Shown here: positions 1 through 64,000 of the stretch, in pieces | Layout: each line of letters begins with the position of its first letter | Numbering within the stretch: position 1 is the first letter of the stretch | Source of the DNA: Escherichia coli | Lineage (GTDB): Bacteria > Pseudomonadota > Gammaproteobacteria > Enterobacterales > Enterobacteriaceae | Length of the DNA: 64,000 nt | Assembly (NCBI GenBank): GCA_025336685.1 | Contig: GCA_025336685.1_4717.1 | Reading direction: 5' to 3' (one strand) | The notes under the pieces: generated by a model | Told to the model about the DNA's origin: nothing | Databases searched by the model: none | Seen by the model: only the letters and a program-made list of their open reading frames with translations | Made by a program: the position numbers and the translations under genes

Positions 1-273
1 GTATAAACGTGATTGAGCAATGATCTTTATCCATTGTTGCGGATCGTGTAAATTCACATTTTCAAAACGGGGTGGGGTATTATCTCCGTCGAGTCGGATA
101 TACCCTAAGAGCAATCCCTCATGGTGTCCTCGACGTATTTCGATATGTGGTTTGAGGAAGGTATGATTGTCTGGTGGATACCAGCTTACGGTGTAATAAT
201 GGTTTCCTGAAACAACGATTTCGTGAACGGTTTTTGTTTCATCGTCAATAATCGCGTTTACGCAGGGAATCAT
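1..273 (-). CDS. hypothetical protein, partial (start in window, continues past left edge)
   Basis: Open frame on minus strand from ATG at 273-271 to position 1 with no stop (91 codons, hand-translated MIPCVNAIIDDETK...); ATG overlaps the stop of the upstream gene (TAATG). Confidence 0.4.
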   Translation of the reverse strand, partial: MIPCVNAIIDDETKTVHEIVVSGNHYYTVSWYPPDNHTFLKPHIEIRRGHHEGLLLGYIRLDGDNTPPRFENVNLHDPQQWIKIIAQSRLY

Positions 274-872
274 TAATTTTTGAAGCATGGGACATAAACC
301 TCCATCAACATCGCATAAAGCGCACCAAGCCCATGCAGGACTCGGTCAGGTGCAAAGGTTGGTGTGTAACATACTTGTTCGGTTGGTGCTTGTTGACGTA
401 AGTCTAACGGGTCTCCGTTGATAAGCATCTGCAGGAGATCAACATCATCTTGCAATGTATCCTCATCGATGTATGCATCAACAAAAAGCAATCGGTGTAA
501 CTGTTCCGGTTTAATTGAGATACCTACAACCATGCAGTTGTTGTAGGTGGCGTTGTCCAGAAAGAAGTGAATGACACCCGCTTGTGGATCGCCGTTGTAA
601 TGCAGCCATCGCGTAAAGCCAGCCGACATCATCCACAGCGGATTGTGTTGTAGCGCACTGACGACGCGGGTCTCGAATTCCAAACCGAACTTCTGGAAGA
701 TTGCGCCCATCTGGAAACGATCTTCATCGAGACGGTAACGGAATATACAAGCATCCGATCCCGTTGAGTTGTCGTACACCGAAAGATACCCACGATGGAT
801 TTCCACGGTAACATTGTTGTCGTCAAGCGTGGCGCTCGCAACACCGTTAGAAAAGGTTGGAACAAAGCTCAT
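273..872 (-). CDS. hypothetical protein (199 aa)
   Basis: ORF track; 4-nt overlap with upstream ORF 869..1420 suggests translational coupling in an operon. Confidence 0.5.
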   Translation of the reverse strand: MSFVPTFSNGVASATLDDNNVTVEIHRGYLSVYDNSTGSDACIFRYRLDEDRFQMGAIFQKFGLEFETRVVSALQHNPLWMMSAGFTRWLHYNGDPQAGVIHFFLDNATYNNCMVVGISIKPEQLHRLLFVDAYIDEDTLQDDVDLLQMLINGDPLDLRQQAPTEQVCYTPTFAPDRVLHGLGALYAMLMEVYVPCFKN

Positions 873-1420
873 CTTGTAATCCTTAATTTACCTGAATGAA
901 TTATCGTTGATGGGTCTACGACGCGACCGTATTTCGCATTGCGTAATACACGATGCCCGAAGAAGTCCGCGGTTTCCAAAACAACCGTGTAACAACCCAG
1001 CTGATGTTGGTGTCCCCAAAACCGTTCAATGGGGATCCAGCATGGCGTCATGCCTTTGTGTCGCCAATCCGTAACACAGCCGAATTCAGCAAACTGTTCA
1101 GTAAACCACTCGTCAATATCGGTATCCGTAAAGAGAAACACGTGGTTTTTAACCAGATAAGCGAACCCTGGATAAAAAAGCTGAGGGTCATCCGGGTCAC
1201 GAAGGTAAACACGAAGTTTGTCTAGCGTACCCTCGATAACGATCGTATCGGGTAATCCCGGCGGTGTGAACCGAAGTTGGAAGTTATCCTCGTTTGCCGA
1301 GGCGTTAACCAAATACCCCAATTGAAGGGGTCGATGCAATTCGAAAAGGTTAAACGTTAATGCATATTCGATATACTCTAATCCTATATTCATGTCTGAC
1401 CTATGTGGTATGGACGGCAT
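869..1420 (-). CDS. hypothetical protein (183 aa)
   Basis: ORF track; first gene of a minus-strand run, divergent from 1526..2770. Confidence 0.5.
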   Translation of the reverse strand: MPSIPHRSDMNIGLEYIEYALTFNLFELHRPLQLGYLVNASANEDNFQLRFTPPGLPDTIVIEGTLDKLRVYLRDPDDPQLFYPGFAYLVKNHVFLFTDTDIDEWFTEQFAEFGCVTDWRHKGMTPCWIPIERFWGHQHQLGCYTVVLETADFFGHRVLRNAKYGRVVDPSTIIHSGKLRITR

Positions 1421-1525
1421 TGCATTGCCTTCCGCGAGTGTAATCAGGAAGGTAATGTAGGTTTATTTTAATCTCCATTTCGCGATGATATGACAGTCTT
1501 TATTACGTTTACCATCTGAGGGAGC

Positions 1526-2770
1526 ATGCTCATGTCTTCTATTTTACAGGTGTTTAATGCGCATGCGGAAGGCATTGACATCGACGAGTATTTTGTTAAT
1601 CAGGTTATCCGTTACGCGACACGCTTCCGCACGCAAGACCAAGAACACATGCGTTTTTTCGGTGGGGTTCTGTTAGGTGTGCAGAAAATCCGATTCACAA
1701 CAAGACATAACGATATGTGGTTTTCCGACGTCTTGATGATGGATGAAGAAAGCTTACGACGCGATTTGAGTAAACTGCCCTTTTACAATACGCAGACCAA
1801 CCGTGTTGCCTCAAACGCATTTAACCTAAGTTGCTGTTGGTTGCTTTATGCGATTTTCCATAGCAAACAAATCAAAAAAGAAAAGGTTCGTGAGGCCGGG
1901 ATGCTTGCTGCAATGCAAGTCCTTCATTATAAATTCATTTGCGGTCTGGTAGCACGACGTTATCCTTATAACGCTGATCCGGCTATCGCTATTAAGGCGT
2001 ACGATGAGTTAACGCTCAAATCAGGTATCAAACGCATGAATAGCTGGAATGAGTACATTGACGAACGCTGTAATGCCATCATTGCGCGTAATAGCACACA
2101 TTTCAGTCGCTGGTCAACCCTGGAACCAGATAGTGTCGCCGAACGTTTTGTACGTGATGTGAATACCGGAATCCGTAAAGTTATCAACCGTATCACCGAT
2201 ACGTACTACGCGATGTACGAAGAAGGTAAGAAGATAGGCACGTCCTCTCAAACCGTAGAATTAGACGATGGTCTTGCTGTTCGCGATATTAAACGCAATG
2301 AAACCACTTACCGTCAATATCTGTTCGAAATCGCTTATGACCGGACAAGTTTCGTTAAACGCGAACTCATGGTCGTCATCCTCGACGTGCATCATACTAC
2401 CAATCTCCTATCCCTTGAGCGAGCGTTAAGCTATATCAGCGCTAACGTAGAGCGGCCAACAAAAGACGGAAAGCAGGTCTCTCAGATGTTGAGGCTTGTA
2501 ATGGAACATGCTATCGAGTATATCATCTTGAATAAGGTTGATATGCGCGATCTTACGTTCTTATTCTACATGCGTAACGTGTATACGTCTAACCGCACTA
2601 GCAACCCGAAACTGTTAGAGCTGCGTAAACTCGGCTCTGAAGTCATTAAGAAAGCAACCAACGCGAGAAACGACGCTGAAGCTGCAGCGACACGCACAGG
2701 TGTCTTTCTGTATATCCTGCTTCGGGTGTTTAGCCGCAACTATTACGTTCGTCGCGCGATGTCTCGCTAA
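1526..2770 (+). CDS. hypothetical protein (414 aa)
   Basis: Long ORF on plus strand flanked by minus-strand genes; followed by hairpin at 2923..2951. Confidence 0.55.
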   Translation: MLMSSILQVFNAHAEGIDIDEYFVNQVIRYATRFRTQDQEHMRFFGGVLLGVQKIRFTTRHNDMWFSDVLMMDEESLRRDLSKLPFYNTQTNRVASNAFNLSCCWLLYAIFHSKQIKKEKVREAGMLAAMQVLHYKFICGLVARRYPYNADPAIAIKAYDELTLKSGIKRMNSWNEYIDERCNAIIARNSTHFSRWSTLEPDSVAERFVRDVNTGIRKVINRITDTYYAMYEEGKKIGTSSQTVELDDGLAVRDIKRNETTYRQYLFEIAYDRTSFVKRELMVVILDVHHTTNLLSLERALSYISANVERPTKDGKQVSQMLRLVMEHAIEYIILNKVDMRDLTFLFYMRNVYTSNRTSNPKLLELRKLGSEVIKKATNARNDAEAAATRTGVFLYILLRVFSRNYYVRRAMSR

Positions 2771-2922
2771 CAATGTAACAGTAAAACTTTACTGATGTTG
2801 GTTATTATTTGAAGCATAGGGCTTCACCCAGGAGTACCATCCCTGTAAGTCGTTTGTCCTCTCCTGGTTAACTGTCGTTCTCTCACAGTGCTCGACAGAC
2901 CAAAAATGCTCAAGCCTCATAG

Positions 2923-2951
2923 CCTCCTCTGGGAATGGAACCCAGAGGAGG
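2923..2951. terminator. GC-rich hairpin (CCTCCTCTGGG / CCCAGAGGAGG, 11-bp stem, 7-nt loop)
   Basis: Perfect inverted repeat read directly; lies between convergent genes 1526..2770 (+) and 2964..3284 (-). No strong U-run, so terminator function is tentative. Confidence 0.4.
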
Positions 2952-2963
2952 ACTATGTTTGCT

Positions 2964-3284
2964 TTAAAATTCAATGCGACCCTTAGTTGTAAACAATACA
3001 CCTCTTTGCCAACAGAAAAGATCCTCCGATTGAGCGCAAACACGAATACCCGCATCGAATAGATGTTTTGTTCTGGCGCTTAAACAATCTGGATCTTCTA
3101 CATACAACAGAAGACGTTGGCATTTATTTTGAATGCGTTCGACAAGGATGTTCTTATCGCTTAAAATAAAATGCGCGTTATCTGTTAAGTTGTCGTCGGT
3201 TTCCAGCTGCCCGACAAGTTTGATTAAAATACGTAATTGCTCAAGTGTGTCATGATCAAATGAATCGCCCATGGCGTACCTCAA
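2964..3284 (-). CDS. small hypothetical protein (about 100 aa; start may be the second Met)
   Basis: ORF track; immediately downstream of the terminase gene on the same strand and followed by the 2923..2951 hairpin. Confidence 0.35.
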   Translation of the reverse strand: MRYAMGDSFDHDTLEQLRILIKLVGQLETDDNLTDNAHFILSDKNILVERIQNKCQRLLLYVEDPDCLSARTKHLFDAGIRVCAQSEDLFCWQRGVLFTTKGRIEF

Positions 3285-3331
3285 CGTTATACGTCGTTAG
3301 TATTATAATACGTTATAGTCTCCCTGCCGGT

Positions 3332-5584
3332 TTAACGGGGAGTCTGCGGACTACTCTTAGAAACCTCCGGTCGGTATTGGCCCATCGTCATCCACGCGTT
3401 ACGAGAAATATTCCGTTCGTTCGAAGAGCGACTTATTTGACGATACGTATTCGCTCGTTCCTCCCTTGCTTTCGTAATCATCGCGTCGATAGAGACAGAC
3501 GCTGAATCCTCCCCGCGTATTTTTCCTTTATAGGTAAGAAGCTCCGCCTCCAACCGATCCAAGATAAGGCCATTGGTTTCGGTCTTAAGCAGCTCATAGA
3601 TTTCAGCAACGCGTTGACGTAGCTTCGCCTGCTGTTGGTTAAGATAAGCTTCATACGGATCTATTTCACCCGTCACAGATGCCGGTAAACGACTCATGAC
3701 TTTAAGCGGATCGATACCGTAATGAATCTGTTTCTTAGCACGCTTGATGAACCACATCGCTAACATCCATGCGAACGTCATGTCATCGTGCATTCCATCC
3801 TGGTGGTCGACACGCCCATCTTTGATAACCAATCCGAGAATCTCGGAACACAGCATCTTATCGCGTAACTGCCCGCGGGTTTCTACGATACCTTCCATCA
3901 AGATGTCGGAGTACAACTCCATGCGTTTGCGTGCATCCGTCGTGAAGCCCAAGTGTCGTTTACGCTGAGCGTACCAACTTTCATCACGCATGCTCAACGG
4001 CAGTTTCAGGTCTTCGAACATTGCTGGATTATCAGCATGTCTGTCCACAATCGTGTTGTATACACGTTTGAATACGTCGATGCCTGCTTGCCGCAAGAAC
4101 TCTTCAATTGCGTCTAACAACATGATTGCACTGCTCTTACGTTCGGGAATCAACGTAACGTTCTTATAGCGCATCATGAAGTTGGCCATCCAACGAGCAA
4201 AAGAAAGCAGACTCAGTTTATTAAAACGTCCTGTCGCAACAACTTCTGCTGTTTCCACATCCACCATCACCAAACCGATCGCGTCACGACCTATCGCGTC
4301 ACTGGTATCTAAACCAGCAACCACCTTGTTGTTCTGCATGTATGTCTCGATTTGACCTCGAGGTATATACCAGTTAATGCAGTAGCCTTCAGGTGAGATC
4401 TCGATATGGTCGATTTCACGTTGTCCTGCCATGATCATCTCAACCATCTCAGCGGTTAACGGGCTTTCTGCTGAACCGTTGGTCCAAATGTTCATGTAGT
4501 CACGGTCTTTCTGAAGCTTATCACCTTCCGTTTCGTTCATGGTTTTTGCTAACCATTCGTCACTGAATCCTAATTGAGCATGGTTCCATTGTGCCCCGAT
4601 CCTGACGGTCGCCTTGCTAAGTTCACACGGTACGTTGTTCAATACCGTCTGATGCAGATGCTTTTCGTTACGGCAGTCAAAGAAACTTTCAGAAAACGGT
4701 GCGGAACGCATGAAAACTTCATAAGCCCATTTACCCTCGCGTTTATCCAATTCACCTGCTGTTGTCGTATAGATGATACTTGTCAGGTCGCCGTTGCTTA
4801 ATGCTTCATCGCGTGCTGCACCCATCGCACCGATACCGGCAGGGACAATGATTTCGATGTATTTCGTAAACGCGGTTTCGTCGCTATGGAATATCGGGGT
4901 TGTTAGACCACGACCGATGTTTGTTGCTTGTTTCTTATCCGAACGTGGAATCTTTACCGATAACTTGTTCTTGAAACGTGTGTAGGTTACGTTCTCTTTG
5001 TTCGATGAATCACGGCTATCCAGCGTCCAGAGATACGCAGGCAGTAGATCACGTATACTACGCACGTCTTCTACTGTTTTCGTACGGGCATCACCGTCTT
5101 TTGTTAACTGAATAACCTCGGTGTTTCGACTACGAACATAGGTTAGATAGCAGAACAATCCTAACATGGTCATGGATTTACCCGTCTGACGTATCTGTAT
5201 CTGATACCAGTTCGTTCGGGTAAATATCCCCCAAAGCATCGGAATGTTACCGCGGTTAGCACGGAACGAGATCTTGTTATCACCCGCCTTAGCCGGAACC
5301 CGCATCACTTCACGGAAGAAGTACCATGGGTTAAGGTAACACTCCGCACTGATCATCTGAATCTGTTCTGACGTCAAATTCGGTGCGTGGGGATCAACAC
5401 CGATTAATCTTGGGTTTAATAGCGCCATGAAAAACGCAGAGTTTCGGACACCGAATTCACGACGATACAAGATCGCTAAATCACGCCAACTTGTGTTTGT
5501 TGTTTCCCAGTGTGGAACAGCTTGAGGAAAATAATCCCAATCTTCCTCAAACAAGATGATTTTCTTCGGATCGACAATCGACAT
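3332..5584 (-). CDS. terL: terminase large subunit (ATPase plus nuclease)
   Basis: 750 aa; Walker A-like IRQTGKS near N-terminus as in T4 gp17-type terminases; C-terminal acidic nuclease-like segment (DHQDGMHDDMTFAWMLAMW); GGAGGAG Shine-Dalgarno 6 nt before ATG. Confidence 0.85.
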   Translation of the reverse strand: MSIVDPKKIILFEEDWDYFPQAVPHWETTNTSWRDLAILYRREFGVRNSAFFMALLNPRLIGVDPHAPNLTSEQIQMISAECYLNPWYFFREVMRVPAKAGDNKISFRANRGNIPMLWGIFTRTNWYQIQIRQTGKSMTMLGLFCYLTYVRSRNTEVIQLTKDGDARTKTVEDVRSIRDLLPAYLWTLDSRDSSNKENVTYTRFKNKLSVKIPRSDKKQATNIGRGLTTPIFHSDETAFTKYIEIIVPAGIGAMGAARDEALSNGDLTSIIYTTTAGELDKREGKWAYEVFMRSAPFSESFFDCRNEKHLHQTVLNNVPCELSKATVRIGAQWNHAQLGFSDEWLAKTMNETEGDKLQKDRDYMNIWTNGSAESPLTAEMVEMIMAGQREIDHIEISPEGYCINWYIPRGQIETYMQNNKVVAGLDTSDAIGRDAIGLVMVDVETAEVVATGRFNKLSLLSFARWMANFMMRYKNVTLIPERKSSAIMLLDAIEEFLRQAGIDVFKRVYNTIVDRHADNPAMFEDLKLPLSMRDESWYAQRKRHLGFTTDARKRMELYSDILMEGIVETRGQLRDKMLCSEILGLVIKDGRVDHQDGMHDDMTFAWMLAMWFIKRAKKQIHYGIDPLKVMSRLPASVTGEIDPYEAYLNQQQAKLRQRVAEIYELLKTETNGLILDRLEAELLTYKGKIRGEDSASVSIDAMITKAREERANTYRQISRSSNERNISRNAWMTMGQYRPEVSKSSPQTPR

Positions 5585-5596
5585 ATAAACTCCTCC

Positions 5597-5623
5597 GATG
5601 GAGGGTGCCGAGCACCCTCCATC
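5597..5623 (-). promoter_or_regulatory. stable hairpin (11-bp stem GATGGAGGGTG / CACCCTCCATC) abutting the terminase RBS
   Basis: Perfect inverted repeat; on the minus-strand transcript it sits directly 5' of the GGAGGAG SD of terL, between the 579 aa gene and terL. Confidence 0.4.
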
Positions 5624-5634
5624 GTTGTATTACC

Positions 5635-7374
5635 TTATGCGACTTTACTAATAACGACTGCGGTGATACCAAGATGTAGGTCAACGCCATTCTGTACTTT
5701 AATCCAGCGGATATACAGGTTAGCGTTATCCTGTCCCGTACCACCTGGGACGTTATTGTTCTTATTCCATTGTGAGATTTCGAAACGTTTCTGCACGTTA
5801 GGACCAACCATGATTTCAAAATGGGTCGGTTCTGGCGCTTTCGATTCCGTCTTCTCAAGATAGAGCGGATGTGTCGCGTAGTAAAGCTGGTTCAACCATT
5901 CACCCAGATCTGAGTGTTTGTTCGTCAAGTCAACATACGCGTTACCAGCAACATCGTAAGTAAACAACGCTTTCGTGTTACGGCCATACACGTCCGTTGT
6001 CGTCGGCGTTGTTTGCGAACTAAATGTTACTGTCCAGTAATCACCGGATGTTGCCGAACCTGCTTGCAGTAACGTCATTCGAATAGTCTGCGTATGACGT
6101 ACGCGTTTGTAAACGGTAGGATCGACTTCATCTAACCAGATATTGTACGCAAATTCCTGGGGTTGTCCGTATTTCTTCGGATTAAACTCAGGACTGTTCA
6201 GTGCCAATTGTACTTTATCGGTTACGTTGTAGTATCGCTCACGGTCAACGTTGTACAACCAGAATACCAGCTCATATCCCACTGCATCAGATACCCATTG
6301 CGGATAGCAGAACAGTTTAACACTGTATGCCCCTTTCGCTTCTTTAGAAACAACTGTATAAGGGACACTAATATGTTTCACTGCACCAGGTAACGCGTAG
6401 GATGTGTCCTCATCGTCGTCCAGGTAGTAGTGTAACGCCAGCGGATGTTTGCTGTTGATGACCTGGGACGTGAAGACGTTAAGACCATCCAATACAACCT
6501 TGTTACCAGTAACCGGCCAATGTTTAATGGAGCCGTCACTGTAAGTGACTTCAGCCTGAAGGTCAACGGAGTCCAGGTTGACGTTGATCGGCAACTCAAG
6601 CAGTTTGGTATCGCTGCTGCTCAGCCACGTTGACTTCAGTCGTACCCCGTCTTCCAGAATATATTTAATACCCTGGTCTGGAGTGCGTACGTAGTCAGTG
6701 ATACGAACGATCATGCGCTTCATGGATAACGGCTGCGGACCGTCACCATAACCCACTACCATCACCTGCTCAAAATCTTCGACGGGTTTAATGCAGTAAC
6801 CTTCGCGGGGTGCCCAGATGGCTTTATTCGTTCCGTCTTTGTAAGCGATAAGCTGACACGGAATGAAGTCACTGATCTTATTTCCGCTGTTGTCATACAT
6901 TGCACTGATGATTTCGCCTTTGGCGCTAATATCAGAACCACGGAACACCGCGATACGTCGAATATCCGAACCATGTAGATGGAAACGACGATCGATATTC
7001 ATCGTAGCTGGGATCGTGTTCGTATTAATCAATACACGCCATGTGTCGTACGACCACGTCGGATCGATACCTTCAAAGGTTGTCGTCCCATCGCCCTGAC
7101 CGTCGAACGGAGCAGATAGCTGACCGATAAGTTTAAGGGTACTTAGCTTCGTACGATCATCTACAGCGATAACACGGTATACCGCATTCGTATCCCAGTC
7201 TTCAACCTTATCATCCACGTTGGGAACATAAAGTTTCCAGTCTTCTTCAACGCCATTATAGATCTCTTTATACGCATAGGTGGTATAGCGTCTGTCGAGA
7301 TCCTGAATAGCGAGTTTATCCGGATGCTGTTGTGCGTAAAGCACCGGATTGGTAATTTCTCTTCCCATTATCAC
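5635..7374 (-). CDS. hypothetical protein, putative virion structural protein (579 aa)
   Basis: Long ORF in the same operon as terminase and an 864 aa ORF (4-nt overlap with the upstream gene); no recognised catalytic motif. Confidence 0.5.
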   Translation of the reverse strand: MIMGREITNPVLYAQQHPDKLAIQDLDRRYTTYAYKEIYNGVEEDWKLYVPNVDDKVEDWDTNAVYRVIAVDDRTKLSTLKLIGQLSAPFDGQGDGTTTFEGIDPTWSYDTWRVLINTNTIPATMNIDRRFHLHGSDIRRIAVFRGSDISAKGEIISAMYDNSGNKISDFIPCQLIAYKDGTNKAIWAPREGYCIKPVEDFEQVMVVGYGDGPQPLSMKRMIVRITDYVRTPDQGIKYILEDGVRLKSTWLSSSDTKLLELPINVNLDSVDLQAEVTYSDGSIKHWPVTGNKVVLDGLNVFTSQVINSKHPLALHYYLDDDEDTSYALPGAVKHISVPYTVVSKEAKGAYSVKLFCYPQWVSDAVGYELVFWLYNVDRERYYNVTDKVQLALNSPEFNPKKYGQPQEFAYNIWLDEVDPTVYKRVRHTQTIRMTLLQAGSATSGDYWTVTFSSQTTPTTTDVYGRNTKALFTYDVAGNAYVDLTNKHSDLGEWLNQLYYATHPLYLEKTESKAPEPTHFEIMVGPNVQKRFEISQWNKNNNVPGGTGQDNANLYIRWIKVQNGVDLHLGITAVVISKVA

Positions 7375-9965
7375 TCACCTTTGATTGTGTAAAACTTCGT
7401 GAAGTCCACGCGATCTTTCAAGAACTCACGACTGACACGTTCTAAGAATCGCAGTTGTTTAACCGTAACTTCGAGCGGTGTCCAACTGTCGTGTGGATGA
7501 ATAGAAACCATCCGCCAATCGTATTTACGTAACGCAGGATCATAGTCATAGAACCATTTATACGGCTCCATGAAATCCATCAGTTTAACGTCCTGCATAT
7601 CAGGATCGGGATCGATAACACCGTTGATGAGATCGTACGTTACAGCCATCAGCGTTGGACTGATAAGCTGGTATTTGTTTTCAATCGTTACCGGCGTATC
7701 ATACTTCACACGAGGGAAATACAAGGACATATAGTCTTCAACGCGTTTATCGGTTTCAAGACTTTTGTCGCGTAGATAATACGTGTCTGTGTTCACGAGA
7801 CCGCGGATAGGGGCAATAACACGGTAAATCGCATAAGGCACCCCGTCGTTGACTTTGATGTCGGTCGGGTATTGCGTGTCCTCTGCGGTAACCACTTCGC
7901 TACGATCGTAAATACGTCCACCAACCACAACACGAACAACATGGTCATCACGAACATTAAACACGTCGTCGTAAGAAAGCTGACCGTGCATCGTCCAACC
8001 AGTATCGTAAACAGCTTCACCGGTTAAGTCCGCGCGCGGAAAACCGGTGCATCTCACGGTAACCGTGTGTGTGTTCCCTTCACTGAAATAACGTTTCGCG
8101 TTGATCATGATCGTTGGCCATTTTACGATATAATCAATATCGCGCACCAAGCTGTAGCTTTTGGTTGCTCGCTCGTCACCTAACCACACTTCGATTTGAC
8201 CAGGTTCGAACGGCAGCGGGTATTCAACATCGATACCCGTGGTAACATCCAACCATACGGTGTGGTTACGATGTTGTATTGTGGTCTTATACGCTAAGAA
8301 GTAGGTGTCGAACAACACTAAACCGGTTTGCTTTCTTCCATCCAACGACCATTTTATTACCCCGTTCTCTTCCGTTACCACAGAAGCATCGTCGGTAACA
8401 TCCTTCCATGTGTTCGCAACAGGTTGTCCGTTACGAAGGTTTACGCTATAGCAACGGTAACTCGCCCATTCACGGATTGGGACGTCGGCAACACCCATCA
8501 CGTAATCGAGCGTTCTTCCACCAACACCCGATCGACCCTCAACATAGGACGTGGTTTCATATTGCGGATAAAAAAGTCGACCTGCGGGATGTTGCGTGAT
8601 ACCCAATAACAGACCGTTACTGTCGTACTCGAAGAACGTCGCGTTTGCACGCAATCCCCATGGTACTTCAGCCGCGGGTGTGCCCATTTTGTCAGTAACA
8701 CGTTGGGGGCTGTCTGCAACCAGTTTCGCCATCGCGTTATACCCGTAAGCAGAGGTCACCATGTCGATCGTGATATTGCTTTCCTTATTACGCATGATAC
8801 GCGTATAGTCACTGGCTTCAAGCGTACGTGCAAAGAACTCAGGTATATTGGCGTTCTGTTCCAACATCGCACCGACGATAACGTCGTCTGGAAGTTTATA
8901 CAATTCGTGGATGCGGTTATGTTCAAAGGTTAAATACGTTTTCAAACCGCTATCACGGACAACCACTTCCAGGGTTAAATCACGAAGCGAATCCGCACCA
9001 TCAATTCGTTCAACGAAATAGCTGACGTAATCAACAGGAATCCCATAATCACGATGTGTGAGCATGCGGATACTGTTTTCCTGGTTGGTGTGGTAATAAC
9101 GTCCTTTTCCGTTAGGGCCTTTCACGTAGATATCAACGTCATCACGATATTGGATTTTAGTATCCACTTCATCTTTCGGTGGGTGAATAAGATACTTCAC
9201 TTTTTTATCCAGATCGCTGTTGTACGTTTTAAGATCTTCTACACGGAAGCTATATCGATGTACAACCGTACCGTCATAGACGACTTGAATGCTATCACCG
9301 ATCTTAAAACTTGACGGTGGGATATCATCAACCGCTTCACCGTTGATGCTGCAATGCGTCCAACCGATTCCGGTTTCCTGGATCTTTTTACGCCATGCGT
9401 ATAGCTGACGTTGCCACTGCAGAACCTGTGTTGAACTGGTTACAATCCCCCCAAGGACATGCACTTCGCGTCCCGTCGGTTTCGTGTATGATGGATAACC
9501 TTCCGCGAAGTCAGCATTGAGATAGGTGCGCCAGTAATAATCACCAACGCCAAGGTCAGCGATATTCGGTTGGTCTAGCACACAGACCAACATCGTTTCG
9601 TTTTCCAGATTACCTGTCCATGTCAATGTCAGCGGGAATTCTTTACCGTCCTCAGTATAGATGTTGTAATATGAACCCTTCACTTCGCAGAACTTGCTGA
9701 GTTCTCGCCACCACAACCGCCCAGCCCCGACATTAAAATCCTCACCCATATGTCGTCCGATAACAAACACATGGAACGTATTCGTGTCGTCAGGAAGATT
9801 GAATGTACGATGCCAAGCTGTAAAGTTTTTTACGGCACCGGTCTTTCCGGTAATACGACGCATCTTGATACGATGCTGGTTGTCCATTAATGGACGACAG
9901 TTCACATTCAGCGCAGCATGATTTATCAAGTATTGCGCTGTAGGATTAGAAGCGTTCAACACCAC
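7371..9965 (-). CDS. hypothetical protein, putative virion structural protein (864 aa)
   Basis: Long uninterrupted ORF; overlaps neighbours by 4 and 20 nt; position between sheath region and terminase. Confidence 0.5.
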   Translation of the reverse strand: MVLNASNPTAQYLINHAALNVNCRPLMDNQHRIKMRRITGKTGAVKNFTAWHRTFNLPDDTNTFHVFVIGRHMGEDFNVGAGRLWWRELSKFCEVKGSYYNIYTEDGKEFPLTLTWTGNLENETMLVCVLDQPNIADLGVGDYYWRTYLNADFAEGYPSYTKPTGREVHVLGGIVTSSTQVLQWQRQLYAWRKKIQETGIGWTHCSINGEAVDDIPPSSFKIGDSIQVVYDGTVVHRYSFRVEDLKTYNSDLDKKVKYLIHPPKDEVDTKIQYRDDVDIYVKGPNGKGRYYHTNQENSIRMLTHRDYGIPVDYVSYFVERIDGADSLRDLTLEVVVRDSGLKTYLTFEHNRIHELYKLPDDVIVGAMLEQNANIPEFFARTLEASDYTRIMRNKESNITIDMVTSAYGYNAMAKLVADSPQRVTDKMGTPAAEVPWGLRANATFFEYDSNGLLLGITQHPAGRLFYPQYETTSYVEGRSGVGGRTLDYVMGVADVPIREWASYRCYSVNLRNGQPVANTWKDVTDDASVVTEENGVIKWSLDGRKQTGLVLFDTYFLAYKTTIQHRNHTVWLDVTTGIDVEYPLPFEPGQIEVWLGDERATKSYSLVRDIDYIVKWPTIMINAKRYFSEGNTHTVTVRCTGFPRADLTGEAVYDTGWTMHGQLSYDDVFNVRDDHVVRVVVGGRIYDRSEVVTAEDTQYPTDIKVNDGVPYAIYRVIAPIRGLVNTDTYYLRDKSLETDKRVEDYMSLYFPRVKYDTPVTIENKYQLISPTLMAVTYDLINGVIDPDPDMQDVKLMDFMEPYKWFYDYDPALRKYDWRMVSIHPHDSWTPLEVTVKQLRFLERVSREFLKDRVDFTKFYTIKGE

Positions 9966-10893
9966 GGCATGCCTCCAGGAGGTATTTCATGTTGGCTTGG
10001 AAATCATTGACGTCACGCGCCATACGACGCTGATCCGCCATGAGACGAGCCAACACGGTATCACGGTAACCACGATCGTGGTCAGCAGCAGAGCATAAAA
10101 GAATAAATGTTGGCGGATGCTCTAAAGCAATCCCAGCAACTTCTTTACTATAACCCCCAACCCAGCTGTAAGCGGTGATTTCAAATAACAACGCTTGGGT
10201 TAACGTGTTCAAACGGGGACTAATATTACTTTCTTTTAATGCTGTTACGAAAGCTGCCATGTTAGGGATATAACCCAGGTTTTCGGTTGCGATACCGATG
10301 CTCGCAAAATCGTAACGAAGCGTTGTCTGGATGGTGCGCACCATAGTTAGTCTTTCATTATTTGTAAGGCTATCTTTAAACAAGCAAAGATAATACCATG
10401 CGGTTATGATGGCAACATCGCGACGTTGCTGAAGATCCAGCCCTAAACGTTGTGTGATTTGTCCGCTAATCCAATCACAAAAGACACGCATCGGGATAGG
10501 GCCAAGACGTTCAAAAGGACGTGTGCCCAAGGATTCCCATCCTACCTGAAGATACGCACGTGATTGAAGAAAGTTATATTCACGTTCGTTAACAACGGTA
10601 GTACGCGATCCTGGGCGTGAGGTGTCTGTTGGGGTGCGTGCGTAAGCGCGCTGGTCGACAACAACGCGTCGTCCATCCATCACCGTTTTAATGACCAACG
10701 GATGGCCAAAAGAAGGGATATCGTCCAGCGTATTTTTGTTGCCGATAACTTCGAGAACGGGGGTGTTTACAGCACTTTCTTCACCTGGTGCACTTAACAA
10801 TCCGCCGACGTAAGCAATTTCGACAGCGGTTCGGATACGGTCAACGCCTTTCAGTTTTGTTCCAACAGTTGTGTCGTAAGGAGAGATGAACAT
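9946..10893 (-). CDS. hypothetical protein (315 aa)
   Basis: ORF track; first gene of the minus-strand structural operon, divergent from the sheath gene. Confidence 0.5.
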   Translation of the reverse strand: MFISPYDTTVGTKLKGVDRIRTAVEIAYVGGLLSAPGEESAVNTPVLEVIGNKNTLDDIPSFGHPLVIKTVMDGRRVVVDQRAYARTPTDTSRPGSRTTVVNEREYNFLQSRAYLQVGWESLGTRPFERLGPIPMRVFCDWISGQITQRLGLDLQQRRDVAIITAWYYLCLFKDSLTNNERLTMVRTIQTTLRYDFASIGIATENLGYIPNMAAFVTALKESNISPRLNTLTQALLFEITAYSWVGGYSKEVAGIALEHPPTFILLCSAADHDRGYRDTVLARLMADQRRMARDVNDFQANMKYLLEACRGVERF

Positions 10894-10974
10894 ATGTAAT
10901 TCCTTTATTACGGCATATAAGAAAACGGGTTAAGCACACAGATTTACGCATAATTGTAATTTTTTACGTTATGC

Positions 10975-11010
10975 CTATGACATTGTGTCACGTGTGCAAT
11001 TATGTCATAC
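10975..11010 (+). promoter_or_regulatory. inverted repeat TATGACAT-N18-ATGTCATA with central CACGTG, 27 nt upstream of sheath ATG
   Basis: Read directly in the divergent intergenic region 10894..11036. Confidence 0.3.
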
Positions 11011-11036
11011 AATTTCCTTAAATTAAGGAGAGTTCC

Positions 11037-13109
11037 ATGAGGCTTAAGAATAGCACGCCTCGCGCGATTTTTACGGGCTTTAAAGAGGGTCTTACCACGG
11101 ATCCGGTTACAGCCCCAGAGATCACGCCCATTCACCTCCCGTATGTATTCATTCAGGGTGGTCGTGGTAAAGAGGACACCTTGCTGTTAACAGGGGACGC
11201 CCTGTCTACAGTTTACGGTGAAGATATGCTGAACTACCGTAGTAAGTACGCTTCTCCAGCAACACTGATTGCTCGCCAAGCTGCTTCTACGGGTAGCGCG
11301 ATCTTCACAAAACGTTTGGTTGCGCCGGATGCAACGGCAGCACGCCTCCGTATCGGTGTTGAAGTGGTCGCCGATAAACTGGTCGTTTACCAGCGTAATG
11401 CTGACGGGTCTTTCAAAAAGGACACCGCCGGTAACAAAATCCCCGACGGCGATAAAACCGTTGATGGGTTGAAACTGCGTTGGGTTGTTAACCACGACAA
11501 AGATGCTGAAACGCCGAATGTTTTCGGTAAAGATGAAGTGGTTATCGGCCAACTGACGGCAACTGACGGTACCCAGAGTAACTACTATCCTATTCTGGAT
11601 GGGTTAGTAAGCTGGCGTGGTGCTGACGGGGATAACATCGGCGTGCGTTTGGAAGCACCGACCGCGCTGAGCAGTAACCCTACCCGTACCGATATTATCG
11701 AACGCATCGGTGCTTTCCTGTACCGCATCCAGTTCGTGGAACGCAAGTCTTCACGTACTGCGCCGACAGTCATTCGTACAATCAGCGGTATGGAACAAGA
11801 AACCTTCGCACTGCAGGAAGGTGTTATCCAACCTGATGATGAAACCGATCTGTCCTTCGGTAAAGTGGTCGTTGACGCCTACGAGTATAATGAGACGGGT
11901 AACACCCCGATCTTTGCTCCGATGGATCAGATGCATCTTTATCAGAAGAACATCGACGAAATCGTCAAGAAGCTGTACGAATCTGAAAGCAAAGCTAACA
12001 ACGATCTGTTAACCGACGTCGAATTCGTCGAAGGCCAGATGAACATCTTCACTGGTGTTGATTACAACGGTATTCCGTATCAAACCATCGAAGTTCTCGA
12101 TGCGGATCAGGGCGGCGCTATCTTCGATGGTACCAGCACCTTCTACGCAATCGATGGTAGTGATGGCGACGTAAGCTGGGATACCTTCGATGCGTTAGCG
12201 AAGCAGCAGTTCGAATCGTTCGGCAACATGGGTGAAGACCTGGAAGACATGGCTTTCTATCCGTTCTCTATTGTGTACGACATTGGTTACAAAGTCGACA
12301 CGAAGAAAGCGATGGCGAATGTCTTGTCTCTGCGTCCTGACGTCATGATCATTGCATCAACCCACACCTGGAAGGGCGTGGAGCTGAACGTCGACGAAGA
12401 AAGCTCCATGGGTGCAATGCTGCGTAACTACTACCGTCTGCATCCAGAAAGCGTGCTTTACAATACCCCAGCCTGTCGTGCTGCTGTGTTCATGCAATAT
12501 GGCGAAAGCATCGAAGCGCCAAGCCTGGGTAAAGTTCCGCTAACGCTGGAAGTTGCTAATAAACTTGCAACGTACATGGGTGCTTCAGATGGTGTTATCC
12601 GCGGTACCCGCATCGATAACAACCCTGGTAACGTTGTCACAACGATGCGTAAAATCAACAAGACGTATCGTAACGCAACGGTCCGCGATCGTGATTGGGA
12701 AAACGGCTTGAACTATGTTCAGACCTACAACCGTAATTCCAACTTCTTCCCGGCTTGGGGCACGATCTACAATAACGACCGTTCGGTATGGCGTTCGTTG
12801 ATCAACGTGATCATCGGCTGCGATCTGACCCGTGTGTGTTATCGTCTCTGGGCAGAAACCACCGGTACTACAGGAATGGATGAAGCGCTGTTCCTGAAGC
12901 TGATGGGTGAACGCTTCCTGGAATACACCACGGGTCGTTACAACGATCACGTGACCGTTAAAGGACGTTTCTACCTGGATAAAGAAGACGGTTACAACGG
13001 CTTCAGCTATCACGGCGATATTAGCCTTATCGGCGATCCGGGTATGACCGTGGGTACGTTTACCATCACCGGGCTGCGTCGTAACACCGAAGCAGCAGAA
13101 GCGGCGTAA
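11037..13109 (+). CDS. putative contractile tail sheath protein
   Basis: 690 aa, close to the ~695 aa sheath of phiKZ-type phages (from memory); followed 15 nt later by a ~300 aa ORF and a strong terminator; AAGGAGAG SD. No sequence alignment was possible. Confidence 0.55.
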   Translation: MRLKNSTPRAIFTGFKEGLTTDPVTAPEITPIHLPYVFIQGGRGKEDTLLLTGDALSTVYGEDMLNYRSKYASPATLIARQAASTGSAIFTKRLVAPDATAARLRIGVEVVADKLVVYQRNADGSFKKDTAGNKIPDGDKTVDGLKLRWVVNHDKDAETPNVFGKDEVVIGQLTATDGTQSNYYPILDGLVSWRGADGDNIGVRLEAPTALSSNPTRTDIIERIGAFLYRIQFVERKSSRTAPTVIRTISGMEQETFALQEGVIQPDDETDLSFGKVVVDAYEYNETGNTPIFAPMDQMHLYQKNIDEIVKKLYESESKANNDLLTDVEFVEGQMNIFTGVDYNGIPYQTIEVLDADQGGAIFDGTSTFYAIDGSDGDVSWDTFDALAKQQFESFGNMGEDLEDMAFYPFSIVYDIGYKVDTKKAMANVLSLRPDVMIIASTHTWKGVELNVDEESSMGAMLRNYYRLHPESVLYNTPACRAAVFMQYGESIEAPSLGKVPLTLEVANKLATYMGASDGVIRGTRIDNNPGNVVTTMRKINKTYRNATVRDRDWENGLNYVQTYNRNSNFFPAWGTIYNNDRSVWRSLINVIIGCDLTRVCYRLWAETTGTTGMDEALFLKLMGERFLEYTTGRYNDHVTVKGRFYLDKEDGYNGFSYHGDISLIGDPGMTVGTFTITGLRRNTEAAEAA

Positions 13110-13124
13110 TGAGAGGAGTCCATA

Positions 13125-14015
13125 ATGCGTCCTGATAATACCCTACTCGGTGAACAGGGTGTTGGTGCTCTTAGCAACGCGGCTATGGTCGATATTCGTG
13201 CAGGTGCCCAAAACGGGTACATCAGCAATATCGGTACGTACGTTGCTAACGCCAACTACATTCCGAACCAAATGTTCTGTCTCCTGCTGGAGGCACCACG
13301 TGGTTTCAACTATCTACCTAACCCGGATGTACAGATTGGTTATCTGAAGGCGCTGGTAGAAGAGGTTGCGCATTCGATTACCGGTCTGCAACGCGGATTG
13401 GAAGTTGAATTCGTTAGCGTCCCGGTTTCTGGTTCCGGTGAAATCCAGGAAGAAGTCTCTGACGTTAAACGTCCTCGCTCTAACCCGACTTTCGGGATCT
13501 ATGAGAAAGAAGGTCGTTCCGTTAGTTACTTCCTGGAACAATGGATCACGTATCTGTTGATGGATCCGGATGCCAAATATCCGATGTTGTCGTCTATCGT
13601 ATCCACCGGTGGTCCAACCGACCTGCTGGCGGATTATCGTAGCGCAACAATGCTGTTCGTTGAGCCAGACCGTCAACACAAGAAAGTGGTTAACGCCTGG
13701 CTGTGCACGAACATGATGCCTCACGGTACCGGTGACTGGACATCACGTCGTAACAAGAACGATGCGCCAAACGTGGTAGAATTGAGCATTCAGTTCACTG
13801 CGTTAACACAGACCAACTACGGCGTGCGTGCTTTTGCACAACGTCTGCTGGATAAGATGAACCTGCTTAAAGTGAACCCGGATTTCCGTCCGGCTTATCT
13901 GAGCGACATCGATCCTGCTGTGGCAGCGCAGAAGGTTGGCTACACCTTCGACTTTGATAACAGCGATACCTTTGAGGTACCGAACGCTTATCAAAACGTA
14001 ACACCTCGCGTGTAA
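13125..14015 (+). CDS. putative tail tube protein
   Basis: 296 aa ORF immediately downstream of the putative sheath; GAGAGGAG SD 7 nt upstream; strong terminator after the stop. Confidence 0.45.
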   Translation: MRPDNTLLGEQGVGALSNAAMVDIRAGAQNGYISNIGTYVANANYIPNQMFCLLLEAPRGFNYLPNPDVQIGYLKALVEEVAHSITGLQRGLEVEFVSVPVSGSGEIQEEVSDVKRPRSNPTFGIYEKEGRSVSYFLEQWITYLLMDPDAKYPMLSSIVSTGGPTDLLADYRSATMLFVEPDRQHKKVVNAWLCTNMMPHGTGDWTSRRNKNDAPNVVELSIQFTALTQTNYGVRAFAQRLLDKMNLLKVNPDFRPAYLSDIDPAVAAQKVGYTFDFDNSDTFEVPNAYQNVTPRV

Positions 14016-14040
14016 CGTAAAAAAAAAGCATATTAACCTC

Positions 14041-14090
14041 CCTTCCTTCCCCGGCCTTGATGGCTAGGGAAGGAAGGTTTATGGTTTATT
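14041..14090. terminator. bidirectional intrinsic terminator (stem CCTTCCTTCCC / GGGAAGGAAGG, loop CGGCCTTGATGGCTA, then TTTATGGTTTATTT; A9 run on the other side)
   Basis: Read directly; sits between convergent genes 13125..14015 (+) and 14090..14629 (-). Confidence 0.75.
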
Positions 14091-14629
14091 TACTGTTTGT
14101 TCTTAGCTTCGCGAATGAAAATAACGTCAGGATATTCTTGAGATTCAATGAATTCAGGATTACGATAACGACGAATATGACGCATCGCCGTACAGGCAAG
14201 TTTGTAAAGATGTTCCTCCTCACGTTGCGTTAATAACATCAGCTGTGTGTCTGGAATCACGAATGGAAGTCTTTCATTCACATATTCCCGGAGGTCATCG
14301 AGATCATCATGATGAATACCCTCTGAGAGTTTATATAACGCTTCCAGCAGTTCTAATCCGCCAAACTGGTAACTTCCTATTGTCGTCTTAAACAATGCGC
14401 CAGAACGCGTGGTGGATGCTCTATCGGCAACATCGTACTGTTCCAACACATATCCGTAGACCATGCTACGTCGATCCAGTGTATCTGTAACGAGATTACG
14501 CCATCGTTCCAGTCTTTTGAGCGCCTTGTCGATAGAGTAAACGATCATGCCGTGCTCATCTAACTCTTCTGCGATACCCATTAGTTCGGTGTTGTTCGGT
14601 TTTGCTGCGCCGATAAGAAAAACACTCAT
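14090..14629 (-). CDS. hypothetical protein (179 aa)
   Basis: ORF track; 1-nt overlap with upstream DUF488-like gene. Confidence 0.5.
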   Translation of the reverse strand: MSVFLIGAAKPNNTELMGIAEELDEHGMIVYSIDKALKRLERWRNLVTDTLDRRSMVYGYVLEQYDVADRASTTRSGALFKTTIGSYQFGGLELLEALYKLSEGIHHDDLDDLREYVNERLPFVIPDTQLMLLTQREEEHLYKLACTAMRHIRRYRNPEFIESQEYPDVIFIREAKNKQ

Positions 14630-15090
14630 TACTCAAACTCCTTATTCCAAAACTCGATTAACGAATCGAGCTGTTCCTTACTGGTTATCTCACCTCCCTT
14701 AACAAAATGAAATCGTTCTTGAATCGCGATCTTTTCAAGGATATCGGTAAGCAAATGACGATGACAGAAATTTCCTGCAGGACAATAACACCCTAACACC
14801 ATAACCGGATGGGAGAATAAAGACAACCATTCCGATGTATGATCAACAAAGCTTTTACGCATGAGTGCGTAGTAGCCTGCGGTATATTCATCCTCGGTTA
14901 ACGTTTTTGATTTGATTCCTGTAACAAGTTCCCATGAAGGTGCGTAGAGCGGGTTACCTGTTTTCACCGTTGTGTCCAGTAGGAACGCCCGTGTGTCTGA
15001 AAGCCAACGATATTTAGCTAATTGAAGGGTGTATAAAAACATAGCACTAACCCCCAAAGGATAAAAATAAAACCTTAACATAACCACCAC
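14629..15090 (-). CDS. DUF488-like protein
   Basis: 153 aa; C-terminal motif VMVLGCYCPAGNFCHRHLLTDIL matches the remembered LLCxC...CHR..L signature of DUF488; upstream APSWEL resembles the family's APS.eL segment. Recalled from memory, not searched. Confidence 0.5.
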   Translation of the reverse strand: MVVMLRFYFYPLGVSAMFLYTLQLAKYRWLSDTRAFLLDTTVKTGNPLYAPSWELVTGIKSKTLTEDEYTAGYYALMRKSFVDHTSEWLSLFSHPVMVLGCYCPAGNFCHRHLLTDILEKIAIQERFHFVKGGEITSKEQLDSLIEFWNKEFE

Positions 15091-15147
15091 CGCAACCCCA
15101 TTACAGGGCTACGGTGGGGTCATACAGAGAGACGTGTTATGTTACAA

Positions 15148-15627
15148 TCAGTCTTTCAACAGCTCGGCTGCATACGCACTGATGTTGTCGCGAATATGCT
15201 TAACCTGAGTTGTCGGGAAAGATTTCTTATACGCGGTGGTCAGACGTCCGTAAACCTGTTTCTTCTCGTTAGAGCCGAAACCAACTTCAGCGCTACGTTG
15301 AACTGTTGCAGACACAACGTCTTTGCCCAGCGGCAGCGTCACAGAAACAACGTCAACCTGCTTGTTATCCGCCATGAACTGCGCGCCAACACGGCCAACC
15401 GCCAGACCGTGAGCCAGACCGATATCGGTGGTCAGTTTCTGTGCTTTTTCCAGGATTTCTTTTTCTTCCGGCGTTACCAGAGTACCCAGGAAATCACTGC
15501 CCAGCTTCTGGCTACCTGATTCGTCCAGTTTGAGGCCAGCGGCGATTTTATCAGAAAGGGCCTGAACTTCCGGACGTACGTTAGAAGTGGTTTCAGTTGC
15601 TACGGTGGTTTCTACAGCTTCAGACAT
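15148..15627 (-). CDS. hypothetical protein (159 aa)
   Basis: ORF track; preceded by CTATATTAC promoter-like motif at 15751..15759. Confidence 0.5.
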   Translation of the reverse strand: MSEAVETTVATETTSNVRPEVQALSDKIAAGLKLDESGSQKLGSDFLGTLVTPEEKEILEKAQKLTTDIGLAHGLAVGRVGAQFMADNKQVDVVSVTLPLGKDVVSATVQRSAEVGFGSNEKKQVYGRLTTAYKKSFPTTQVKHIRDNISAYAAELLKD

Positions 15628-15750
15628 GTTAATACTCCAATTAGTTTTTTCGATCGATCAAAAGGATAAAATCAGAAGATTCTTTCTTCATAGGGAAAAC
15701 ACAAGTCGGTTAAGGTTTACTTCTTAAACTCCTTGCGTTCTATCAGTTAG

Positions 15751-15759
15751 GTAATATAG
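15751..15759 (-). promoter_or_regulatory. promoter-like motif GGNCTATATTACC (copy 1)
   Basis: Exact 9-mer CTATATTAC on minus strand with GG two bases upstream, about 125 nt upstream of the 15627 start; same motif recurs at 23736, 40045 and 53165. Confidence 0.35.
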
Positions 15760-15762
15760 ACC

Positions 15763-16560
15763 TCAACTTTTTTCCAATAATGCCGCAACGTTCCGCGCGA
15801 AACGAATAACTTTGTAATTGCGGGTTTGTTTGACATCTTCTCCATCACTATCATCTTCGGACGGATCTTCCCACATGAAGTCTTGTTCGTCCGCTTTCTG
15901 TAAGTAGTGGTATAACTGCACCATGCTGCGTGCGGTTGGAGAGATAGCGCGAAGTTCGTCTAAATCTTCATCGGTAAGCAGAACATGCGGTGAACGCAGT
16001 GGTTCCATTGCCGTATTACACAGCAGACGAATAAGCAGATCGACACACGGAATAACGGAACTTGGTGAGGCGATTTCTGGGTGTAGTGTATAACCCCAGT
16101 ACACGCTGTTAAAATAGGCCAATACCGCAGGTAGTGAAGGATGTTCCATCACACGACCAATTTGCTGTCTTACAATAGATGCACGATCGTTCAGTACATC
16201 GAGAGTAATTTGTTGCGGTTCCATAACAGCGAGTGACATACCGTACGCATCGGCTACGCCAAGGATTTCATGAAGAGCCGAACGCTCTTCTTCTGCGGAT
16301 GTTGTCCCGATCGCTTTACGTCCAGCAAGTTCGATTAGCATCGGTGAAACAGTTTCTTTAACCTCGTTTAAAGAAGCCTGGTAAGCATGTTTGTGAAGGT
16401 ACAGTGTCCACGCTAATGCGCGCTCAGCTGCATGAAGCAGATCGACATAAGACTGTTCTTGATAGCATGGTCCGTACACGCTCACCGCAAGCTTGGTGGC
16501 TTTCTCGGAAGCTTGCATAATAGCATCAGGTGATTTAGGCATATCGCGTTCTTCTTGCAT
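15763..16560 (-). CDS. hypothetical protein (265 aa)
   Basis: ORF track. Confidence 0.5.
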   Translation of the reverse strand: MQEERDMPKSPDAIMQASEKATKLAVSVYGPCYQEQSYVDLLHAAERALAWTLYLHKHAYQASLNEVKETVSPMLIELAGRKAIGTTSAEEERSALHEILGVADAYGMSLAVMEPQQITLDVLNDRASIVRQQIGRVMEHPSLPAVLAYFNSVYWGYTLHPEIASPSSVIPCVDLLIRLLCNTAMEPLRSPHVLLTDEDLDELRAISPTARSMVQLYHYLQKADEQDFMWEDPSEDDSDGEDVKQTRNYKVIRFARNVAALLEKS

Positions 16561-16662
16561 CTTTTAAATTCCTACTTAACAATAAAGTTTATATACGGCG
16601 TATGTATCCGTAGAATAATGAGTTCTGGTAAGATCTTACATCAAAATGACGGCATAAAAAGT

Positions 16663-16690
16663 ACCTCCTTACCCATGTGGGTAAGGAGGT
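16663..16690 (-). terminator. hairpin terminator (ACCTCCTTACC / GGTAAGGAGGT) followed on minus strand by T5
   Basis: Read directly; downstream of the minus-strand gene 16842..17651, inside a 280-nt non-coding gap. Confidence 0.55.
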
Positions 16691-16841
16691 TCGTCCATCA
16701 CGACGGAAGGACGTTATGTGACGCGGTGTCCATAACGGCCCTGGTAGCAGGCATTAAAAAGATAACAAAAGGATGTAAGTTGAGCTAAACCACCTAAATA
16801 CGGTAACGATTACTTCCGTACACAATATAACGTAACATCTT

Positions 16842-17651
16842 TTACCACTGATTAAAGCTGCCCGCTTTAACGATGTCACAACGCAGATGGTTACATAACT
16901 GATCCAGGAAGACAACCGGACTGTCACCGGACAACATGGCCAGTGCGTGCTGACCGCCAGAACGAACAACCAGATCATCAACCATTGGCGCAGTAATCGG
17001 GAGATCGTACGCGTCCATGATTGCTTTGGCTTCCTGTTCTACGTCTTTCTGAAACCCTTCCATCGTCGGAGAGTCATATTTGGTTGCAAACTCGATCCCA
17101 GGCAAGTTAACGTAATCGTAAGTCATCACGCGGGTCATAACGCGACGGCGCTCACGTTGCCAGATCTGAGGATCGGTTAACGCACGAACCGAAAAACACA
17201 CGTTCACCAGAGGCGTTTCAAAATCCTTACGTAACGCATCACCGTACGGACCACAAGGAATAACGTCCCCCATCACCATCACGACAGGACGACCACGACG
17301 ATCGCGTCCTGCTTCTTCCAACCAAATCTTAGAAAAGCAATGACTCACTTTGGTTTCTTCGATTCGTAACGCTCGCTGTAAAAAGCTGGTGGCATCCTGA
17401 CCGATCTCTGGTTTAGGGTGACCGTATTCACCTTTCAGCGAACGATTGCGTGCGTTTGTTTGCAGTAAGCTGTTTTCCAGGAACAACGGTTTCGAACGCT
17501 CAAGTTCGTAATATTCTTCGGTATTGTTAAAACAGTTAAACCCACCGATAACACAGGTGTAGGCACCGTCAGCGTTAGGACGGATAATACCTTTTTTATT
17601 CACACCGAGATAACTGGTGCAAACAAGATTACTAATTGGTGGTTGCATCAT
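16842..17651 (-). CDS. hypothetical protein (269 aa)
   Basis: ORF track. Confidence 0.5.
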   Translation of the reverse strand: MMQPPISNLVCTSYLGVNKKGIIRPNADGAYTCVIGGFNCFNNTEEYYELERSKPLFLENSLLQTNARNRSLKGEYGHPKPEIGQDATSFLQRALRIEETKVSHCFSKIWLEEAGRDRRGRPVVMVMGDVIPCGPYGDALRKDFETPLVNVCFSVRALTDPQIWQRERRRVMTRVMTYDYVNLPGIEFATKYDSPTMEGFQKDVEQEAKAIMDAYDLPITAPMVDDLVVRSGGQHALAMLSGDSPVVFLDQLCNHLRCDIVKAGSFNQW

Positions 17652-17729
17652 AACCCCTTTATAAGCAACTGAATGAAAAACGTTACCTTCCCGCTTTTTA
17701 TATCAAGAAGGCGACACGTAAGCGTTATA

Positions 17730-18461
17730 TCACCATTCATACGATCCGGCGCACTGATGTCCCAACAGCACCAATGCGTCGTCTTTGGCGGCCAGGTATT
17801 TTTCTAACGTTATCCGTGAAACAGACACATTGGAGAAATCCATCACACCTAAGCGATGATCGTAATGGTTAATTTGCATCCGGTAATAACCTTTCTTTAC
17901 CACCAAAAACTCACCCTGACGCAACCATAACGGAACGTTGTCCACCTCCGCATGGATATAAAACACCGGACATTCTGTCGTAACGGAGTTTTCCTTCCCA
18001 TCACTATCCGTGATCTTCCCTTTGGGAACAGCCGCGATAAAACATTCTCCGATACGTTCGGTTTGATACCCGTTGGGATAGCGTGGATCGTGAAATAGCC
18101 AATGCTCATCGCTGATATCAACATCGGATAACAGCGTACGATGTGGACGTAAGGCGATGTCAAACGGAACACGATAGATAATGTACCCGCCTAACCAATG
18201 CGCTAAGTGACCACCGGAATAATACTGCTTGATTGCGGTACTGTAACCGTATACACAACCCATCAAACTGCTGGATACACAGATCCTTGGAAACGATCCA
18301 TCCTCCATACGCAAGGTACGTTGAGGAATACGCGGCATCATCGTTTTCAGTTCGGTATCGGTGCTAATATGCAATAAACCGAAAGGAAGCGTTTTACTCG
18401 GGACCCACGCGCAACGTTCCATAATCGCTCTTGGGACAATAGTCTCGATAGACGATAACAT
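17730..18461 (-). CDS. hypothetical protein (243 aa)
   Basis: ORF track. Confidence 0.5.
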   Translation of the reverse strand: MLSSIETIVPRAIMERCAWVPSKTLPFGLLHISTDTELKTMMPRIPQRTLRMEDGSFPRICVSSSLMGCVYGYSTAIKQYYSGGHLAHWLGGYIIYRVPFDIALRPHRTLLSDVDISDEHWLFHDPRYPNGYQTERIGECFIAAVPKGKITDSDGKENSVTTECPVFYIHAEVDNVPLWLRQGEFLVVKKGYYRMQINHYDHRLGVMDFSNVSVSRITLEKYLAAKDDALVLLGHQCAGSYEW

Positions 18462-18462
18462 A

Positions 18463-19173
18463 TCACCCCCTCAGAATCGCTTCTGTTTCGCTGATCGTAT
18501 CCGCAGGATAAACCAAACTACTGTCGATTGCGTTATTCACGTAACCACCCATTAAGTTGGTGATGGTGTTTGTACCACTATCGATAATGTTTCGTAATCC
18601 GATGTCGATGGCTTTTAAGGTGCTGCGTTCCTCATCCGAAAGTAAACGCCACGCTCGACGACGATCGTTGGGGTCACGTGTGGTGATAGAAGCCAGAACA
18701 GAATAGATGCTGCTGTCTGCGTTCAGTTTAACACCCGCCAATTTCGCTGACGTGTAGAGCAGCTGATATTTTTCTTTTTCGGTATACCACCATGGCACTT
18801 TACCGAGCGTATAGATCTCGTTATACATCAGCCATGGGAAAGAGTTTCGCATCACGACATCGGTTGACACCAACACCGTGTCGCCGGGAAGAAATACAAA
18901 TTCGTAAAACGGCTGACCATCCATGGTAATCTCACGGATGTCAGATGGGTCGATATGGAGCTGAGTCAATGCGTGGCTGACACCATACTGACCATCGGGA
19001 AGAATAATCGGGCAGCACGCACAAACCCGGTTCTCACTCCCGATGATAGATAAACCCAATCCCTCGTAACGGACGGGCGTCAGAATCGAACACCCGCCAC
19101 GAGTAACAACAGATTTATCTTCTTGTATGTCCCAGTCCGCAAGCACCGCAGCACCGTTGCGGACAAGCGCCAT
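18463..19173 (-). CDS. hypothetical protein (236 aa)
   Basis: ORF track; tightly packed with neighbours. Confidence 0.5.
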   Translation of the reverse strand: MALVRNGAAVLADWDIQEDKSVVTRGGCSILTPVRYEGLGLSIIGSENRVCACCPIILPDGQYGVSHALTQLHIDPSDIREITMDGQPFYEFVFLPGDTVLVSTDVVMRNSFPWLMYNEIYTLGKVPWWYTEKEKYQLLYTSAKLAGVKLNADSSIYSVLASITTRDPNDRRRAWRLLSDEERSTLKAIDIGLRNIIDSGTNTITNLMGGYVNNAIDSSLVYPADTISETEAILRG

Positions 19174-20697
19174 TTACACCTCGCTAATCTGGATAACGTA
19201 AAGCTGTTGGGCCACGTAATCGGTGGTCAGATGCATTGTTGCGATGGTCGCAGCTTCGAATACCGTGAGTTCAGGACGTTCACGCATAATCAAATCGATC
19301 TCGTCGATGAGACGGTTAACGCCTTGAGCGTCTTCATGATGCATGGTTTTCACGTACAGTGTGCGGAAATACTGCTGGAAGTTAGCTACGTCGGTATCGG
19401 TAAGAGTAGCAACTTCACCACGCACAATTTCCATAACCTTCTTACGGGTATCTTCATCGAGGTCCACCGTAATCAGGTCAGCAAATACACCCTGCAATGC
19501 CAACGCGTATGCACGTAAGCGGTTTGCGGCTTGCTGGCTGGCTTTCATGTTGATGTAGTTACGGTAATGCTGCATGAAGCCAGCACCGTTAGCCAACAGT
19601 TCGTCTTTACTGATGAGTTCGCGTTCTAACAGGACGGCTGCGGTTAGTGCTTCCGGTGAACCGCCTTCTTGCAGATAACCCATGTAGACATCCGCATTAA
19701 CGAAAATCGTCATCGTTGATGCGTCTTCAGCACGTTGAATCTGAGAAGCTGATGGTGCAGAAAGAATCAGCTCACCACGCTCCATACGCAGGATACGATC
19801 ACGACCGACGCGTGCCATCCCATTGATCGCCGCAGCACGAGCTTGTTGCATTTTAGCGCGGTAGTTTTCAAGCATCATGTCGTTGCCGTCCTGGATATCT
19901 TCCAGCAGGTTAACGGCCCACATGTAGCAGAGGAATGCAGGAGTTGCCGCAGCGCGCGAACCATGGAATGCAACGTTGTCGCTATCCGGATACGTAATCA
20001 GATAAGCGGTGGTGTTCGAAGAAGGAGCGGAGCCACGGAAGAAATAGTTGTAGATGTCTTCCAGTGCCTGATCGCTCATCCCTTCCGTCGCTTGCTGCAC
20101 AAAACGATCCAGGTTTTCATTACCAGTATACAGCAACGTACGCAGCTTATCACCGGTGATAAACGCAAGCTTTTCGGTTGGGGTGAAATCGTTATTAATC
20201 GAAATCAAGCCGTTGAGATCGTAATCGCCAACTAAGGCCTGGTACTCTTCGGAGTTATAAAACTCAGGATAGTAACTCAGACTTACCGTCGGGATCAGTT
20301 TCGGGGCCAGGATGATCGAATCGATACGTTTTTCCAGTTCCGGGTACAGCGCACGGCATTTCGGCAGGATGGTATTACGTGCCAACTCTTTGGCATACAC
20401 CACTTTTTCCACCACGTCTTGAACTGCGGTCTGTAAAACTTCATCGTGGATATAAACCTCGCGTTCGCTGGCAGGTGCTACAGCGCCATCTTCGGTTTCA
20501 TCAAGTGTTTCAGCAACAACCATACGTTCAGCACTAAGCTGCACCAACGCATCCGCATCTTCCGGCGGCTGGTTCCAATGCATGGTTTCACAAACCGCGG
20601 CTAACGGGGTACCTGGAATGGCTGCGACGATTTGGTTACGTTTGATAAACCCTTCGACAATGGGCTCAACGGCATAAACGGTTTTATTGGTGATCAT
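19174..20697 (-). CDS. hypothetical protein (507 aa)
   Basis: ORF track; abuts 18463..19173 and overlaps 20697..20930 by 1 nt. Confidence 0.55.
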   Translation of the reverse strand: MITNKTVYAVEPIVEGFIKRNQIVAAIPGTPLAAVCETMHWNQPPEDADALVQLSAERMVVAETLDETEDGAVAPASEREVYIHDEVLQTAVQDVVEKVVYAKELARNTILPKCRALYPELEKRIDSIILAPKLIPTVSLSYYPEFYNSEEYQALVGDYDLNGLISINNDFTPTEKLAFITGDKLRTLLYTGNENLDRFVQQATEGMSDQALEDIYNYFFRGSAPSSNTTAYLITYPDSDNVAFHGSRAAATPAFLCYMWAVNLLEDIQDGNDMMLENYRAKMQQARAAAINGMARVGRDRILRMERGELILSAPSASQIQRAEDASTMTIFVNADVYMGYLQEGGSPEALTAAVLLERELISKDELLANGAGFMQHYRNYINMKASQQAANRLRAYALALQGVFADLITVDLDEDTRKKVMEIVRGEVATLTDTDVANFQQYFRTLYVKTMHHEDAQGVNRLIDEIDLIMRERPELTVFEAATIATMHLTTDYVAQQLYVIQISEV

Positions 20698-20930
20698 TAC
20701 TGCGCTCCCTCCAACGCATTACTACCTACGGGTTCTTTGGTTTCCAGACGGCTGTTTAAGCGTGCAGCAACCGCATCTTCCAATCCCAACGGCATAACCT
20801 TTTTGTTCACGTCAGGATCGGCGGCATCATTACCAACGGTTTGACGTACGACCTCAGCAACCAACGTTACCGCGTTCGTCAGCGCAACAAAGCTCGCTGC
20901 CCGAGCCGTGTTAAGTTGTTCTTGGTTCAT
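20697..20930 (-). CDS. small hypothetical protein (77 aa)
   Basis: ORF track; first ORF after the 20963..20980 palindrome; short, so tentative. Confidence 0.3.
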   Translation of the reverse strand: MNQEQLNTARAASFVALTNAVTLVAEVVRQTVGNDAADPDVNKKVMPLGLEDAVAARLNSRLETKEPVGSNALEGAQ

Positions 20931-20962
20931 TCACTTTTCCTTTTAATGTCAGAGCATCGCAT

Positions 20963-20980
20963 TCTTGACGTACGTCAAGA
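20963..20980. promoter_or_regulatory. 18-bp perfect palindrome TCTTGACGTACGTCAAGA
   Basis: Read directly; about 35 nt upstream of the 20930 start. Confidence 0.3.
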
Positions 20981-21005
20981 AGGTACTGCGTTCAGCGAAA
21001 TAAAC

Positions 21006-21040
21006 GAGCAGGGGCATGAAGCCCCCTGCTCTTATTTAGC
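21006..21040 (-). terminator. hairpin terminator (GAGCAGGGGC ... GCCCCCTGCTC) with T-rich tail on minus strand
   Basis: Read directly; immediately downstream of the minus-strand gene 21032..22255. Confidence 0.5.
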
Positions 21041-22255
21041 GTCGTTAAAGTAAATATCAACAGCTCGTTCCGTTGCGTAGAGGAGACCAAGATTCACAGT
21101 CCCAACCACTTCCGGTGAACCGATGATACGGTTAGCGATACTGGTGCCACTGAAGATAGCATCAAGGGTGTGCCCGTCTTCGGTTTTGTTCACACCATGA
21201 CCCACGGAAGAGACAACGGATTTCGCTTGTGCTGCGAAGGTACCCTTATCACCCATCCCCGCACCAAGGTCGTAACGCATGAAAATACGGATGGCGATCT
21301 GGTTCTCGCCTAACGGATTACCGTCTATTCTCACGTTACTGTTGTTGATACGCCCCGTCGTTGCTTCATTGAGTTTCAGTTCCTTGACGCGTTTAGCTCG
21401 CGCTTTATCTGCGTCACCGACGAGCGCCGCCATGGTTTCACTCATATCCTCAATCTGAGCGCGGTACAGCACATCGATCTGTACAACTTCACCATGAACG
21501 TCAGCACGTGGGTTATACTGACTCATACGACGTAATGCTTCAACGGCTTCCTGACTCTCATCACTCAGATCAGTTGCGATCGGTTCTTCCAGTGTTGCAA
21601 GAATAGTTCGAGGTTCAACATGATCGCCGATTTTTACGAGACCACGAATGTTGAGATGGGCGTCAACAATGAGCGTGCGGCTCTTAATCGATGGTGTTAC
21701 GAGACGATCGGCAAGATTGTCGAAGATATACGAACTGTCCTCGTGAGTCTCTGGAATATCCAGAATACCGACAAGAGACAGAACACCTGCGCGCCAAACA
21801 ACCTGACCTGGGTTCCACCAGTCGCGTTTAAAATAAAGACGATGGAAAACTACCACATCTTGATCCTTAACGCGATCCCCAACTTTATAATCGGTAATGA
21901 GGTCATGCGGATAATACTTACCTGGTCCTTTCCCGATTATCGTACCGAGTTGGAAAACCTCTTCTCCTAACTCTGGATCATCGTATTGTATCGTAAGCGC
22001 AGTTTTGGTGACCTTCTTCACAACACCATCGCCTTGGGCGGCAGCTGCGAAGAGTTTACCAACGCGATGCGCGATAACGGTCTCGCCACCAGTACGCCAT
22101 GGTTGTACATCGTAACCTTCAGCAGCAATCATGCGGTTGTGTTGGATGCCTATAAATACGAGACGCTTTGGCGGAATCCAGCAAAATACATTTACTGTGC
22201 GTCCGGATTGTTCAGATAAGGTCGTTAATCTTATCCCGGAGGCGATGATAGGCAC
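21032..22255 (-). CDS. putative RNA polymerase beta-like subunit fragment (middle segment)
   Basis: 407 aa; GDKGTFAAQAKSVV resembles beta GDKxAGRHGNKGV and a following G-T-x-x-D-x-I segment resembles beta PVDIVLNPLGVPSRMNIGQ (weak, by eye); GTG start preceded by GGGAGG SD. Confidence 0.3.
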   Translation of the reverse strand: MPIIASGIRLTTLSEQSGRTVNVFCWIPPKRLVFIGIQHNRMIAAEGYDVQPWRTGGETVIAHRVGKLFAAAAQGDGVVKKVTKTALTIQYDDPELGEEVFQLGTIIGKGPGKYYPHDLITDYKVGDRVKDQDVVVFHRLYFKRDWWNPGQVVWRAGVLSLVGILDIPETHEDSSYIFDNLADRLVTPSIKSRTLIVDAHLNIRGLVKIGDHVEPRTILATLEEPIATDLSDESQEAVEALRRMSQYNPRADVHGEVVQIDVLYRAQIEDMSETMAALVGDADKARAKRVKELKLNEATTGRINNSNVRIDGNPLGENQIAIRIFMRYDLGAGMGDKGTFAAQAKSVVSSVGHGVNKTEDGHTLDAIFSGTSIANRIIGSPEVVGTVNLGLLYATERAVDIYFNDAK

Positions 22256-22483
22256 ACCGCCTCCCGCTTACGCTCTCACGTAAGAGCAGACTATATCACA
22301 TCTCGTCTTAGGCTTGTTTTCACAAGTCAAACGGTGCTTCTTCAGCACCTCAACGAGAGTTCACTTCTTCCCAGCGCATCCAGCGCCATTCTCTTATCCA
22401 AGGAGAATGCCTCACTCGAGGGGTACAGGGGGATGAATCCCTTAGTCGTTGAACCGTCACCCTAGAACGTTTCACAACGATCC
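22256..22483 (-). ncRNA. structured non-coding region between HNH gene and beta-like fragment (possible group I intron 3' portion)
   Basis: 228 nt with stops in all frames of interest; on the minus-strand transcript at least four short hairpins (GGUGCU-GAAGAA-GCACC, CUUGU-GAAAA-ACAAG, CUUACG-UGAGAG-CGUAAG, CAUUCUC-N-GAGAAUG); catalytic-core elements not identified. Confidence 0.2.
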
Positions 22484-23695
22484 TTAGGCGATTGGCTGCG
22501 GATTACCCTTGGCCTGCGGACCACGAACTTTTGTCGCGGTCAACTCTTCATTTTTAAAGCCTGCTTTACGAGCAATACGTCTCGCTTCTCGCACGTCTAA
22601 CGTTTCCGTTTCCGCTTTGGCTGAAGGCAGCATTGGGCGTCCTCGCAATTCAATGAATCTCGTCCATACGTCACCGTATAAACGGACCCGCTCTTTGTAA
22701 ACAGAATAGTAAATATAACGTTTTCCGTCAGGGAATTTAGTCATCCCATCGGACTTCAAACGGTAATTGAGTAACGTAGTAGATATACCCATTTCTTCGG
22801 CGCAATCAACGGCTGAAAGGTACAATAGCGGTACATCATTTTCAGGAATGACGACAATAGCACGTTTGTTGGTTGTCTTCTCCAACTCCAGGATACTATC
22901 TTCGACTTCCCGCCACGGCGTCTCATCAGTAACCCATTTAACTTGATAACAGCCATTAACGACAGGTTGGTTCTTGTCGTTAACGTACATCGACGCAGTG
23001 GGTAACTTAACACCAATGTGATTAGCGAATTCAGTCAATGATTCGAAAAGATGAATCTCTTTTGTTATCGTTGACCTTGCAATCACGCCCTTACTCCCCG
23101 TATCCGTCAACGTTGCTAACTCGTATTTGGTAGGAATACGCCACGGTTCATCGCCGTAATCTTTGCGGTACTGCTTACGTTCAGGAAACGCTCGCTGTTT
23201 ACCTCTATAGACACGATGATGAATGAAGTCGATATTCACACCAAGATCGCGTGCCGCTTCCGTCATGGATGGATATCTAGTTACAACACCGGTGTCAACA
23301 TCACGAACCTGAATAGGTTTACCGTAAGCAGCAATAGAACGTTTACGCATGTTCATAATGCGGGCATGCTGATTGTTCTCTTTCTGTGTAACCCATTCAA
23401 GATTGTCATTCTCTGTGTTACCGTCGGGATCAAGGTAGTTATTAAGTCTGTTGCCGTCCTTGTGGTTCACATGGAGCAAATGCGCATCATCGATGTTACG
23501 GAACGTTAACATTAGAAGTCTATGCATGGAACGGTAAACCAATGTTCCATCGTGACCTCGAAACGAATAACGATAATACCCAGCAATGATGATGGGCAAA
23601 TATTCAAACTTCGATTCCTTGTTACGCAATGTTCCATCTATGGATATCTCCAGGAACGGGAATTCCGGTACGGTCTTAAATACCTTCTCACTCAT
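22484..23695 (-). CDS. HNH homing endonuclease with NUMOD/IENR-like DNA-binding repeats
   Basis: 403 aa; HNH motif HHVNHKDGNRLNNYLDPDGNTENDNLEWVTQKENNQHA; three helix-turn-helix-like repeats (YPSMTEAARDLGVN, FESLTEFANHIGVK, YLSAVDCAEEMGIS); AGAGGA SD; own promoter-like motif upstream. Confidence 0.85.
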   Translation of the reverse strand: MSEKVFKTVPEFPFLEISIDGTLRNKESKFEYLPIIIAGYYRYSFRGHDGTLVYRSMHRLLMLTFRNIDDAHLLHVNHKDGNRLNNYLDPDGNTENDNLEWVTQKENNQHARIMNMRKRSIAAYGKPIQVRDVDTGVVTRYPSMTEAARDLGVNIDFIHHRVYRGKQRAFPERKQYRKDYGDEPWRIPTKYELATLTDTGSKGVIARSTITKEIHLFESLTEFANHIGVKLPTASMYVNDKNQPVVNGCYQVKWVTDETPWREVEDSILELEKTTNKRAIVVIPENDVPLLYLSAVDCAEEMGISTTLLNYRLKSDGMTKFPDGKRYIYYSVYKERVRLYGDVWTRFIELRGRPMLPSAKAETETLDVREARRIARKAGFKNEELTATKVRGPQAKGNPQPIA

Positions 23696-23735
23696 TGACT
23701 ATATTCCTCTTGTGCAGTGATATTAACTACACTTT

Positions 23736-23744
23736 CGTAATATA
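23736..23744 (-). promoter_or_regulatory. promoter-like motif GGNCTATATTACC (copy 2)
   Basis: Exact CTATATTAC on minus strand about 40 nt upstream of the HNH ATG, in the 75-nt gap after the 1069 aa ORF. Confidence 0.35.
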
Positions 23745-23770
23745 GCCTTAATTCTGTTTACATTGAAGCC

Positions 23771-26700
23771 TTAATCATCTCTATCAGCAGCAGGTACTGC
23801 AAGTGCTGATGTACTCATTATTGACGAGCTACCATCCGTTTTCTCGTCGTAGGGTTTCGTTTCACCGTATACAGACACAATGTTTGCGTTAGGTGCGAGG
23901 TAAGCAGAAATACCTACATCCCCACTATCCTTCGTACCTTCGGATACAACACCAATGTCCGACTTGTCGTATTCACGATCGCGTGCGCGTCGAAGCGATG
24001 TCTTTGAACGCCCCCCGATACCGGTCATCGTTGCTTCTTCACCCTGCTTGATATCCAGCATCGGGTTGGTTTCATCGATCACGATGGAAGCGCTGTCGTC
24101 GAGAATTTGGTTCCAGACACTCACTGGACTGATTGAGATTTTCTGGCGGTTTCCTTGACTGCTGTTCTCGTTTTGACGAATAGCGCTAACCAGGTCCTTA
24201 TACACCAGTTCGGCGAACTTATCGTACGTTTTAAAACGTTGGTAGTTCACATCGTTCGTGTTAGGTGCCCAGTCATCCAGAAGCAGTTCAACAGCACGCA
24301 GTAACAACATGGCGAAATCGGTAGGTTCTCCCATGTTCTGTAGCAACGTACGGCTCACCGGATCGATGAAAAGACGCTCCATGAGTTCAAGTTCGCGTAA
24401 ATGGCGAACCTTAAGTCCAGCACCATCGACAACGTTAAAATAGATATCTCGATTGTCAAAAGCACCGCGAGCGTAACCGATGTAGTTACGGTACTCGTTG
24501 AACCCACCCAACAGCAACGTCGTCATGCGATCGTCTTTACTGAAGATCAAACTTTCGTCGTCAAAGCTCACCGCGAATTCATCGGGTGCTAGACCCATAC
24601 GAGAGCCGCGAGGTACCGTACGATAGTTCGCTTTAAGGTGTTCTAATAACGGGGTAAGCCCACCCAGATAACTTAGAACAACACCGACCGGAATACGTAC
24701 ACCCATGAATTCAAGATCGGCGGCTTCGATCGGCATCTTAGCCGCATTGATACCGAAGAAATCAGGGAACGTCCCTACAGGTGTTGGTGTTTGTCCTGAC
24801 TGACAGATATAGAGCTGATTGCGTTCATCGATTGCTAAGAATTCACCCAACGTGTTACGTGCAAACGTCAGGAGCCCTTCGGCTAACTGTTCGTTGAACC
24901 GATCTTCCCCAATGAACTCCGGCAATGTCTTTATATCGAGACGTATATCCCAATCAGCGAATTGGATTTGGGTATAGTTGCGTGCAAGCACTGCGAAGTA
25001 ATACGGGACTTTGACAGCCGGATCAAAGACGTTACCGCGTTTTAACGTGGTTAAGGGTGAGGACTTATCGTAATACATCGCCGTAAGTTGACGTGTTAGC
25101 CAACGACCCGCATTATTAACGACGCGCTCTGAACGTTTAACAAACACCTTACCGTAGGCGGTACTCAATGCAACTTCGGATGACGATACCTTTCTAATAG
25201 GTTTATCGACGCGTTGTTTACGCATCCGGTACTTGATGCCGTTAACGACATAAATGCCGTCCTTACGAACCTTCGGTAACATCACCGGGAACGTGGTCGG
25301 GACACCGCCTACGGGGGCCAGTTTAATCGTGATGACTTGATAATCCCCCATCACGTCAACAACATCTTCGACTTTATATCCCGTGACTGGGTAACCTGCC
25401 TGCTGTACCGCAACAACAGCAGCTGCGATGTCCTTTTGCATTACGTGTTCGACGTAATGTTTATCCCACACCGCAAGCGTCGATTTACATAAGCTCTTAT
25501 CGACGATAACGTCCGCTTCCGGCATAACCTTTGCGGGAGCTAATTTCGCGGCTTTTGGTTTAACTTCAACATACTCAGCAAGTGTTAATCCAGAACCGTC
25601 GGGTGCTTCGATTTCATGGATGGCGTCAGCGTTACGCATCGCTGCTTTATATTGGACGCCACTTAACTGCCCCGCATCCGCCAGATCGCCCGCGCGTACC
25701 AACACCGCATCCGATAACGACTGAATATACTCACCGTGTGTTTTTGGTAACGTTGTCGCGTCAAAGACATCAACCTTTTCTTCTTCGGTATCGTCAGTAA
25801 CGACTTCGAAGAGATCGTCGGTAATGTCCTGATCTTCATCAGGTTGGAAATCCGGTTGTACTTCTACCCCGGGTACTTCACGGACATCTTCGAACGTGCG
25901 TTCTACAACGGCGTTCCATGCATCAGCGTCATCGTCTTCATCCGACCCACCGACCAACTCCGCTTCTAACTCATCGGGGTCAAGAACAGTGGCCAGATCC
26001 TCACCGTTAGGAAGCACGACGTCACGATCGTCGTACTCCGCATCCGGGTTGTCGGTAAGAATATCTCGCTCTTGACGAAGAACCTGTTCCTCTTCTTGTT
26101 TCTGTTCTTCTTCATTCGCGCTCTGCGACCACAAACGTGTTACCGCCATCATCCAACGACGTTGGAAGGTTTCAAGTGTCGTTTTGTCGAGTTCTTCCCC
26201 TTCCTTTACAAGCCCGGTACGCCATTCCTCCAGCAGGCCGAGATTCAACGTAAAGAAGTACACACCGTCTGTAAATACAACGTTAAGCTTATCCAGCGTG
26301 GCCCTGTCTAACGAAGCCATCGTGCTGTTCTCACGATCGGTTCCCAACCAGCGGAAGAAGTCAAAGAACGACAGCTCCTCCGGTGTGGCGAAATTCATGA
26401 GGTTGTTACGGGTCGGTGCCTGTTGTGTGGTACGCATCAACGAAATCTTCGGCAATGTTGACGGTAAACGGAACAACAAAAAGTGTTGACGATCGCTTTG
26501 TTGTGCGATTTCGTTGGCTTTCGACCAAATTGTTTTACGTACGTTGAACCATTCATCATACCAACGGGTGAGCGTTGGACGATAGATGTACATGTGGTTA
26601 AGATGCGCGTAGTTAGCAACGATCTGAGCGTTGATGTTTTTCTCCACCGTACTTAGATCGGTAACCAAACGAAAACGACGATGCGATGCACGATAATCCA

Positions 26701-26980
26701 ATTTCGCTCGTGGAAGTTGGAATCGTTGATCGCGTCGAGGTGCGCCTTGTTTGGTTGCGAGATCATCAGCAAACGAAATCCATAGTTGAGCATTTTCTTT
26801 ACTCAGCATGTATTCGTTTTCTGGAGGACCTATCAATGAAGGATCCGTTGCGGTGTAATGATAGACAGCATAACGCGGCAGCTGCAATAGCTGCACTAAA
26901 CGTAATCTTGGTGATAGTAGCTCTTGGTAGCGTCTGACACCGAACTGTCGGTAGTAATCAAGGTATTTAAGTTTTGCCAT
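23771..26980 (-). CDS. putative RNA polymerase beta-like subunit, N-terminal fragment
   Basis: 1069 aa; by-eye matches to bacterial beta: [17 protein letters not shown] vs [33 protein letters not shown] vs [34 protein letters not shown] vs YGFLETPYRKVTDG near the C-terminus. Confidence 0.45.
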   Translation of the reverse strand: [1069 protein letters not shown]

Positions 26981-26983
26981 GGG

Positions 26984-28630
26984 TTAGGCTCCACGAGGTC
27001 CCGTTAAGTTGCGTAATAGGAACGCAACCGTATCGTAACCAATATCAATGTTGAATTTATTTTTACCACTTACCCAGAAAGCTCGCTTCTTGTGCGAGTT
27101 GGTAATTTCGTCAATGGCTTCCATGGAATAAAGAACGTTAACCGAGACCGTATCACCATCAAAGTCCCCGCCAAGTCCGGCGAGGTATGGGGCAGGGACA
27201 ATAGTCGTTTCTACGAACGAAGCATTAGGTAACCAGTCAGGGTATTCCCATGCGATAAATCGTTCATCCGTTATTGGTTCCCAGTTACTATCCAGTTCGG
27301 TTTTCGGTTTTGCGGCGACGGTTGTACGCGCATAACAGGTTAACGGGATAACGGATTGCATACCCGATACCGGATAACGTGTTACCATTGCAGCCAGGTT
27401 ATTCCAGTACTTATATCCGGCGATGTACACTAATTCGGTATACGTGATGGGGTGAACATCCGCACCAGGTTTATTCAACATTTCTGGGGGTAATTCACTC
27501 ATACCACGGAACAGTCGAAACGAATCATTGTTCACATAGACGAGGCAAAGATAACGTCCATTAACCATGATAGGTTCGTTACGCACGCCTGGATCGCTTA
27601 AGGTGTTCAATAAACGTTCTATTCCGTCCCATGTCGTAAAGTCATCGATGGTGTCTGGATCAAGCGTGACGCGTTCACGTTCCATCGTTTCGGTATCGAT
27701 AAGTTCAACTTCTGTAACATCACGGACAAATATTTCCTGCAAAATCCCCGTACGTAACGCATGTTGCGTCACGGGTAGGGCGGCTTTGCTCATCTGGTAT
27801 AACCCTAACTGAACTGCAGTACAGGAAGGCTGGTTGGGCGATCCTAGTACCTCCGTTGTGGGGTTAATTGCCGAAATAACGTTACGGGTTGAGTTCCAAA
27901 CACGACGTGAGCCGAACTTCCCTTGAAAGATCCCTTTCTTACCTTGGAACATATCCAACAACAAAGCGTAGATATCGTTAAATGTTCTCTGTAAGCTCCA
28001 GCGTTGGCCGTCGTAAACGGGATCGGAATAATCTTTTAATCCATCGGGGACGGTGTTAGAAATTGCAAGGAAACGACGATACAACTCCGTGATTTCTTGC
28101 TCGCTTTCATACCCGCCTTCTTTTACTTCTATTTCACGTAAGCCCGCAGGTAAAACCAGTAAGTGACGGGTCATCGCTTTGAACATGTTCTCTTCGACAA
28201 CTTTAATTCGTAGCTCTCGTTGAGCTGAACCCGTTGAAACGAACTTGATATCCGCGACGTGTTGTGCAAAGAACCCGTACCCTGTCTGTCCTGTTAACGC
28301 ATCAGACGCAACGAAATCGCGTTGTTCAGGATCCCACCGAGCGTACGCCTTCCCCGACATGATATCACCATAGAGGTGTTTTAATCGAATGAGGCGGTCG
28401 TAAATGACAGGATGCAGGATTTCAACTTTGCATTCAATCACCGCAAATCGACGGTCTCGATCTTCACTACCTGCACTACCAAAGATGGTGTAAGAATAGA
28501 AACCATCATCGTGGAAATTACCGGTGCTTGGGTCACGAATGCTCATGCTCGTGATCTTGGGGAGAAAACGTAACTGTTGTTTATCGAGGTGTAAAATACT
28601 AATATTAAACGGCTCTCTGACTTTAGCCAT
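26984..28630 (-). CDS. RNA polymerase beta'-like subunit, N-terminal fragment
   Basis: Catalytic motif GDFDGDTVSVNV (beta' NADFDGDQMAVHV) near C-terminus; QGKFGSRRVWNSTRNVISAINP resembles beta' GKRVDYSGRSVIVVGP; ORF track starts at 28672 but ATG at 28630 has an AGAGGAG SD. Confidence 0.65.
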   Translation of the reverse strand: MAKVREPFNISILHLDKQQLRFLPKITSMSIRDPSTGNFHDDGFYSYTIFGSAGSEDRDRRFAVIECKVEILHPVIYDRLIRLKHLYGDIMSGKAYARWDPEQRDFVASDALTGQTGYGFFAQHVADIKFVSTGSAQRELRIKVVEENMFKAMTRHLLVLPAGLREIEVKEGGYESEQEITELYRRFLAISNTVPDGLKDYSDPVYDGQRWSLQRTFNDIYALLLDMFQGKKGIFQGKFGSRRVWNSTRNVISAINPTTEVLGSPNQPSCTAVQLGLYQMSKAALPVTQHALRTGILQEIFVRDVTEVELIDTETMERERVTLDPDTIDDFTTWDGIERLLNTLSDPGVRNEPIMVNGRYLCLVYVNNDSFRLFRGMSELPPEMLNKPGADVHPITYTELVYIAGYKYWNNLAAMVTRYPVSGMQSVIPLTCYARTTVAAKPKTELDSNWEPITDERFIAWEYPDWLPNASFVETTIVPAPYLAGLGGDFDGDTVSVNVLYSMEAIDEITNSHKKRAFWVSGKNKFNIDIGYDTVAFLLRNLTGPRGA

Positions 28631-28782
28631 GGAGACACTCCTCTTTACCACCACCGGCTGCGGCGGTATCATCTGAACACACGAGAGACGTAATGGGTGA
28701 TGGCGTCACCCATCGCTTCCTTGCTTGAGGCGAGGAAGTTATTAGGTTACGTACCTGCCTGATTTTATCAGGTGGGCGATGT

Positions 28783-31479
28783 GTGAAGTTACGCTTCAAC
28801 ATTATCAATGCCGAAGGTAAACTTCGTGCATCACGTTCCAACGTAACATGGGAACGTATCGAACTGGAGGTATACATGGTAGATAAAACCCGTGTTGAGG
28901 GTGATGATAATTGGGATAACTGGGATGATGACTTCTCCCTGGATCTCGATTTTAACGAACCCAAAGACGATCGTAAACCGATAACACGCTTTGCGGTAGG
29001 AGCGGTTAAAGGTGCCGCTGAGGATCTTACTTCCTACGAAAGAATGAAGGAGATCGCCAGAAACGCATTGCCTAAGGGCTATAGCGACGGTATGGATCTT
29101 ATCGATTCCGCCGTCGGATCCACGAAGGAACTATACAATGAAGCCGTTCGTGATGTTCTTCCTAAGGTCCAAAGCTCAAAACGGTTAGCTGCACAACTGA
29201 CCAAGAAATACCGTGCGAGCATGCCCGATTTCTCGAAGAAAATTCTTGAGCAATGGGAGCGAGAAGCCAAGGAAGAAGACGAACGTAAACAAGCTGAAGA
29301 AACCCTTCGTCAACGCATGGCGAGCGCGGGGGACGATGAGGTCGCCCGCAAGGTTGCCGAGGCGTTAGGTGAATCAGCAAACCAAAGCGCGGATCAGTTT
29401 GCCGAGCAGCAAGCAAAAGAAAGTATCCGTGACGATATCGCTGACAAACGGTACGCTGTAACCAACAAACAAATGAGTGCGATGCAAGAAGGCGTCGCCA
29501 AGATGGTTGGTTTCAACAATGAATTCGCTGCGCGCTACATGCGTAAAAGCCTGGAACTGAAATATCGTTCCTTAGCGATTCAACGCGCAAGTTTCGATCA
29601 GCATAAAAAGTTAGCCGAAGTCTATATCGGTTTATTACAAAACATCCAGAAGAATACGGCTTTACCTGATGCGGCTAAAGCAAAAATGTCGGAAGAATTC
29701 CGCCGTAGCGCGTACCAACGTTTCTTTGGTAATGCGTTAGATGCGATGAGTTCTTTCGAGAACCGTTTCTTTGCCGATGTTAAGAAAAACCTTGCCACCA
29801 ACGCATTAGGTGCTTTAAAAGGCGTCGTGTCTGGCGCAAACGATGCGTTATACGGTTTAAACGAAGCACGTGACTCGATGTCCATGATGGATGGGATGGG
29901 GTCAGAAGGCGATATTAAGGAAATGCAAGGAAAGATGTTGGGTCAGTTCATTGGCTCAACTGTCGCACCATGGATGGCTAATAAAGGCAGGATGGCGTTA
30001 CGCGATTTAGCAAAACGTCACCCCAATGCTAAATTCGCTAGCGCGTTAAAAGCCGTGGATCAAGGTGGTGAAGCAGCCGCTTACACAACGCGCAATATCG
30101 GTAAACTGCTCCAGGAAGATATTCGTAAGAACGAATTCAATCTTAGCGATCCGTTTTACAAGCAATTGTTACGCGGCGCAGGGCGTTGGGCGTTCAACAT
30201 GGACAGCGGACGTAACTTCCGCGTGATGAACGACTCCGCTGAAACATTGGCTGAGCAAACGTCTTTCGACGGTTTAACCTACCGCAGCATCAACGAGGTT
30301 ATTCCCGGCTTTCTTGCGCGCATTCTGAAAAGCAGTGAGGGTATCCGCACTGGAAACAGCGATCCTGACTACGAGGTCTATGACGGCATCAGCGGGCAAT
30401 TCGTGTCTCAGCGCACGCGTGAACAAAGCGTCAACGACACGCTGTTTAACAAACGTTCGTTTGGTTATTACGCAAGCCGTTTCAATGAGGTTATCTCGGT
30501 CATCGATCCCGATAAACAATTATCGGAAAAAGCCAGAAAGGCGCTGGCTAAGCAGTTGGCACGAGATAGCGACGCAAATATCGCATTCGACCCGGCCCGT
30601 TTTACGGATGAAAGCAACTTCGATCGTAGTATTGACCGCGACGCTATTAAGGAACTTTCCACGTACTTTCGTGATCGTTACGGTATTCGTGACGATATCA
30701 ACGATAAGGGCGAACGTCATCAGGTCGTTGGAAACCGCGGGCAATATTACACGGAACGTAACCGAGCCGATCTTCGTTACGGAAATCTGAAATCTTTACA
30801 ACCGGATATCCAGCGTAACCTTAACCTGCTGAAACGTACTGGTGACGTCCAATATCTGGAACGGATTGGGATTGTAACGAGAAATAGCGACGGAAGCTAC
30901 TCGGTTAATCACGATCGGTATTTCTCTGAAATTGATCAATACATCGACCGACCGGAGTACGCCGAACGTAATGATGTTAATACGCGATTAACCGCTCAGG
31001 AAACAAGAGCGCTGGCGCTGGGTTATCGTGACGCAAAACCATCAGTTGATGACGTGCAAAATGCGGGTCTGCCGAACATCGATCGTAAGGCTGTTGGAAC
31101 AGTAACCGTTGATGAAAACATCGGCTACGATAAATGGTGGAACGACACGGGTGTTATCACCACATCGCTTGAAGAACAGAATCGAGCGTGGCAAGAGCTT
31201 TATCTCGAGGCCTTGTCTGAAGCATCCGAACAACGTGTTGAAATGCTTGCGTTACTGAAAGCCATTTCTGAGAAAGACTGGTCTAATAACGTTTCACTGG
31301 ATGGCGAAGATGTACCTGAAGGTACGGCACCCATTTCATTTATCGATCGTGCCAAACAAAAACTCGGCGCACGCAACCTCTTTAAAGGCGGTCGTAATCT
31401 CCTCTGGAAAGGAATTAAAAATACCGCACGGTTGGGTGTTAAAGGTGCACGCTGGGAGTGCAGAACACACACTAGGTAG
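28783..31479 (+). CDS. large virion/tail-associated protein, helical, 898 aa (possible N-terminal part of a giant tail protein)
   Basis: Long ORF beginning at GTG (first in-frame ATG at 28876); same strand as, and 347 nt upstream of, the lysozyme-domain protein. Confidence 0.45.
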   Translation: MKLRFNIINAEGKLRASRSNVTWERIELEVYMVDKTRVEGDDNWDNWDDDFSLDLDFNEPKDDRKPITRFAVGAVKGAAEDLTSYERMKEIARNALPKGYSDGMDLIDSAVGSTKELYNEAVRDVLPKVQSSKRLAAQLTKKYRASMPDFSKKILEQWEREAKEEDERKQAEETLRQRMASAGDDEVARKVAEALGESANQSADQFAEQQAKESIRDDIADKRYAVTNKQMSAMQEGVAKMVGFNNEFAARYMRKSLELKYRSLAIQRASFDQHKKLAEVYIGLLQNIQKNTALPDAAKAKMSEEFRRSAYQRFFGNALDAMSSFENRFFADVKKNLATNALGALKGVVSGANDALYGLNEARDSMSMMDGMGSEGDIKEMQGKMLGQFIGSTVAPWMANKGRMALRDLAKRHPNAKFASALKAVDQGGEAAAYTTRNIGKLLQEDIRKNEFNLSDPFYKQLLRGAGRWAFNMDSGRNFRVMNDSAETLAEQTSFDGLTYRSINEVIPGFLARILKSSEGIRTGNSDPDYEVYDGISGQFVSQRTREQSVNDTLFNKRSFGYYASRFNEVISVIDPDKQLSEKARKALAKQLARDSDANIAFDPARFTDESNFDRSIDRDAIKELSTYFRDRYGIRDDINDKGERHQVVGNRGQYYTERNRADLRYGNLKSLQPDIQRNLNLLKRTGDVQYLERIGIVTRNSDGSYSVNHDRYFSEIDQYIDRPEYAERNDVNTRLTAQETRALALGYRDAKPSVDDVQNAGLPNIDRKAVGTVTVDENIGYDKWWNDTGVITTSLEEQNRAWQELYLEALSEASEQRVEMLALLKAISEKDWSNNVSLDGEDVPEGTAPISFIDRAKQKLGARNLFKGGRNLLWKGIKNTARLGVKGARWECRTHTR

Positions 31480-31826
31480 TTTGGTAAATTCCGGTCGACG
31501 CATTATCAACTTCAACCGATTCGTGTTCGGCGCATTATCCAAGGTTGATCAAGTTCCGTTTGACATTTATGTTAAAAGTCAATACGCATACTGGCTGCCA
31601 AACTTCGTCGGTTATACTTCGACGAAGCGACAGGAAAAACCATAAAACGAATGAAGGATATCAAAGGCCCACTCGTTGATGCTGATGGAAACATCGTAAT
31701 CAGCAGCAACGAGGATATCGAGAAAAGGGTTGGTCACTCGCGCCGGTCGTGCCTTTGAAATTCAGGACTTAAAGCGTGGGCACATGAAGGTCTTAATGGA
31801 ATCACGACAGTCTTATTCTGCCACGG

Positions 31827-34800
31827 ATGTTAAAACGCGGTGCGGTTGAGATCTACAAACAGCTCGACAAAACGCCCGACGTTTACGTCAAGGGAGAATC
31901 AACACCTCGTCTATTATCCATGGTGTTAGCGGCAGGTGGGTATTTCCGTCGCTCCGACGGACAAACCGTCAAAAATCTTGAAGACATCGATGGTGATGTT
32001 GTTGATGCACAAGGTAACGTCGTACTTACGCTTGCCGACATGCAGAAAGGACTCGTCGATAAATACGGTAAAGCGATTCGTCGTTTAAAAGAAAAGCTCA
32101 TCAACTTCGGTGTAAAAGCTTTTACGTTACCGTTAACCTTACTACGCAAGACAAAGGACATCCTTAAAACCCTTCCAGGTAAAACCGTTAACGGCCTACG
32201 ACGGATGGGATTAAATTTCCAATCACCTGACGCATTATTGGTGGGAACAACGTCGAGCATGGTAGATCGTCTCGATGCTATTTACCAGCTCCTTGACCAA
32301 CGTATGCCTGGTGGTGATAGGGATTATCGCGATTGGAATGGAGATGGCGTTCGAGAAGGATCGTTGGAAGACCTGAAACGTAAGCGTGCAGCCAAGGAAA
32401 ACGGTAAGGATGACACTGGCAAAGATTCTAATAAAGGAGAAGAAAAGGAGAAGAAACGAGGATTACTCGGAAGCCTTTTCGATATGCTTGGCGACACCGC
32501 ATTAGGTAAACGCCTCATGGCGAGTCCGCTTGGAAAAATTCTAGGTGGTCTTGGAGCGGTGTTAAGCGGCGGTGCATCGTTAACCGGGTTGTTAGGCAAA
32601 GGCCTCATTAGTGGAACCGGCGCGCTGGTCAAGGGGGGACTAAGTGCGGCAGGATGGTTAGGACGTGGTGCGTTAATGGCGGGCGGGGCTGCATTGAACG
32701 CTGTTGGTGGGTTATCGGGATTAGGTGCATTCCTCATCTCACCTGTTGGGCTTGCTATTGCTGGCGGTGCATTGGCTGCTTATGCAGGATGGAAGATCTA
32801 TCAGCATTTCGCTGAGAAGCCTGACCCGATGCAGAAGCTCCGTCTTATTGCATACGGTGCAAAAGGGGACGATAAAGACTTCAATAAGAAGCTGCTTGCG
32901 ACAGAAACATACCTCACCGACCATGTGGTTATGACTGGGGATACCATCGGATTCGATCCGAAAGCGGATTCTGAAAAGATTCTCGAAATCTGGGAATTGT
33001 CCCTGGAAGATTCCGACCGAATGAACGAATGGAAACGCTGGTATCTGCATCGTTTTATTCCTGTTTTCGCTCGTGCGTACAAACTCTGGAAAGAGCATAT
33101 GCCGGACGAGAAGAAATACATGGAAATGGATAAATATCCGAACGGTGAGAACAAGGTGAAATGGTCGGAAGCGTTTATCTGGCCTTCCGATAGTCCTGAC
33201 GGTCCGTATTACGTCGAAGCTAACCCGTTGGGTTCTTCTGGTGCGACGCGTTATATTGCTGGTCAAGACGTCAAAACCTTGATGCTGAAACAACTCGAAG
33301 CCATCAAGAAAGAGTACCAGAATCAGATCAAACAATACTCTCATGATGAGGCTATTGCTGATTGGTCACGGATGTCTGACACACAACGTAAATCCGTTGC
33401 GCCTAACGCATTACGTGGTCAGAAAGCGTCGTTACGTTTTAACGATAAGCGTTACAACAGTGCTGGCGCTAAAGGACGACAGAAGCTTGACGCAACCGCT
33501 GTTATTGAAAGCGTAGACCGTCGTGGTAGGAAATGGGTTGCTGGCGGATACATCGACGAACTCACCAGTCTCCGTGTTCGCGCGTACGGTATTAAGGTTC
33601 CGTTGTTAAGTCAGATAAAAGTGCTGATGGAACTCGAAGACGCTGTAGAACCTGGCGTAGTCGCTGAAGGTAAAGGGGTTAAATACGGTGGCGATCTTGT
33701 CGCGCTCTACAAGAAATTCGCGACGAAGTTCGGAAGAGACGTTAACAGCAAGCAGGATCAGGATATCTGGTTTGCTTGGATGAACAACCGTTTCCTACCC
33801 GTCTTTTTAACCTATTACCAACACGTTAGCGACATGGGTGGTCAAGGACTTCTGTCCGACATGGTACAGAACCTGAAAGACAGCCAACGTTGGGAAATCG
33901 GTGAAGCACTTGTCGCAACGCAATACCGTGATGAGAAAGGTGCACTCCAGCCTGTATGGTCCTGGAATAGTTGTGGTTTCTCCGGTACTGAAGCTAACAC
34001 CACCAGCAGTTCAACAAAGAGCCAACTCGATCTGTTAAAAGAATATGCGGATAAAGAGAAGGTTCGTGAGAAGAACGCGGAAGCATCGCAAGAGGACACC
34101 GATAAATTATCGAAGATCCAAGAGCTGATGATGAAGCAGGCTGGGTACGAGAAGAAAGACGGTGTCTGGCAGAAGAAATCACGCATTACCGGTGGGATGA
34201 GTAACGCCGAAGCGAATTACAACCCCAATGGGAATAGGGTAGGTGCAAGCAGCTTTACTGCTTCGGCTACTTCCAGTGCTGGGTTGGGGTCAACCGGCGA
34301 TCTTACCGGATTGCCTAACATGGGCTTACAGAAACCTGCAACGGGACCAGGTCCTGAAGCTGGACGTCGTGCGCTTGTTAAATCCGCTGTGAAACGCGGT
34401 ATTACCGATCCAATGGAAATGGCGATGTTCCTTGCAAACATCGAACATGAATCGGGGAACTACAGTCACGTACGTGAGGGGAACTATAAGACACCAGAGC
34501 GTCTTAAACAGGTCTTCCCTTACAAATTCCGTGATGTGCAGGATGCCGCACAGACGATCAGCATGGGACCAGAAGCGGTATTCGAACGCGTGTATGGTAA
34601 TCGTAAAGACTTAGGGAACACGCAGAAAGGAGACGGGGCGAAGTATTTAGGACGCGGCTTCATTCAGGTTACCGGTAAAGCTAACTACGCTCGTCTGTCC
34701 AAGACCTTGAATAAGGATCTTGTCAGCGATCCGACATACCTGGAAACGCCGGAAGGTGCGGCGGAAGGTAGTGTCGCGTGGTGGCTCAACCGAGGTAACG

Positions 34801-35534
34801 TATTACGCGATCCCGCAAAACGGGGTGACGTACGCCAAGTTCGTTATCTGGTTAACGGTGGTTATAACGGATTACGTGACGTTGAACAGCGCTCTGCTTA
34901 TTGGATTCAGGCGGCTAAGAACGGCACCCTGAAGAAAATGATGGACGAGTTATCGGGGTCAACATCAGACGATCAAGCTGAAGGACCGACCACCGCCGAA
35001 CAGGTGAAGAATGAAGCGGCCCAAGAGGCGAACGGAACACCGACGGTAAGCAACGATCCGCAAGCCCCGGCATCTTCTACCACCCCTGAAGCTAAACCGT
35101 CTGCGGCTGCCGGTACGGCTCCAGCACCCGGAGAAGCATCACCAACGCCTGTAAGTTTCGAGACAGCAAAAGCTACGGCAGGACAACCGACATCAACTCC
35201 GGCACTTAGCGATTTGCCGTCAAACCCTGGTGCAAATCGAGGGATATCGGTTCCGAATACGCCTGCACAGGTCGCGCAGTCTGCGACACAAACATCGGCT
35301 GCGAGTGAGAACTTCTACGGTAGCGCAGGTGAAATTCTCCGACAGCAGCTGACCACGCAGCAGAACATCGAGAAGAACACCGGTAGAACGAATGAACTTA
35401 TTTCGGAATTAATCCAAGCCGTTAAGGGTTCTTCTATCGGTAAGGGTTCTGCAAGTCCTTCTCAACAACAGGCGATGTCGCTACCTAATCGTCCGCAAGG
35501 AATCTCTCCAACACGGACAAGGTACGCGCAGTAG
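31827..35534 (+). CDS. tape-measure-like virion protein with GH19-type lysozyme domain
   Basis: 1235 aa; Gly-rich hydrophobic repeats (GGLGAVLSGGASLTGLLGKGL..., about 32520..32760); lysozyme/chitinase-19-like motifs NIEHESGNYS and YLGRGFIQVTGKANY (about 34380..34920); Ala/Pro/Ser/Thr-rich C-terminal tail. Confidence 0.65.
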   Translation: MLKRGAVEIYKQLDKTPDVYVKGESTPRLLSMVLAAGGYFRRSDGQTVKNLEDIDGDVVDAQGNVVLTLADMQKGLVDKYGKAIRRLKEKLINFGVKAFTLPLTLLRKTKDILKTLPGKTVNGLRRMGLNFQSPDALLVGTTSSMVDRLDAIYQLLDQRMPGGDRDYRDWNGDGVREGSLEDLKRKRAAKENGKDDTGKDSNKGEEKEKKRGLLGSLFDMLGDTALGKRLMASPLGKILGGLGAVLSGGASLTGLLGKGLISGTGALVKGGLSAAGWLGRGALMAGGAALNAVGGLSGLGAFLISPVGLAIAGGALAAYAGWKIYQHFAEKPDPMQKLRLIAYGAKGDDKDFNKKLLATETYLTDHVVMTGDTIGFDPKADSEKILEIWELSLEDSDRMNEWKRWYLHRFIPVFARAYKLWKEHMPDEKKYMEMDKYPNGENKVKWSEAFIWPSDSPDGPYYVEANPLGSSGATRYIAGQDVKTLMLKQLEAIKKEYQNQIKQYSHDEAIADWSRMSDTQRKSVAPNALRGQKASLRFNDKRYNSAGAKGRQKLDATAVIESVDRRGRKWVAGGYIDELTSLRVRAYGIKVPLLSQIKVLMELEDAVEPGVVAEGKGVKYGGDLVALYKKFATKFGRDVNSKQDQDIWFAWMNNRFLPVFLTYYQHVSDMGGQGLLSDMVQNLKDSQRWEIGEALVATQYRDEKGALQPVWSWNSCGFSGTEANTTSSSTKSQLDLLKEYADKEKVREKNAEASQEDTDKLSKIQELMMKQAGYEKKDGVWQKKSRITGGMSNAEANYNPNGNRVGASSFTASATSSAGLGSTGDLTGLPNMGLQKPATGPGPEAGRRALVKSAVKRGITDPMEMAMFLANIEHESGNYSHVREGNYKTPERLKQVFPYKFRDVQDAAQTISMGPEAVFERVYGNRKDLGNTQKGDGAKYLGRGFIQVTGKANYARLSKTLNKDLVSDPTYLETPEGAAEGSVAWWLNRGNVLRDPAKRGDVRQVRYLVNGGYNGLRDVEQRSAYWIQAAKNGTLKKMMDELSGSTSDDQAEGPTTAEQVKNEAAQEANGTPTVSNDPQAPASSTTPEAKPSAAAGTAPAPGEASPTPVSFETAKATAGQPTSTPALSDLPSNPGANRGISVPNTPAQVAQSATQTSAASENFYGSAGEILRQQLTTQQNIEKNTGRTNELISELIQAVKGSSIGKGSASPSQQQAMSLPNRPQGISPTRTRYAQ

Positions 35535-35545
35535 TCATTAGTTAA

Positions 35546-35575
35546 GGGCGGGAGATTCCCGCCCTCTTCTTGAGG
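35546..35575 (+). terminator. intrinsic terminator (GGGCGGGA / TCCCGCCC hairpin then TCTTCTTG)
   Basis: Read directly, 12 nt after the stop of 31827..35534. Confidence 0.55.
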
Positions 35576-35583
35576 AATGTTAC

Positions 35584-36141
35584 ATGGGTATTCTTGTTCA
35601 AAACGCCCTAATCACCAAACAGGCGTTTTTATTACCTGGCGATAGCAGCACGCTGAGTGCCGACATGATTAAAGCGAGACATACACCGTATTCCTACGAT
35701 AACGTCGATGATACCACCTTAGGCGGGAACTGGGTGCTTAACCCACCACCGCAATATACGAAATTTGCCGACATCAAAGAACGGCGACGTGCGGTTATGC
35801 CGGGATCAACGGGCATGGGCCGAGGCTATAGTGAAAGCATTAACAGCTTTAAAGAAGTCGTTACGTTACGATTCGGTAAACCTCGCTTTACAGGCGCAAG
35901 TATCTTCTTTACCGATTTCTACGATGCGGATGTTGCCGTAACGGTTAAAACCGGTCGCGATCCCGGTATTCTTTATTACGCAGCCAAAGCGTATACCACC
36001 GTTCTTTCTTACCTCACGCCTCTACCTTACCTGTATATGGTTGACGTATCGGTCGATATTTCCCGGGTAAGCCTACCAGTCAATATTACTATCAAGTACC
36101 AACCATGCACGTGTATTGGGCGTCTTTCCAGACGCTGGTAA
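35584..36141 (+). CDS. hypothetical protein (185 aa)
   Basis: ORF track; overlaps the next ORF by 37 nt in a different frame. Confidence 0.4.
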   Translation: MGILVQNALITKQAFLLPGDSSTLSADMIKARHTPYSYDNVDDTTLGGNWVLNPPPQYTKFADIKERRRAVMPGSTGMGRGYSESINSFKEVVTLRFGKPRFTGASIFFTDFYDADVAVTVKTGRDPGILYYAAKAYTTVLSYLTPLPYLYMVDVSVDISRVSLPVNITIKYQPCTCIGRLSRRW

Positions 36142-37724
36142 ACCAAACAGCGATAAACATGGGTCTTATCGCCGGTGCTGGTAAAGATAAAGGCTATGTG
36201 GAAGAAGGGGGTACCGTACTCCACCAATATTCAATCGGTGGCCAGAACGTTGAAGAATTCATCAACTACGCCTCTAAGACGCTACCGGGGATTTATAAGA
36301 AAGGTGGTGGGATCGATATCTACCAGATTGCAACACGTCGTCAGCGTATACAAAACGCATGGGTACGTCGTATTCAATCCATGATGGAAAACGATTACTC
36401 GTCTTACGAGGAGTTCTGGAACGATCTTGATAAACGACTTGATAGCGGAGCATTTCCATCGGATGTAACCGGTCGTACGTTAACGCAGTATCTCGCCGAC
36501 ACACAGAAGTCTGCTGTTTACAGTGCGACAGCTGGTGATAATAAACAAACGATGGACGACCTTTTATTCGGAAGGGCCTCATACACCAACAAGGATGCTG
36601 ATGCCAACTTCAAAGTCTCGGCGGCTACCTCCGACGGTGGTACGTCAACACAGAGTCAGGGTACAACAGCCAATGTCGGTAATTCGACATCAGGGACAAC
36701 GCAGGCTGCAACAGCAGCATCGACGGCTGGAGGTGCGAACGTACAGAGCAAAGGGATCGGTCAAACAAATGCGGCCGAGGAAGCTACGTTTCTTGATCTG
36801 ATGGATGCTGAACTGGCTGACGGTGCTCAGTTTATCAGTTTTCGAGTCGATTCTGTCACCAGCGTAACCGAAACGTTTTCAAACAGCGCTTCAGAAAGTT
36901 CAATCGCACAGACGATGAATAGCCGCGCGCAAGCGAACATCGAACGTCGTTTCACCCTCTCCGGTGGTAATACAGGTTGGGCTGTACTAGACGAAGCCAT
37001 CAAAGCCGGTTCCGATCTCGTCAATGGTGCTATTTCCGGGATGGGTCTGGATGGTATTTTTGGTGCCTTCATGGGTTCCGGATTCGCTGACATTCCGAAA
37101 TTCTATTCTGGGTCGTCAGTAAGTCTACCGCGTGCCGATCTGATGATGGAATTGCGTTCCTGGAGTGGGGACCGCTGGTCGATCTTTACGAACCTCATGG
37201 TACCTCTTTTAGCTATCCTCGCAGGTGGCTTACCTCAGGCTACCGGTAAATCGTCCTACGGGATGCCGTTCATGTGTGAGTGTTATATTCCAGGTAAAGT
37301 CCAGATTAAAATGGGTCTTATCGATAACATCACTGTGACGCGTCATGTTGGAAACGTACCATCGACACGCGAACGATTACCGTTGGGCATCGATGTCAGC
37401 TTCAGCGTTTATGACCTATCGTCCATCGTCGCAATGCCGATCACAACGACAGCTGCATCGATCGCAAAATTAGATCCTCGCGGCTTCTTAAGTGATCTTC
37501 TTGCTGATGATACTCCGCTCAACAACTATCTTGCTGTATTATCGGCATTGACACTTACGGAACAAGTTTACATGATTCCTGATTTAAGTCGTCGCATGCA
37601 TAAAACCATGGCCGATATCGATAGTTTCTGGAGCAAAGGTAATTTTGCTAGCTGGTTGTCTGACACCATGCCAGGCAGGATAGCATCAGGGCTGTTATGG
37701 AAACGTACAGAACGACCGTTCTGA
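36105..37724 (+). CDS. hypothetical protein, putative virion protein (539 aa; start may be a downstream Met)
   Basis: ORF track; Ser/Thr/Gly-rich central region; last gene of the plus-strand tail module, followed by hairpin 37741..37772. Confidence 0.5.
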   Translation: MHVYWASFQTLVNQTAINMGLIAGAGKDKGYVEEGGTVLHQYSIGGQNVEEFINYASKTLPGIYKKGGGIDIYQIATRRQRIQNAWVRRIQSMMENDYSSYEEFWNDLDKRLDSGAFPSDVTGRTLTQYLADTQKSAVYSATAGDNKQTMDDLLFGRASYTNKDADANFKVSAATSDGGTSTQSQGTTANVGNSTSGTTQAATAASTAGGANVQSKGIGQTNAAEEATFLDLMDAELADGAQFISFRVDSVTSVTETFSNSASESSIAQTMNSRAQANIERRFTLSGGNTGWAVLDEAIKAGSDLVNGAISGMGLDGIFGAFMGSGFADIPKFYSGSSVSLPRADLMMELRSWSGDRWSIFTNLMVPLLAILAGGLPQATGKSSYGMPFMCECYIPGKVQIKMGLIDNITVTRHVGNVPSTRERLPLGIDVSFSVYDLSSIVAMPITTTAASIAKLDPRGFLSDLLADDTPLNNYLAVLSALTLTEQVYMIPDLSRRMHKTMADIDSFWSKGNFASWLSDTMPGRIASGLLWKRTERPF

Positions 37725-37740
37725 TATTCACTGCATAAAC

Positions 37741-37772
37741 CCCTCTCCCTTCCCTGATGGGTTGGGAGAGGG
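37741..37772. terminator. hairpin (CCCTCTCCC / GGGAGAGGG, loop TTCCCTGATGGGTT) between convergent genes
   Basis: Read directly; paralogous to the hairpin at 50601..50633. Confidence 0.5.
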
Positions 37773-37778
37773 AATATG

Positions 37779-38846
37779 TTAACCTAATGTCACCGTAGGT
37801 AAATCAGGATAAAGTTTCTTCAAGCCTGCCATCGTGGTGGTAGTTGTATAATTCTTACCCATCACAGCAAGAGATGCATATTTCTTACTGCGGGAGAAAA
37901 GGGAATAAAACCCACTGGATGTTTCCATCCACATCGTGAGGAGTTCTGCGTCGTTACCGTGATAGTTCGTTTTACCCCATCCAGGTTTAAACGCATCGGC
38001 AAAATCAATTAAACGCGATGCTTCGGCGTCGTATTCTTTAAGGGTAATGTACGATGGGATACGGTAGTTACGAAACAACAACGTAATGAGTTCAGGGACA
38101 ACGCTACGAGCGCGTTCAGCCGTAATGAGTTCGGTGATAACGGCAGCCGTACGGAAATCGCCGTTGAGGCCAACGCTGCTTAACGATTCCGCTAAAGTGG
38201 TTGCCATCGCCACTTTATCCTCCGCTGACCCAGAGTCATACAGACTACGTACATCGATATAGTTGCCTGCTAATGCGGCTTGACGAATCAACGACGTGAC
38301 AACCGTCCGGTTCGTCTTATAGTCGTTGTAGCTGAATTCGGTTCGCGTTTTCCCTTGATCGTCGAGATACCGATCGACAATCGTTGATAGTTTATAATAC
38401 TCATCGCCCGACATCAGACTATCGAGGAGCTTAACGTTTCCATCTTTATCGATAAGCTTCCCTAACGCACCATTGGATTGTTGGTTAATGGTGCTGTAAA
38501 TCTGATCTTTTACTTGCGATAGGATGTTATCAGTCGACGATATATTCAGACCAGTAACATCTTTGATCTTATTCATCAACGCGTTTTCATTCAGGGAGAT
38601 TTTGCCTCCGCTGATATCGATGAAAGAATTAAGATCGCTTATGGAAATCAGGTTTCCTGTTAACGCCGATAATGTACTATTGATACTGTTCGTAATACTG
38701 CTACGAAAACTGGTTAACGCATCCGCGGCCGAAACAGCGGTACCGCTAACCGCTTTAAGGAGCGTGTCGCGCCCTGTCGAAAAATCGCTGGTGATGGTTT
38801 TGATCTTGGACGTATCTATACTCGGCAGTTTGTCGTAAAGACTCAT
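37779..38846 (-). CDS. hypothetical protein (about 355 aa)
   Basis: ORF track gives 38897 as start, but that extension runs through the 38886..38911 hairpin; ATG at 38846 has an AGGAGG SD 5 nt upstream. Confidence 0.5.
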   Translation of the reverse strand: MSLYDKLPSIDTSKIKTITSDFSTGRDTLLKAVSGTAVSAADALTSFRSSITNSINSTLSALTGNLISISDLNSFIDISGGKISLNENALMNKIKDVTGLNISSTDNILSQVKDQIYSTINQQSNGALGKLIDKDGNVKLLDSLMSGDEYYKLSTIVDRYLDDQGKTRTEFSYNDYKTNRTVVTSLIRQAALAGNYIDVRSLYDSGSAEDKVAMATTLAESLSSVGLNGDFRTAAVITELITAERARSVVPELITLLFRNYRIPSYITLKEYDAEASRLIDFADAFKPGWGKTNYHGNDAELLTMWMETSSGFYSLFSRSKKYASLAVMGKNYTTTTTMAGLKKLYPDLPTVTLG

Positions 38847-38885
38847 CACGTCCTCCTGAAAAAGAAAAAAGAAATACGGCATAAA

Positions 38886-38911
38886 GCCTACCCACACAAT
38901 GGTGGGTAGGC
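38886..38911 (-). terminator. hairpin (GCCTACCCAC / GTGGGTAGGC) followed on minus strand by a T-rich run
   Basis: Read directly; downstream of minus gene 38929..39486. Confidence 0.5.
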
Positions 38912-38928
38912 TAAGATCAACATCGATG

Positions 38929-39486
38929 TTAAACTTCTTCGTTTTCTGAACCTAATGATTCAGCATCTGGATCGTCAACAGGAATTGTTGCGTCAAAATA
39001 CCGTTTCGTATGCGTGGTCGTATATCCTACACTATCTGTGATGGAAATCGTAAACGTGACTTCTCTCGCACGGATTAAGCGTAGTTTATTCATGAAGTTA
39101 CGGAACGGCATCGATCCCCGATTCAACTCCTTAATGACGTTTCCTCGAATACTGGAAATGTCTTTATTCGTTTTATCAGGATGTCGTTTCTTCACATCAC
39201 GCATATGTCGGGTAATATACGAATTGAGCTGATTTGCGCCGATCCCTCTCTCCGTATAAATCTGCAACAGGAACTCCGTAAGGAAATCCTGTCTACCCGT
39301 AGGCGTCCAGAAATTGTTACCGTGATTGTAGTTAGTCGCTCGTCCTCGATTACTTTGAGGATTTTCATCATCGTTTTCGTCACAACGCTTAAGCGGATTA
39401 ATGCGTGCTCGGAAAGAGACTTCATTATATTTATTTGTCATAATACACCAGTGTACTGACTGAGTGCGAAGGTTAGGAGTTCGCAA
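38929..39486 (-). CDS. hypothetical protein (185 aa)
   Basis: ORF track. Confidence 0.45.
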   Translation of the reverse strand: MRTPNLRTQSVHWCIMTNKYNEVSFRARINPLKRCDENDDENPQSNRGRATNYNHGNNFWTPTGRQDFLTEFLLQIYTERGIGANQLNSYITRHMRDVKKRHPDKTNKDISSIRGNVIKELNRGSMPFRNFMNKLRLIRAREVTFTISITDSVGYTTTHTKRYFDATIPVDDPDAESLGSENEEV

Positions 39487-39953
39487 CAGTCTCTCGCTAG
39501 TTTCCTTGTTTTGCGTAATCCATAAGCCGCATCCAAATCGTCACGTTCTGCCAGCGCGTCTAACCACGTCGCAAGTATGCGTCCATACTCGATAACGTCA
39601 CGCATGAGAACGTCGAACTGGATAACACGACCATCGGCATCAGCAAGCCAACGATTGAATGTGATTTGTGGTGCTAGTATTGCATATGTTCTCTCCTCTA
39701 ATGCTATTATGTTTATGTTGCCTTCGTTATCGAACGCTTGATGCCAACGGCGAAGGTCAAGCATCAACGACTCAGCGTCCATATACCACAACGGTAAATA
39801 CGTTTTACGTGCAACGCGTATATCGTAGATGTTGTGAACCCAGGACGTTGTTTTATAAAGCAACAAGAGTTCGTTTAACCGTTGCCTATCATCTTGAAAC
39901 GTCTTCCTTTTATAACGTTGGAATGCACGCCTCAAGAAAAAGCGATGTAACAT
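39438..39953 (-). CDS. hypothetical protein (171 aa)
   Basis: ORF track; CTATATTAC motif about 90 nt upstream. Confidence 0.45.
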   Translation of the reverse strand: MLHRFFLRRAFQRYKRKTFQDDRQRLNELLLLYKTTSWVHNIYDIRVARKTYLPLWYMDAESLMLDLRRWHQAFDNEGNINIIALEERTYAILAPQITFNRWLADADGRVIQFDVLMRDVIEYGRILATWLDALAERDDLDAAYGLRKTRKLARDCCELLTFALSQYTGVL

Positions 39954-40044
39954 GGCATCACCTATGTATCATTCTTGCAGGCATCAATGAAACCATCACA
40001 AGAAGGTAACGTTATACGTCGCCTCCATGACAGTCATCATGAAG

Positions 40045-40053
40045 GTAATATAG
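40045..40053 (-). promoter_or_regulatory. promoter-like motif GGNCTATATTACC (copy 3)
   Basis: Exact CTATATTAC on minus strand upstream of the 39953 start. Confidence 0.3.
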
Positions 40054-40086
40054 TCCTGTTATTTTTTTCAATACGGAGAATGTAAA

Positions 40087-40716
40087 ATGAGCGAATACGG
40101 TGTTGTCCCCGTAGATGATGAACCGCAAGAGGCACCCGATAAATTCGAGGTCCGTCTTGACGAAACCCGTAATATCCGTCAACGATTTATTCAACGTCTT
40201 GAAATGCTGTTAGATAGCGAATTCAAAGATTTTGAGCGTAACCCCGGTGTAGATAATAAAGCCATTGTTGACGTCGAAAACGTCGACCGAATAGGTAAGC
40301 TGTTGTTGAAATCGTTGGGTGATAACGATAAAGTCGACTTAACGTTGAAACGTATCAGCGCCGACCAGGCTATGAACGACAGCGCATTGAAAACAGCACA
40401 GGCCCTAACCGAAACCATGCTGCGCCGCTTAGGTCAGATAGATGAACATCCTCTCGCAGCAGGGGCTGTTTACGATGGCGAAGTCGTGAAGTCAGTTACG
40501 CCTGAAGAACGCGATCGTCGACTTGGTTTTGCATCGTTGGAAGAGTTTAATAGCAAGGAGTTTTCACCAGGCGTTCTCATCCAGGGACGTGTCGAAGAAA
40601 CCAGTGATGCTTTCTACGCTAGAATGGCTCAACTGACGGAGTCGGTTCGTGAGGAGGTGTCTCAGAAGATGGCTGCAGATCATCAGTCTTCGGAGGCGTC
40701 ACACGAGGAGGAATAA
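40087..40716 (+). CDS. acidic hypothetical protein (209 aa)
   Basis: Lone plus-strand ORF in a minus-strand block; very Asp/Glu-rich; 3' end overlaps the convergent 40619..41407 ORF by about 100 nt. Confidence 0.45.
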   Translation: MSEYGVVPVDDEPQEAPDKFEVRLDETRNIRQRFIQRLEMLLDSEFKDFERNPGVDNKAIVDVENVDRIGKLLLKSLGDNDKVDLTLKRISADQAMNDSALKTAQALTETMLRRLGQIDEHPLAAGAVYDGEVVKSVTPEERDRRLGFASLEEFNSKEFSPGVLIQGRVEETSDAFYARMAQLTESVREEVSQKMAADHQSSEASHEEE

Positions 40717-41407
40717 AATAACTGAACCATTTTATCCCAAAGAACCGCATGAACATCACGGGTGCGTTAGAAAGTTCGATTGCTTCGTAAAGTTTGTCAT
40801 AAGCCAGATCGGAATCAGGGATGGTTTCGCTGATTCGTCTGGCGACAACCAACACGTTACAAATCGGATTATCTTCTAACAACATCTGATTGGGGAGGTG
40901 CCAGCGTTTGAAATCGTAAAAGAACATCGCGTTATACGTCTTACGGATTTCTGATGGATGCAGTGTGGCCGGATGACGGTAAATAATCTCGACGCTATCT
41001 TGCGCACCGAGGTATTGCTGAATACCTTCTTTTAACGCGGTCGCTGCATCTCCCACAAATTCAAACGGGTACGTATTCACGTGAACCGAAAAATCCGGCG
41101 TAGCAATCCCCGTTAAGCGGTCTTTCATGTAATCCGCGACCACATAACACAGCCGCCACATCAACTCCGTCGGGATGCATTTATCGAGAATGGTTTCGTC
41201 GATATTTGCCATCGCGTCCTTAAACTCTTCGTAAGTATAAGTAACGCCCGCCTGCTTCTCCGGCTCCAGGTTATAGGGTCGGTAATGCCATTTCTTCCCC
41301 CACTTTCTGATAGCCTCCGGATCCAACGTTGTTGCTACCGCCATTTCGATATCAAGCAGTGCTTCGAGTTCTACGTACACCGTCACCAATGCTACACTTC
41401 CAGTCAT
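40619..41407 (-). CDS. hypothetical protein (262 aa)
   Basis: ORF track; Pro/Thr-rich C-terminal tail lies in the overlap with 40087..40716. Confidence 0.45.
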   Translation of the reverse strand: MTGSVALVTVYVELEALLDIEMAVATTLDPEAIRKWGKKWHYRPYNLEPEKQAGVTYTYEEFKDAMANIDETILDKCIPTELMWRLCYVVADYMKDRLTGIATPDFSVHVNTYPFEFVGDAATALKEGIQQYLGAQDSVEIIYRHPATLHPSEIRKTYNAMFFYDFKRWHLPNQMLLEDNPICNVLVVARRISETIPDSDLAYDKLYEAIELSNAPVMFMRFFGIKWFSYFIPPRVTPPKTDDLQPSSETPPHEPTPSVEPF

Positions 41408-41409
41408 TG

Positions 41410-42111
41410 TTACTCTCCAGCTTCACCGGTTAACATCTGCATATCGGGAGACGTTTTAATTTTCTTCTCGTACTCTTTTGTTTGTTTGAATACCAATTCA
41501 CCGATTTCTTCCAATTCTTCAACGGTGACGGTATGCAAATAAAGCAGCGGAATAATCCAGGTATTCGCACGAAGCATGTCCTGAATATCGTCAACGGTGG
41601 GTAACTCCGTAAAGAACTGTTCGTCTACCGCAAATAAATCCCGTGCGATACCATCCACCAGTTTATGATCGCTTTCATGGATCCATGCAAAACTTTCAGC
41701 AAGATGGTCAACAAGCATACTGATGTCATCGTCCGTTGAGAACACCGTACGACGAACGTGTGTTGTGAGGTCCATCGTAAAACCCATTAACGAAGGGGTT
41801 TCTTCAGAACGGAGTTCACGCCAAAGACGAAGCATGTTTTCGGGGATAAACAAATCATGGATGAACGTTACGCTGAATTTCGTAATCCAATCACGAATTG
41901 TCGCACCTCTGGAATACTGTTGCGGTGGAGAATACAAATACACCCAACGTTTCGTAAACGCGATAACTTCCTTTCGCATCGCCGCATCTAAAACAAGCAC
42001 GTAACGATCGGAAGCAAGCTCTTCTAACAAAAGCTCGAACGATGTATCGCTCTCTGGGGAGAACGATCGTTTTATTTCTGCGATACGTCGTGATAGCCGA
42101 CTACGTAACAT
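41410..42111 (-). CDS. hypothetical protein (233 aa)
   Basis: ORF track. Confidence 0.5.
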   Translation of the reverse strand: MLRSRLSRRIAEIKRSFSPESDTSFELLLEELASDRYVLVLDAAMRKEVIAFTKRWVYLYSPPQQYSRGATIRDWITKFSVTFIHDLFIPENMLRLWRELRSEETPSLMGFTMDLTTHVRRTVFSTDDDISMLVDHLAESFAWIHESDHKLVDGIARDLFAVDEQFFTELPTVDDIQDMLRANTWIIPLLYLHTVTVEELEEIGELVFKQTKEYEKKIKTSPDMQMLTGEAGE

Positions 42112-42113
42112 AA

Positions 42114-42788
42114 TTAGCCCTCATCAAGGTTATTCTGGAGATGCATTGCGGTGAGAATAACACCAACTGCCGAAACCGATTTTGCCTTGCTGTCTTCGGG
42201 TAGCTGTTCCAAGCTTACGGTACCTGTTTCTAACAGCATGCGGTTCATCGCGTTGAACTTCTTATCGTCGCCACCACGAGCCTGCATTAACTCTCGGTTC
42301 ACGTTCGGCATCGATCGTCCTAACGTCGCTTGCATTTCCGGCTGACTCCAAGTGGAACCTTTACTATCACCCGTCGGCTGATTGGTGAGCTGGTCCTTGG
42401 TGTTGTTGTTTTTCGGAATCGATATTTTAGCACTCAACGTTTCGGCTTGTCGGCGGTTTGGAATCAGGTACAATCTGGTTGGACGATCACGAAGCACCAA
42501 TTGTCCTGTTTTCTGATCGGTGAGATAAACGCGTTGGAAGAAAGGGAAACCGTATTTCTTGCCGACTTCCAGTGCGCGTTTTATCGTCACCTCGTTTTTG
42601 TTCATATTGGGTACCCAGATGGGTAGAATCTCTTTCTTATCCCGACATAAACGCATATACGCATCAAACGTCTCATCATCGATTTCAGCAAAACGTTTTT
42701 TGTAAATAGCGTAGGTCGGACTCGATCCCCCCACCAGGTCTTTGATATACCCAAGAATGAATTTTTCTGCTGCAGCGCGGTTGGACAT
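42114..42788 (-). CDS. hypothetical protein (224 aa)
   Basis: ORF track. Confidence 0.5.
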   Translation of the reverse strand: MSNRAAAEKFILGYIKDLVGGSSPTYAIYKKRFAEIDDETFDAYMRLCRDKKEILPIWVPNMNKNEVTIKRALEVGKKYGFPFFQRVYLTDQKTGQLVLRDRPTRLYLIPNRRQAETLSAKISIPKNNNTKDQLTNQPTGDSKGSTWSQPEMQATLGRSMPNVNRELMQARGGDDKKFNAMNRMLLETGTVSLEQLPEDSKAKSVSAVGVILTAMHLQNNLDEG

Positions 42789-42797
42789 AAACGTCTC

Positions 42798-43139
42798 CTA
42801 TTGTCGTGTCTGTTGCGGAAATACCCGAAACACCTGGACGATGATGTTCTTGTCCTCGCGATTGGCGATGTCGATCATGTGTTTTGTTCCAGGACTTTTG
42901 AAATCCCAGAACGCAACTAGATGCGTAATGACATCGCCCATCCACTCGTTGCGTCTGAATCCAGCACCTTTACGATAAGGGCCATCCCAATCGGCAGGAA
43001 ACGTAGTGTATTTAAACCCGTAATCCTTCGCATAGCGGCGCACATGCAAATCAGCACCTGAACGCGCACCGCCAGCAATGAGATGAACTTTGTCGTGAGG
43101 GAGGTTATGTAACATCTGGTTCATACGCTTTTCGAACAA
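42798..43139 (-). CDS. DUF2493 (SLOG-superfamily)-like protein
   Basis: 113 aa; HLIAGGARSGADL...FPADWDGPYRKGAGFRRNEWM...LVAFWD matches the remembered DUF2493 pattern GGAxGAD...FPADW...AGPxRN...AF. From memory. Confidence 0.45.
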   Translation of the reverse strand: MFEKRMNQMLHNLPHDKVHLIAGGARSGADLHVRRYAKDYGFKYTTFPADWDGPYRKGAGFRRNEWMGDVITHLVAFWDFKSPGTKHMIDIANREDKNIIVQVFRVFPQQTRQ

Positions 43140-43192
43140 GGGATAATCATCCCAGTAGCGTGATCCTGATACCCCTACACGATAGGGTTCGC

Positions 43193-43513
43193 TTATCTTC
43201 CACCGCGCAATGACTTTACGTTGCGTGCAATAAAGGGTGCAACGTAATCACGGAAATTATGGATCCATCCTTTAATGGGTTGATTGTCTAGTAAGCACTC
43301 TCGCACCGAGAACGTACTTACTTCTAGTACACCGAACTGCAATCGCCAATAACGATTGATTTCGGCTTGGGCGTGTTCTAAAGTCATGTACTCAGGAACA
43401 CGAGCCAGCAGATCGTGTTTAAATTGCTCGGCAATCGCTGGCTGATGCGATGCAATTGTCTGTGCGATAACATCAACCAGTTCGTGCGCGTGCTTGATAG
43501 CAGGTGCGGTCAT
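43193..43513 (-). CDS. hypothetical protein (106 aa)
   Basis: ORF track. Confidence 0.4.
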   Translation of the reverse strand: MTAPAIKHAHELVDVIAQTIASHQPAIAEQFKHDLLARVPEYMTLEHAQAEINRYWRLQFGVLEVSTFSVRECLLDNQPIKGWIHNFRDYVAPFIARNVKSLRGGR

Positions 43514-43525
43514 TTATTCAGCCTT

Positions 43526-45016
43526 TTATTTTTTGCTTGGACGATTTAATGCAGGTACCGGGTTCTTTGGTTGCTTTGTCTTTTCATCCATCCAGTACGG
43601 GAAGTACTCACCGGTACGCATACGCAATAAGTCCATTGTGGACAAGAACGGTAGCGGGTTAGGATCATCCAGATATGTCCAGTAACCGCGTGTGTTTAAC
43701 AACACATCCCAATCGAATCCTTTTGCTTTAAGATCGTCGTACAGTTCCTGCGGGGTGCAATACAATTGCGGATTTTCGTAAACCTCTTGACGCCAGAGAT
43801 TATGCATCTGACATAGCTCCGACGTAATTTCCAGAGCACGCTGTAAATACTCATCTTCTTCGCAGAGGGAACGAATGGTTGTGCGCTGTAACGCAACATC
43901 CGGATAAATATCCAAATACACCGTTGAAGCACCATCAGCTGACTTACCACCTGATGCATGCATACCCCAACCACGCATCCAATCTTTATCACGTAGGTAG
44001 TGGTATTCTGTTAATGATGGTTTAACCCCCTCGCTCTGACTAACCACAATCGGGAACGGTAAGCCGGTGGGTCCGTTTTTAGCACGCATGTTGAAGACTT
44101 GGATCATCTGTAGATCGGTATCACCGATAAGGTTATCACCAGGTCCACGCGGATAAAGAACGCGTTTATCGGTGTTCTGAAGAATCGTCAGTTTATCGAT
44201 TTTCCAGAGGTTATTCGTATAAAACGTGAAGCGTTCCGGGACGTTCTTAAACTTCTCATCGCCCTTAAACCCTTTCAGTTTTCGTACCGGCTGCTGTCCT
44301 GGCATACCACCAACGTTTACACCGTCACCGAGGTGGGCGGTCATGGTAATGTAGATACCAGCTGACGCTGTGAGTACCGGCATCTGTGATAGAATCTGGC
44401 TTTTCGCTGCTGCCGAACGCATCGCTTCAGCATTCAGTTTTGCACCACCTGCGGTTTCTTTATCAAACAGTGCGTCAACGGCATCGATTGGTAATCCAGA
44501 GAAACTGTCGATGAGTACGACGGTCGGTAACCACCAGGTATAGTTCTCACCATGTTTATTAATGAACGGAACAGCTTTGCGTTGGGATTTATCTTTGACC
44601 TTGTCGTCACGGAATTTCTTAATCGCATCAAACCAAATGTTACCACTCATCTGAACAGCATCGGTGATAAACACACGTTCTTCTTCGAAAAGATCGACAC
44701 CCGCGATATTAGACATGTTCATCGCAAGCGTTAAGATACGTGTTGTCGTTAACGACATTTCTGTATCGTAAACGCTACTATTGCTGTTCGCGTAACGATC
44801 AATAACACGTAACAAGCGAAACATTATGAACGTGGTTTTGTTCATGTTGCCGCGAGCGCCTGCGCCCTCAACAAGCATCATACCGCCGTTACAAATGCTT
44901 TCACCGTGTTTACCGACATAGTACCGACCACCAGATGTGGGAATATCCATTAAGCAACCAATGTTGAGATTAAAACGCATCTCTTCACCGGGAGAAAGGT
45001 ACTTATTAAGATTCAT
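43526..45016 (-). CDS. RecA-fold ATPase (RecA/UvsX- or DnaB-like) with non-canonical P-loop
   Basis: 496 aa; P-loop-like VEGAGARGNMNKTTF (NK instead of GK); Walker B-like VVLIDSFSGLPIDAVDAL; ETAGGAKLNAEAMRSAAAKSQIL resembles the RecA segment GDSHMGLAARMMSQAMRKL. Confidence 0.4.
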   Translation of the reverse strand: MNLNKYLSPGEEMRFNLNIGCLMDIPTSGGRYYVGKHGESICNGGMMLVEGAGARGNMNKTTFIMFRLLRVIDRYANSNSSVYDTEMSLTTTRILTLAMNMSNIAGVDLFEEERVFITDAVQMSGNIWFDAIKKFRDDKVKDKSQRKAVPFINKHGENYTWWLPTVVLIDSFSGLPIDAVDALFDKETAGGAKLNAEAMRSAAAKSQILSQMPVLTASAGIYITMTAHLGDGVNVGGMPGQQPVRKLKGFKGDEKFKNVPERFTFYTNNLWKIDKLTILQNTDKRVLYPRGPGDNLIGDTDLQMIQVFNMRAKNGPTGLPFPIVVSQSEGVKPSLTEYHYLRDKDWMRGWGMHASGGKSADGASTVYLDIYPDVALQRTTIRSLCEEDEYLQRALEITSELCQMHNLWRQEVYENPQLYCTPQELYDDLKAKGFDWDVLLNTRGYWTYLDDPNPLPFLSTMDLLRMRTGEYFPYWMDEKTKQPKNPVPALNRPSKK

Positions 45017-45114
45017 TGGGTAAAAACTCCTTCGATTCTTCGACTAATTCTTAGTGTTCAGAGAATAACTATTTTTAGTTAAGACTGACAACCACTATTT
45101 CCACGAGGACCATC

Positions 45115-45957
45115 ATGCATAAATTTACCATTCCTGAAGACCCGATTACACTGCAGACCCTTTGGGATTCTCATCGTGCTCTATCAATGGAAGGCTTTGC
45201 GCAAGACTTCGCTTCACTTACCGCAGTAACGAATCTTCGTAGTATGTTTACTAACGGTAAGAAGTTCGTTACCGATTGGCTTAAAAAACGTGATGTGACG
45301 GTTTATCCTAAAGTCTTCGATGACCTCGATACCATCTTTAGCAACAACGCATACAGCGATCTCATTGGGTATCGTGCTTTTATTCCGAATGGTTTAAATG
45401 CACCGATGTCAGATTATGTTGTTGCTCTAACCCAGAGCCTGGATAGCGTAATTGGCACCATCCTACCCGATTTAGATAAATTGACCGTAACGTGCGCTAA
45501 AGCCGTCAATGACGTCAACTTCCGTCGTAGTAGTGGTATGGCTCAAACGCTACCTAAAAACGACCCAGAGAACGTTTTAGAGACGTTACGTGCGATGTTC
45601 AAACGTGGGACGGTAACACAGACCACTGTAGGTCGTGCATATAAGAACGAAGACGATATCCGTCAGATCGGAAAAGATCTGGATGCTTCCCGCATCCGTG
45701 CGCTCGACGTTAATCCTAAAGACGTGAAGAAAGCAATCGAACGTTTCATGGAAGTGGCTGACCGCTTAACCGAAATCCTGGTTCAAGACTACAATGAGGG
45801 TGCGGTGAGCAACGCGATGATTCGCGATATTAGTGACGCTATCTACCAAACAGCCAAGCAGGCTGAACTGTATGCGTTTCTCGTGAACGCTTTGGCTGAG
45901 GCGATCATTGCATATAACGACACTTGGGACGCTGTTAAAAAGAACGCGAAAAAATAA
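45115..45957 (+). CDS. hypothetical protein (280 aa)
   Basis: Lone plus-strand ORF between minus-strand genes; hairpin terminator immediately downstream. Confidence 0.5.
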   Translation: MHKFTIPEDPITLQTLWDSHRALSMEGFAQDFASLTAVTNLRSMFTNGKKFVTDWLKKRDVTVYPKVFDDLDTIFSNNAYSDLIGYRAFIPNGLNAPMSDYVVALTQSLDSVIGTILPDLDKLTVTCAKAVNDVNFRRSSGMAQTLPKNDPENVLETLRAMFKRGTVTQTTVGRAYKNEDDIRQIGKDLDASRIRALDVNPKDVKKAIERFMEVADRLTEILVQDYNEGAVSNAMIRDISDAIYQTAKQAELYAFLVNALAEAIIAYNDTWDAVKKNAKK

Positions 45958-45964
45958 CATAATA

Positions 45965-46016
45965 ACCCACCCTACTACCCCGTTAAGGGCGGTAGGGTGG
46001 GATAAGGTTTATTTGC
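45965..46016. terminator. bidirectional terminator (CCCACCCTAC / GTAGGGTGGG then ATAAGGTTTATTT)
   Basis: Read directly, between convergent genes. Confidence 0.55.
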
Positions 46017-46440
46017 CGTATAGTTGTACCACTCGTTGTGTCGTAGGAACGCAGACTCTTACCAGAAGCTTTTTAATCTCCTGACGAATCGTTGTTTTAT
46101 CATCATAATAAAGCCATGGTGGAACGCGCTGCATTATGCACTGCACCGCTTCATCGTAGTTTGTCGTCCCATTAAGTAACGTCTCACTATCCAGATCTTT
46201 CCATGCAGTAATACCAAGCCGCGCAGCAAACATCAACGCCGAAACCGACTCAGCTATCTCCAATCGCTCATTCATATCCGCAAGACCTTTTAGCATGACG
46301 TAATTATCGTCATGTTGGTGCAAGGTACCAAACAAACTTCCGAAGAGAAGTATACGTTTAGCTTTTGCGGTTAAGAAGAACGATAGGAGAGCGTGTTTCA
46401 ACGGTTGTTTCTCACGTTCTACCTGTTCGACCATCACCAT
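46009..46440 (-). CDS. hypothetical protein (143 aa)
   Basis: ORF track. Confidence 0.45.
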   Translation of the reverse strand: MVMVEQVEREKQPLKHALLSFFLTAKAKRILLFGSLFGTLHQHDDNYVMLKGLADMNERLEIAESVSALMFAARLGITAWKDLDSETLLNGTTNYDEAVQCIMQRVPPWLYYDDKTTIRQEIKKLLVRVCVPTTQRVVQLYGK

Positions 46441-46537
46441 TGATTACTCCAACACATAACGTGGGTTACTGTATATGTTAGCCCATATACCAACGTCGTC
46501 TCCCGACTCAATAATCACAGCGAAACGAAACGCAACA

Positions 46538-47980
46538 TCAGACTCGCGATATGTTACCGCGTACGCTTTCGTTTCCGGCGATGCTAAATAGCTCAAGTTC
46601 AGACGTTGAGGCAGGTCTAACCCTACGACATGGTACAAGACGTAACACCCTGCTTATCGGGGTCAGTCTGTAATTCACGTCCACCTTCAAGCTTTTCGTA
46701 ACCTGCGTAATCGCACTATGCACTTTGGTAACCGTTTTACCTTTCTTATCCTTTTCTGTTTCGAAAAGAACGTCGGTAATTTCGGTTACGACCAGACGCG
46801 GTGTGGATTCGCGGTTAGCGTCAAGCCATTCATCCAGTAACGTCTTTAAGAAGTTCAAGGAATCAATCGCACGCCAAGCAAGGTTAGGCGGATTGCATGC
46901 TTCCATTAAAATGGCTGTGTTCGATCCACCTAGCGGAAGATGCACGCTCTTACCGAGGCCTGTCGGACGCATCGTAAGATCGCACTCACCCTCAAGAATA
47001 TCGCGATGATGTTGACGATGATGAAGGTTATCCGTGTATGCGATATACACTGACTCCGTTGTCCCATGCTCTAATACCCGAGATGCATGCGTACGCATAA
47101 TCTCAATAGCATCATCCGGCTTGCTTAAATAGATAACACTGTACGCGCTATCGCTAATCCTTTTCCCTAACTCAAGACGTCCCTTGTTGTCTTTATCGGT
47201 GTTACCACCGAAATAGATGTAGCGACCATCTTTCGCACGCTCTTGCTGCTGATTGGTGGTAAAGTAGCAGCGCGAGAACGTAAAGAACGGACTTATTTCC
47301 GGTTCGGGACTCCAATACCCCTTAGCCGGAAGTTCGCGACGTATTTGGGTTCTTACAGCCCAGTCCTGGTTTTGTGATAGATATGTTCCACGCGTTGCCA
47401 ACATATCCGCACGTTCGTTACCAACATTGCCCTCATGTCCAGGAACGTAACGCAGCGAAATATCGATAGCGTCGCGCTTCGCATCCCTTATCGCACTATC
47501 GAGTTTCCGCCACCGTTCCGCATTCATTAACGGTTTATTGTCGGATTTAACCCAGTTGTTCTCTCGCCAGTTAGCAAGATGGTTGGTGGCACCTACAACA
47601 ACATATTGGCTGTCCGACAACAGCTGGATCCGTTTTGCCCCCTTTGCTTTTCCAAGTTCAATCGCACGTATTGCAGCATCCAACTCAGCCTGATTGTTCG
47701 TTACGTTGAAACCCAAAGCCTCTAACTCATCCACGTATTCCTTGGGTTCGACCAGCACAGCGTCTTTAGGAAAGTTGAGTTTAGGGTCAACATAACCGTA
47801 TTGTGTTGGTTTGGGCTTTCCACTTTTTGAAGGTTCCAAGGTGCCTTTTATTTCTTTCACCATATCGTAGGTGTAGCCATGCACGCCATAGCCACCATAC
47901 CCACTCGATGTTGGACGGGATCCTCCATCACAGTAGAAAACGGCACCAAGCTCAGTATTTCCTGCCATTGTAAACCTCAT
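46538..47980 (-). CDS. RNase H domain protein with about 290 aa C-terminal extension
   Basis: N-terminal residues match the RNase HI catalytic layout: YCDGGS (Asp), NNQAELDAAIRA (Glu), LSDSQYVV (Asp), NWRENNW, PGHEGNVGNERAD (His/Asp). Confidence 0.8.
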   Translation of the reverse strand: MRFTMAGNTELGAVFYCDGGSRPTSSGYGGYGVHGYTYDMVKEIKGTLEPSKSGKPKPTQYGYVDPKLNFPKDAVLVEPKEYVDELEALGFNVTNNQAELDAAIRAIELGKAKGAKRIQLLSDSQYVVVGATNHLANWRENNWVKSDNKPLMNAERWRKLDSAIRDAKRDAIDISLRYVPGHEGNVGNERADMLATRGTYLSQNQDWAVRTQIRRELPAKGYWSPEPEISPFFTFSRCYFTTNQQQERAKDGRYIYFGGNTDKDNKGRLELGKRISDSAYSVIYLSKPDDAIEIMRTHASRVLEHGTTESVYIAYTDNLHHRQHHRDILEGECDLTMRPTGLGKSVHLPLGGSNTAILMEACNPPNLAWRAIDSLNFLKTLLDEWLDANRESTPRLVVTEITDVLFETEKDKKGKTVTKVHSAITQVTKSLKVDVNYRLTPISRVLRLVPCRRVRPASTSELELFSIAGNESVRGNISRV

Positions 47981-48018
47981 TAATCATTGTCCGTATGATA
48001 GCCCAAAGTTGTACGGTA

Positions 48019-48570
48019 TTACCGATTACCGTCAGTTGACGTTGGTTGATTGCGATCGATTTTCATTGACCGTAATTTTCCACCATTAGTTACACACTGA
48101 TTGCGCTGTTCGACGGAGGCCAGACTGTTACAGACATAATAAGTATCGATAAAACGCTCAACGCGTTCTTGAAACTTCCTCCTGGCAACTTGCTCTTTTT
48201 CAAAAGTTTGTAACGCGCGATCGACCTCACCTTGGAGAATCCGGTTCTGTTCAACCATACTGTCGATTAAACGGCCTCGCACTTCGTTCGATGTGTAGAG
48301 TTGATGAATCAGTTCTCGGTTGGTGTCTCGCGCATAGCGCAATGTTGTATTTTCCTGACGTAAACTATTCGCCTCAGCCATCAAGGTAAAGATTTTTTCG
48401 CCAGCAAATAACGTCACGATACCCAGCACGATGAAAAAACCCGTAATCAAGAATATCGAGGACTGTCGAGCTCCATCTCGACGATAGCGTGTGGGTGGTC
48501 GCTTACTTCGCCGAAACAACTCGCGAAGAAAAGGGAAAAGCCAGGGCAACGCCTTGAGTGTAGTAAACAT
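48019..48570 (-). CDS. membrane protein with N-terminal TM helix and coiled-coil region
   Basis: ORF track extends to 48861, overlapping plus ORF 48589..49965; internal Met at 48570 gives a protein with TM segment IFLITGFFIVLGIVTLFAG then heptad-like helical sequence. Confidence 0.4.
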   Translation of the reverse strand: MFTTLKALPWLFPFLRELFRRSKRPPTRYRRDGARQSSIFLITGFFIVLGIVTLFAGEKIFTLMAEANSLRQENTTLRYARDTNRELIHQLYTSNEVRGRLIDSMVEQNRILQGEVDRALQTFEKEQVARRKFQERVERFIDTYYVCNSLASVEQRNQCVTNGGKLRSMKIDRNQPTSTDGNR

Positions 48571-48588
48571 GCGTGTGTCCTTGATAGT

Positions 48589-49965
48589 ATGAAATTTCCA
48601 ATACAACTTAACCGAGGACGTCGAATGATTAGTATTTTTGGTTTTTATACGTACAAAGGGTACGCTAATAACCACCCAAAAACCACGGCGAAATTCGGTG
48701 AGTTCAGCCAGCATAGTGCTACGTTCAGTCGCGAGATCGGCATCTATACCAACACGGCGTACGCACGTACGACCCTGCTGGTATTGAATGCAGAAAACGA
48801 AGCTGGTGAAGCACAAACGCTGGATGACAACACCGCAAATCAGATTCTTCAGGTTGGTCAATGGTTGCTGGAAAAAGCCTCATCGGGCGAAATCCAGGAT
48901 GACAGAGACCAGGTTATCAGCTACCTAAAAGACGACTTCACAACGTATTTGGATTCTATCGACATCCCGACACCCACCACCGATGGGAAAGTCTATCTAC
49001 CGGCGTGGATCAGTTTCAAGATAACCGCCACGGGTGATGTTGTCAAGATATGGCTGTCTGATAGCGTATTCCAAAGTCAATATCCAAAATACGAATATGA
49101 AGTCGTTCCTCCTGTTCCTAAGGATCAGTTAGACACCTTCTTCGAAGATCTGGCAACGTTGAAGAAACTGGTTGACAGTCGAAGCAGCGAGAAACTGACC
49201 GAAGAAATCAACGAGGTGCGCGACCAATTCCCAGACACACAATTGTGGACGAAAACCTATAAAGCGTACGATTACACCGACGATTCGAAGTACATTGATA
49301 CCGATTGGACGGTGATTATCTACGGTGCAGCAGGTAACAATATTGATAATATCAAGGAGTTCCTGCAAAACTGGATTCTTAGCAATAGTACGCATGGACG
49401 CCCAGACTGGGAAATCGTTCTGCCTGATCTTTTTATTCCGACAGAACACATCTTCATCCCAATCTGGAACCGCCACAGCGCTCCGGAGATGACCAATCAG
49501 GCACGTATTTATAGCCCCATCTTCGATGATTCGTTGATGGATACCTACCTGAAAAACTTTGCTGATGGTTACGGTGAAACCGCCGAAGTCCGTAAATCGC
49601 TTCAAGCGGTGCCGACGCTGTGGCGTTCGATCGGTTTCTTAAGTGTTGGTAACTCACGTAACCGTGATGGTAAACTTAAGTTCTACGATCGTTGGCCGCA
49701 ATACGCACTCATCAGCACAACCAGCATCGATATTAACCGTATCGACGACGCGACACGTGAATTCATCACGTTCACTTACGAGATGCTGAAACTGGCGGAA
49801 TCGCTCACTGAAGACGACCCGGTACCGTTGGGTTATAGTCGTGTTACGCGTGGTAGCAATAACTTCTTAGCGAAAAGCCACAACGATGTTCAGTATCTCT
49901 TCTTAACAAAAGAAGCGTTCCTGAAGAAAATGCCGGATGAAGCCGACACACCTGTTGGAGGTTGA
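48589..49965 (+). CDS. hypothetical protein (458 aa)
   Basis: ORF track; 4-nt ATGA overlap with downstream 49962..50594. Confidence 0.55.
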   Translation: MKFPIQLNRGRRMISIFGFYTYKGYANNHPKTTAKFGEFSQHSATFSREIGIYTNTAYARTTLLVLNAENEAGEAQTLDDNTANQILQVGQWLLEKASSGEIQDDRDQVISYLKDDFTTYLDSIDIPTPTTDGKVYLPAWISFKITATGDVVKIWLSDSVFQSQYPKYEYEVVPPVPKDQLDTFFEDLATLKKLVDSRSSEKLTEEINEVRDQFPDTQLWTKTYKAYDYTDDSKYIDTDWTVIIYGAAGNNIDNIKEFLQNWILSNSTHGRPDWEIVLPDLFIPTEHIFIPIWNRHSAPEMTNQARIYSPIFDDSLMDTYLKNFADGYGETAEVRKSLQAVPTLWRSIGFLSVGNSRNRDGKLKFYDRWPQYALISTTSIDINRIDDATREFITFTYEMLKLAESLTEDDPVPLGYSRVTRGSNNFLAKSHNDVQYLFLTKEAFLKKMPDEADTPVGG

Positions 49966-50594
49966 TTATGGCTGTAACACGCATGACGCCAAGTCCCGGT
50001 GCGGTCGGGGTATTCACAGTATCCGCGCCGTTCACCGTTGGTGCGTCAACGCTTTATACCGTCACAGCGTTGCGTAGATTCAGTGAAGTTATTGGTAGCG
50101 GAATCGATCTATTTAAGGAACTGTACGAACCGTTATCGATAGACAAATCCACATTCGATGCGCATCTCGAAGCGAATGCTTATCTCGTTACGCTGCAACC
50201 GGATTACGGTGCGCCCGTACTGGTACCTGATACGTATATCACGTCGTACCCAAAGAACGATTCGTTGCGGTATCGTCGCATTATTCTGGGTATCGATTTC
50301 GGGCCTCTTCCTCCAGGTCTTGACCTTTCGTATTTAACAACGATATTGAAAGGTAAGGCCAGTGATATTCTTGGTGTCGAACCTGAAGTTAAAATAATGG
50401 AAATCACTCTCGATGATACCGTTACTCAGGAACAACATCAGATAAACGAAGCCCGTCGTCAGGCTGCGATAAAAGAGCGAGATACCATTTACGCGCGCTG
50501 TGAAACGCAAGAGAAGCAGATAACAGCTTTACTTGCAACCCAAAAGCAACTTATCAAATTGCTTCAGGACGCCGGAATCAATCCAACACCTTAA
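49962..50594 (+). CDS. hypothetical protein (210 aa)
   Basis: ORF track; followed by hairpin terminator. Confidence 0.5.
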   Translation: MIMAVTRMTPSPGAVGVFTVSAPFTVGASTLYTVTALRRFSEVIGSGIDLFKELYEPLSIDKSTFDAHLEANAYLVTLQPDYGAPVLVPDTYITSYPKNDSLRYRRIILGIDFGPLPPGLDLSYLTTILKGKASDILGVEPEVKIMEITLDDTVTQEQHQINEARRQAAIKERDTIYARCETQEKQITALLATQKQLIKLLQDAGINPTP

Positions 50595-50600
50595 CATATT

Positions 50601-50640
50601 CCCTCCTCCTTCCCATGTTGGGTTGGAGGAGGGTTATGCC
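50601..50640 (+). terminator. hairpin (CCCTCCTCC / GGAGGAGGG, loop TTCCCATGTTGGGTT) after plus gene
   Basis: Read directly; paralog of 37741..37772. Confidence 0.5.
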
Positions 50641-50647
50641 GTCAAGC

Positions 50648-50695
50648 AAAAAAAAAAAAAATGATAGCCACGGACCCTCCAATGAAGGAGGGTCG
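50648..50695 (-). terminator. intrinsic terminator for minus strand (hairpin GACCCTCC / GGAGGGTC followed by T14)
   Basis: A14 run at 50648..50661 on plus strand is a T14 on the minus strand directly 3' of the hairpin, downstream of gene 50707..51411. Confidence 0.7.
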
Positions 50696-50706
50696 TGACC
50701 GTCAGT

Positions 50707-51411
50707 TTAGGATGTAGATAATCTCGCGTACTTCTGGCGAACATGGTTCTTACGGCGAACTTCGTCATCCTCGTCACGCCATTCGAGGTAAGCAACGAAT
50801 CGACGTAACTGTGCTGCTGTCATCGTTGACGATCGGTCTTCTACATCTAGAACGACGTAACGAACGCCACCAACATCATCGCAATCAACGTAATTGAATA
50901 CCATAAGGCCATCACCGTATTCAACGACGGTAACTTCGAACCGTTTCTCGAACAAATAAAACAGTTCCGATTCGATGATCATCGGAATGACGCATATTTC
51001 AGCACGATCGAGGATTTCCATCATCACCCGTAACGCGCGAGGAGTATGGCGAGCGAACTGGCCGTTAAAACGTTGTCTCATTGCTTGTTCCACGCCATCT
51101 GTTTTTGTTCCAAACCAAGGACGTATTACAGATTTCGGTGGTGTAAGACGAAAGCGATATGCTTGTATAAACAACAGAATATCAGCGACGTTAGGAAATT
51201 CTTCCTGGTCTTCGTATATCTTGCGGATAATATCCGGAATCGTAACCATCAAGTATTTCTTATCGCCTCCCACTTTCTCGAGATTAGCAATATGTCCTTC
51301 TACTACCGGCTGGTAAACGAAATTATACCAATGACGGTATCTTGCAGCACGCTGGTAATTCGGGATAAAATTAAGAACAACATTCACTGCACGTTTTAAC
51401 GGGTTCATCAA
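50707..51411 (-). CDS. hypothetical protein (234 aa)
   Basis: ORF track. Confidence 0.5.
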   Translation of the reverse strand: MMNPLKRAVNVVLNFIPNYQRAARYRHWYNFVYQPVVEGHIANLEKVGGDKKYLMVTIPDIIRKIYEDQEEFPNVADILLFIQAYRFRLTPPKSVIRPWFGTKTDGVEQAMRQRFNGQFARHTPRALRVMMEILDRAEICVIPMIIESELFYLFEKRFEVTVVEYGDGLMVFNYVDCDDVGGVRYVVLDVEDRSSTMTAAQLRRFVAYLEWRDEDDEVRRKNHVRQKYARLSTS

Positions 51412-51422
51412 AAGGTTCCTTC

Positions 51423-51857
51423 TTATGTTCTAATATGCACATCGTCAATCCCCTCGGTAATCCAGCCGATGGGAAGGACAATCGTTGTTATCGTGTTATG
51501 GGTGTAGGGATTAAGAAAATGGAAATAGTAATTTTTGTTAGACTGTTCAATGCGTAGCTCGAGCTGCGCATCTTCAGGTAACCGTAACCAAGCACCGTAC
51601 AGCTCATTAAACTTACGCTGAATTTTACCCGGGTTCATTGGAACCCTACGACCACGGTGGCGTAGCTGACGTAATGATTCAATCAAACACTCAGAGATAC
51701 CCATTACCGTTCCGTTATCGCTTGCATCAATAACGATGAACTCATGTGACCCGCGACCATGATAGAATCCAGCAACAAGCGCAACGGCGACAACGACAAC
51801 CGTACCGATACCTACGTACCAATAGTAAACGTCCATAACAGCCTCACTTATGCCCAA
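51423..51857 (-). CDS. membrane protein, N-terminal TM helix (144 aa)
   Basis: Hydrophobic segment VGIGTVVVVAVALVAGF near N-terminus. Confidence 0.45.
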   Translation of the reverse strand: MGISEAVMDVYYWYVGIGTVVVVAVALVAGFYHGRGSHEFIVIDASDNGTVMGISECLIESLRQLRHRGRRVPMNPGKIQRKFNELYGAWLRLPEDAQLELRIEQSNKNYYFHFLNPYTHNTITTIVLPIGWITEGIDDVHIRT

Positions 51858-52423
51858 TAGTCGGCGAGCGGTTTCACCTTATTAATGGGTAACTGTACTT
51901 TACCGATGTTCTCTACATCCGCATCAGCGTAGAGAACGATTTTATCGTCGTCTCTTTCCCAACGTATAATAAATCGACCAGGAAGAAGATTACCCTGTTC
52001 AAGAGATGCTGTAACCTGTTGTGTTAAAACAGACAACCAAGCAGGCATCAGTGTTGCAATATCTAAGTCATTTGACCACTCAGCACGTTGCTCCACTGGA
52101 CGCAACATACGTTGGACGGTGCGTTGAACTGTTGCGGTGATATAGCCTTTATCTTCGTCACTGATTGGATCCGGACGAGACACGAAACGTTCAGCAGGCT
52201 TACGGGAAATATGTTCATGTAGTTTGATGAGTGGTGTTGTCATAGTACTCGCTCCATCAGAATGTAATTGGGTAACCCGCAGGGTTGTCTGCATGTTATT
52301 CAGAAGCGCAAAAGCGCCATAAACAACAACGATACCAAGTACAGCCAAAACAGAAATCATTAACGTGTATTGCATTGTCATCTTCCCCTCATACGCATCT
52401 TGAAGATTAGTTAAAAACAACAA
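51848..52423 (-). CDS. membrane protein, N-terminal signal-anchor-like TM helix (191 aa)
   Basis: Hydrophobic segment LMISVLAVLGIVVVYGAFALL; overlaps downstream gene by 10 nt. Confidence 0.45.
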   Translation of the reverse strand: MLFLTNLQDAYEGKMTMQYTLMISVLAVLGIVVVYGAFALLNNMQTTLRVTQLHSDGASTMTTPLIKLHEHISRKPAERFVSRPDPISDEDKGYITATVQRTVQRMLRPVEQRAEWSNDLDIATLMPAWLSVLTQQVTASLEQGNLLPGRFIIRWERDDDKIVLYADADVENIGKVQLPINKVKPLADYWA

Positions 52424-52476
52424 AAGAAAAAACGATATAAAGCAAGGTCCTCTGATATCAGAGGACCTTGGATCAA

Positions 52477-53133
52477 TTAGCTTGCAGCATCTTCATTTGT
52501 ATCAGGTTTGCTTCCCCCTAACAAACCGTCAAACAGACCTGTATGTTTCAGGTAGAAGATAGCGATAGCGCCCATCGCTGCTGCGCTCGTCGCCGTTAAC
52601 GCAACCCCAGCACGATACTGCCATTTACGGTCAGGCTTTTGATCAAGCGCCATACGACGCATGTATTCAGCCTCTGCTTCATTCCGATGAATTTCGGATT
52701 CGGCCAGACGGGCTAAGGTATCGCGGTCAAGGTTATCATAACGTACGTTCATGGAAGTTTCCTCTTGTTTGGAAGTTGATTGCTTAGTGGATTCTTGGTC
52801 AACAGTCGTTTCAGTTGGTTCAAACGGCTGGTTGTTCATTTTCTGATCTTTATTGGTCATGATAGACTCCTTCGATTTTTGAGACGAAATTGATTTAAAC
52901 CATCGTGGATGGCGGTATTCGGTTTTACATGTACAGTTAAGTTTCTCGTGCATGAAAGCGTAAAAACGTTTTGCACCTACACGTAAGGCTTTCAGCATTA
53001 TCCATCCACGAGCACTCAAACGGTGTAGCTGTTGCGGTATGTCGAGTTTCCTAGCCAAGCGAAAGTATCTCTCAATCACTTCGATAGGAAACCATTGTTG
53101 TTCCGCATCGGTGAGACTGAAAGTCTTATCCAT
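52477..53133 (-). CDS. protein with C-terminal TM helix (about 218 aa)
   Basis: ORF track start 53160 is GTG; first ATG at 53133 (MDKTFS...); C-terminal hydrophobic segment AGVALTATSAAAMGAIAIFYL. Confidence 0.45.
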   Translation of the reverse strand: MDKTFSLTDAEQQWFPIEVIERYFRLARKLDIPQQLHRLSARGWIMLKALRVGAKRFYAFMHEKLNCTCKTEYRHPRWFKSISSQKSKESIMTNKDQKMNNQPFEPTETTVDQESTKQSTSKQEETSMNVRYDNLDRDTLARLAESEIHRNEAEAEYMRRMALDQKPDRKWQYRAGVALTATSAAAMGAIAIFYLKHTGLFDGLLGGSKPDTNEDAAS

Positions 53134-53164
53134 GATTGAAATCTCGCTGGCTTGCTTCACCTAG

Positions 53165-53173
53165 GTAATATAG
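53165..53173 (-). promoter_or_regulatory. promoter-like motif GGNCTATATTACC (copy 4)
   Basis: Exact CTATATTAC on minus strand about 35 nt upstream of the 53133 ATG, in a divergent intergenic region. Confidence 0.3.
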
Positions 53174-53282
53174 CCGTGAAAAAAGTTGGATTAAGTTAAA
53201 TACCGCAACCTAACTAATTTTATAGGCCTACAGCCTAAACCAATCATCTTCGAAATCATCATCTACGAAACAGGAACCTATC

Positions 53283-54104
53283 ATGGAAAAAGTATTTGTT
53301 TGTAAGCTGTTTACTAACGGCAATAGCCAACCAATGTATCTGACCGATCCGGTTCTGGGTAATCGGAACAGTACTGTATTCAAAGAAGCTATCGAATACG
53401 CTAAAAATAAAGCCGTGAGAACACTGACGTCCGATGACTGTATCAATGGTATCACGTGGGCAGAGTTATTAGGTGATGCTGTTAGACACTTCGTTCGGGA
53501 TGCAAGAAAACAGGAAATCAGCCTCACGACCATTGTCGTGCGCGAAAACGCAGAAATTTTATCAAACGTTTTAGTTGATTTTAATGACGTTTACGTGTTT
53601 AATCCAGAGAACACTTTTGAACAATACCTTGCCGCCCTGAACAAACAGCTCGGTAAAGATGTTCATCCCGAATTCGCCAAGTTAACGTATCAAGTACTTT
53701 TTGACGACGTCGATCCGAATACGAAGATCAGCACCCGCTTAAACTGCCAGATAAAGAAATACGGATCGGTTCTTGCTACAGCGACACCTACCATCGATGG
53801 CGGTTATGATATCGAATTGGATTCTCCATTAAAAGAACAAGAACCTACTGGGGTTCGGGCAATACATCATACCCTCGTCGTTAAATCCGATGGTTGTGAT
53901 GAACATTACGCTATGACAAACGATGAAAATAATCACCGTTTAAGTCAAGCGATCGGTGTTCTACGTTATACCGAACCAACCACTGTAGACGATTATACTT
54001 CGACAACAACGCACACCACGTGTTTCATTTTCATTTATCCAAATGAAAGTGTGTACATTACTGACTGCTACGGCAACACGGTAGATAGCTTACGTCGTTA
54101 TTAA
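53283..54104 (+). CDS. hypothetical protein (273 aa)
   Basis: ORF track; followed by a textbook terminator. Confidence 0.5.
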   Translation: MEKVFVCKLFTNGNSQPMYLTDPVLGNRNSTVFKEAIEYAKNKAVRTLTSDDCINGITWAELLGDAVRHFVRDARKQEISLTTIVVRENAEILSNVLVDFNDVYVFNPENTFEQYLAALNKQLGKDVHPEFAKLTYQVLFDDVDPNTKISTRLNCQIKKYGSVLATATPTIDGGYDIELDSPLKEQEPTGVRAIHHTLVVKSDGCDEHYAMTNDENNHRLSQAIGVLRYTEPTTVDDYTSTTTHTTCFIFIYPNESVYITDCYGNTVDSLRRY

Positions 54105-54110
54105 TCATGG

Positions 54111-54140
54111 AGCCTGTCCTTCGGGGCAGGCTTTTATGCT
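54111..54140 (+). terminator. rho-independent terminator (9-bp stem, UUCG tetraloop, then TTTTATGCTGTT)
   Basis: AGCCTGTCC-TTCG-GGGCAGGCT followed by a T-run, 7 nt after the stop codon. Confidence 0.8.
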
Positions 54141-54206
54141 GTTAAATATCAGGAATAAGAATTAACAAAATAGGAAAATGGTGTGAATATAACACAAAGG
54201 AGGGAG

Positions 54207-54329
54207 ATGATTATGTTACTCATTCTAATGGAGAGAGCATTGCTGGCGGGTATATGCGCATTCTCTGTTAAACACGCTGTTGCTATCATGACTGAAGAAA
54301 GGCGTAATACGCATAATGTATTACGCTGA
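54207..54329 (+). CDS. small hydrophobic ORF (40 aa), candidate small membrane peptide
   Basis: AGGAGG 3 nt before ATG at 54207 (in-frame ATG also at 54213); MIMLLILMERALLAGICAFSV...; 9-bp inverted repeat GCGTAATAC/GTATTACGC at its 3' end. Short, so tentative. Confidence 0.25.
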   Translation: MIMLLILMERALLAGICAFSVKHAVAIMTEERRNTHNVLR

Positions 54330-54334
54330 AAACA

Positions 54335-54748
54335 ATGTCTGCATTAGTGTATGACGAGAAATCGTCGAGGCCCCCGTCTTCACGAGGGCCAACACCTATG
54401 CGCGACTATTTACCATCTACGAAACAAAGGGTTATAAACATGAGCAATTTGAATGTTGAATTTACTTCAACAACGCCCGTCATGAATGGCGTTGGTACTG
54501 AAACTAAGATCGTATTAGAACCCATCCCGGGGTTACGTGATCTCGGTGATTTTTACCAACTGATGCCACGTATACGTAACGCCTTAAACAGTATCGATCT
54601 TGATTCTGATAAAGATTTCCAACACGATACAGAAAATACCGATCATGTGTTGCTACCATCAGGGATCGGAAAATTCACCTACACGCAAACATTGAAAGCC
54701 TCCGATGGTGAAATCCGTCGTTTTATTGTTGAAGTAGAAAGCGCATAA
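54335..54748 (+). CDS. hypothetical protein (137 aa)
   Basis: ORF track; followed by hairpin 54753..54784. Confidence 0.45.
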   Translation: MSALVYDEKSSRPPSSRGPTPMRDYLPSTKQRVINMSNLNVEFTSTTPVMNGVGTETKIVLEPIPGLRDLGDFYQLMPRIRNALNSIDLDSDKDFQHDTENTDHVLLPSGIGKFTYTQTLKASDGEIRRFIVEVESA

Positions 54749-54752
54749 AAAC

Positions 54753-54784
54753 CATCCTCCCAACCCGTAAGGGAAGGGAGGATG
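54753..54784. terminator. hairpin (CATCCTCCC ... GGGAGGATG with inner CCC-GTAA-GGG) between convergent genes
   Basis: Read directly; T5 on the minus-strand side. Confidence 0.5.
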
Positions 54785-54801
54785 AAATATGCCGTTATAT
54801 G

Positions 54802-55443
54802 TTATTCAACAAATCCCGCGTTCAACAAATTGTCGTAAACACGATTAGCGACATCAACAGGAGAATGTGTGTTACTGGTGTCTATACACAACGTTTTCGC
54901 GTCGCCGAGATAGTCCATAAAATCCATGTAACGATAACGTCGTTTATTGAATGTCGCTTCATCGATGTTATCAAACATCTGATGTTTAGCGTGTCGAACA
55001 CGGAATCGCCTTAAATACGTAGGATAGTCAATATCCAGATAAACGTAGTAAGACGGCATGATAATCGACGGTAGGTTCGGCAACAACGCATCAAACAGCT
55101 TAACGTTGGCATCATTAACCTGATAAACGTACGTCGAAGCAATCGAACGATCGCTAAGCACAGTCTTCCCTTCGTTAAGGGCTGGATGAATCACCTTATT
55201 GAAGAGATGATTACGTTGCGACATCATCGCCAACAGTTCAGTTTCTGGATCGAATCTGTTCGTTGGCGTCTGATCTTCCAGGATAAGTTTACGAATCGCT
55301 TCTCCGTAGAGTGTACCACCGGGTTCACGTACGACGCAGACGTTGTTTAAACGACTGTGTAAAGACGAGATAACCGAACTCTTTCCTGAATAATCCAGAC
55401 CTTCAATAACGATATATTTATTACGAGACATTCCCCGCTCCAA
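54802..55443 (-). CDS. tmk: thymidylate kinase (dTMP kinase)
   Basis: P-loop KYIVIEGLDYSGKSS, REPGGT motif and DRSIAST segment, collinear with bacterial Tmk; likely start is the internal Met (MSRNKY). Confidence 0.85.
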   Translation of the reverse strand: MERGMSRNKYIVIEGLDYSGKSSVISSLHSRLNNVCVVREPGGTLYGEAIRKLILEDQTPTNRFDPETELLAMMSQRNHLFNKVIHPALNEGKTVLSDRSIASTYVYQVNDANVKLFDALLPNLPSIIMPSYYVYLDIDYPTYLRRFRVRHAKHQMFDNIDEATFNKRRYRYMDFMDYLGDAKTLCIDTSNTHSPVDVANRVYDNLLNAGFVE

Positions 55444-55447
55444 TTAA

Positions 55448-56629
55448 CTATTTCGTTTTCGCCGTCAACGGTTGCGATACCGTAATCTCGACACGATTCT
55501 CATCGGTACGTTTAACGATGATAAGGCTGCGTTCATCACCGAATGGTGCTGCTACCTCGGAAGCCTCTTTAAGATTTTCAAGAATCTCACCGAAAGCTTC
55601 AAATACCGCAAAACCAGAGCTAACATCAATTCTTACTAAATGTACACACACATCGTTTACGGTAACGGTGTCATCCGTCTTGAACCCGCAACAGGAGGGT
55701 AGACAGAACTGACCGTCAGCGCAATTAGCTAGGCATGCCTCGCCACCGAACATTTCTATTAACGTCACCGGTTTAAATGTTTTCTCTGGGAAAGCGCTAT
55801 TAAGGGTATCGTTTCCATTCACGAACCAGATCGTTACTTTATCTTCAGAATACACCAGCCGGTACGGTTGGGTTGCGGACGCTTGCGCTTTATGCTGGTT
55901 AAATAACTTTGATTTTGTCGCAATCACAGCACGACCTTCGGCGTCGAAGTACAGAACTTCATACCCAACACATCCGATAAACACACGACGGTTATTAAGT
56001 TCCGGAATTCTGACTAATAATGCTTCACCGTTGTATCCGGTAGGAACAATACCACGTAGGATGATAGATTCATTGTTCAATACCGAGTTGTCTGCAGTGA
56101 TACTTCGCATTACCGCTGGCGTCACTATTTTATCTGCGGTAGGTTCAGGTTGCTCAGCAATGCGGTCAAAAGGTTCGATGGATACCATGGGAACGAAGTA
56201 TTCAACTATATACTTGTTTTCAGCACCAACGTCCATGACGGTGATCTGCAAACGCGTAGCATCCGAATTCAATGCTTGTCTCACACGTTCCGCATTAGGA
56301 GTATCGCGGTCAATATGAATCAAGGCTTTTACCACACCGTCGTCTTCCAACCATCCTGTTAAAACGCGACCGACGATATCATTCACGTCACGAATCGGGA
56401 AGCACACTTCAGCGCCATCGAGCACCGCTACGATTTTACTGCTAATGACGGGCACCTTACCGTCGTTAAGATGTGCCAACAGACCGGTTAATGCATCTTC
56501 ACTAACCGGATATTTTGTCGTCGTACTGACCACCGGTATGATAAAACGATCTTCGCCGTATTTCTCTGCACCACAGATAACCGGGACTTGAGGACATTGA
56601 TCAACTAGGCCCCATTCAACAGTAATCAT
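55448..56629 (-). CDS. hypothetical protein (393 aa), Cys-rich C-terminal region
   Basis: ORF track; sits between RuvC-like and tmk genes. Confidence 0.5.
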   Translation of the reverse strand: MITVEWGLVDQCPQVPVICGAEKYGEDRFIIPVVSTTTKYPVSEDALTGLLAHLNDGKVPVISSKIVAVLDGAEVCFPIRDVNDIVGRVLTGWLEDDGVVKALIHIDRDTPNAERVRQALNSDATRLQITVMDVGAENKYIVEYFVPMVSIEPFDRIAEQPEPTADKIVTPAVMRSITADNSVLNNESIILRGIVPTGYNGEALLVRIPELNNRRVFIGCVGYEVLYFDAEGRAVIATKSKLFNQHKAQASATQPYRLVYSEDKVTIWFVNGNDTLNSAFPEKTFKPVTLIEMFGGEACLANCADGQFCLPSCCGFKTDDTVTVNDVCVHLVRIDVSSGFAVFEAFGEILENLKEASEVAAPFGDERSLIIVKRTDENRVEITVSQPLTAKTK

Positions 56630-56661
56630 AACGTTTTCCTTCTTGGGTTTTGTACATGTTG

Positions 56662-57303
56662 CTAACGGCGTTTTGTACCGACCTTCCCATTTCGATGGTC
56701 ATCAAGAATACGCCATTCTTCGAACAGGAGTTCAGCTGCGAAATAACCTACGGCGATGCTGTCTATCGCATGCTCATCAAGATTCGCTAACACAACACCG
56801 TTTCTGGGTGTGATGTTCATGAGGTTCAACACTTTCTGGCGAACATCGTCCTTACCGACACGTGACGTCATGATCCCAACGGCGCGTTTTGCGCTTCGGT
56901 TATCAACCCCTAAGAAAGACACCGTAGGGTCAAAATCGATAACCGTTGTCTGAATCGCTGAAAACAGCTCGCTGAGCGCCATACCGCTTTGCTTGAAACG
57001 ACCGATAAACGGTGTTTCACAAGCGACCGCCTGCGGTTGGTACTCTTGCAATAACGACGTCAGCGAACGACGGTGTTCTTGGATACGTGCGGCACGGTTA
57101 CCGTATCCAAGAGCAATATCACCATCAGGATCATATCGGCGTGAGGCGTGCCATGTCCCCGCATAAAGCAGTTCAATATCTTCGACACGCACGTCCAAAC
57201 GCAGTAACGACGCACCGAGTGTATCGGTGCCGGGGTCGATTGCCAGAATATCGTAAGCGTATTCTGGTGGGATCATGGTGTTACAACAGCCTCTACCGAC
57301 CAC
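56662..57303 (-). CDS. RuvC-like Holliday junction resolvase
   Basis: ILAIDPGTDTLG (RuvC ILGIDPGSRVTG), ACETPF (AIEQVF), KRAVGIMTSRVGKDDVRQKV (KQTVVGIGSAEKSQVQHMV), DEHAIDSIAVG (DAADALAIA); probable start at the second Met. Confidence 0.7.
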   Translation of the reverse strand: MVGRGCCNTMIPPEYAYDILAIDPGTDTLGASLLRLDVRVEDIELLYAGTWHASRRYDPDGDIALGYGNRAARIQEHRRSLTSLLQEYQPQAVACETPFIGRFKQSGMALSELFSAIQTTVIDFDPTVSFLGVDNRSAKRAVGIMTSRVGKDDVRQKVLNLMNITPRNGVVLANLDEHAIDSIAVGYFAAELLFEEWRILDDHRNGKVGTKRR

Positions 57304-58088
57304 GGGAAGGTTTTCGCAATAACGCCTTCCAGGAAGCGTTCAACTTCGGCTTGCTCATACACCGAAAGCTTTTCAAACGGCGTTTGGTCCTCGGTTAAAC
57401 CCACCGCATGAATGGGACCCAGATCTTTAACCAGGGTAACTTCACCTTTAACGCCTTCACGTTTAACGATAACCGCGTGGTCATTAACCTTAGGATCATA
57501 CAACACACGCATCATGGTTACCGCGTCATCCGGCTCATAACCGAAATCGATCGCAACGCGAGCACTCGTCCCTTCTTCATCCAAGAGCTTGCTCAACGCT
57601 TTACAGCGGTCTTCAATCCAATCCAACGCAACCACGGTTTCTTGGCGTAGCTGAACCTCAACCTCTTTTCCTTGTTCATCGATACGTTTCACGGTAACAA
57701 AATCACGCAATAAGCGGTCAGGAAGAAGGGAAGCGATAAGTTCAACGTTGGGTTCGGGTTTATCGTTTTCCAGGATGATGGTCGCTTGTGCGTCCAGATG
57801 TTCTTTAAAACGGATGTAACGTGTTAATCGCAGAACTTCATCCTGGGATTTTGCGTCTTCGGGAATAATCTCCGTCATGACGTTATAAATCTTTTCAGCG
57901 AACGTTGGAATTACGGTGATTGTAATTCGTGCTGGTGTACCACGCTCCTGGTACTCATCGGCTAACTTCTTTGCCATCCCGTTAAAGTAGGTCTGGAGAA
58001 ACGGTTGTTGGGTTAAAAACATTTTTTCCAGATCGGAATAGCGATGCTTGCGCGCGTGGCCTAGCTTCTTCATGGGCTTTTTCATCAA
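57273..58088 (-). CDS. hypothetical protein (271 aa)
   Basis: ORF track; between SbcC-like and RuvC-like genes, overlapping the latter by about 30 nt. Confidence 0.5.
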   Translation of the reverse strand: MMKKPMKKLGHARKHRYSDLEKMFLTQQPFLQTYFNGMAKKLADEYQERGTPARITITVIPTFAEKIYNVMTEIIPEDAKSQDEVLRLTRYIRFKEHLDAQATIILENDKPEPNVELIASLLPDRLLRDFVTVKRIDEQGKEVEVQLRQETVVALDWIEDRCKALSKLLDEEGTSARVAIDFGYEPDDAVTMMRVLYDPKVNDHAVIVKREGVKGEVTLVKDLGPIHAVGLTEDQTPFEKLSVYEQAEVERFLEGVIAKTFPWSVEAVVTP

Positions 58089-58106
58089 CAGAAATCCTTA
58101 TTTATC

Positions 58107-60626
58107 TTAAATAATCGTGACATGTTCGTTATACGTTTCAGGGAGAATGATGTTCGTTTTGTCGAGAACCATACACTCGGCTTTACGGAATGATGCGTGA
58201 TTGATAACATAGTGGCTGATGAACCACACTTGGCTTACACGGTGACCATCGACCAAACGACGAACAAAATCCATGGCATTAGATTGGTGCTGCGGATCAA
58301 ATGTTGATGCGAATTCATCCAGCATCAAGGGATAATCCGTAAACCCTTTGTAATGCATCATCGCGATGATAAACGCGATATTGATAATTTCCTTTTGCCC
58401 CTTACTCCCATAAACAATATCTTTTCGCGGTGTCGGATACTTCTCGGTTAGCAGCGGGAAACGATAATTCAATCCTTGCGCATCGATAGCACAAGGGAGT
58501 ATCTGAAGTTGGTATTCCCAAATACTCGCAATGATACCGTTCATGTATTCGACGAACGCGTTGATTGGACCAGCAATTGTTTCAGCAATCAGGCCGTTAG
58601 ATGGACTTAACTCATCCAGAACAAGTTGTGTGTAACTGAGTTGTTCTTCCACCTCTTTTTGCGTTGTTTCCAGCTGAGCCAAAAGCTGTTGGTCGGTTTT
58701 AGCTTCCTGTAACTGCTGTTCGACATGACTTATTCGTCGAACCGTATCAGACATCGCAGCGCGTAATGATTTCGTGTAGAGGTGTTGCAGATACTCCAAC
58801 CACAGTTGTGTTAACGCTTTATCGCTACTATCAGAACGCACCTGGTCTTCCATAATCGCCGTAATGGTTTCCAATCTACCTTCCGTTGCTGTGATGGCTT
58901 GGGTCAATCGTTCAACGGTCGTTAGCAACTCCGTCCTGTTCTTATAAAGCAGTTCTCGGCGTTGCTGTAATGGTTCAACATCAACAGCTTGTACACGTTC
59001 GAGCATGCCTTGAAGATGCTTCCGTTCTTGTTCGGCTTGGGTGTAACGCGCAAGCTTCTCAAATGCGAGCAGCCAATCATTAATGATTCCAATACTGCGA
59101 AACCCTAATCCGTTTTTACGTCCTTCTTCCAGCAGATTGTCCCACATGGGTTTAATGGCGTAATAATCTTTCGTCCAACGTGTTAACTGACGATGCTGCT
59201 CCATCCAAAGCGTATAACGCTGAACCTTCTCACTCAGCTCAGCTAACGATTTCTCTTGTTCTTCAACCCAAGCACGGCCCTTCTGAATACGTTGTTCGAT
59301 GCTTGCTTTGCTGGTCTTTTCTGTCTCACCAACATGAAAGCGATAATTGCATTTTGGGCAGCTGGTCTGGGGTTGATGGTTAAGGTGGTCAAGATGCGCT
59401 TCCAAGTCAGCTAACGCATGTTTCGCGTTACGCAAACGCATTCGTGCCGCCTCTTCCTCCTTGATGTAAGCTTCAGCATCGTAAACATGATAGGTGTTGT
59501 CGGTATCAATCCATTCTTGCAATAGTTCCGTTAACGGAGCCTGAACTTGCGTGAGCTGTTGTAAACAAACCGCGGCGTCCAGATTCATCGTTAAAAGCTC
59601 ACCTGGATGATCATGCTGGAGTTGTTCGTCCAAACGGGCAAGGCGGGCTTTAATCTGATCGATATCGCCTTCTCCAGACTGTTTCAACTGGTCAAGGATA
59701 TTATCGATACCCAACAGCTCGTCAACCTGACTTTCGAGTTTCGCATTCGCATTCGCGAGTTGCTCTCTTAGTTCAGCCAGATTCCGCTGTTCTTGTTGCG
59801 ATGTTCCTCCTTGGTAACGAACAACTGCACGAAGAAGCTCGCGATTAAAATGATGGGCACGTTGTGTGGATTCCAGAAGCTGTCGTTGATCGACATCGCT
59901 ATCGAATAACGGCAATCCCATCATCGCTTCGAGCGCTGAGCGTTGCTGCTTTAACTCTGCTTCCAATCCCTGGTGGTCGGTTCCAGTGTATTTCGCTTCA
60001 ATTCGCTGTGACGTTTCAACCAACTTATTCAATGTATGCTCATTCACCGCTTTCAGTGAACGTACTTGTTGCTTAACCACCTGAAACAACTCAAGCGCAT
60101 AATCGACGTTAACCGGACATATCTGTGTTAATCGTTCGCGTCGTTTCATCGGTCCCATTTCGGTGAACTGGTAAGCTGTTTCGTAACCTAACAACAAACG
60201 AATGGTGTCGTCATTAAGTTCGAAATGTTCTTCGATCAGTTTCCACTGGGCTGGTTGTGTACCACCACCGTTCAGGTTCTCGCTGTCGTTAACGTAGAAC
60301 TCGTGCTTAAACCCTTTTTCTAAACGACTGATAAGACGGTATTGCTTATTACGGTGTTCGCAGCGGTACTCGTAATACCCATCTTTATCAAAATCGGCGC
60401 GCTCGGGAACGGTTGGATACAGCAAAGGCAGTAGACTACTCTTACCCGAACCGTTACTACCTAAAATGAGTTGTACGGGATTATCTGGCCGGATGACCAG
60501 CTCCCGAATCATCCCGGTATCAAAACGATTGAATCCACGTAAGTGGAGATAGGTGCATCGCATGCTATGATAATCCTTCTTCGATACCTTCTGAACCCGT
60601 GGTTCAGAATGCGAAGCTGAAGCCAT
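58107..60626 (-). CDS. SbcC/Rad50-like SMC-family ATPase
   Basis: 839 aa; N-terminal Walker A LILGSNGSGKSS; long Gln/Glu/Leu-rich coiled-coil; central CPKC zinc-hook-like motif; C-terminal Walker B PLMLDEF and following ISHY. Confidence 0.7.
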   Translation of the reverse strand: MASASHSEPRVQKVSKKDYHSMRCTYLHLRGFNRFDTGMIRELVIRPDNPVQLILGSNGSGKSSLLPLLYPTVPERADFDKDGYYEYRCEHRNKQYRLISRLEKGFKHEFYVNDSENLNGGGTQPAQWKLIEEHFELNDDTIRLLLGYETAYQFTEMGPMKRRERLTQICPVNVDYALELFQVVKQQVRSLKAVNEHTLNKLVETSQRIEAKYTGTDHQGLEAELKQQRSALEAMMGLPLFDSDVDQRQLLESTQRAHHFNRELLRAVVRYQGGTSQQEQRNLAELREQLANANAKLESQVDELLGIDNILDQLKQSGEGDIDQIKARLARLDEQLQHDHPGELLTMNLDAAVCLQQLTQVQAPLTELLQEWIDTDNTYHVYDAEAYIKEEEAARMRLRNAKHALADLEAHLDHLNHQPQTSCPKCNYRFHVGETEKTSKASIEQRIQKGRAWVEEQEKSLAELSEKVQRYTLWMEQHRQLTRWTKDYYAIKPMWDNLLEEGRKNGLGFRSIGIINDWLLAFEKLARYTQAEQERKHLQGMLERVQAVDVEPLQQRRELLYKNRTELLTTVERLTQAITATEGRLETITAIMEDQVRSDSSDKALTQLWLEYLQHLYTKSLRAAMSDTVRRISHVEQQLQEAKTDQQLLAQLETTQKEVEEQLSYTQLVLDELSPSNGLIAETIAGPINAFVEYMNGIIASIWEYQLQILPCAIDAQGLNYRFPLLTEKYPTPRKDIVYGSKGQKEIINIAFIIAMMHYKGFTDYPLMLDEFASTFDPQHQSNAMDFVRRLVDGHRVSQVWFISHYVINHASFRKAECMVLDKTNIILPETYNEHVTII

Positions 60627-60677
60627 ACTTCAGCGTTATTTTCTATATCGTTATTTAAATCAGTAGGAGATTACAGC

Positions 60678-61766
60678 ATGAGCGATCTGGCAACAGACAA
60701 TCGCACAAAAGGGAGTCAGTTAGCTCCAGACAGCAACGTAAGCGTTTTCCGTATCTTTGCCTTGGGTACCGTTGCTGCCGACTTTTCCAATAAAAGTCTG
60801 GAGGAAGATCCTAACCAGGCGCTGGAGGTCTTTCTTGACGAGATGATGTCAGGTGCTGACGGGAAAGTTGAAGCGGCGGGAAGCGTGAAAGAAGTTAGTG
60901 CAACAGACGCTCAAGGGAACAGCTATACGGCAAAAGCGGCAACAACAACCAGCGTGCAGTGTTACTGGTTACCCTTTGGTAGTAATCGGATGACAGCGCC
61001 TAACTTGAGGAAAGGTCAGCGTGTGGTGGTCTGGCGTACTGCCGATGAAGAACAACTCTATTGGCAGCCCAAAGGAGGGGATAGTGAGCTGATGACCATG
61101 GAATCGGTTATCCTCACCGTCAGTGCACGTCCTAGCGCTAAGAAGGACCGTAAATCGATTTCAACGGAAGACTGCTATTACCTAATGGTTGATACCTTTC
61201 TTAAGAAAGCGGTTATCGGTACAAGCGCACAGCTTGGTGAAGTTACCCAAGTCTACATGGAACTTAATCTGGACGAGGGTTACTTACAGGTTGCGGACAG
61301 CGTCCATCAAAACCTACTATTGCTCCATTTTGTCGAGCATATGCTGCGATACCAAAACCAGGACGACAGCATTATCGACGTAACAAAAAAGAACATCACA
61401 TTCCAATGCGAGGATACGCTCAAAGCAATCGCTAAGAACGATATCCGAATGAAAGCAAAAAATATTTATACGGAATGTGAGAACTTTGAACGTACCAGCA
61501 AAACAGAAAGCGTTACGAGTCAGAATGTTTCTTTGAAATGCGATCGCTACACCGCGCAAGTATCAGGACAAACCATATTCAAATGTCCGAATACGGTATT
61601 CACCGGAGCCGTGAGTTTCACTGGTGAAGACGGAAACACGATGACATTGAACGGTAACTTCATACACGTCGCGGGATCTTGGCGTTCACCAAGCGGAACA
61701 AACGTATACACTCACGACCACGGTGGCGTTAAATCCGGTAGTAGTAGAACCGACCCGTTTCAATAA
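60678..61766 (+). CDS. hypothetical protein (362 aa)
   Basis: Lone plus-strand ORF followed by a strong bidirectional terminator. Confidence 0.5.
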   Translation: MSDLATDNRTKGSQLAPDSNVSVFRIFALGTVAADFSNKSLEEDPNQALEVFLDEMMSGADGKVEAAGSVKEVSATDAQGNSYTAKAATTTSVQCYWLPFGSNRMTAPNLRKGQRVVVWRTADEEQLYWQPKGGDSELMTMESVILTVSARPSAKKDRKSISTEDCYYLMVDTFLKKAVIGTSAQLGEVTQVYMELNLDEGYLQVADSVHQNLLLLHFVEHMLRYQNQDDSIIDVTKKNITFQCEDTLKAIAKNDIRMKAKNIYTECENFERTSKTESVTSQNVSLKCDRYTAQVSGQTIFKCPNTVFTGAVSFTGEDGNTMTLNGNFIHVAGSWRSPSGTNVYTHDHGGVKSGSSRTDPFQ

Positions 61767-61789
61767 AACAAAAAAGAAATACAACATAG

Positions 61790-61841
61790 CCTCCTTCCCC
61801 GGCCTTGGTGGCTAGGGAAGGAGGATTATAGTTTATTTATT
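61790..61841. terminator. bidirectional intrinsic terminator (CCTCCTTCCC / GGGAAGGAGG, loop CGGCCTTGGTGGCTA, then ATTATAGTTTATTTATT)
   Basis: Read directly; near-duplicate of the 14041..14090 element, including the loop and T-rich tail. Confidence 0.75.
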
Positions 61842-62277
61842 AACGCACTGCGTTCTGGATGATTTCTTTTCCGATCTTAACCAAAGCAGGTATCTGCACA
61901 GCGGTTGCGCCTCGATGACGAAACGCGGTCGTTAACGCGGTATCGATACTCACAGCACGTCCGTGGAGACGATCGAAGTAGACTTGCGTGATTGCAGCGG
62001 CGTAATCCTTTCGCTGTTTCTTGGTTTGGTTTAACAGCGCCGCACTATGACTAACGATGAAGTAAGCGATTAAGAAGAACGCCGCCGACCGCGAACCGGG
62101 TAGAAAACCTTGTCGCTTAGGAAGCATCTCACAATCGCGAACAGTATTATCATTCGCGAGCTCATCCATGTCAACACAGCATAATTTTGCATAGGTGTGG
62201 AGATAGTGGGTAAAAGCTGAATTTAACATGTTTCTTTCCTCGATTACAATGAGTTCAATGTATAGCTTAAACGTCAC
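61840..62277 (-). CDS. hypothetical protein (145 aa)
   Basis: ORF track. Confidence 0.45.
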   Translation of the reverse strand: MTFKLYIELIVIEERNMLNSAFTHYLHTYAKLCCVDMDELANDNTVRDCEMLPKRQGFLPGSRSAAFFLIAYFIVSHSAALLNQTKKQRKDYAAAITQVYFDRLHGRAVSIDTALTTAFRHRGATAVQIPALVKIGKEIIQNAVR

Positions 62278-62335
62278 AGAACGACGTGTAGCGGTTTGTT
62301 TTAATTTCTAAGGGGTTTCCTTATCTAAGATTGAA

Positions 62336-62698
62336 TTAAAGCGTTCTGAAGAGTTCTGTAGCGTTCTCGTCACGTAGACAGGCTTCGTTCAACAATTCAG
62401 CTAACAGCTTCGACCGAACTTCAACAAATGTCCTGAGGCGATGCTCCCATTCTAAACGGATGGTGTAAGTATTATCCAGGTTTTTGTAATCAACGACAGA
62501 TACCGAGCAGCGGGGTTCACGTTTGTTCACAGCACCCCAAACATCTTGAATGATCGCCTTACCTTTCTCAGTACATGTAAACGTTATAACGTAATGATTG
62601 TTCGATGCTTCAACACGAACATCAATAAATTCGTTTTGTAATGTCGAGACCTTGGTTAGACGCTCAATCGCGAGCGATAACCCAACACGTTGTTGCAT
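62336..62698 (-). CDS. small hypothetical protein, paralog family member 1 (120 aa)
   Basis: Shares motif VITFTCTEKGKAIIQDVW with the two upstream ORFs. Confidence 0.5.
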   Translation of the reverse strand: MQQRVGLSLAIERLTKVSTLQNEFIDVRVEASNNHYVITFTCTEKGKAIIQDVWGAVNKREPRCSVSVVDYKNLDNTYTIRLEWEHRLRTFVEVRSKLLAELLNEACLRDENATELFRTL

Positions 62699-62699
62699 A

Positions 62700-63125
62700 T
62701 CAAATCCCCTCTTTCAGAATCTCATTAAGGCTGTCAGTAATCCAGTCGAACTTCGTCTTAATCATGGCTGGGTTCAATCCGTATACTTCCCACACAAGCT
62801 GCGGTTTATGTGTTCCATCGTCCAAACAAAGCACATCGATTGAGAGCATCATACCGCCCGTCAATTTCATGTTCTCACAACTACGAAGATATGCGGATTC
62901 TAGCATTACTTTCCCTAACGCGGTGCAAGCAAACGTTAACCGGGAAGAATACAGGTACGATGAAGTTTTACAGTAGGTTGCTGATATCGGTTGAATATGT
63001 TTGCGGAGTTTGGCGTCTTCACGTAAGAGCAGTAACGTGCGATGTAAACGCGTATGCTCGGTAACCGATGGGCTATATTCACCGATACGCTCTTCGGCGA
63101 CTGATTCAGGCCATTTAATTTCCAT
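62700..63125 (-). CDS. small hypothetical protein, paralog family member 2 (141 aa)
   Basis: Motif RLTFACTALGKVMLESAYLRS; 1-nt gap to neighbours. Confidence 0.5.
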   Translation of the reverse strand: MEIKWPESVAEERIGEYSPSVTEHTRLHRTLLLLREDAKLRKHIQPISATYCKTSSYLYSSRLTFACTALGKVMLESAYLRSCENMKLTGGMMLSIDVLCLDDGTHKPQLVWEVYGLNPAMIKTKFDWITDSLNEILKEGI

Positions 63126-63126
63126 G

Positions 63127-63543
63127 TTATCTTCCTCGATTTTCTAGTTGAGACACAATACCATCAGCAACGTAATGCAACTGGACATTAAAATCCAACG
63201 ACGATACTGCGGAAATTGACCAGCAGGCATTTGAAGCCCAATACAACCCACCTACACCCAAAGAGACTTCCCACGTTAACTTCGTTATGACGTCTCTAGC
63301 TCGCTGTTCACTATATCGAAACGCGTTTTCCAACAATGTTTTTCCCGTTTGTGAACATAAAAAGCAAAGTTTCACATCTGTGCCGGTCTTTTCAAAATCA
63401 AACAATCGAAAATGGTCAACCAAAGAGGGGGTGGAGGCTAGGCATTGCAATGCGTCTTCCAATGCAAGATGGTCTAGCGTTTCTAAGTTTTTGCATGGCT
63501 GCTTTGGTGCGAGTGCGATTGATTTGTGGAATACAACATTCAT
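63127..63543 (-). CDS. small hypothetical protein, paralog family member 3 (138 aa)
   Basis: Motif KLCFLCSQTGKTLLENAFRYS. Confidence 0.5.
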   Translation of the reverse strand: MNVVFHKSIALAPKQPCKNLETLDHLALEDALQCLASTPSLVDHFRLFDFEKTGTDVKLCFLCSQTGKTLLENAFRYSEQRARDVITKLTWEVSLGVGGLYWASNACWSISAVSSLDFNVQLHYVADGIVSQLENRGR

Positions 63544-63567
63544 GATTAGTTCCTCGTAGTGTTAAGT

Positions 63568-63585
63568 GGGGACAGATGTGTCCCC
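63568..63585 (-). promoter_or_regulatory. intercistronic hairpin GGGGACA-GATG-TGTCCCC
   Basis: Perfect 7-bp inverted repeat between minus genes 63592..63978 and 63127..63543, just 5' of the downstream SD. Confidence 0.35.
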
Positions 63586-63591
63586 GGATAG

Positions 63592-63978
63592 TTAGATTAC
63601 ATCCCAAGCCGTGTTAGGTATGGGTTGATTACGATCGATGTAATACATCACGCTTTCTTTAAGCTTGGTTAACGCGTCAGCAACGATGTTCTCCACGGTT
63701 ATCACCTTTTCCATGTTGCCCATTGTATCCTGCCATGTAAACCAATCATTGATGTTATCGATGTATAGGGACTCATCGTCATCCGTCATGACCTGTATAT
63801 TTTCACGGCGATCGCGGGTTGTATACAACGGTGTTTGTACATTCGTTCTAACACGCGTCCAAAGCTTCTCTAGAAAGTTCGACGGTTGATTATTCGTAGC
63901 GATAATAAGCTCACTACGTACTGAATGTTCTCCTCGCTTTTCAATAGCAAATAAACCATCGTAAGTGATGTTCATCAA
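63592..63978 (-). CDS. hypothetical protein (128 aa)
   Basis: ORF track; TTG at 63978 or ATG at 63975 as start. Confidence 0.45.
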   Translation of the reverse strand: MMNITYDGLFAIEKRGEHSVRSELIIATNNQPSNFLEKLWTRVRTNVQTPLYTTRDRRENIQVMTDDDESLYIDNINDWFTWQDTMGNMEKVITVENIVADALTKLKESVMYYIDRNQPIPNTAWDVI

Positions 63979-64000
63979 TTTACGGAGGTCATCGTTGCTG

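Follow-up and report, generated by a model that had tools for sequence, protein, structure and literature searches.

The gene at positions 43526..45016 on the minus strand of the window (the whole stretch of DNA that was analyzed, 64,000 nucleotides), a 496-aa open reading frame with an ATG start, very probably encodes a functional recombinase of the RecA/UvsX type from a Goslar-like nucleus-forming jumbo phage, as judged from its sequence. As part of this explanation, and held with the same good confidence, the asparagine that precedes the catalytic lysine of its P-loop (Asn59) would be a tolerated variant, the lineage-typical state at a site where the family needs no glycine. The identity of the gene, its orthology, its fold, its pattern of conservation and the correctness of the sequence are established. 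The recombinase as such is already known as a core protein that has been localized experimentally, and its departure from the textbook P-loop is shared with the family in general and with UvsX of phage T4.

Genome setting and orthology

At the DNA level the open reading frame is 95.1% identical to Escherichia phage vB_EcoM_Goslar, and no other match in the phage collection was that close. Positions 30001-50661 of the window are collinear with positions 216635-237305 of Goslar, which is the end of the Goslar record, and on these matches the window is assigned to a Goslar-like chimallivirus, a nucleus-forming jumbo phage (Chimalliviridae). The protein shares 99.6% amino acid identity with Goslar HOV27_gp193 (Goslar_00243), from which it differs by two substitutions (T282A and M304L), and the two genes differ at 73 nucleotides, 66 of them in third codon positions. 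The ratio of 71 synonymous to two non-synonymous codon differences indicates strong purifying selection on the recombinase gene. In both GenBank and RefSeq the Goslar gene is annotated as a "hypothetical protein," and the exact window protein is found in the public collection as WP_260974173.1, "hypothetical protein [Escherichia coli]," encoded on 14 contigs, the longest of 241 kb. The 90% identity cluster around it has 89 members.

With the recombinase as query, tblastn gave one full-length match per record in 288 phage records, all of jumbo phages, with hosts including Pseudomonas, Erwinia, Salmonella, Vibrio, Serratia, Aeromonas, Klebsiella and Ralstonia, and many of these records are labeled "putative UvsX" or "UvsX-like recombinase." As one place per record was matched, each phage has a single RecA-like gene by this search. 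The matches include PhiPA3 gp175 (37.7% identity over 96% of the length, E = 6e-88), the PhiKZ-type phages (37.8% over 95%) and RAY (38.0% over 96%). Goslar, PhiPA3, RAY and the window have in common the gene order RNase H, small ORF, divergently transcribed gene and recombinase, and in Goslar, PhiPA3 and RAY small ORFs and then a fragment of the RNAP beta subunit follow in the same order. By sequence identity and synteny, the window protein is assigned as the orthologue of PhiPA3 gp175 ("RecA"), PhiKZ gp152 (Nlp1) and RAY gp150 (UvsX). The nuclear recombinases of the Chimalliviridae (Goslar gp193, PhiKZ gp152/Nlp1, PhiPA3 gp175, 201phi2-1 gp237 and RAY gp150) belong to this same orthologous group; they are about 460-500 aa long and have the gene neighborhood and the C-terminal extension of the window protein, which is 38% identical to the PhiPA3 and PhiKZ proteins over 95-96% of the length. 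The family is compact: when 1.84 billion representatives were searched with the family profile, 866 proteins scored E ≤ 1e-3, and 505 reached E ≤ 1e-30. The residue tallies given below were made by HMM alignment of the best 150 of these 866 representatives, which are mutually at most 50% identical, with 147-150 of them scored per position.

Several of these orthologues have been studied in infected cells. PhiPA3 gp175 is the nucleus-localized "RecA" that was used for proximity labeling, and the RecA proteins of both PhiKZ and PhiPA3 are imported into the phage nucleus. When nlp1 is deleted, PhiKZ replicates more slowly, forms small plaques and is sensitive to NucC, a nuclease of CBASS; the evidence for the PhiKZ recombinase is genetic. 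RAY gp150 UvsX is nuclear and belongs to the core genome of the Chimalliviridae, and in 100% of infections Goslar UvsX (gp193) was seen in association with the phage nucleus. The number gp193 is carried by the RefSeq locus tag of the Goslar gene discussed here, and Goslar_00193 of GenBank is only a 132-aa ORF, so that the published Goslar UvsX is probably the orthologue of the window protein.

A neighboring gene for a 113-aa protein of the SLOG/YspA type (42798..43139, minus strand; Pfam PF10686, E = 2.1e-8) might, by its context, encode a recombination mediator. It matches the C-terminal part of RAY gp153 with 36% identity (E = 4e-14) and sits where gp153 does, with the recombinase on one side and the RNAP-beta fragment on the other. 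RAY gp153 was named DprA in the RAY paper and is found in the phage nucleus.

Fold and family assignment

The first-pass annotation, which was made from the sequence alone, had described the product as a RecA-fold ATPase of the RecA/DnaB type. The fold is borne out. The AF2 model of the 496-aa protein (pLDDT 87) has a RecA-like alpha/beta ATPase core, the top eleven Foldseek matches of this model are all RecA (E from 2e-10), and the PHROG profile phrog_97, "UvsX-like recombinase," matches residues 17-465 (profile positions 50-345) with E = 2.4e-32. The same profile is matched collinearly by T4 UvsX (9.4e-105), E. coli RecA (2.6e-91) and PhiPA3 gp175 (2.9e-57). A lack of any RecA-fold match had been named as counter-evidence, and structure prediction found the fold.

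A profile search, which had also been proposed, gave a family with PHROG and none with the other collections: scans against Pfam-A and NCBIfam returned no family match even at E ≤ 10. When all PDB sequences were searched with phmmer (single sequence) and with hmmsearch (a 36-sequence family profile), the matches were chance ones, among them caspase-1, an antibody, lysozyme and a lectin. Alignment of the family with E. coli RecA by hhalign gave nothing usable, and that with T4 UvsX was weak (E = 0.0036; with a more diverse alignment E = 2.7e-4, probability 42%, 55 columns). The weak alignment is nevertheless in register over the P-loop and the catalytic glutamate, pairing N59 with F65, K60 with K66, E86 with E92 and R93 with Y99 of T4 UvsX. 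Membership by sequence is therefore carried by one PHROG profile together with the weak alignment to UvsX.

Structural comparison of the model gave the highest scores for bacterial RecA, with 25.0 over 291 residues for RecA 3cmu and 22.4 over 298 of 333 residues for S. pneumoniae RecA 8amd, followed by about 20 for RAD51C/RAD51D, 19.9 for phage UvsX 9gbg and 18.9 for T4 UvsX 3io5; DnaB scored 19.2 (over 225), T7 gp4 17.6 and KaiC 16.7. The order of elements in the model matches the RecA topology. A predicted strand (49-54) leads into the P-loop and a helix (60-74), and a second strand (79-84) leads to E86; the strand at 165-170 with D170 is followed by a loop with pLDDT below 50 at 187-189 and a helix (193-219), and the strand at 221-231 with H228 by a loop with pLDDT of about 50 at 232-250, a strand (302-312) and the sequence R-A-K. 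At the level of the model, the RecA fold is thus confirmed, and the recombinase (RecA/UvsX) branch is a better fit than the helicase or KaiC branches. For a DnaB-type replicative helicase the DnaB/gp4 core would be expected to come out on top in the structural comparison, along with a helical domain at the N-terminus and a ring architecture, and the window protein does not show this combination. Of the "RecA/DnaB-type" label the RecA part holds and the DnaB part is to be dropped: the family is of the recombinase type rather than the DnaB/KaiC type.

The P-loop and position 59

By translation, residues 51-62 read G-A-G-A-R-G-N-M-N-K-T-T, just as first described, and the Walker A motif or P-loop A54-R-G-N57-M-N59-K60-T61 (44834..44857, minus strand) is delimited by the translation, the family tally and the hhalign alignment to T4 UvsX. 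The glycine that precedes the lysine in the canonical [G/A]xxxxGK[S/T] motif is indeed absent from the window protein: N59 (AAC, 44840-44842) stands at the second Walker glycine site and A54 at the first. The Walker A lysine and Ser/Thr are in place, K60-T61 being aligned with K66-S67 of T4 UvsX. Across the best 150 of 866 representatives, K60 and S/T61 are kept in all 147 scored and N57 in 143 of 147, and position 54 is Gly in 126, Ala in 18 and Ser in three (n = 147).

Position 59, on the other hand, is occupied by Phe in 83, Tyr in 34, Gly in 16, Asn in six, His in three, Trp in two and Met in one (n = 147 among the same best 150 of 866). The loop reads SRPNNFKT in PhiPA3 and PhiKZ, GRGNTFKS in CR5 and Asesino, GGGNLYKT in RSL2, GPGNTHKT in vB_pir03, GGNNTQKT in FishSpeaker, AH04, MIZ-Pa99 and RisingSun, and GGSNTQKT in PDCC-1 and BUCTxx100. 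None of the named nuclear recombinases of the Chimalliviridae (Goslar, PhiKZ, PhiPA3, 201phi2-1 and RAY) has the second Walker glycine. The sole difference from the relatives at this site is the Asn of the Goslar clade, where PhiKZ, PhiPA3, the RAY-type phages and Asesino have Phe; RSL2 has Tyr, vB_pir03 His, and FishSpeaker, AH04 and RisingSun Gln. In T4 UvsX the loop, as read from the T4 genome, is G60-P-S-K-S-F65-K66-S67 (GPSKSFKS), again without a second glycine. Given F65 in T4 UvsX and Gly in only 16 of 147 representatives, the second glycine is no defining feature of the UvsX branch. In these alignments position 59 is permissive, with glycine as the exception and Phe or Tyr as the norm, and the nucleotide-binding site, which had been suspected to be unusual, is so only against the textbook motif.

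Asn at position 59 occurs in the Goslar clade (the window, P0001, P0002 and P0003) and in five other representatives. The latter are 43-46% identical to sequences bearing Phe, Tyr or Gly and 32-42% identical to other Asn-bearing ones; as each of them is nearer to F/Y/G-bearing sequences, Asn probably arose about six times. The side chain of Asn59 is most simply taken as a neutral or mildly modulating replacement. Both A54 (Ala in 18 of 147) and N59 (Asn in six of 147) are minority states, however, and reduced or altered nucleotide turnover is therefore conceivable. A literature search on the mutational tolerance of Gly71 in RecA returned nothing relevant.

Catalytic residues and other parts of the protein

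The putative catalytic glutamate lies in the segment D84-T-E86 at the end of strand beta2 (44759..44767, minus strand) and corresponds to E92 of T4 UvsX and E96 of RecA. E86, within Y-D-T-E, is kept in 145 of 147 scored among the best 150 representatives and is in register with the YDSE (E92) of T4 UvsX; UvsX E92 and RecA E96 have been assigned the role of catalytic glutamate (PMC3016280). By alignment, an invariant arginine, R93, is found at the site of UvsX Y99 and RecA Y103, which stack on the adenine (PMC3016280). With R93 in place of the stacking tyrosine, the adenine pocket would also be different.

The predicted Walker B strand, T165-V-V-L-I-D170-S171 (44504..44524, minus strand; model strand 165-170), has the expected hydrophobic stretch followed by Asp, and D170 is conserved in 149 and S171 in 144 of the best 150 of 866 representatives. 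By the order of secondary structure elements, residues 172-192 (44441..44503, minus strand) probably form an L1-like DNA-binding loop, with low model confidence only at 187-189. The end of strand beta4, T226-A-H228-L-G (44327..44341, minus strand), places H228 by topology at the site of T4 UvsX H195 and RecA Q194. These two residues sense the gamma-phosphate just ahead of L2, and the family likewise uses His or Gln at position 228, in 134 and 13 cases respectively (n = 150, best 150 of 866 representatives). Directly after this strand, residues 232-253 (44258..44323, minus strand) would correspond to the L2 DNA-binding loop; in the AF2 model pLDDT is below 50 at 234-237, and blocks within 231-250 are at 51-53.

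A [K/R]x[K/R] motif, R311-A-K313 (44078..44086, minus strand), follows the strand at 302-312, and each of its two basic residues is present in 149 of the best 150 of 866 representatives. In RecA (K248/K250) and UvsX (K246/R248) the bridge of this form crosses the filament interface to the ATP of the neighboring subunit and to the catalytic glutamate (PMC3016280, PMC12890299); both E92 and K246/R248 of T4 UvsX sit at the filament interface, and Rad51/Dmc1 are without the bridge (PMC3016280). The motif and its predicted position in the fold fit such a trans-acting RecA/UvsX bridge. We infer the assignments of H228, L1, L2 and R311/K313 from topology and motif.

Toward the C-terminus, residues 330-389 (43850..44029, minus strand) form in the model a small alpha/beta region weakly resembling the C-terminal domain of RecA, and residues 390-496 (43529..43849, minus strand) a family-specific helical extension with a basic tail, for which no counterpart was found among solved structures.

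Alternative explanations for the missing glycine

The alternative that fares best is a refinement of the preferred explanation and not exclusive of it: in a functional recombinase, the glycine-less P-loop (A54, N59) could change the kinetics or the chemistry of nucleotide use, the residue before the lysine acting as a tuning position, for instance toward slow hydrolysis and long-lived filaments or toward a UvsX-like production of ADP and AMP. Position 59 is the most variable site of the P-loop, directly beside the invariant K60, and has switched repeatedly between lineages (F, Y, G, N, H, W, M or Q). T4 UvsX, an ssDNA-dependent ATPase with Phe at the same site, is unusual in making both ADP and AMP, and the exchange at R93 points to a difference in the adenine pocket as well. 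The variation could, however, simply be neutral, and we hold this refinement to be rather unlikely. It can be taken further: if the second Walker glycine is dispensable in the recombinases of nucleus-forming phages and in T4 UvsX, the side chain replacing it (Phe, Tyr, Asn, His, Gln, Trp or Gly) might be an evolvable knob by which ATP turnover, the balance of ADP and AMP and filament lifetime are set, and the Goslar ARGNMNKT loop might be a slow-hydrolyzing variant with long-lived filaments suited to the phage nucleus. In this specific form we consider the proposal distinctly unlikely.

A pseudo-ATPase, which had been raised as a possibility from the sequence, would retain the RecA fold and DNA binding and have lost hydrolysis (or binding) of ATP, with a structural or regulatory function like that of some RAD51 paralogues. 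Both canonical Walker glycines are replaced and curated RecA models are unmatched, as might be expected of such a protein, but K60, S/T61, E86, D170, H/Q228, R311 and K313 are kept in nearly all of the 147-150 representatives at ≤50% identity (E86, D170, R311 and K313 in 145-149 of them). Conservation of this kind is not expected after loss of catalysis, and with the strong purifying selection on the gene it makes a pseudo-ATPase highly unlikely. The gene is moreover the sole RecA-like one in the phage by tblastn, its PhiKZ orthologue has a recombinase-type phenotype, and T4 UvsX is an active ATPase despite the Phe at the same position.

That the protein is a ring-forming ATPase of the DnaB/KaiC type, i.e., a helicase and not a filament-forming recombinase, is extremely unlikely in view of the better structural matches to RecA, which fills all of the top eleven Foldseek places. 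That the Asn codon results from faulty sequencing or assembly, for which the sole hint is that the loop strays from the textbook motif, has a virtually nil probability. The genome of Goslar, which was sequenced independently, has the same codons 51-63, the exact protein recurs on the 14 contigs, and GAGARGNMNKTT is carried by every one of the 15 distinct cluster members that were checked, whose sources are assemblies labeled E. coli, E. coli O157, Salmonella or Shigella as well as metagenomes (Logan/ENA). Relatives at 71-75% identity also have N-K-T, and a change from GGN to AAC takes two substitutions. The suggestion that homologues with canonical GKT would imply such an error does not apply as it was worded, since the homologues with GK[ST] are distant (≤50% identity) and the closest relatives have NKT.

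Proposed function and comparison with known recombinases

Under the preferred explanation of a functional recombinase with a tolerated Asn59, the protein would be synthesized in the cytoplasm and would then enter the phage nucleus, with its chimallin boundary, by import, as the localization reported in the literature suggests. There it would polymerize on single-stranded phage DNA into a helical filament with ATP between neighboring subunits; it is from the conserved residue set that we infer ATPase competence, filament formation and the roles of the individual residues. K60/T61 of the P-loop and D170 of Walker B would hold ATP-Mg and E86 would activate the water, H228 would sense the gamma-phosphate and couple it to the DNA-binding loop L2, and R311/K313 of the next subunit would complete the ATP site. 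By homology search and strand exchange the filament could then serve recombination-dependent replication and the repair of nuclease damage and breaks, a role in strand invasion that is suggested by UvsX and by the phenotype of the PhiKZ nlp1 deletion.

The likeness in sequence to T4 UvsX (PDB 3IO5) is barely detectable, extending over the 55 columns of the hhalign alignment at E = 2.7e-4. The window protein exceeds T4 UvsX in length by about 105 aa, shows core insertions as well as the helical C-terminal extension, has no predicted long N-terminal helix in the AF2 model, and carries the invariant R93 where UvsX has the adenine-stacking Tyr99; its site of action would be inside a protein-bounded phage nucleus. 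The two proteins agree in being without the second Walker glycine (Phe65 in T4 UvsX). Bacterial RecA (E. coli and S. pneumoniae; PDB 3CMU and 8AMD), in contrast, has a P-loop of the canonical form, GPESSGKT, and Gln194 rather than His, and the window protein has neither a significant sequence alignment to it nor a match to the Pfam RecA model. The extra length, the predicted absence of the helix, R93 and the invariant N57 of the P-loop are common to the chimallivirus family as a whole and are not specific to the window.

Implications

The "hypothetical protein" of Goslar can be re-annotated as the core UvsX/RecA-like recombinase that studies of the phage nucleus employ as a nuclear marker. The practical value is small, and the finding is a real but ordinary one. 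For UvsX-type recombinases the textbook GxxxxGK[ST] test raises a false alarm, as the second glycine is present in only about 11% of the chimallivirus representatives. Should it be true that residue 59 tunes ATP turnover, the family would constitute a natural mutational series for the tolerance of the P-loop in RecA-type filaments.

Family-Specific Features of the Recombinase

Two residues in the nucleotide pocket of the UvsX/RecA-like recombinase are family-specific. Asn57, at position 4 of the P-loop (window 44846-44848, minus strand), is kept in 143 of 147 representative family members (mutually ≤50% identical), whereas T4 UvsX has a lysine and RecA, with its P-loop GPESSGKT, a serine at this position. 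The second, Arg93 (44738-44740, minus strand), is invariant in both alignments of the family (A1 and the more diverse A2) and present in 129 of the 150 representatives, and it is aligned opposite the adenine-stacking tyrosine of T4 UvsX (Tyr99, corresponding to Tyr103 of RecA).

In RecA a long N-terminal helix mediates protomer contacts, but no such long helix is predicted in the AF2 model of the recombinase (residues 1-30; 44927-45016, minus strand). The N-terminus of the family instead carries a short conserved peptide with the consensus F-x-P-A-P-x-x-R-P-x-L-N, which reads Y-L-S-P-G-E-E-M-R-F-N-L-N in the protein of the window. The polymerisation element of the recombinase may thus be a different one from RecA's.

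Genes Neighboring the Recombinase

Directly downstream of the recombinase lies a 106-aa ORF (43193-43513, minus strand) belonging to phrog_6181, a family with no assigned function. The annotation of Goslar_00242 notes a similarity to a protein of PhiPA3; in that phage, the same neighborhood contains gp173, which is identical in length to the ORF. It is possible that the ORF represents a conserved partner of the recombinase. The second gene downstream encodes a 113-aa SLOG/YspA-type protein (42798-43139, minus strand; Pfam PF10686, E=2e-8) that aligns at 36% identity with the C-terminal region of phage RAY gp153 (E=4e-14), which was named DprA in the RAY paper and located in the phage nucleus. 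In RAY, gp153 occupies the same slot ahead of the RNAP-beta fragment, and the SLOG/YspA-type protein is a candidate recombination mediator.

The 224-aa protein encoded at 42114-42788 (minus strand) hits the profile phrog_3233 with E=1e-65 and is probably a fragment of a split multisubunit RNAP. The profile is named "RNA polymerase beta subunit," as is the Goslar orthologue of the protein in RefSeq, whereas GenBank gives a similarity to a virion structural protein for this orthologue. In the 480-aa RNase H protein (46538-47980, minus strand) the Pfam RNase_H domain is limited to residues 91-198, while the C-terminal ∼280 residues, conserved in phrog_3265, have no Pfam assignment.

Goslar Records and Deposits in Bacterial Assemblies

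Two gene-numbering schemes are in mixed use in the Goslar literature: the numbers of the shell protein (gp189) and PhuZ (gp201) agree with those of the GenBank genes Goslar_00189 (631 aa) and Goslar_00201 (326 aa). The number gp193 for UvsX, by contrast, is compatible only with the RefSeq tag HOV27_gp193, since the ORF tagged Goslar_00193 is 132 aa long. In both records (NC_048170 and MK327938) the recombinase is still a "hypothetical protein."

Window positions 30001-50661 correspond to Goslar 216635-237305. The window continues beyond the junction at ∼50661, where the linear Goslar entry in GenBank/RefSeq stops, which means that the genome it comes from either is a permuted version of this entry or was assembled as a circle. 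A cluster look-up found the exact recombinase protein (43529-45016, minus strand), named "hypothetical protein [Escherichia coli]" in the database, on 14 contigs of up to 241 kb, and near-identical cluster members are labeled as E. coli O157, several serovars of Salmonella, and Shigella flexneri. Evidently, assemblies of enterobacterial isolates carry whole genomes of Goslar-like jumbo phages, deposited as bacterial contigs.

Follow-up and report, generated by a model that had tools for sequence, protein, structure and literature searches.

The window, a 64,000-nucleotide stretch of DNA, is approximately 95% identical to the E. coli jumbo phage Goslar, and its sequence identifies it as part of the genome of a Goslar-like nucleus-forming jumbo phage (chimallivirus). 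Four ORFs, here called A (48019..48570), B (51423..51836), C (51848..52375), and D (52477..53133), were confirmed, all on the minus strand; they correspond to the annotated Goslar genes HOV27_gp189, gp002, gp003, and gp004, respectively. Hydropathy analysis (Kyte-Doolittle, 19-residue windows) revealed exactly one strong hydrophobic segment in each of the four proteins, in agreement with the initial annotation, which had assigned one transmembrane (TM) helix to each. Such segments were present in only six of the 60 ORFs of a non-overlapping set from the window, or seven of about 61 when A, which that selection had dropped, is added; two of the window's segments sit within very large proteins. 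Since TM ORFs are this rare, the occurrence of three in a row (D, C, and B) is not due to chance.

Gene A (183 aa; ortholog of GenBank Goslar_00247) encodes a protein with a conserved amphipathic segment at its N-terminus, followed by a basic stretch, a TM segment at residues ~38-56 (nt 48403-48459; maximum 2.54), and a 127-aa helical C-terminal domain with two Cys. Seven K/R residues precede the TM and two follow it, which indicates an N-in/C-out orientation. A is thus predicted to be bitopic in the inner membrane, with a helical domain in the periplasm and an i-spanin-like architecture; this topology, as well as those given below for B, C, and D, comes from Kyte-Doolittle hydropathy and the positive-inside rule only. 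Among homologues, the N-terminus, the TM, and the proximal helix are conserved and the Cys pair is not, being missing in relatives with 50-65% identity. Coiled-coil-like periplasmic portions had been attributed to two of the four proteins. This may apply at most to A, since the helix of D is predicted to be cytoplasmic; a crude heptad test was not significant for either protein, and "coiled coil" would here mean no more than a long charged helix poor in Pro and Gly. Upstream of A, a 54-bp divergent intergenic region (48571..48624), nearly identical in a distant relative (L014), separates it from a virion-protein gene homologous to phiKZ gp157. An A-rich stretch followed by TACT is found upstream of A, within the start of the divergent gene; it resembles the phiKZ middle-promoter motif as described in text and may act as a promoter. 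Elsewhere in the window this motif was matched just twice, and one of these matches precedes a gene.

D, C, and B are followed by a gp001-like gene (50707..51408, minus strand; 233 aa, without a TM), which is the last of the run. In the D protein (218 aa), a conserved N-terminal domain of ~80 aa is followed by a disordered linker rich in Ser, Thr, Gln, and Glu, then by a long helix, a Gly/Ala/Ser/Thr-rich C-terminal TM at residues ~175-195 (nt 52549-52611; maximum 1.80), and a 23-aa acidic tail. There are five K/R before the TM and one or two after it; this bias, and the position of the long helix N-terminal of the TM, place the helix in the cytoplasm, and D is predicted to be tail-anchored with a large cytoplasmic domain. 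Its AlphaFold2 model had a pLDDT of 39.5, too low for use. C (175 aa) has an N-terminal TM at residues ~3-25 (nt 52301-52369; maximum 2.66), followed by a disordered linker and then by a small alpha/beta domain, built of two helices, a sheet of three strands, and a further helix, for which no known fold relative was found. B (137 aa) carries its TM at residues ~5-25 (nt 51762-51824; maximum 2.20) and a C-terminal domain of ~110 aa that is predicted to be cytoplasmic. By charge bias, both B and C are predicted to have N-terminal anchors in an N-out/C-in orientation with their domains in the cytoplasm; this bias is weak in the window copy (one Arg after the TM), and the B homologue in L014 (32% identity) carries K/R on the C-terminal side of its TM and an acidic residue on the N-terminal side. 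Neither B nor C has a lipobox, and neither B nor the gp001-like protein matched any family in Pfam, PHROG, or NCBIfam.

The ordered D-C-B genes with the cytoplasmic gp001 occur only in Goslar-like phages. The order is preserved in L014 at 25-32% protein identity, and in a third clade (L022) the gene after the D homologue likewise encodes a protein with an N-terminal TM. Clustered at 50% identity, 1.84 billion representatives contain only about four clusters of the D family, in which its architecture is kept, and an exhaustive profile search returned Goslar-like relatives only.

D has an early promoter of the virion RNA polymerase (vRNAP) class at 53157..53181 on the minus strand (TTTCACGGCTATATTACCTAGGTGA), with the core TATATTAC at 53165-53172, 32 nt upstream of the ATG; the class was assigned with the literature on vRNAP early promoters. 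By PWM it scored highest of all sites in the window. In Goslar, chmA and the operons with the non-virion RNAP genes gp175 and gp040/gp039 are preceded by this motif too, gp165 is preceded by a weaker match, and the TATATTAC core with an A-rich upstream stretch is also found at phiKZ intergenic sites. Directly 3' of D, at 52443..52470 on the minus strand, is an intrinsic-terminator-like hairpin (12 bp stem, seven GC pairs, T-rich tail), which the Goslar annotation also shows after D (1841-1862). Two distant clades (L014 and L022) share this promoter-D-terminator unit, with an equivalent hairpin after the D homologues. Because of the terminator, transcription of C, B, and gp001 would depend on read-through or on a further promoter, and no such promoter was found.

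Temporal classes were taken from published Goslar RNA-seq, in which ChmA knockdown arrests infection at the early vesicle stage; the values are those of Goslar and not of the 95% identical window phage. Under this arrest, the genes gp001 to gp004 were unchanged or increased (log2FC +0.2 to +1.3) and fully expressed: gp001 by +0.2 to +0.4, gp002 (B) by +0.3 to +0.6, and gp004 (D) by +1.2 to +1.3, like ChmA itself (+0.7 to +1.1). Expression this early speaks against D-C-B being holins or spanins. In contrast, gp189 (A) had a log2FC of −6.3 to −6.9 and is strictly nucleus-dependent and late. The endolysin gp024 (about −5) and gp085 (−3.8 to −5.6) are also late, as is the lipoprotein gp088 (−3.6 to −6.0).

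The four membrane-protein genes are therefore two unrelated units, an early D-C-B trio and a late spanin-like A, and they do not form a lysis cassette. Their earlier grouping into one cluster does not hold: A belongs to a different operon and the opposite expression class, and two plus-strand virion-block genes and gp001 lie between it and B-D. No endolysin had been recognised in the window in the initial annotation, and this agrees with the Goslar annotation, in which gp024 and gp098 both map outside it. Also outside is gp085, homologous to the PCH45 protein at the phiKZ-holin position (E 1.5e-10) and, from this similarity, a better late holin candidate than D. The suggestion of a lysis module for D-C-B is not supported; against it speak their early expression, the chimallin-class promoter of D, the lack of a lipobox in B and C and the predicted cytoplasmic location of their domains, the lack of an adjacent endolysin, and the better candidacy of gp085. 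The other proposal, a host-membrane module, is reasonable.

Sequence and position assign A to a positionally fixed, chimallivirus-wide family, that of phiKZ gp156.1. Equivalents with the same architecture occupy this position in phiKZ, SL2, Stratton, Simmy50, EL, RP31, a Vibrio phage, and Aeromonas D6, and hhalign gave a probability of 91.9% (E 7e-7) for A versus the family, a score that the TM and charged-helix composition may inflate. Like gp156.1, A lies between RNase H and the divergent gp157-homologue virion gene, on the same strand, and shows the same succession of N-terminal amphipathic motif, TM, and helical C-terminal arm. The predicted periplasmic arm is 127 aa in A and 36 aa in phiKZ. 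A further difference is that phiKZ gp156.1 is followed by a lipoprotein gene (gp156). An outer-membrane lipoprotein gene directly follows the family member in four lineages (phiKZ-like, Erskinevirus, Ripduovirus, and one Vibrio phage), and these lipoproteins are related to one another; after A it is absent in the Goslar lineage and the window, and likewise in EL, Aeromonas D6, and Simmy50. The uncharacterised phiKZ pair corresponds to PHROGs 14813 and 15897, with equivalents in Stratton (gp225/gp226), RP31 (ORF060/059), EL (ORF170), and Simmy50 (gp149). The family has diverged too far to be included in the sequence-based core-gene list.

We give about an even chance to the reading that D-C-B and gp001 make up an early inner-membrane accessory module and that A is a separate late envelope protein. 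The lineage-restricted D-C-B module with its soluble gp001 would be transcribed by the virion RNA polymerase at the early-infection-vesicle stage, D from its own chimallin-class promoter and with its own terminator. Most of each of the three membrane proteins would lie on the cytoplasmic side of the inner membrane; D would be held there by a C-terminal Gly/Ala-zipper tail anchor, and B and C by their N-out/C-in N-terminal anchors. They may associate as a membrane-tethered platform that, shortly after injection, alters the state of the host's inner membrane. Its likeliest purposes would be to block secondary infection or to neutralise membrane-acting host defences, rather than to trigger lysis. 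A would act late at the envelope, either as an envelope tether or during release, at its periplasmic or outer-membrane step; the Goslar lineage lacks its lipoprotein partner and has a longer predicted periplasmic arm.

A superinfection-exclusion set, which had also been suggested initially, is a possible reading of D-C-B and fits the early timing. In T4, the early membrane proteins Imm, Sp, and RIIA/RIIB serve in superinfection exclusion and in protection against membrane-acting exclusion systems. D-C-B resemble them in being early, small, accessory, membrane-associated, and lineage-restricted, but no sequence or fold similarity was found, and the analogy is loose: the site of action of Imm and Sp is the membrane and periplasm, and D-C-B are predicted to face the cytoplasm.

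It is possible, although we consider it unlikely, that A is a true i-spanin, building a periplasm-spanning fusion complex with gp088 or alone through its extended C-terminal arm, and needed for outer-membrane breakage at lysis. With lambda Rz/Rz1 and phiKZ gp141/gp141.1 it shares the predicted type II (N-in/C-out) topology, a helical periplasmic domain, periplasmic Cys (two in A), and late timing, the last in common with gp024 and gp088. The family shows the i-then-o gene order in the four lineages with lipoprotein genes, an endolysin lies within ~2-3 kb of the family member in Stratton and the Vibrio phage, the Simmy50 and Vibrio members have weak matches to Rz-like spanin PHROGs, and no other spanin pair was detectable in Goslar or the window. 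However, the window copy of A had no significant match to spanin families, and no o-spanin lipoprotein ORF embedded in, overlapping, or adjoining A was found, so A fails the defining genetic test for a spanin; the adjacency of two-component spanin genes has been described as invariable (PMC12894885). The proposal of a spanin-like A thus stands for topology and timing and not for the partner gene. The only lipoprotein of Goslar, gp088, is ~140 kb from A, outside the window and among tail-fibre genes, and is dissimilar to the family's lipoprotein partners. Moreover, phiKZ has an experimentally validated spanin pair, gp141/gp141.1, besides gp156.1/gp156 (Manohar et al. 2026, PMC12894885), and hhalign found no relation between gp156-type lipoproteins and gp141.1 beyond the lipobox. 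The lack of the Cys pair in relatives with 50-65% identity and the conserved cytoplasmic N-terminal motif, which is not a spanin feature, also speak against it. B and C differ from two-component spanins in being early, probably cytoplasm-facing, and without a lipobox.

The phiKZ holin is gp142, of class IIIB, and gp143 is its cytoplasmic regulator (PMC12894885). That D is a holin of this class, with C, B, and gp001 as gp143-like regulators in a lysis-timing module without an endolysin, seems very unlikely. The predicted gross topology of D does match that of gp142 (one N-in/C-out TM between a large N-terminal domain in the cytoplasm and a short tail in the periplasm), as does its small-residue TM after a basic stretch, and the gene run contains a soluble-protein gene, gp001. 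D lies downstream of RuvC and thymidylate kinase on the same strand, the phiKZ holin follows RuvC, the PCH45 TM protein follows RuvC-Tmk, and Goslar has no assigned holin. Nevertheless, three plus-strand genes intervene between the RuvC-thymidylate kinase run and D, and BLAST found no similarity of D to gp142 or the PCH45 protein, the homologue of which is the late gp085. D is early and monocistronic, with its promoter and terminator conserved in three clades, and the endolysin gp024 is late; the mapped phiKZ transcription starts nearest the holin are upstream of orf139 (a virion-protein gene), orf143, and orf144. No endolysin or spanin gene adjoins D, and its cytoplasmic part would be 174 aa, including the disordered linker, versus ~80 aa in gp142.

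T4 T has a short cytoplasmic amphipathic N-terminus, one TM domain, and a large periplasmic domain with a disulfide. The least probable of these alternatives is that A is a late class III holin of this kind, with a periplasmic disulfide, that would release the soluble late endolysin gp024: A is late and similar to T in predicted topology and proportions, the amphipathic segment and TM are the most conserved parts of its family, and gp024, which has no hydrophobic segment in the census, would need a holin, but no Pfam, PHROGs, or NCBIfam entry connects A with holins, the phiKZ holin is gp142 and not the family member gp156.1, the lipoprotein association in other lineages points to a periplasm-spanning role, and gp085 is an alternative late candidate.

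In phiKZ, the central 80% of the gp156 and gp156.1 ORFs was free of transposon insertions, a gap that may reflect a polar effect on the downstream RNase H gene.

The stretch of the window at 47500-53500 is 95.4% identical (megablast) to the Escherichia phage vB_EcoM_Goslar (Goslar), a nucleus-forming jumbo phage of the Chimalliviridae. Window positions 47500-50661 correspond to Goslar 234145-237305, and from ~50662 on the window corresponds to Goslar from position 1. The four small membrane-protein genes of this stretch, here called A to D, all lie on the minus strand and all have Goslar counterparts: A (48019-48570, 183 aa) is RefSeq HOV27_gp189 (GenBank Goslar_00247), B (51423-51836, 137 aa) is gp002, C (51848-52375, 175 aa) is gp003, and D (52477-53133, 218 aa) is gp004. 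All four are hypothetical proteins in the Goslar annotation, in which RefSeq and GenBank numbering diverge above gene 186; the RNA-seq paper cited below uses the former and the core-genome paper the latter. Scans against Pfam, PHROGs, and NCBIfam gave no family match for A to D or for the gp001-like product (50707-51408, minus strand) that closes the D-C-B run, and in a tblastn search of 50,697 phage records Goslar was the sole match for A and D. The ends of the linear GenBank record of Goslar map at ~50661/50662, within a convergent intergenic region (~50595-50706) that contains a pair of GC-rich hairpins and 14 consecutive A residues; these ends are arbitrary, because the window reads straight across them.

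Expression data separate the four genes into two groups. Goslar RNA at 30 min has been compared between chimallin-knockdown and control cells, and in the knockdown the infection does not progress beyond the early vesicle stage (Armbruster et al., bioRxiv 10.1101/2023.09.20.558163, Supplementary Table 2). The log2 fold changes were +1.2 to +1.3 for gp004 (D), +0.3 to +0.5 for gp003 (C), +0.3 to +0.6 for gp002 (B), and +0.2 to +0.4 for gp001, as compared with +0.7 to +1.1 for the early chimallin gene chmA (gp246). The values were -6.3 to -6.9 for gp189 (A) and -2.8 to -4.0 for gp190 (RNase H), and the read counts of gp188 (virion protein) fell from ~1100-1300 to 1-6. These changes place D-C-B and gp001 among the vesicle-stage early genes and A among the nucleus-dependent late genes, a timing that was measured in Goslar and is carried to the window phage by orthology and promoter identity. 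The gene gp005 (window 53283-54104, plus strand) is wedged between early D and a late run with RuvC and thymidylate kinase; its read counts dropped from ~400-600 to 1-6, so that it is strictly nucleus-dependent. Early units thus alternate with late ones inside 1 kb. Further along, a 145-aa ORF at 61840-62277 (minus strand; 129 aa in its Goslar counterpart gp014) has one central hydrophobic segment, and gp014 is early (log2 fold change about +0.9).

The motif TTTCACGGCTATATTACCTAGGTGA sits 32 bases upstream of D. In Goslar the extended motif of this type precedes chmA, the operons with the non-virion RNA polymerase genes gp175 and gp040/gp039, and about eight further operons, all on one strand; a weaker match precedes gp165. 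Its core, TATATTAC, has five exact matches in the window, four of them intergenic, and together with an A-rich upstream stretch it is also present at phiKZ intergenic sites. Published early promoters of the virion polymerase have an AT-rich element of ~10 nt near -10 and a T-rich stretch upstream, a description that the motif before D fits. A strong hairpin terminator follows directly 3' of D. The promoter-D-terminator unit is kept in two distant Goslar-like clades (stretches L014 and L022), and in L022 it is followed, as here, by a gene whose product begins with a TM helix. More motifs of the chimallin class were seen in the window at 15743-15767, 40037-40061, and, in a weaker form, 23729-23753 (all minus strand), each intergenic and upstream of genes.

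The initial annotation gave each of the four proteins one TM helix, and the Kyte-Doolittle profiles bear this out, with a single strong hydrophobic segment per protein. Such segments occurred in 6 of 60 non-overlapping ORFs of the window (7 of ~61 with A included), two of them inside very large proteins; three consecutive carriers are therefore not expected by chance. In A the segment covers residues ~38-56 (peak 2.54), with seven K/R in the 15 residues before it and two after it, and A is thus predicted from its sequence to be a type II, N-in/C-out protein whose C-terminal 127 residues lie outside the cytoplasm. B and C have the segment at the extreme N-terminus, with no preceding positive charge. 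Since positive charges trail the TM in their homologues (e.g., GKWRY, RFLR), the positive-inside rule predicts that the domains of B and C are cytoplasmic. The segment of D lies at residues ~175-195 (1.80), with 4-5 K/R before it, 1-2 after it, and then an acidic tail of 23 aa. Coiled-coil-like periplasmic portions, also ascribed to two of the proteins, hold at most for A; in D the long helix is on the cytoplasmic side of the anchor. The periplasmic region of A is charged and poor in Pro and Gly, with weak coiled-coil-type Pfam matches (E 0.004-0.07). In a simple heptad-periodicity test of our own, the value observed for A was reached by 120 of 500 shuffles, and D likewise did no better than shuffled sequence.

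The trio D-C-B is well supported as a unit separate from A and restricted to the Goslar clade. In the metagenomic stretch L014, reached through its A homologue, the order D, C, B is kept at 26%, 25%, and 32% identity, respectively. When 1.84 billion representatives were searched exhaustively with the D-family profile, only about four clusters were found, all from Goslar-like relatives, with no tie to a known family; comparison with the sequences of solved structures gave nothing significant. All members share one plan: a conserved N-terminal domain of ~80 residues (WF...RFSxRG...LHxKL...PRWF), a disordered linker, a helix, a C-terminal TM rich in Gly and Ala, and a tail that is short and acidic in all clusters. 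The AlphaFold2 model of D, built on a shallow alignment, had a pLDDT of 39.5 and was left out of the fold search. That of C, also from a shallow alignment, shows a domain in which two helices precede a sheet of three strands and a further helix (pLDDT ~70-91 per 10-residue block from residue 71), for which BFVD and PDB held no significant fold match. The possibility that B and C are paralogues was discarded (hhalign probability 0.2%). In L022 the gene upstream of the D homologue (70-510) encodes a SUKH_5/SUKH_6 domain, of the immunity-protein type.

In other lytic phages, membrane proteins that are early and lineage-restricted serve in exclusion or anti-defence. We infer that D-C-B forms a cytoplasm-facing accessory module of early proteins at the host membrane, and its most likely roles would be the exclusion of secondary infection or protection from membrane-acting defences. 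D-C-B shares with the T4 Imm/Sp type the early expression of small membrane proteins; there was no family match to known exclusion proteins and no significant fold match for the C model. An accessory role of this kind is favored because one would expect wider conservation of a core process.

The reading of D as a holin keeps a small probability for its topology. As predicted, this topology (one TMD, N-in/C-out, with the N-terminal domain in the cytoplasm and a short tail in the periplasm) is that of a class III/IIIB holin. The late expression and the linkage to endolysin or spanin genes that a holin should have were not found, D having an early promoter and gp004 a fold change of +1.2 to +1.3. 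Pfam, PHROGs, and NCBIfam gave no holin match, and comparison with the phiKZ gp142 holin family gave nothing significant (best BLAST E 3.8 over 20 aa). A very improbable reading is that D uses a holin-like Gly/Ala-zipper tail anchor for something other than lysis, on the membrane of the early-infection (EPI) vesicle. There it would either link the vesicle to the chimallin shell as this forms or make an opening through which the genome reaches the nucleus. D has the timing and the promoter class of chimallin; it would insert from the cytoplasm, aided by membrane-tethered C and B, and nonhomologous analogues would act elsewhere in the chimalliviruses (e.g., the small TM proteins of Simmy50 at the same locus). 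The transfer of the genome from vesicle to nucleus has been described as mechanistically unknown (bioRxiv 10.1101/2023.09.20.558163).

A lysis module, one of the options in the initial annotation, is not supported for gp002-gp004 and would be a tempting but wrong label for them, given the early timing of the trio in Goslar, the negative lipobox scans of B and C, and an endolysin that is not adjacent, the nearest annotated one (gp024) being ~15 kb from D and outside the window. Neither B nor C has the lipobox Cys of an o-spanin or u-spanin or qualifies as a lipoprotein by its signal; C contains no Cys at all, and the sole Cys of B is residue 50, well past the TM. As an accessory early module, D-C-B offers candidates for a part in exclusion, in anti-defence, or in the early biology of membrane or vesicle. 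How chimalliviruses lyse the cell and handle membranes is one of the least understood sides of their biology: it took until 2026 for the lysis cassette of phiKZ to be defined (PMC12894885), and neither of two recent chimallivirus reviews names a holin or spanin.

Gene A has a different distribution. In a collection of 5.8 billion proteins, its relatives were confined to Goslar-like phages and one group at 50-65% identity. The homologues keep an N-terminal amphipathic segment (MFxTLKALPWLFPFLRELF), the TM, and a membrane-proximal helix; conservation does not extend to the distal part or to the two Cys. A is flanked by RNase H, separated from it by only 38 bp, on one side and by a divergent virion-protein gene (homologous to phiKZ gp157) and DUF7194 on the other. 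These neighbors are the chimallivirus core genes cg47, cg46, and cg45 of the core-genome paper, and A is absent from that sequence-based list. The slot between RNase H and the divergent virion-protein gene held a small protein of the same architecture in all eight other phages compared: phiKZ gp156.1, its SL2 homologue, Stratton gp225, Simmy50 gp149, EL ORF170, RP31 ORF060, Vibrio phage pVp-JHP1101 gp139, and Aeromonas phage D6 gp058. The arrangement is also that of Goslar and L014. The alignment of Goslar-type A proteins matched that of these positional equivalents over 103 columns (hhalign probability 91.9%, E 7.1e-7), a score that is probably inflated by the composition of the TM and helix, which the match spans along with the N-terminal motif. 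Location and profile similarity thus agree, and the membership of A in the phiKZ gp156.1 positional family is well supported. An A-rich plus TACT motif upstream of A was considered as a middle promoter and rejected for too few further instances in the window.

Directly downstream of the A-type gene, phiKZ/SL2, Stratton, RP31, and the Vibrio phage have a gene for a lipoprotein with a clear lipobox (LISGC, LLVGC, LLSGC, and LMGGC). These lipoproteins are mutually related, and the gene order is that of a separated two-component spanin; two members of the gp156.1 family also had weak matches to Rz-like spanin PHROGs. The lipoprotein gene is absent after the A-type gene in the window, Goslar, L014, EL, D6, and Simmy50. 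In phiKZ the pair gp156.1/gp156 (L012, 10185-10897) is a second pair of inner-membrane protein and lipoprotein besides gp141/gp141.1, the experimentally validated spanin pair (Manohar et al., 2026, PMC12894885). As phiKZ already has gp141/gp141.1, gp156.1/gp156 would be a second spanin-like system or something else. In published Tn-seq, neither gp156.1 nor gp156 took any transposon insertion in the middle 80% of its ORF, a result in which polarity on the downstream RNase H gene may play a part; neither of the two surfaced in searches on gp156. A by-eye likeness of the gp156-type lipoproteins to the o-spanin gp141.1, through a 'PPTANEIINAL'-like stretch, was dropped, since hhalign aligned the lipobox only (probability 8%).

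A itself has the single N-terminal TMD and the predicted N-in/C-out orientation of an i-spanin, and by Goslar orthology it is expressed late with lysis genes (gp189, with the endolysin gp024 at about -5). Strict and relaxed lipobox scans of every frame, both near A and across the window, were negative for an ORF that could be its cognate o-spanin gene. A is not classified as a spanin because this partner gene was not found; its properties suggest that it acts late at the envelope, with mechanics like those of an i-spanin. Many chimalliviruses thus have, at one constant genomic position, a spanin-like protein family that differs from the spanins validated in phiKZ and that escaped the sequence-based core-gene list; the presence or absence of the lipoprotein partner across this family is directly testable.

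Three genes elsewhere in Goslar, all outside the window and all nucleus-dependent in the RNA-seq data, look like its late lysis-type genes and are the ones to examine for lysis. The first is gp024 (L005, Goslar 17700-18335), one of two annotated endolysins, a soluble GH108-type enzyme (about -5) in which no hydrophobic segment was found. The second, gp085 (L006, Goslar 93878-94447), has two TMs after an N-terminal domain in the cytoplasm; it is homologous (28% identity over 169 residues, E 1.5e-10) to the protein after RuvC and thymidylate kinase in Serratia phage PCH45, a protein in the place that the holin gp142 has in phiKZ. The third, gp088 (L006, Goslar 97923-98426), lies among tail-fibre genes and is the sole convincing lipoprotein in ~218 kb of Goslar plus the window; it was rejected as a relative of the gp156-type partners, to which it has no similarity. 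The other annotated endolysin, gp098, is SleB-like with a signal sequence and lies behind another early promoter; with its multi-TM neighbors gp100/gp101 it was discarded as a late lysis cassette, since the cluster is expressed early (gp098 at about +1). It belongs to an early, envelope-directed operon (gp097-gp105; L007, Goslar 110157-113716; consensus early promoter at Goslar 113782) that encodes the SleB-like cell-wall hydrolase, small proteins with two and four TMs, and two secreted proteins.

In PCH45 (L021, 22175-24743), RuvC and thymidylate kinase are followed by the 167-aa protein (N-domain in the cytoplasm, two TMs) and by a 247-aa soluble protein, an order that echoes that of phiKZ (RuvC, spanins, holin, regulator); a 178-aa Rz-like protein adjoins this run on the opposite strand.

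The slot just past the DUF7194 block, held by gp001-gp004 in the window, contains an endolysin in Stratton and the Vibrio phage and another set of TM proteins in the Erwinia phage Simmy50, so that it looks like a variable membrane and envelope island. The Simmy50 genes, gp139-gp146 (L009, 6500-10066), come just after the DUF7194 gene and encode small proteins with Gly/Ala-rich TMs, seemingly mutual paralogues, and two further proteins with an N-terminal TM anchor; D, C, and B may have their analogues among these products.

What the first reader, a model, noticed from the sequence alone, without database searches (positions are those of the whole stretch)
54802..60626. Recombination and nucleotide module: SbcC/Rad50-like, RuvC-like, tmk and two unknowns, no recognisable SbcD/Mre11 partner
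The Rad50-like ATPase normally pairs with an Mre11/SbcD phosphoesterase, but neither adjacent ORF (271 aa and 393 aa) shows phosphoesterase motifs. Either the partner is elsewhere, or one of these unknowns is a non-canonical nuclease partner. The RuvC-like resolvase in the same operon supports a recombination-dependent replication role.
Basis: partly seen in the sequence, partly recalled or inferred. Interest (0 to 1): 0.5.

Follow-up and report, generated by a model that had tools for sequence, protein, structure and literature searches.

The report
Jumbo-phage SbcC gene; partner encoded elsewhere
This stretch of a Goslar-like nucleus-forming jumbo phage carries a Rad50/SbcC-type ATPase, a RuvC-type resolvase and a thymidylate kinase, and the "missing" Mre11/SbcD nuclease lies about 80 kb away in the same genome, a split already described for phiKZ-like phages, so the finding is ordinary.

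Summary
The five minus-strand genes exist as described, and neither unknown ORF has phosphoesterase motifs.

The window is 93-95% identical to Escherichia phage Goslar, a nucleus-forming jumbo phage (Chimalliviridae). The SbcC-like ATPase, the RuvC-like resolvase and the dTMP kinase are three published core genes of that family. In phiKZ and RAY they lie far apart, so the "module" is a Goslar-group juxtaposition.

The partner nuclease exists. Goslar gp178 (core gene cg8, = phiKZ gp065) matches the PHROG SbcD family at E 1.8e-40. A profile of its family hits only Mre11/SbcD structures in the PDB. Motifs I, II, IV and V are invariant. It lies about 22 kb before the window start. Thomas et al. 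2016 already stated that SbcC and SbcD genes are "drastically separated" in phiKZ-like phages.

The 271-aa protein is confined to Goslar-like phages, has no conserved histidine and shows no nuclease fold. It does sit between SbcC-like and RuvC-like genes in three diverged lineages.

The 393-aa protein has an N-terminal domain that resembles a prohead protease in fold but lacks the catalytic residues. This slot in the gene order is variable.

Verdict: observation right, the "non-canonical nuclease partner" idea unsupported, low novelty.

The parts
58107..60563 (-). SbcC/Rad50-like SMC-type ABC ATPase, 818 aa from the conserved start. The open frame runs on to 60626. It is the orthologue of Goslar gp012, phiKZ gp165, RAY gp023 and SPN3US gp186, i.e. 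Chimalliviridae core gene cg44.
   Evidence: phrog_77 E 7.8e-75 and Pfam SMC_N 6.4e-10. It is 99% identical to Goslar gp012, and 287 phage records match it, all those listed being jumbo phages. An alignment with six relatives shows these invariant features, in 839-aa ORF numbering (subtract 21 for the 818-aa protein): Walker A G56-S64, Q127, zinc hook C423-P-x-C426, S741, Walker B D770-E771 and H805. The shared start is M22. Core-gene table in Prichard 2023.
57273..58085 (-). 270/271-aa protein of unknown function, restricted to Goslar-like phages (= Goslar gp011). It lies 21 nt after the SbcC-like stop codon, and its own stop overlaps the RuvC-like start (ATGA).
56662..57276 (-). RuvC-like Holliday-junction resolvase, 204 aa (= Goslar gp010, phiKZ gp140, RAY gp012; core gene cg40).
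   Evidence: PF02075 at 26 bits against a cut-off of 22.2, and phrog_159 at 2e-21. Invariant D14, E87, D167-E168-H169 and D172 in three diverged lineages. Core-gene table.
55448..56629 (-). 393-aa protein of unknown function (= Goslar gp009). The N-terminal domain of about 140 aa has a prohead-protease-like fold. The C-terminal part of about 230 aa is well conserved and was not predicted confidently.
54802..55431 (-). Thymidylate (dTMP) kinase, 209 aa (= Goslar gp008, phiKZ gp188, RAY gp311; core gene cg32).
   Evidence: PF02223 E 9.6e-28 and phrog_761 2.1e-36. Core-gene table. The RAY homologue and others localise to the cytoplasm.
60678..61766 (+). Baseplate spike protein gene (= Goslar gp013, core gene cg43), transcribed divergently from the SbcC-like gene. 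It is the only neighbour of the SbcC-like gene that is conserved across the family.
   Evidence: phrog_3216 at 2.7e-61. The same head-to-head pair occurs in phiKZ, Noxifer, RAY, Eowyn, L011 and L012. Goslar gp13 is the baseplate spike in the cryo-EM structure.

Best explanation
The region is an ordinary piece of a Goslar-like chimallivirus genome. It holds three family core genes: an SbcC/Rad50-like ATPase, a RuvC-like resolvase and a dTMP kinase. Two genes found only in Goslar-like phages are interleaved with them.

The SbcC-like ATPase is not orphaned. Its Mre11/SbcD-type nuclease subunit is encoded at a distant locus: Goslar gp178, core gene cg8, equivalent to phiKZ gp065 and, by position and annotation, SPN3US gp27. 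This locus falls just outside the window.

Inferred mechanism, from the SbcCD, Mre11-Rad50 and T4 gp46/gp47 paradigm:
1. Two SbcC-like chains join through the CPxC zinc hook at the apex of their long intervening region.
2. Their ATPase heads bind a dimer of the SbcD-like phosphoesterase.
3. The complex trims DNA ends and hairpins.
4. This feeds the phage UvsX recombinase for recombination-dependent replication and repair.
5. The RuvC-like enzyme cuts the resulting branched DNA before packaging.
6. The dTMP kinase supplies dTDP from the cytoplasm.

Shown here: homology, motif conservation, gene positions, and presence of both subunits in the same genomes. Taken from papers: essentiality of both subunits in phiKZ and SPN3US. 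Inferred: complex formation and the individual steps.
For: - The window is collinear with Goslar at 93-95% identity.
- gp178 matches phrog_100 'SbcD-like subunit' at E 1.8e-40 over residues 7-368.
- A 37-sequence profile of the gp178 family hits 17 PDB sequences, all Mre11/SbcD; the best is T. maritima 2q8u at 7e-9.
- D20-x-H22, G56-D57-x-x-D60, H100-D101, H172 and G209-H210-x-H212 are invariant.
- It is the only such gene in Goslar's 237 kb.
- The same assemblies carry both the SbcD-like gene and the gp009 homologue.
- The SbcC-like protein keeps all ATPase motifs and the zinc hook.
- Prichard 2023 Table S3 lists cg8, cg32, cg40 and cg44 as core genes at scattered positions.
- Thomas 2016 states that SbcC and SbcD genes are 'drastically separated' in SPN3US, phiKZ and relatives, and that SbcC is essential.
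- Iyer 2021 calls the pair practically universal in jumbo phages.
- phiKZ gp165 and gp065 both scored in an antisense knock-down screen, and orf165 tolerates no transposon insertions.
Against: - The SbcD-like gene itself is not in the window. Its presence in this exact genome is inferred from Goslar and from other Goslar-like genomes.
- Pfam Metallophos matches gp178 only weakly (E 0.04), NCBIfam gives nothing, and a single-sequence PDB search gives nothing. The assignment therefore rests on profiles and motifs.
- Motif III of the family reads G-T-P/x-S/x-H-D instead of G-N-H-D/E, so the usual metal-binding Asn is absent. Nuclease activity is untested.
- No data here show that gp012 and gp178 bind each other.
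Confidence: 0.85

Rival explanations
1. The 271-aa protein (gp011 family) is a lineage-specific accessory factor. It would bind or regulate the SbcC-like/SbcD-like complex or the RuvC-like resolvase without being a nuclease, in the way that accessory subunits such as Nbs1/Xrs2 decorate a core Mre11-Rad50 complex.
For: In three lineages only 43-50% identical to each other, the order SbcC-like, then the 271-aa homologue, then RuvC-like is kept. The stop codon overlaps the RuvC-like start (ATGA), which suggests coupled translation. The gap after the SbcC-like gene is only 21 nt. The protein is strongly conserved within the Goslar clade: one 90% cluster holds 302 members. It is expressed.
Against: It is absent from all other chimalliviruses at sequence level, although they carry the same SbcC-like, SbcD-like and RuvC-like core genes. 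In phiKZ, Noxifer, RAY and Eowyn the gene after SbcC-like is different or lies on the other strand. hhalign finds no relation to RAY gp24. Gene adjacency in jumbo phages often carries no functional meaning. No fold or motif points to DNA or protein binding.
Confidence: 0.12
2. One of the two unknown proteins is a non-canonical nuclease that replaces Mre11/SbcD as the catalytic partner of the SbcC-like ATPase.
For: Only the adjacency to the SbcC-like gene, plus the general precedent that SMC-like ATPases of defence systems pair with unrelated nucleases. The SbcC-like protein gives weak PADLOC hits to LmuB and others.
Against: A genuine SbcD homologue is present and is a core gene. The 271-aa family has no conserved His or Cys and only scattered acidic residues, and no nuclease fold. 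The 393-aa gene is missing or replaced by a 163-aa gene in related lineages that keep the SbcC-like gene. The only fold signal for the 393-aa protein is protease-like.
Confidence: 0.02
3. The chimallivirus SbcC-like protein works mainly as a DNA-tethering or genome-organising SMC-like ATPase inside the phage nucleus. The SbcD-like protein, with its altered motif III, would be a structural rather than catalytic partner.
For: Motif III lacks the canonical Asn in all 37 family members examined. The two genes have been kept apart throughout the family. The region between the ATPase halves is about 300 residues longer than in T4 gp46.
Against: All other metal-binding and catalytic residues are invariant: D20, H22, D57, H100, H172, H210 and H212. 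Such conservation would be unexpected in a dead enzyme. The SbcD-like protein is needed in phiKZ. Nothing here tests activity.
Confidence: 0.06

Closest known systems
SbcC and SbcD of phiKZ-related jumbo phages (SPN3US gp186 and gp27; phiKZ gp165 and gp065; Chimalliviridae core genes cg44 and cg8)
   Same: Direct orthologues. The window protein is 99% identical to Goslar gp012 and 23-27% identical over more than 90% of its length to phiKZ gp165 and others. It has the same divergent pairing with the baseplate spike gene. The SbcD gene is likewise at a distant locus.
   Different: In the Goslar group, the RuvC-like and tmk core genes have moved next to the SbcC-like gene, and two group-specific genes (271 aa and 393 aa) are interleaved.
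E. coli SbcCD, T. maritima and P. furiosus Mre11-Rad50, and T4 gp46/gp47
   Same: Split ABC ATPase head with Walker A, Q-loop, signature, Walker B and H-loop motifs, plus a central CxxC zinc hook. The partner has calcineurin-type phosphoesterase motifs I, II, IV and V, and profile matches to solved Mre11/SbcD structures.
   Different: The genes are not in one operon. In E. coli sbcD precedes sbcC, and in T4 genes 46 and 47 are clustered. Sequence similarity is too low for BLASTP. Motif III of the nuclease lacks the Asn.
RuvC crossover junction endodeoxyribonuclease (PF02075)
   Same: Pfam score above the gathering threshold and conserved acidic and His catalytic positions.
   Different: Very divergent: NCBIfam equivalog scores are far below cut-off. 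There are no RuvA or RuvB partners in the region.
T4 gp21 prohead protease and herpesvirus assemblin fold, compared with the N-domain of the 393-aa protein only
   Different: 6% identity. No Pfam protease family at E<=1. No invariant His or Ser. No relation to Goslar's own head protease by hhalign. The overall model is poor (pLDDT 47).

Membership tests
Rad50/SbcC SMC-like ABC ATPase (window 58107-60563) | N-terminal Walker A and Q-loop; C-terminal signature motif, Walker B, D-loop and H-loop | tested here: met
   GSNGSGKSS, Q127, S741-x-G-Q, D770-E771, D777 and H805 (839-aa ORF numbering) are invariant in 7 diverged chimallivirus proteins. phrog_77 at 7.8e-75 and SMC_N at 6.4e-10.
Rad50/SbcC SMC-like ABC ATPase (window 58107-60563) | Central CxxC zinc hook between the two ATPase halves | tested here: met
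   C423-P424-x-C426 is invariant, at the middle of the roughly 600-residue intervening region. NCBIfam Rad50_Sulf aligns weakly at 390-504.
Rad50/SbcC SMC-like ABC ATPase (window 58107-60563) | Long antiparallel coiled coil formed by the intervening region | not tested
   No coiled-coil prediction or structure model was run for this protein.
Rad50/SbcC SMC-like ABC ATPase (window 58107-60563) | An Mre11/SbcD phosphoesterase partner encoded in the same genome | tested here: met
   Met in Goslar (gp178) and in other Goslar-like assemblies. Not directly testable for the window's own genome, because the locus lies outside the 64 kb.
Rad50/SbcC SMC-like ABC ATPase (window 58107-60563) | Physical complex with the nuclease and ATP-dependent nuclease activity | not testable with these tools
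   Needs biochemistry or a multimer model.
Mre11/SbcD phosphoesterase (candidates: window 271-aa and 393-aa proteins) | Five calcineurin-type motifs: D-x-H, G-D-x-x-D, G-N-H-D/E, H, G-H-x-H | tested here: not met
   None of the motifs occurs in either protein, and there is no conserved His in the 271-aa family. No Metallophos hit at E<=1. The SbcD-like HMM gives no hit in the window. The folds are unrelated.
Mre11/SbcD phosphoesterase (candidate: Goslar gp178, outside the window) | Five calcineurin-type motifs | tested here: inconclusive
   Motifs I, II, IV and V, and the H-D of motif III, are invariant in 37 sequences. The Asn of motif III is replaced: the family reads G-T-P-S-H-D, and Goslar reads G-T-N-L-H-D.
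Mre11/SbcD phosphoesterase (candidate: Goslar gp178, outside the window) | Significant profile similarity to characterised Mre11/SbcD proteins | tested here: met
   phrog_100 at E 1.8e-40. The family profile hits 17 PDB sequences, all Mre11/SbcD, best 7e-9. Pfam Metallophos reaches only E 0.04.
RuvC resolvase (window 56662-57276) | RNase H-like fold family match and catalytic carboxylates (D, E, D/H, D) | tested here: met
   PF02075 at 26.0 bits against a cut-off of 22.2. phrog_159 at 2e-21. D14, E87, H169 and D172 are invariant.
Thymidylate kinase (window 54802-55431) | Pfam PF02223 above threshold with a P-loop | tested here: met
   97.6 bits against a cut-off of 27. P-loop GLDYSGKSS is present.
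Prohead protease / assemblin (N-domain of the 393-aa protein) | Shared fold | tested here: inconclusive
Prohead protease / assemblin (N-domain of the 393-aa protein) | Conserved catalytic His and Ser | tested here: not met
   No invariant His or Ser among residues 1-150 in 20 homologues. No protease Pfam family.

The most novel reading that the evidence does not exclude
The 271-aa protein is kept between the SbcC-like and RuvC-like genes in three diverged Goslar-like lineages and is translationally coupled to the resolvase gene. It could be a new, lineage-specific accessory subunit that links end-processing (SbcC-like/SbcD-like) to junction resolution (RuvC-like) inside the phage nucleus.
Probability: 0.1. 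Interest if true: 0.4.

Novelty: already known. Interest (0 to 1): 0.12.

Why it matters
It matters little beyond correct annotation. The apparent orphan Rad50-like ATPase comes from looking at 64 kb of a roughly 237-kb genome whose functionally linked genes are scattered, as already published for phiKZ-like phages.

Three by-products may be useful.
- Goslar gp178, still labelled 'hypothetical protein' in RefSeq, is the SbcD/Mre11 subunit.
- Its family carries an unusual motif III.
- gp011 and gp009 are expressed Goslar-group genes of unknown function, and could be tested cheaply in the tractable E. coli/Goslar system.

Tried and rejected
1. Sequence families for the two unknowns. Pfam, PHROGs, NCBIfam and PADLOC gave nothing. 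The one sub-threshold Pfam hit of the 271-aa protein (Ad_Cy_reg, E 6e-4) was not reproduced in its homologues, so I treat it as chance.

2. Remote homologues of the 271-aa protein. The word-indexed search found 3 hits, the full HMMER scan of 1.84 billion representatives found 4, and tblastn of 50,697 phage records found only Goslar.

4. Structure route for the 393-aa protein. The model is poor (pLDDT 47), and only the N-domain could be interpreted.

5. Relation of the 271-aa family to RAY gp24, the gene after SbcC-like in RAY. hhalign probability was 0.1%.

6. Relation of the 393-aa family to Goslar's own head protease. None found.

7. Goslar gp157, a 185-aa Metallophos_2 protein, as a possible SbcD. 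It belongs to phrog_547 'phosphoesterase', is too short, and does not match the SbcD-like profile.

8. Exact look-up of the window's 393-aa protein to find the source genome. It is not on record.

9. Sigma-70 promoter and intrinsic terminator scan of 53-62 kb. Counts are at or below the shuffled expectation, and chimalliviruses use their own RNA polymerases, so the scan says nothing about operon structure.

10. Rfam scan of the window. No family reached gathering score.


Full report
**What is there.** The stated interval holds five consecutive minus-strand ORFs.

| Window coordinates | Size | Assignment | Evidence |
|---|---|---|---|
| 58107-60626 | 839-aa ORF | SbcC/Rad50-like | phrog_77 E 7.8e-75; Pfam SMC_N 6.4e-10 |
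| 57273-58088 | 271 aa | unknown | no family |
| 56662-57303 | 213-aa ORF | RuvC-like | PF02075, 26 bits vs cut-off 22.2; phrog_159 2e-21 |
| 55448-56629 | 393 aa | unknown | no family |
| 54802-55443 | 213-aa ORF | thymidylate kinase | PF02223 E 9.6e-28 |

Neither unknown ORF matched any family in NCBIfam or PADLOC either. Neither carries any of the five phosphoesterase motifs.

Gene starts need small corrections, from alignments and the Goslar annotation:
- SbcC-like starts at 60563 (818 aa).
- The 271-aa gene starts at 58085 (270 aa).
- RuvC-like starts at 57276 (204 aa).
- tmk starts at 55431 (209 aa).

The stop codon of the 271-aa gene overlaps the RuvC-like start as ATGA.

**Where the window comes from.** Window 54000-61000 is 93.8% identical to Escherichia phage vB_EcoM_Goslar, a 237-kb nucleus-forming jumbo phage. 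The whole window is collinear with Goslar 186,181-237,305 followed by 1-12,537. The five genes are Goslar gp012, gp011, gp010, gp009 and gp008.

**Family context.** Prichard et al. 2023 (Table S3) list three of the five as Chimalliviridae core genes.

| Core gene | Function | Goslar | phiKZ | RAY |
|---|---|---|---|---|
| cg44 | SbcC-like | gp012 | gp165 | gp023 |
| cg40 | RuvC-like | gp010 | gp140 | gp012 |
| cg32 | thymidylate kinase | gp008 | gp188 | gp311 |

In phiKZ and RAY these three genes are far apart. In phiKZ, Noxifer, RAY and Eowyn the only conserved neighbour of the SbcC-like gene is the divergently transcribed baseplate spike gene, and what follows it differs in each phage. The "recombination and nucleotide module" is thus a juxtaposition peculiar to the Goslar group. 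Thymidylate kinase homologues localise to the cytoplasm, whereas DNA-processing enzymes are inside the phage nucleus. This further weakens the idea of one functional unit.

**The partner nuclease.** The core list also holds cg8, a "putative nuclease" (Goslar gp178 = phiKZ gp065 = RAY gp238). RefSeq labels Goslar gp178 (162,609-163,751, 380 aa) as hypothetical.

Evidence that it is the SbcD/Mre11 subunit:
- Pfam Metallophos aligns end to end but only at E 0.04.
- Single-sequence searches of NCBIfam and the PDB find nothing.
- I collected 138 homologues, some already carrying PF00149 or JGI's name "SbcCD nuclease subunit", and aligned 37 of them.
- A search of the PDB with that profile gave 17 matches, all Mre11 or SbcD. 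They include T. maritima 2q8u at 7e-9, P. furiosus Mre11 and E. coli SbcD.
- Invariant residues reproduce motifs I (D20-x-H22), II (G56-D57-x-x-D60), IV (H172) and V (G209-H210-x-H212).
- Motif III is G-T-P/x-S/x-H-D. It keeps the His-Asp but lacks the usual Asn.
- The same profile, run with filters off against every ORF of at least 60 aa in the window and in the whole Goslar genome, hits gp178 alone (1e-133) and nothing in the window.

The gene lies about 22 kb before the window start and about 81 kb from the SbcC-like gene. Its 90% cluster has 254 members on contigs of about 235-243 kb. Several of these assemblies also carry the gp009 homologue, as shown by the shared locus-tag prefixes ZJ33, ACI5OW and AB9A94.

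**This is already published.** Thomas et al. 2016 (PMC5105663) identified SPN3US gp186 as SbcC (essential) and gp27 as SbcD. [quoted passage not shown] Iyer et al. 2021 call the SbcC/SbcD pair practically universal in jumbo phages. phiKZ gp165 and gp065 both scored in an antisense screen for needed proteins. orf165 tolerates no transposon insertions.

**The SbcC-like protein itself.** I aligned it with six chimallivirus orthologues at 23-50% identity. In 839-aa ORF numbering, the alignment shows invariant Walker A, Q127, a central C423-P-x-C426 zinc hook, S741 of the signature motif, D770-E771 and H805. It is a genuine Rad50/SbcC-type ATPase.

**The 271-aa protein.**
- It is confined to Goslar-like phages: 3 hits in the word-indexed search, 4 in the exhaustive HMMER scan of 1.84 billion representatives, and only Goslar among phage records.
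- Two homologues at about 45% identity sit in the same place in diverged lineages. The order there is baseplate spike (opposite strand), SbcC-like, 271-like, RuvC-like, a variable slot, then tmk.
- The AlphaFold2 model is moderate (pLDDT 72). It consists of helix-plus-three-strand modules.
- The family has no conserved His or Cys.
- It is not a phosphoesterase, and nothing suggests a nuclease.
- Its conserved position and the ATGA overlap with the RuvC-like gene leave open an accessory role. I rate that at about 0.1.

**The 393-aa protein.**
- It has 183 homologues. Those whose source is given lie on phage-sized contigs of about 235-248 kb or on short contigs, or are Goslar itself.
- The slot between the RuvC-like gene and tmk is empty in L011. 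In L012 it holds a 163-aa gene. That gene is homologous to residues 6-139 only (hhalign E 2.2e-5).
- The model is poor overall (pLDDT 47), but residues about 20-130 are at 75-85.
- No His or Ser is invariant in that domain, and no protease family matches. It looks like a protease-like fold without the catalytic pair.
- The N-domain occurs as two very different alleles, 92-95% or 27-32% identical to the window's. The C-terminal part stays 77-97% identical.
- Nothing links this protein to DNA end processing.

**Expression.** The supplementary mass-spectrometry table of a 2026 Goslar virion study lists peptides from gp008, gp009, gp011, gp012 and gp178. Their abundance is low, similar to that of other non-structural proteins. 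One gp011 peptide, DLGPIHAVGLTEDQTPFEK, is identical in the window protein.

**Most likely mechanism.** The SbcC-like ATPase and the distantly encoded SbcD-like nuclease form the phage's Mre11-Rad50-type complex. It processes DNA ends and hairpins for UvsX-dependent recombination and replication. The RuvC-like enzyme resolves branched intermediates, and the kinase feeds dTTP synthesis. Homology, motifs, gene positions and co-occurrence are shown here. Essentiality comes from the cited papers. Complex formation and the individual steps are inferred from the SbcCD and T4 gp46/gp47 paradigm.

**Verdict.** The reading "partner elsewhere" is correct. The "non-canonical nuclease partner" reading is not supported. 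The feature is already known for this phage family, so interest is low.

Noticed in passing
window 22170-23804 (ORF 22484-23695, minus strand); flanking ORFs 21032-22255 and 23771-26980: A 1.6-kb segment absent from Goslar carries a 403-aa HNH/NUMOD1/I-TevI-type homing endonuclease (NUMOD1 E 2.5e-8). It sits inside the region that in Goslar is one 4.3-kb virion RNA polymerase gene (207,224-211,570), which here is split into two ORFs. No Rfam intron reached threshold.
   Followed up: partly
window 27157-27165, versus Goslar 211,748-213,798: Goslar's annotated group I intron plus its neighbouring gene (similar to phiKZ ORF179) is missing from the window. The two phages therefore differ by presence or absence of mobile elements around the RNA polymerase genes.
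   Followed up: no
window 50608-50661: The window runs straight across the two ends of the linear Goslar record. About 54 bases match both Goslar 237,252-237,305 and 1-54. The deposited ends are therefore not physical ends in this relative, or there is a short terminal repeat.
   Followed up: no
homologues of window 55448-56629 and of Goslar gp178 (P0008, P0013, P0033, P0090, P0103, P0246-P0250 and others): Near-complete Goslar-like genomes (contigs of 235-248 kb) occur in many public assemblies labelled Escherichia coli, Salmonella enterica, Shigella flexneri and Shigella sonnei. This suggests that the phage is often carried along with, or contaminates, sequenced isolates.
   Followed up: no
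window 56150-56629 (N-terminal ~160 aa of the 393-aa protein): The N-terminal domain exists as two alleles among otherwise close relatives: 92-95% or 27-32% identity to the window's, while the rest of the protein stays 77-97% identical. This mosaic pattern is typical of domain swapping or diversifying selection. One genome with the identical 270-aa neighbour carries the other allele (L024, 408 aa).
   Followed up: partly
Goslar gp178 (L006:22609-23751, minus strand) and its family, alignment A2: The chimallivirus SbcD-like family has an invariant motif III of the form E-G-T-P-S-H-D-x-x-Q. The metal-binding Asn of the canonical G-N-H-D/E is absent in all 37 sequences examined. RefSeq still calls the Goslar protein hypothetical.
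   Followed up: partly
window 60564-60677, and the same junction in L002-L005, L011 and L012: The head-to-head pairing of the baseplate spike gene and the SbcC-like gene is kept across phiKZ, Noxifer, RAY, Eowyn and the Goslar-like lineages, although almost everything else around the SbcC-like gene changes.
   Followed up: no
Goslar gp011 (orthologue of window 57273-58085): In the published mass spectrometry of a virion preparation, gp011 is detected at an estimated abundance close to that of a packaged virion RNA polymerase subunit (gp205). The cytoplasmic dTMP kinase is at a similar level, so this may simply be carry-over.
   Followed up: no
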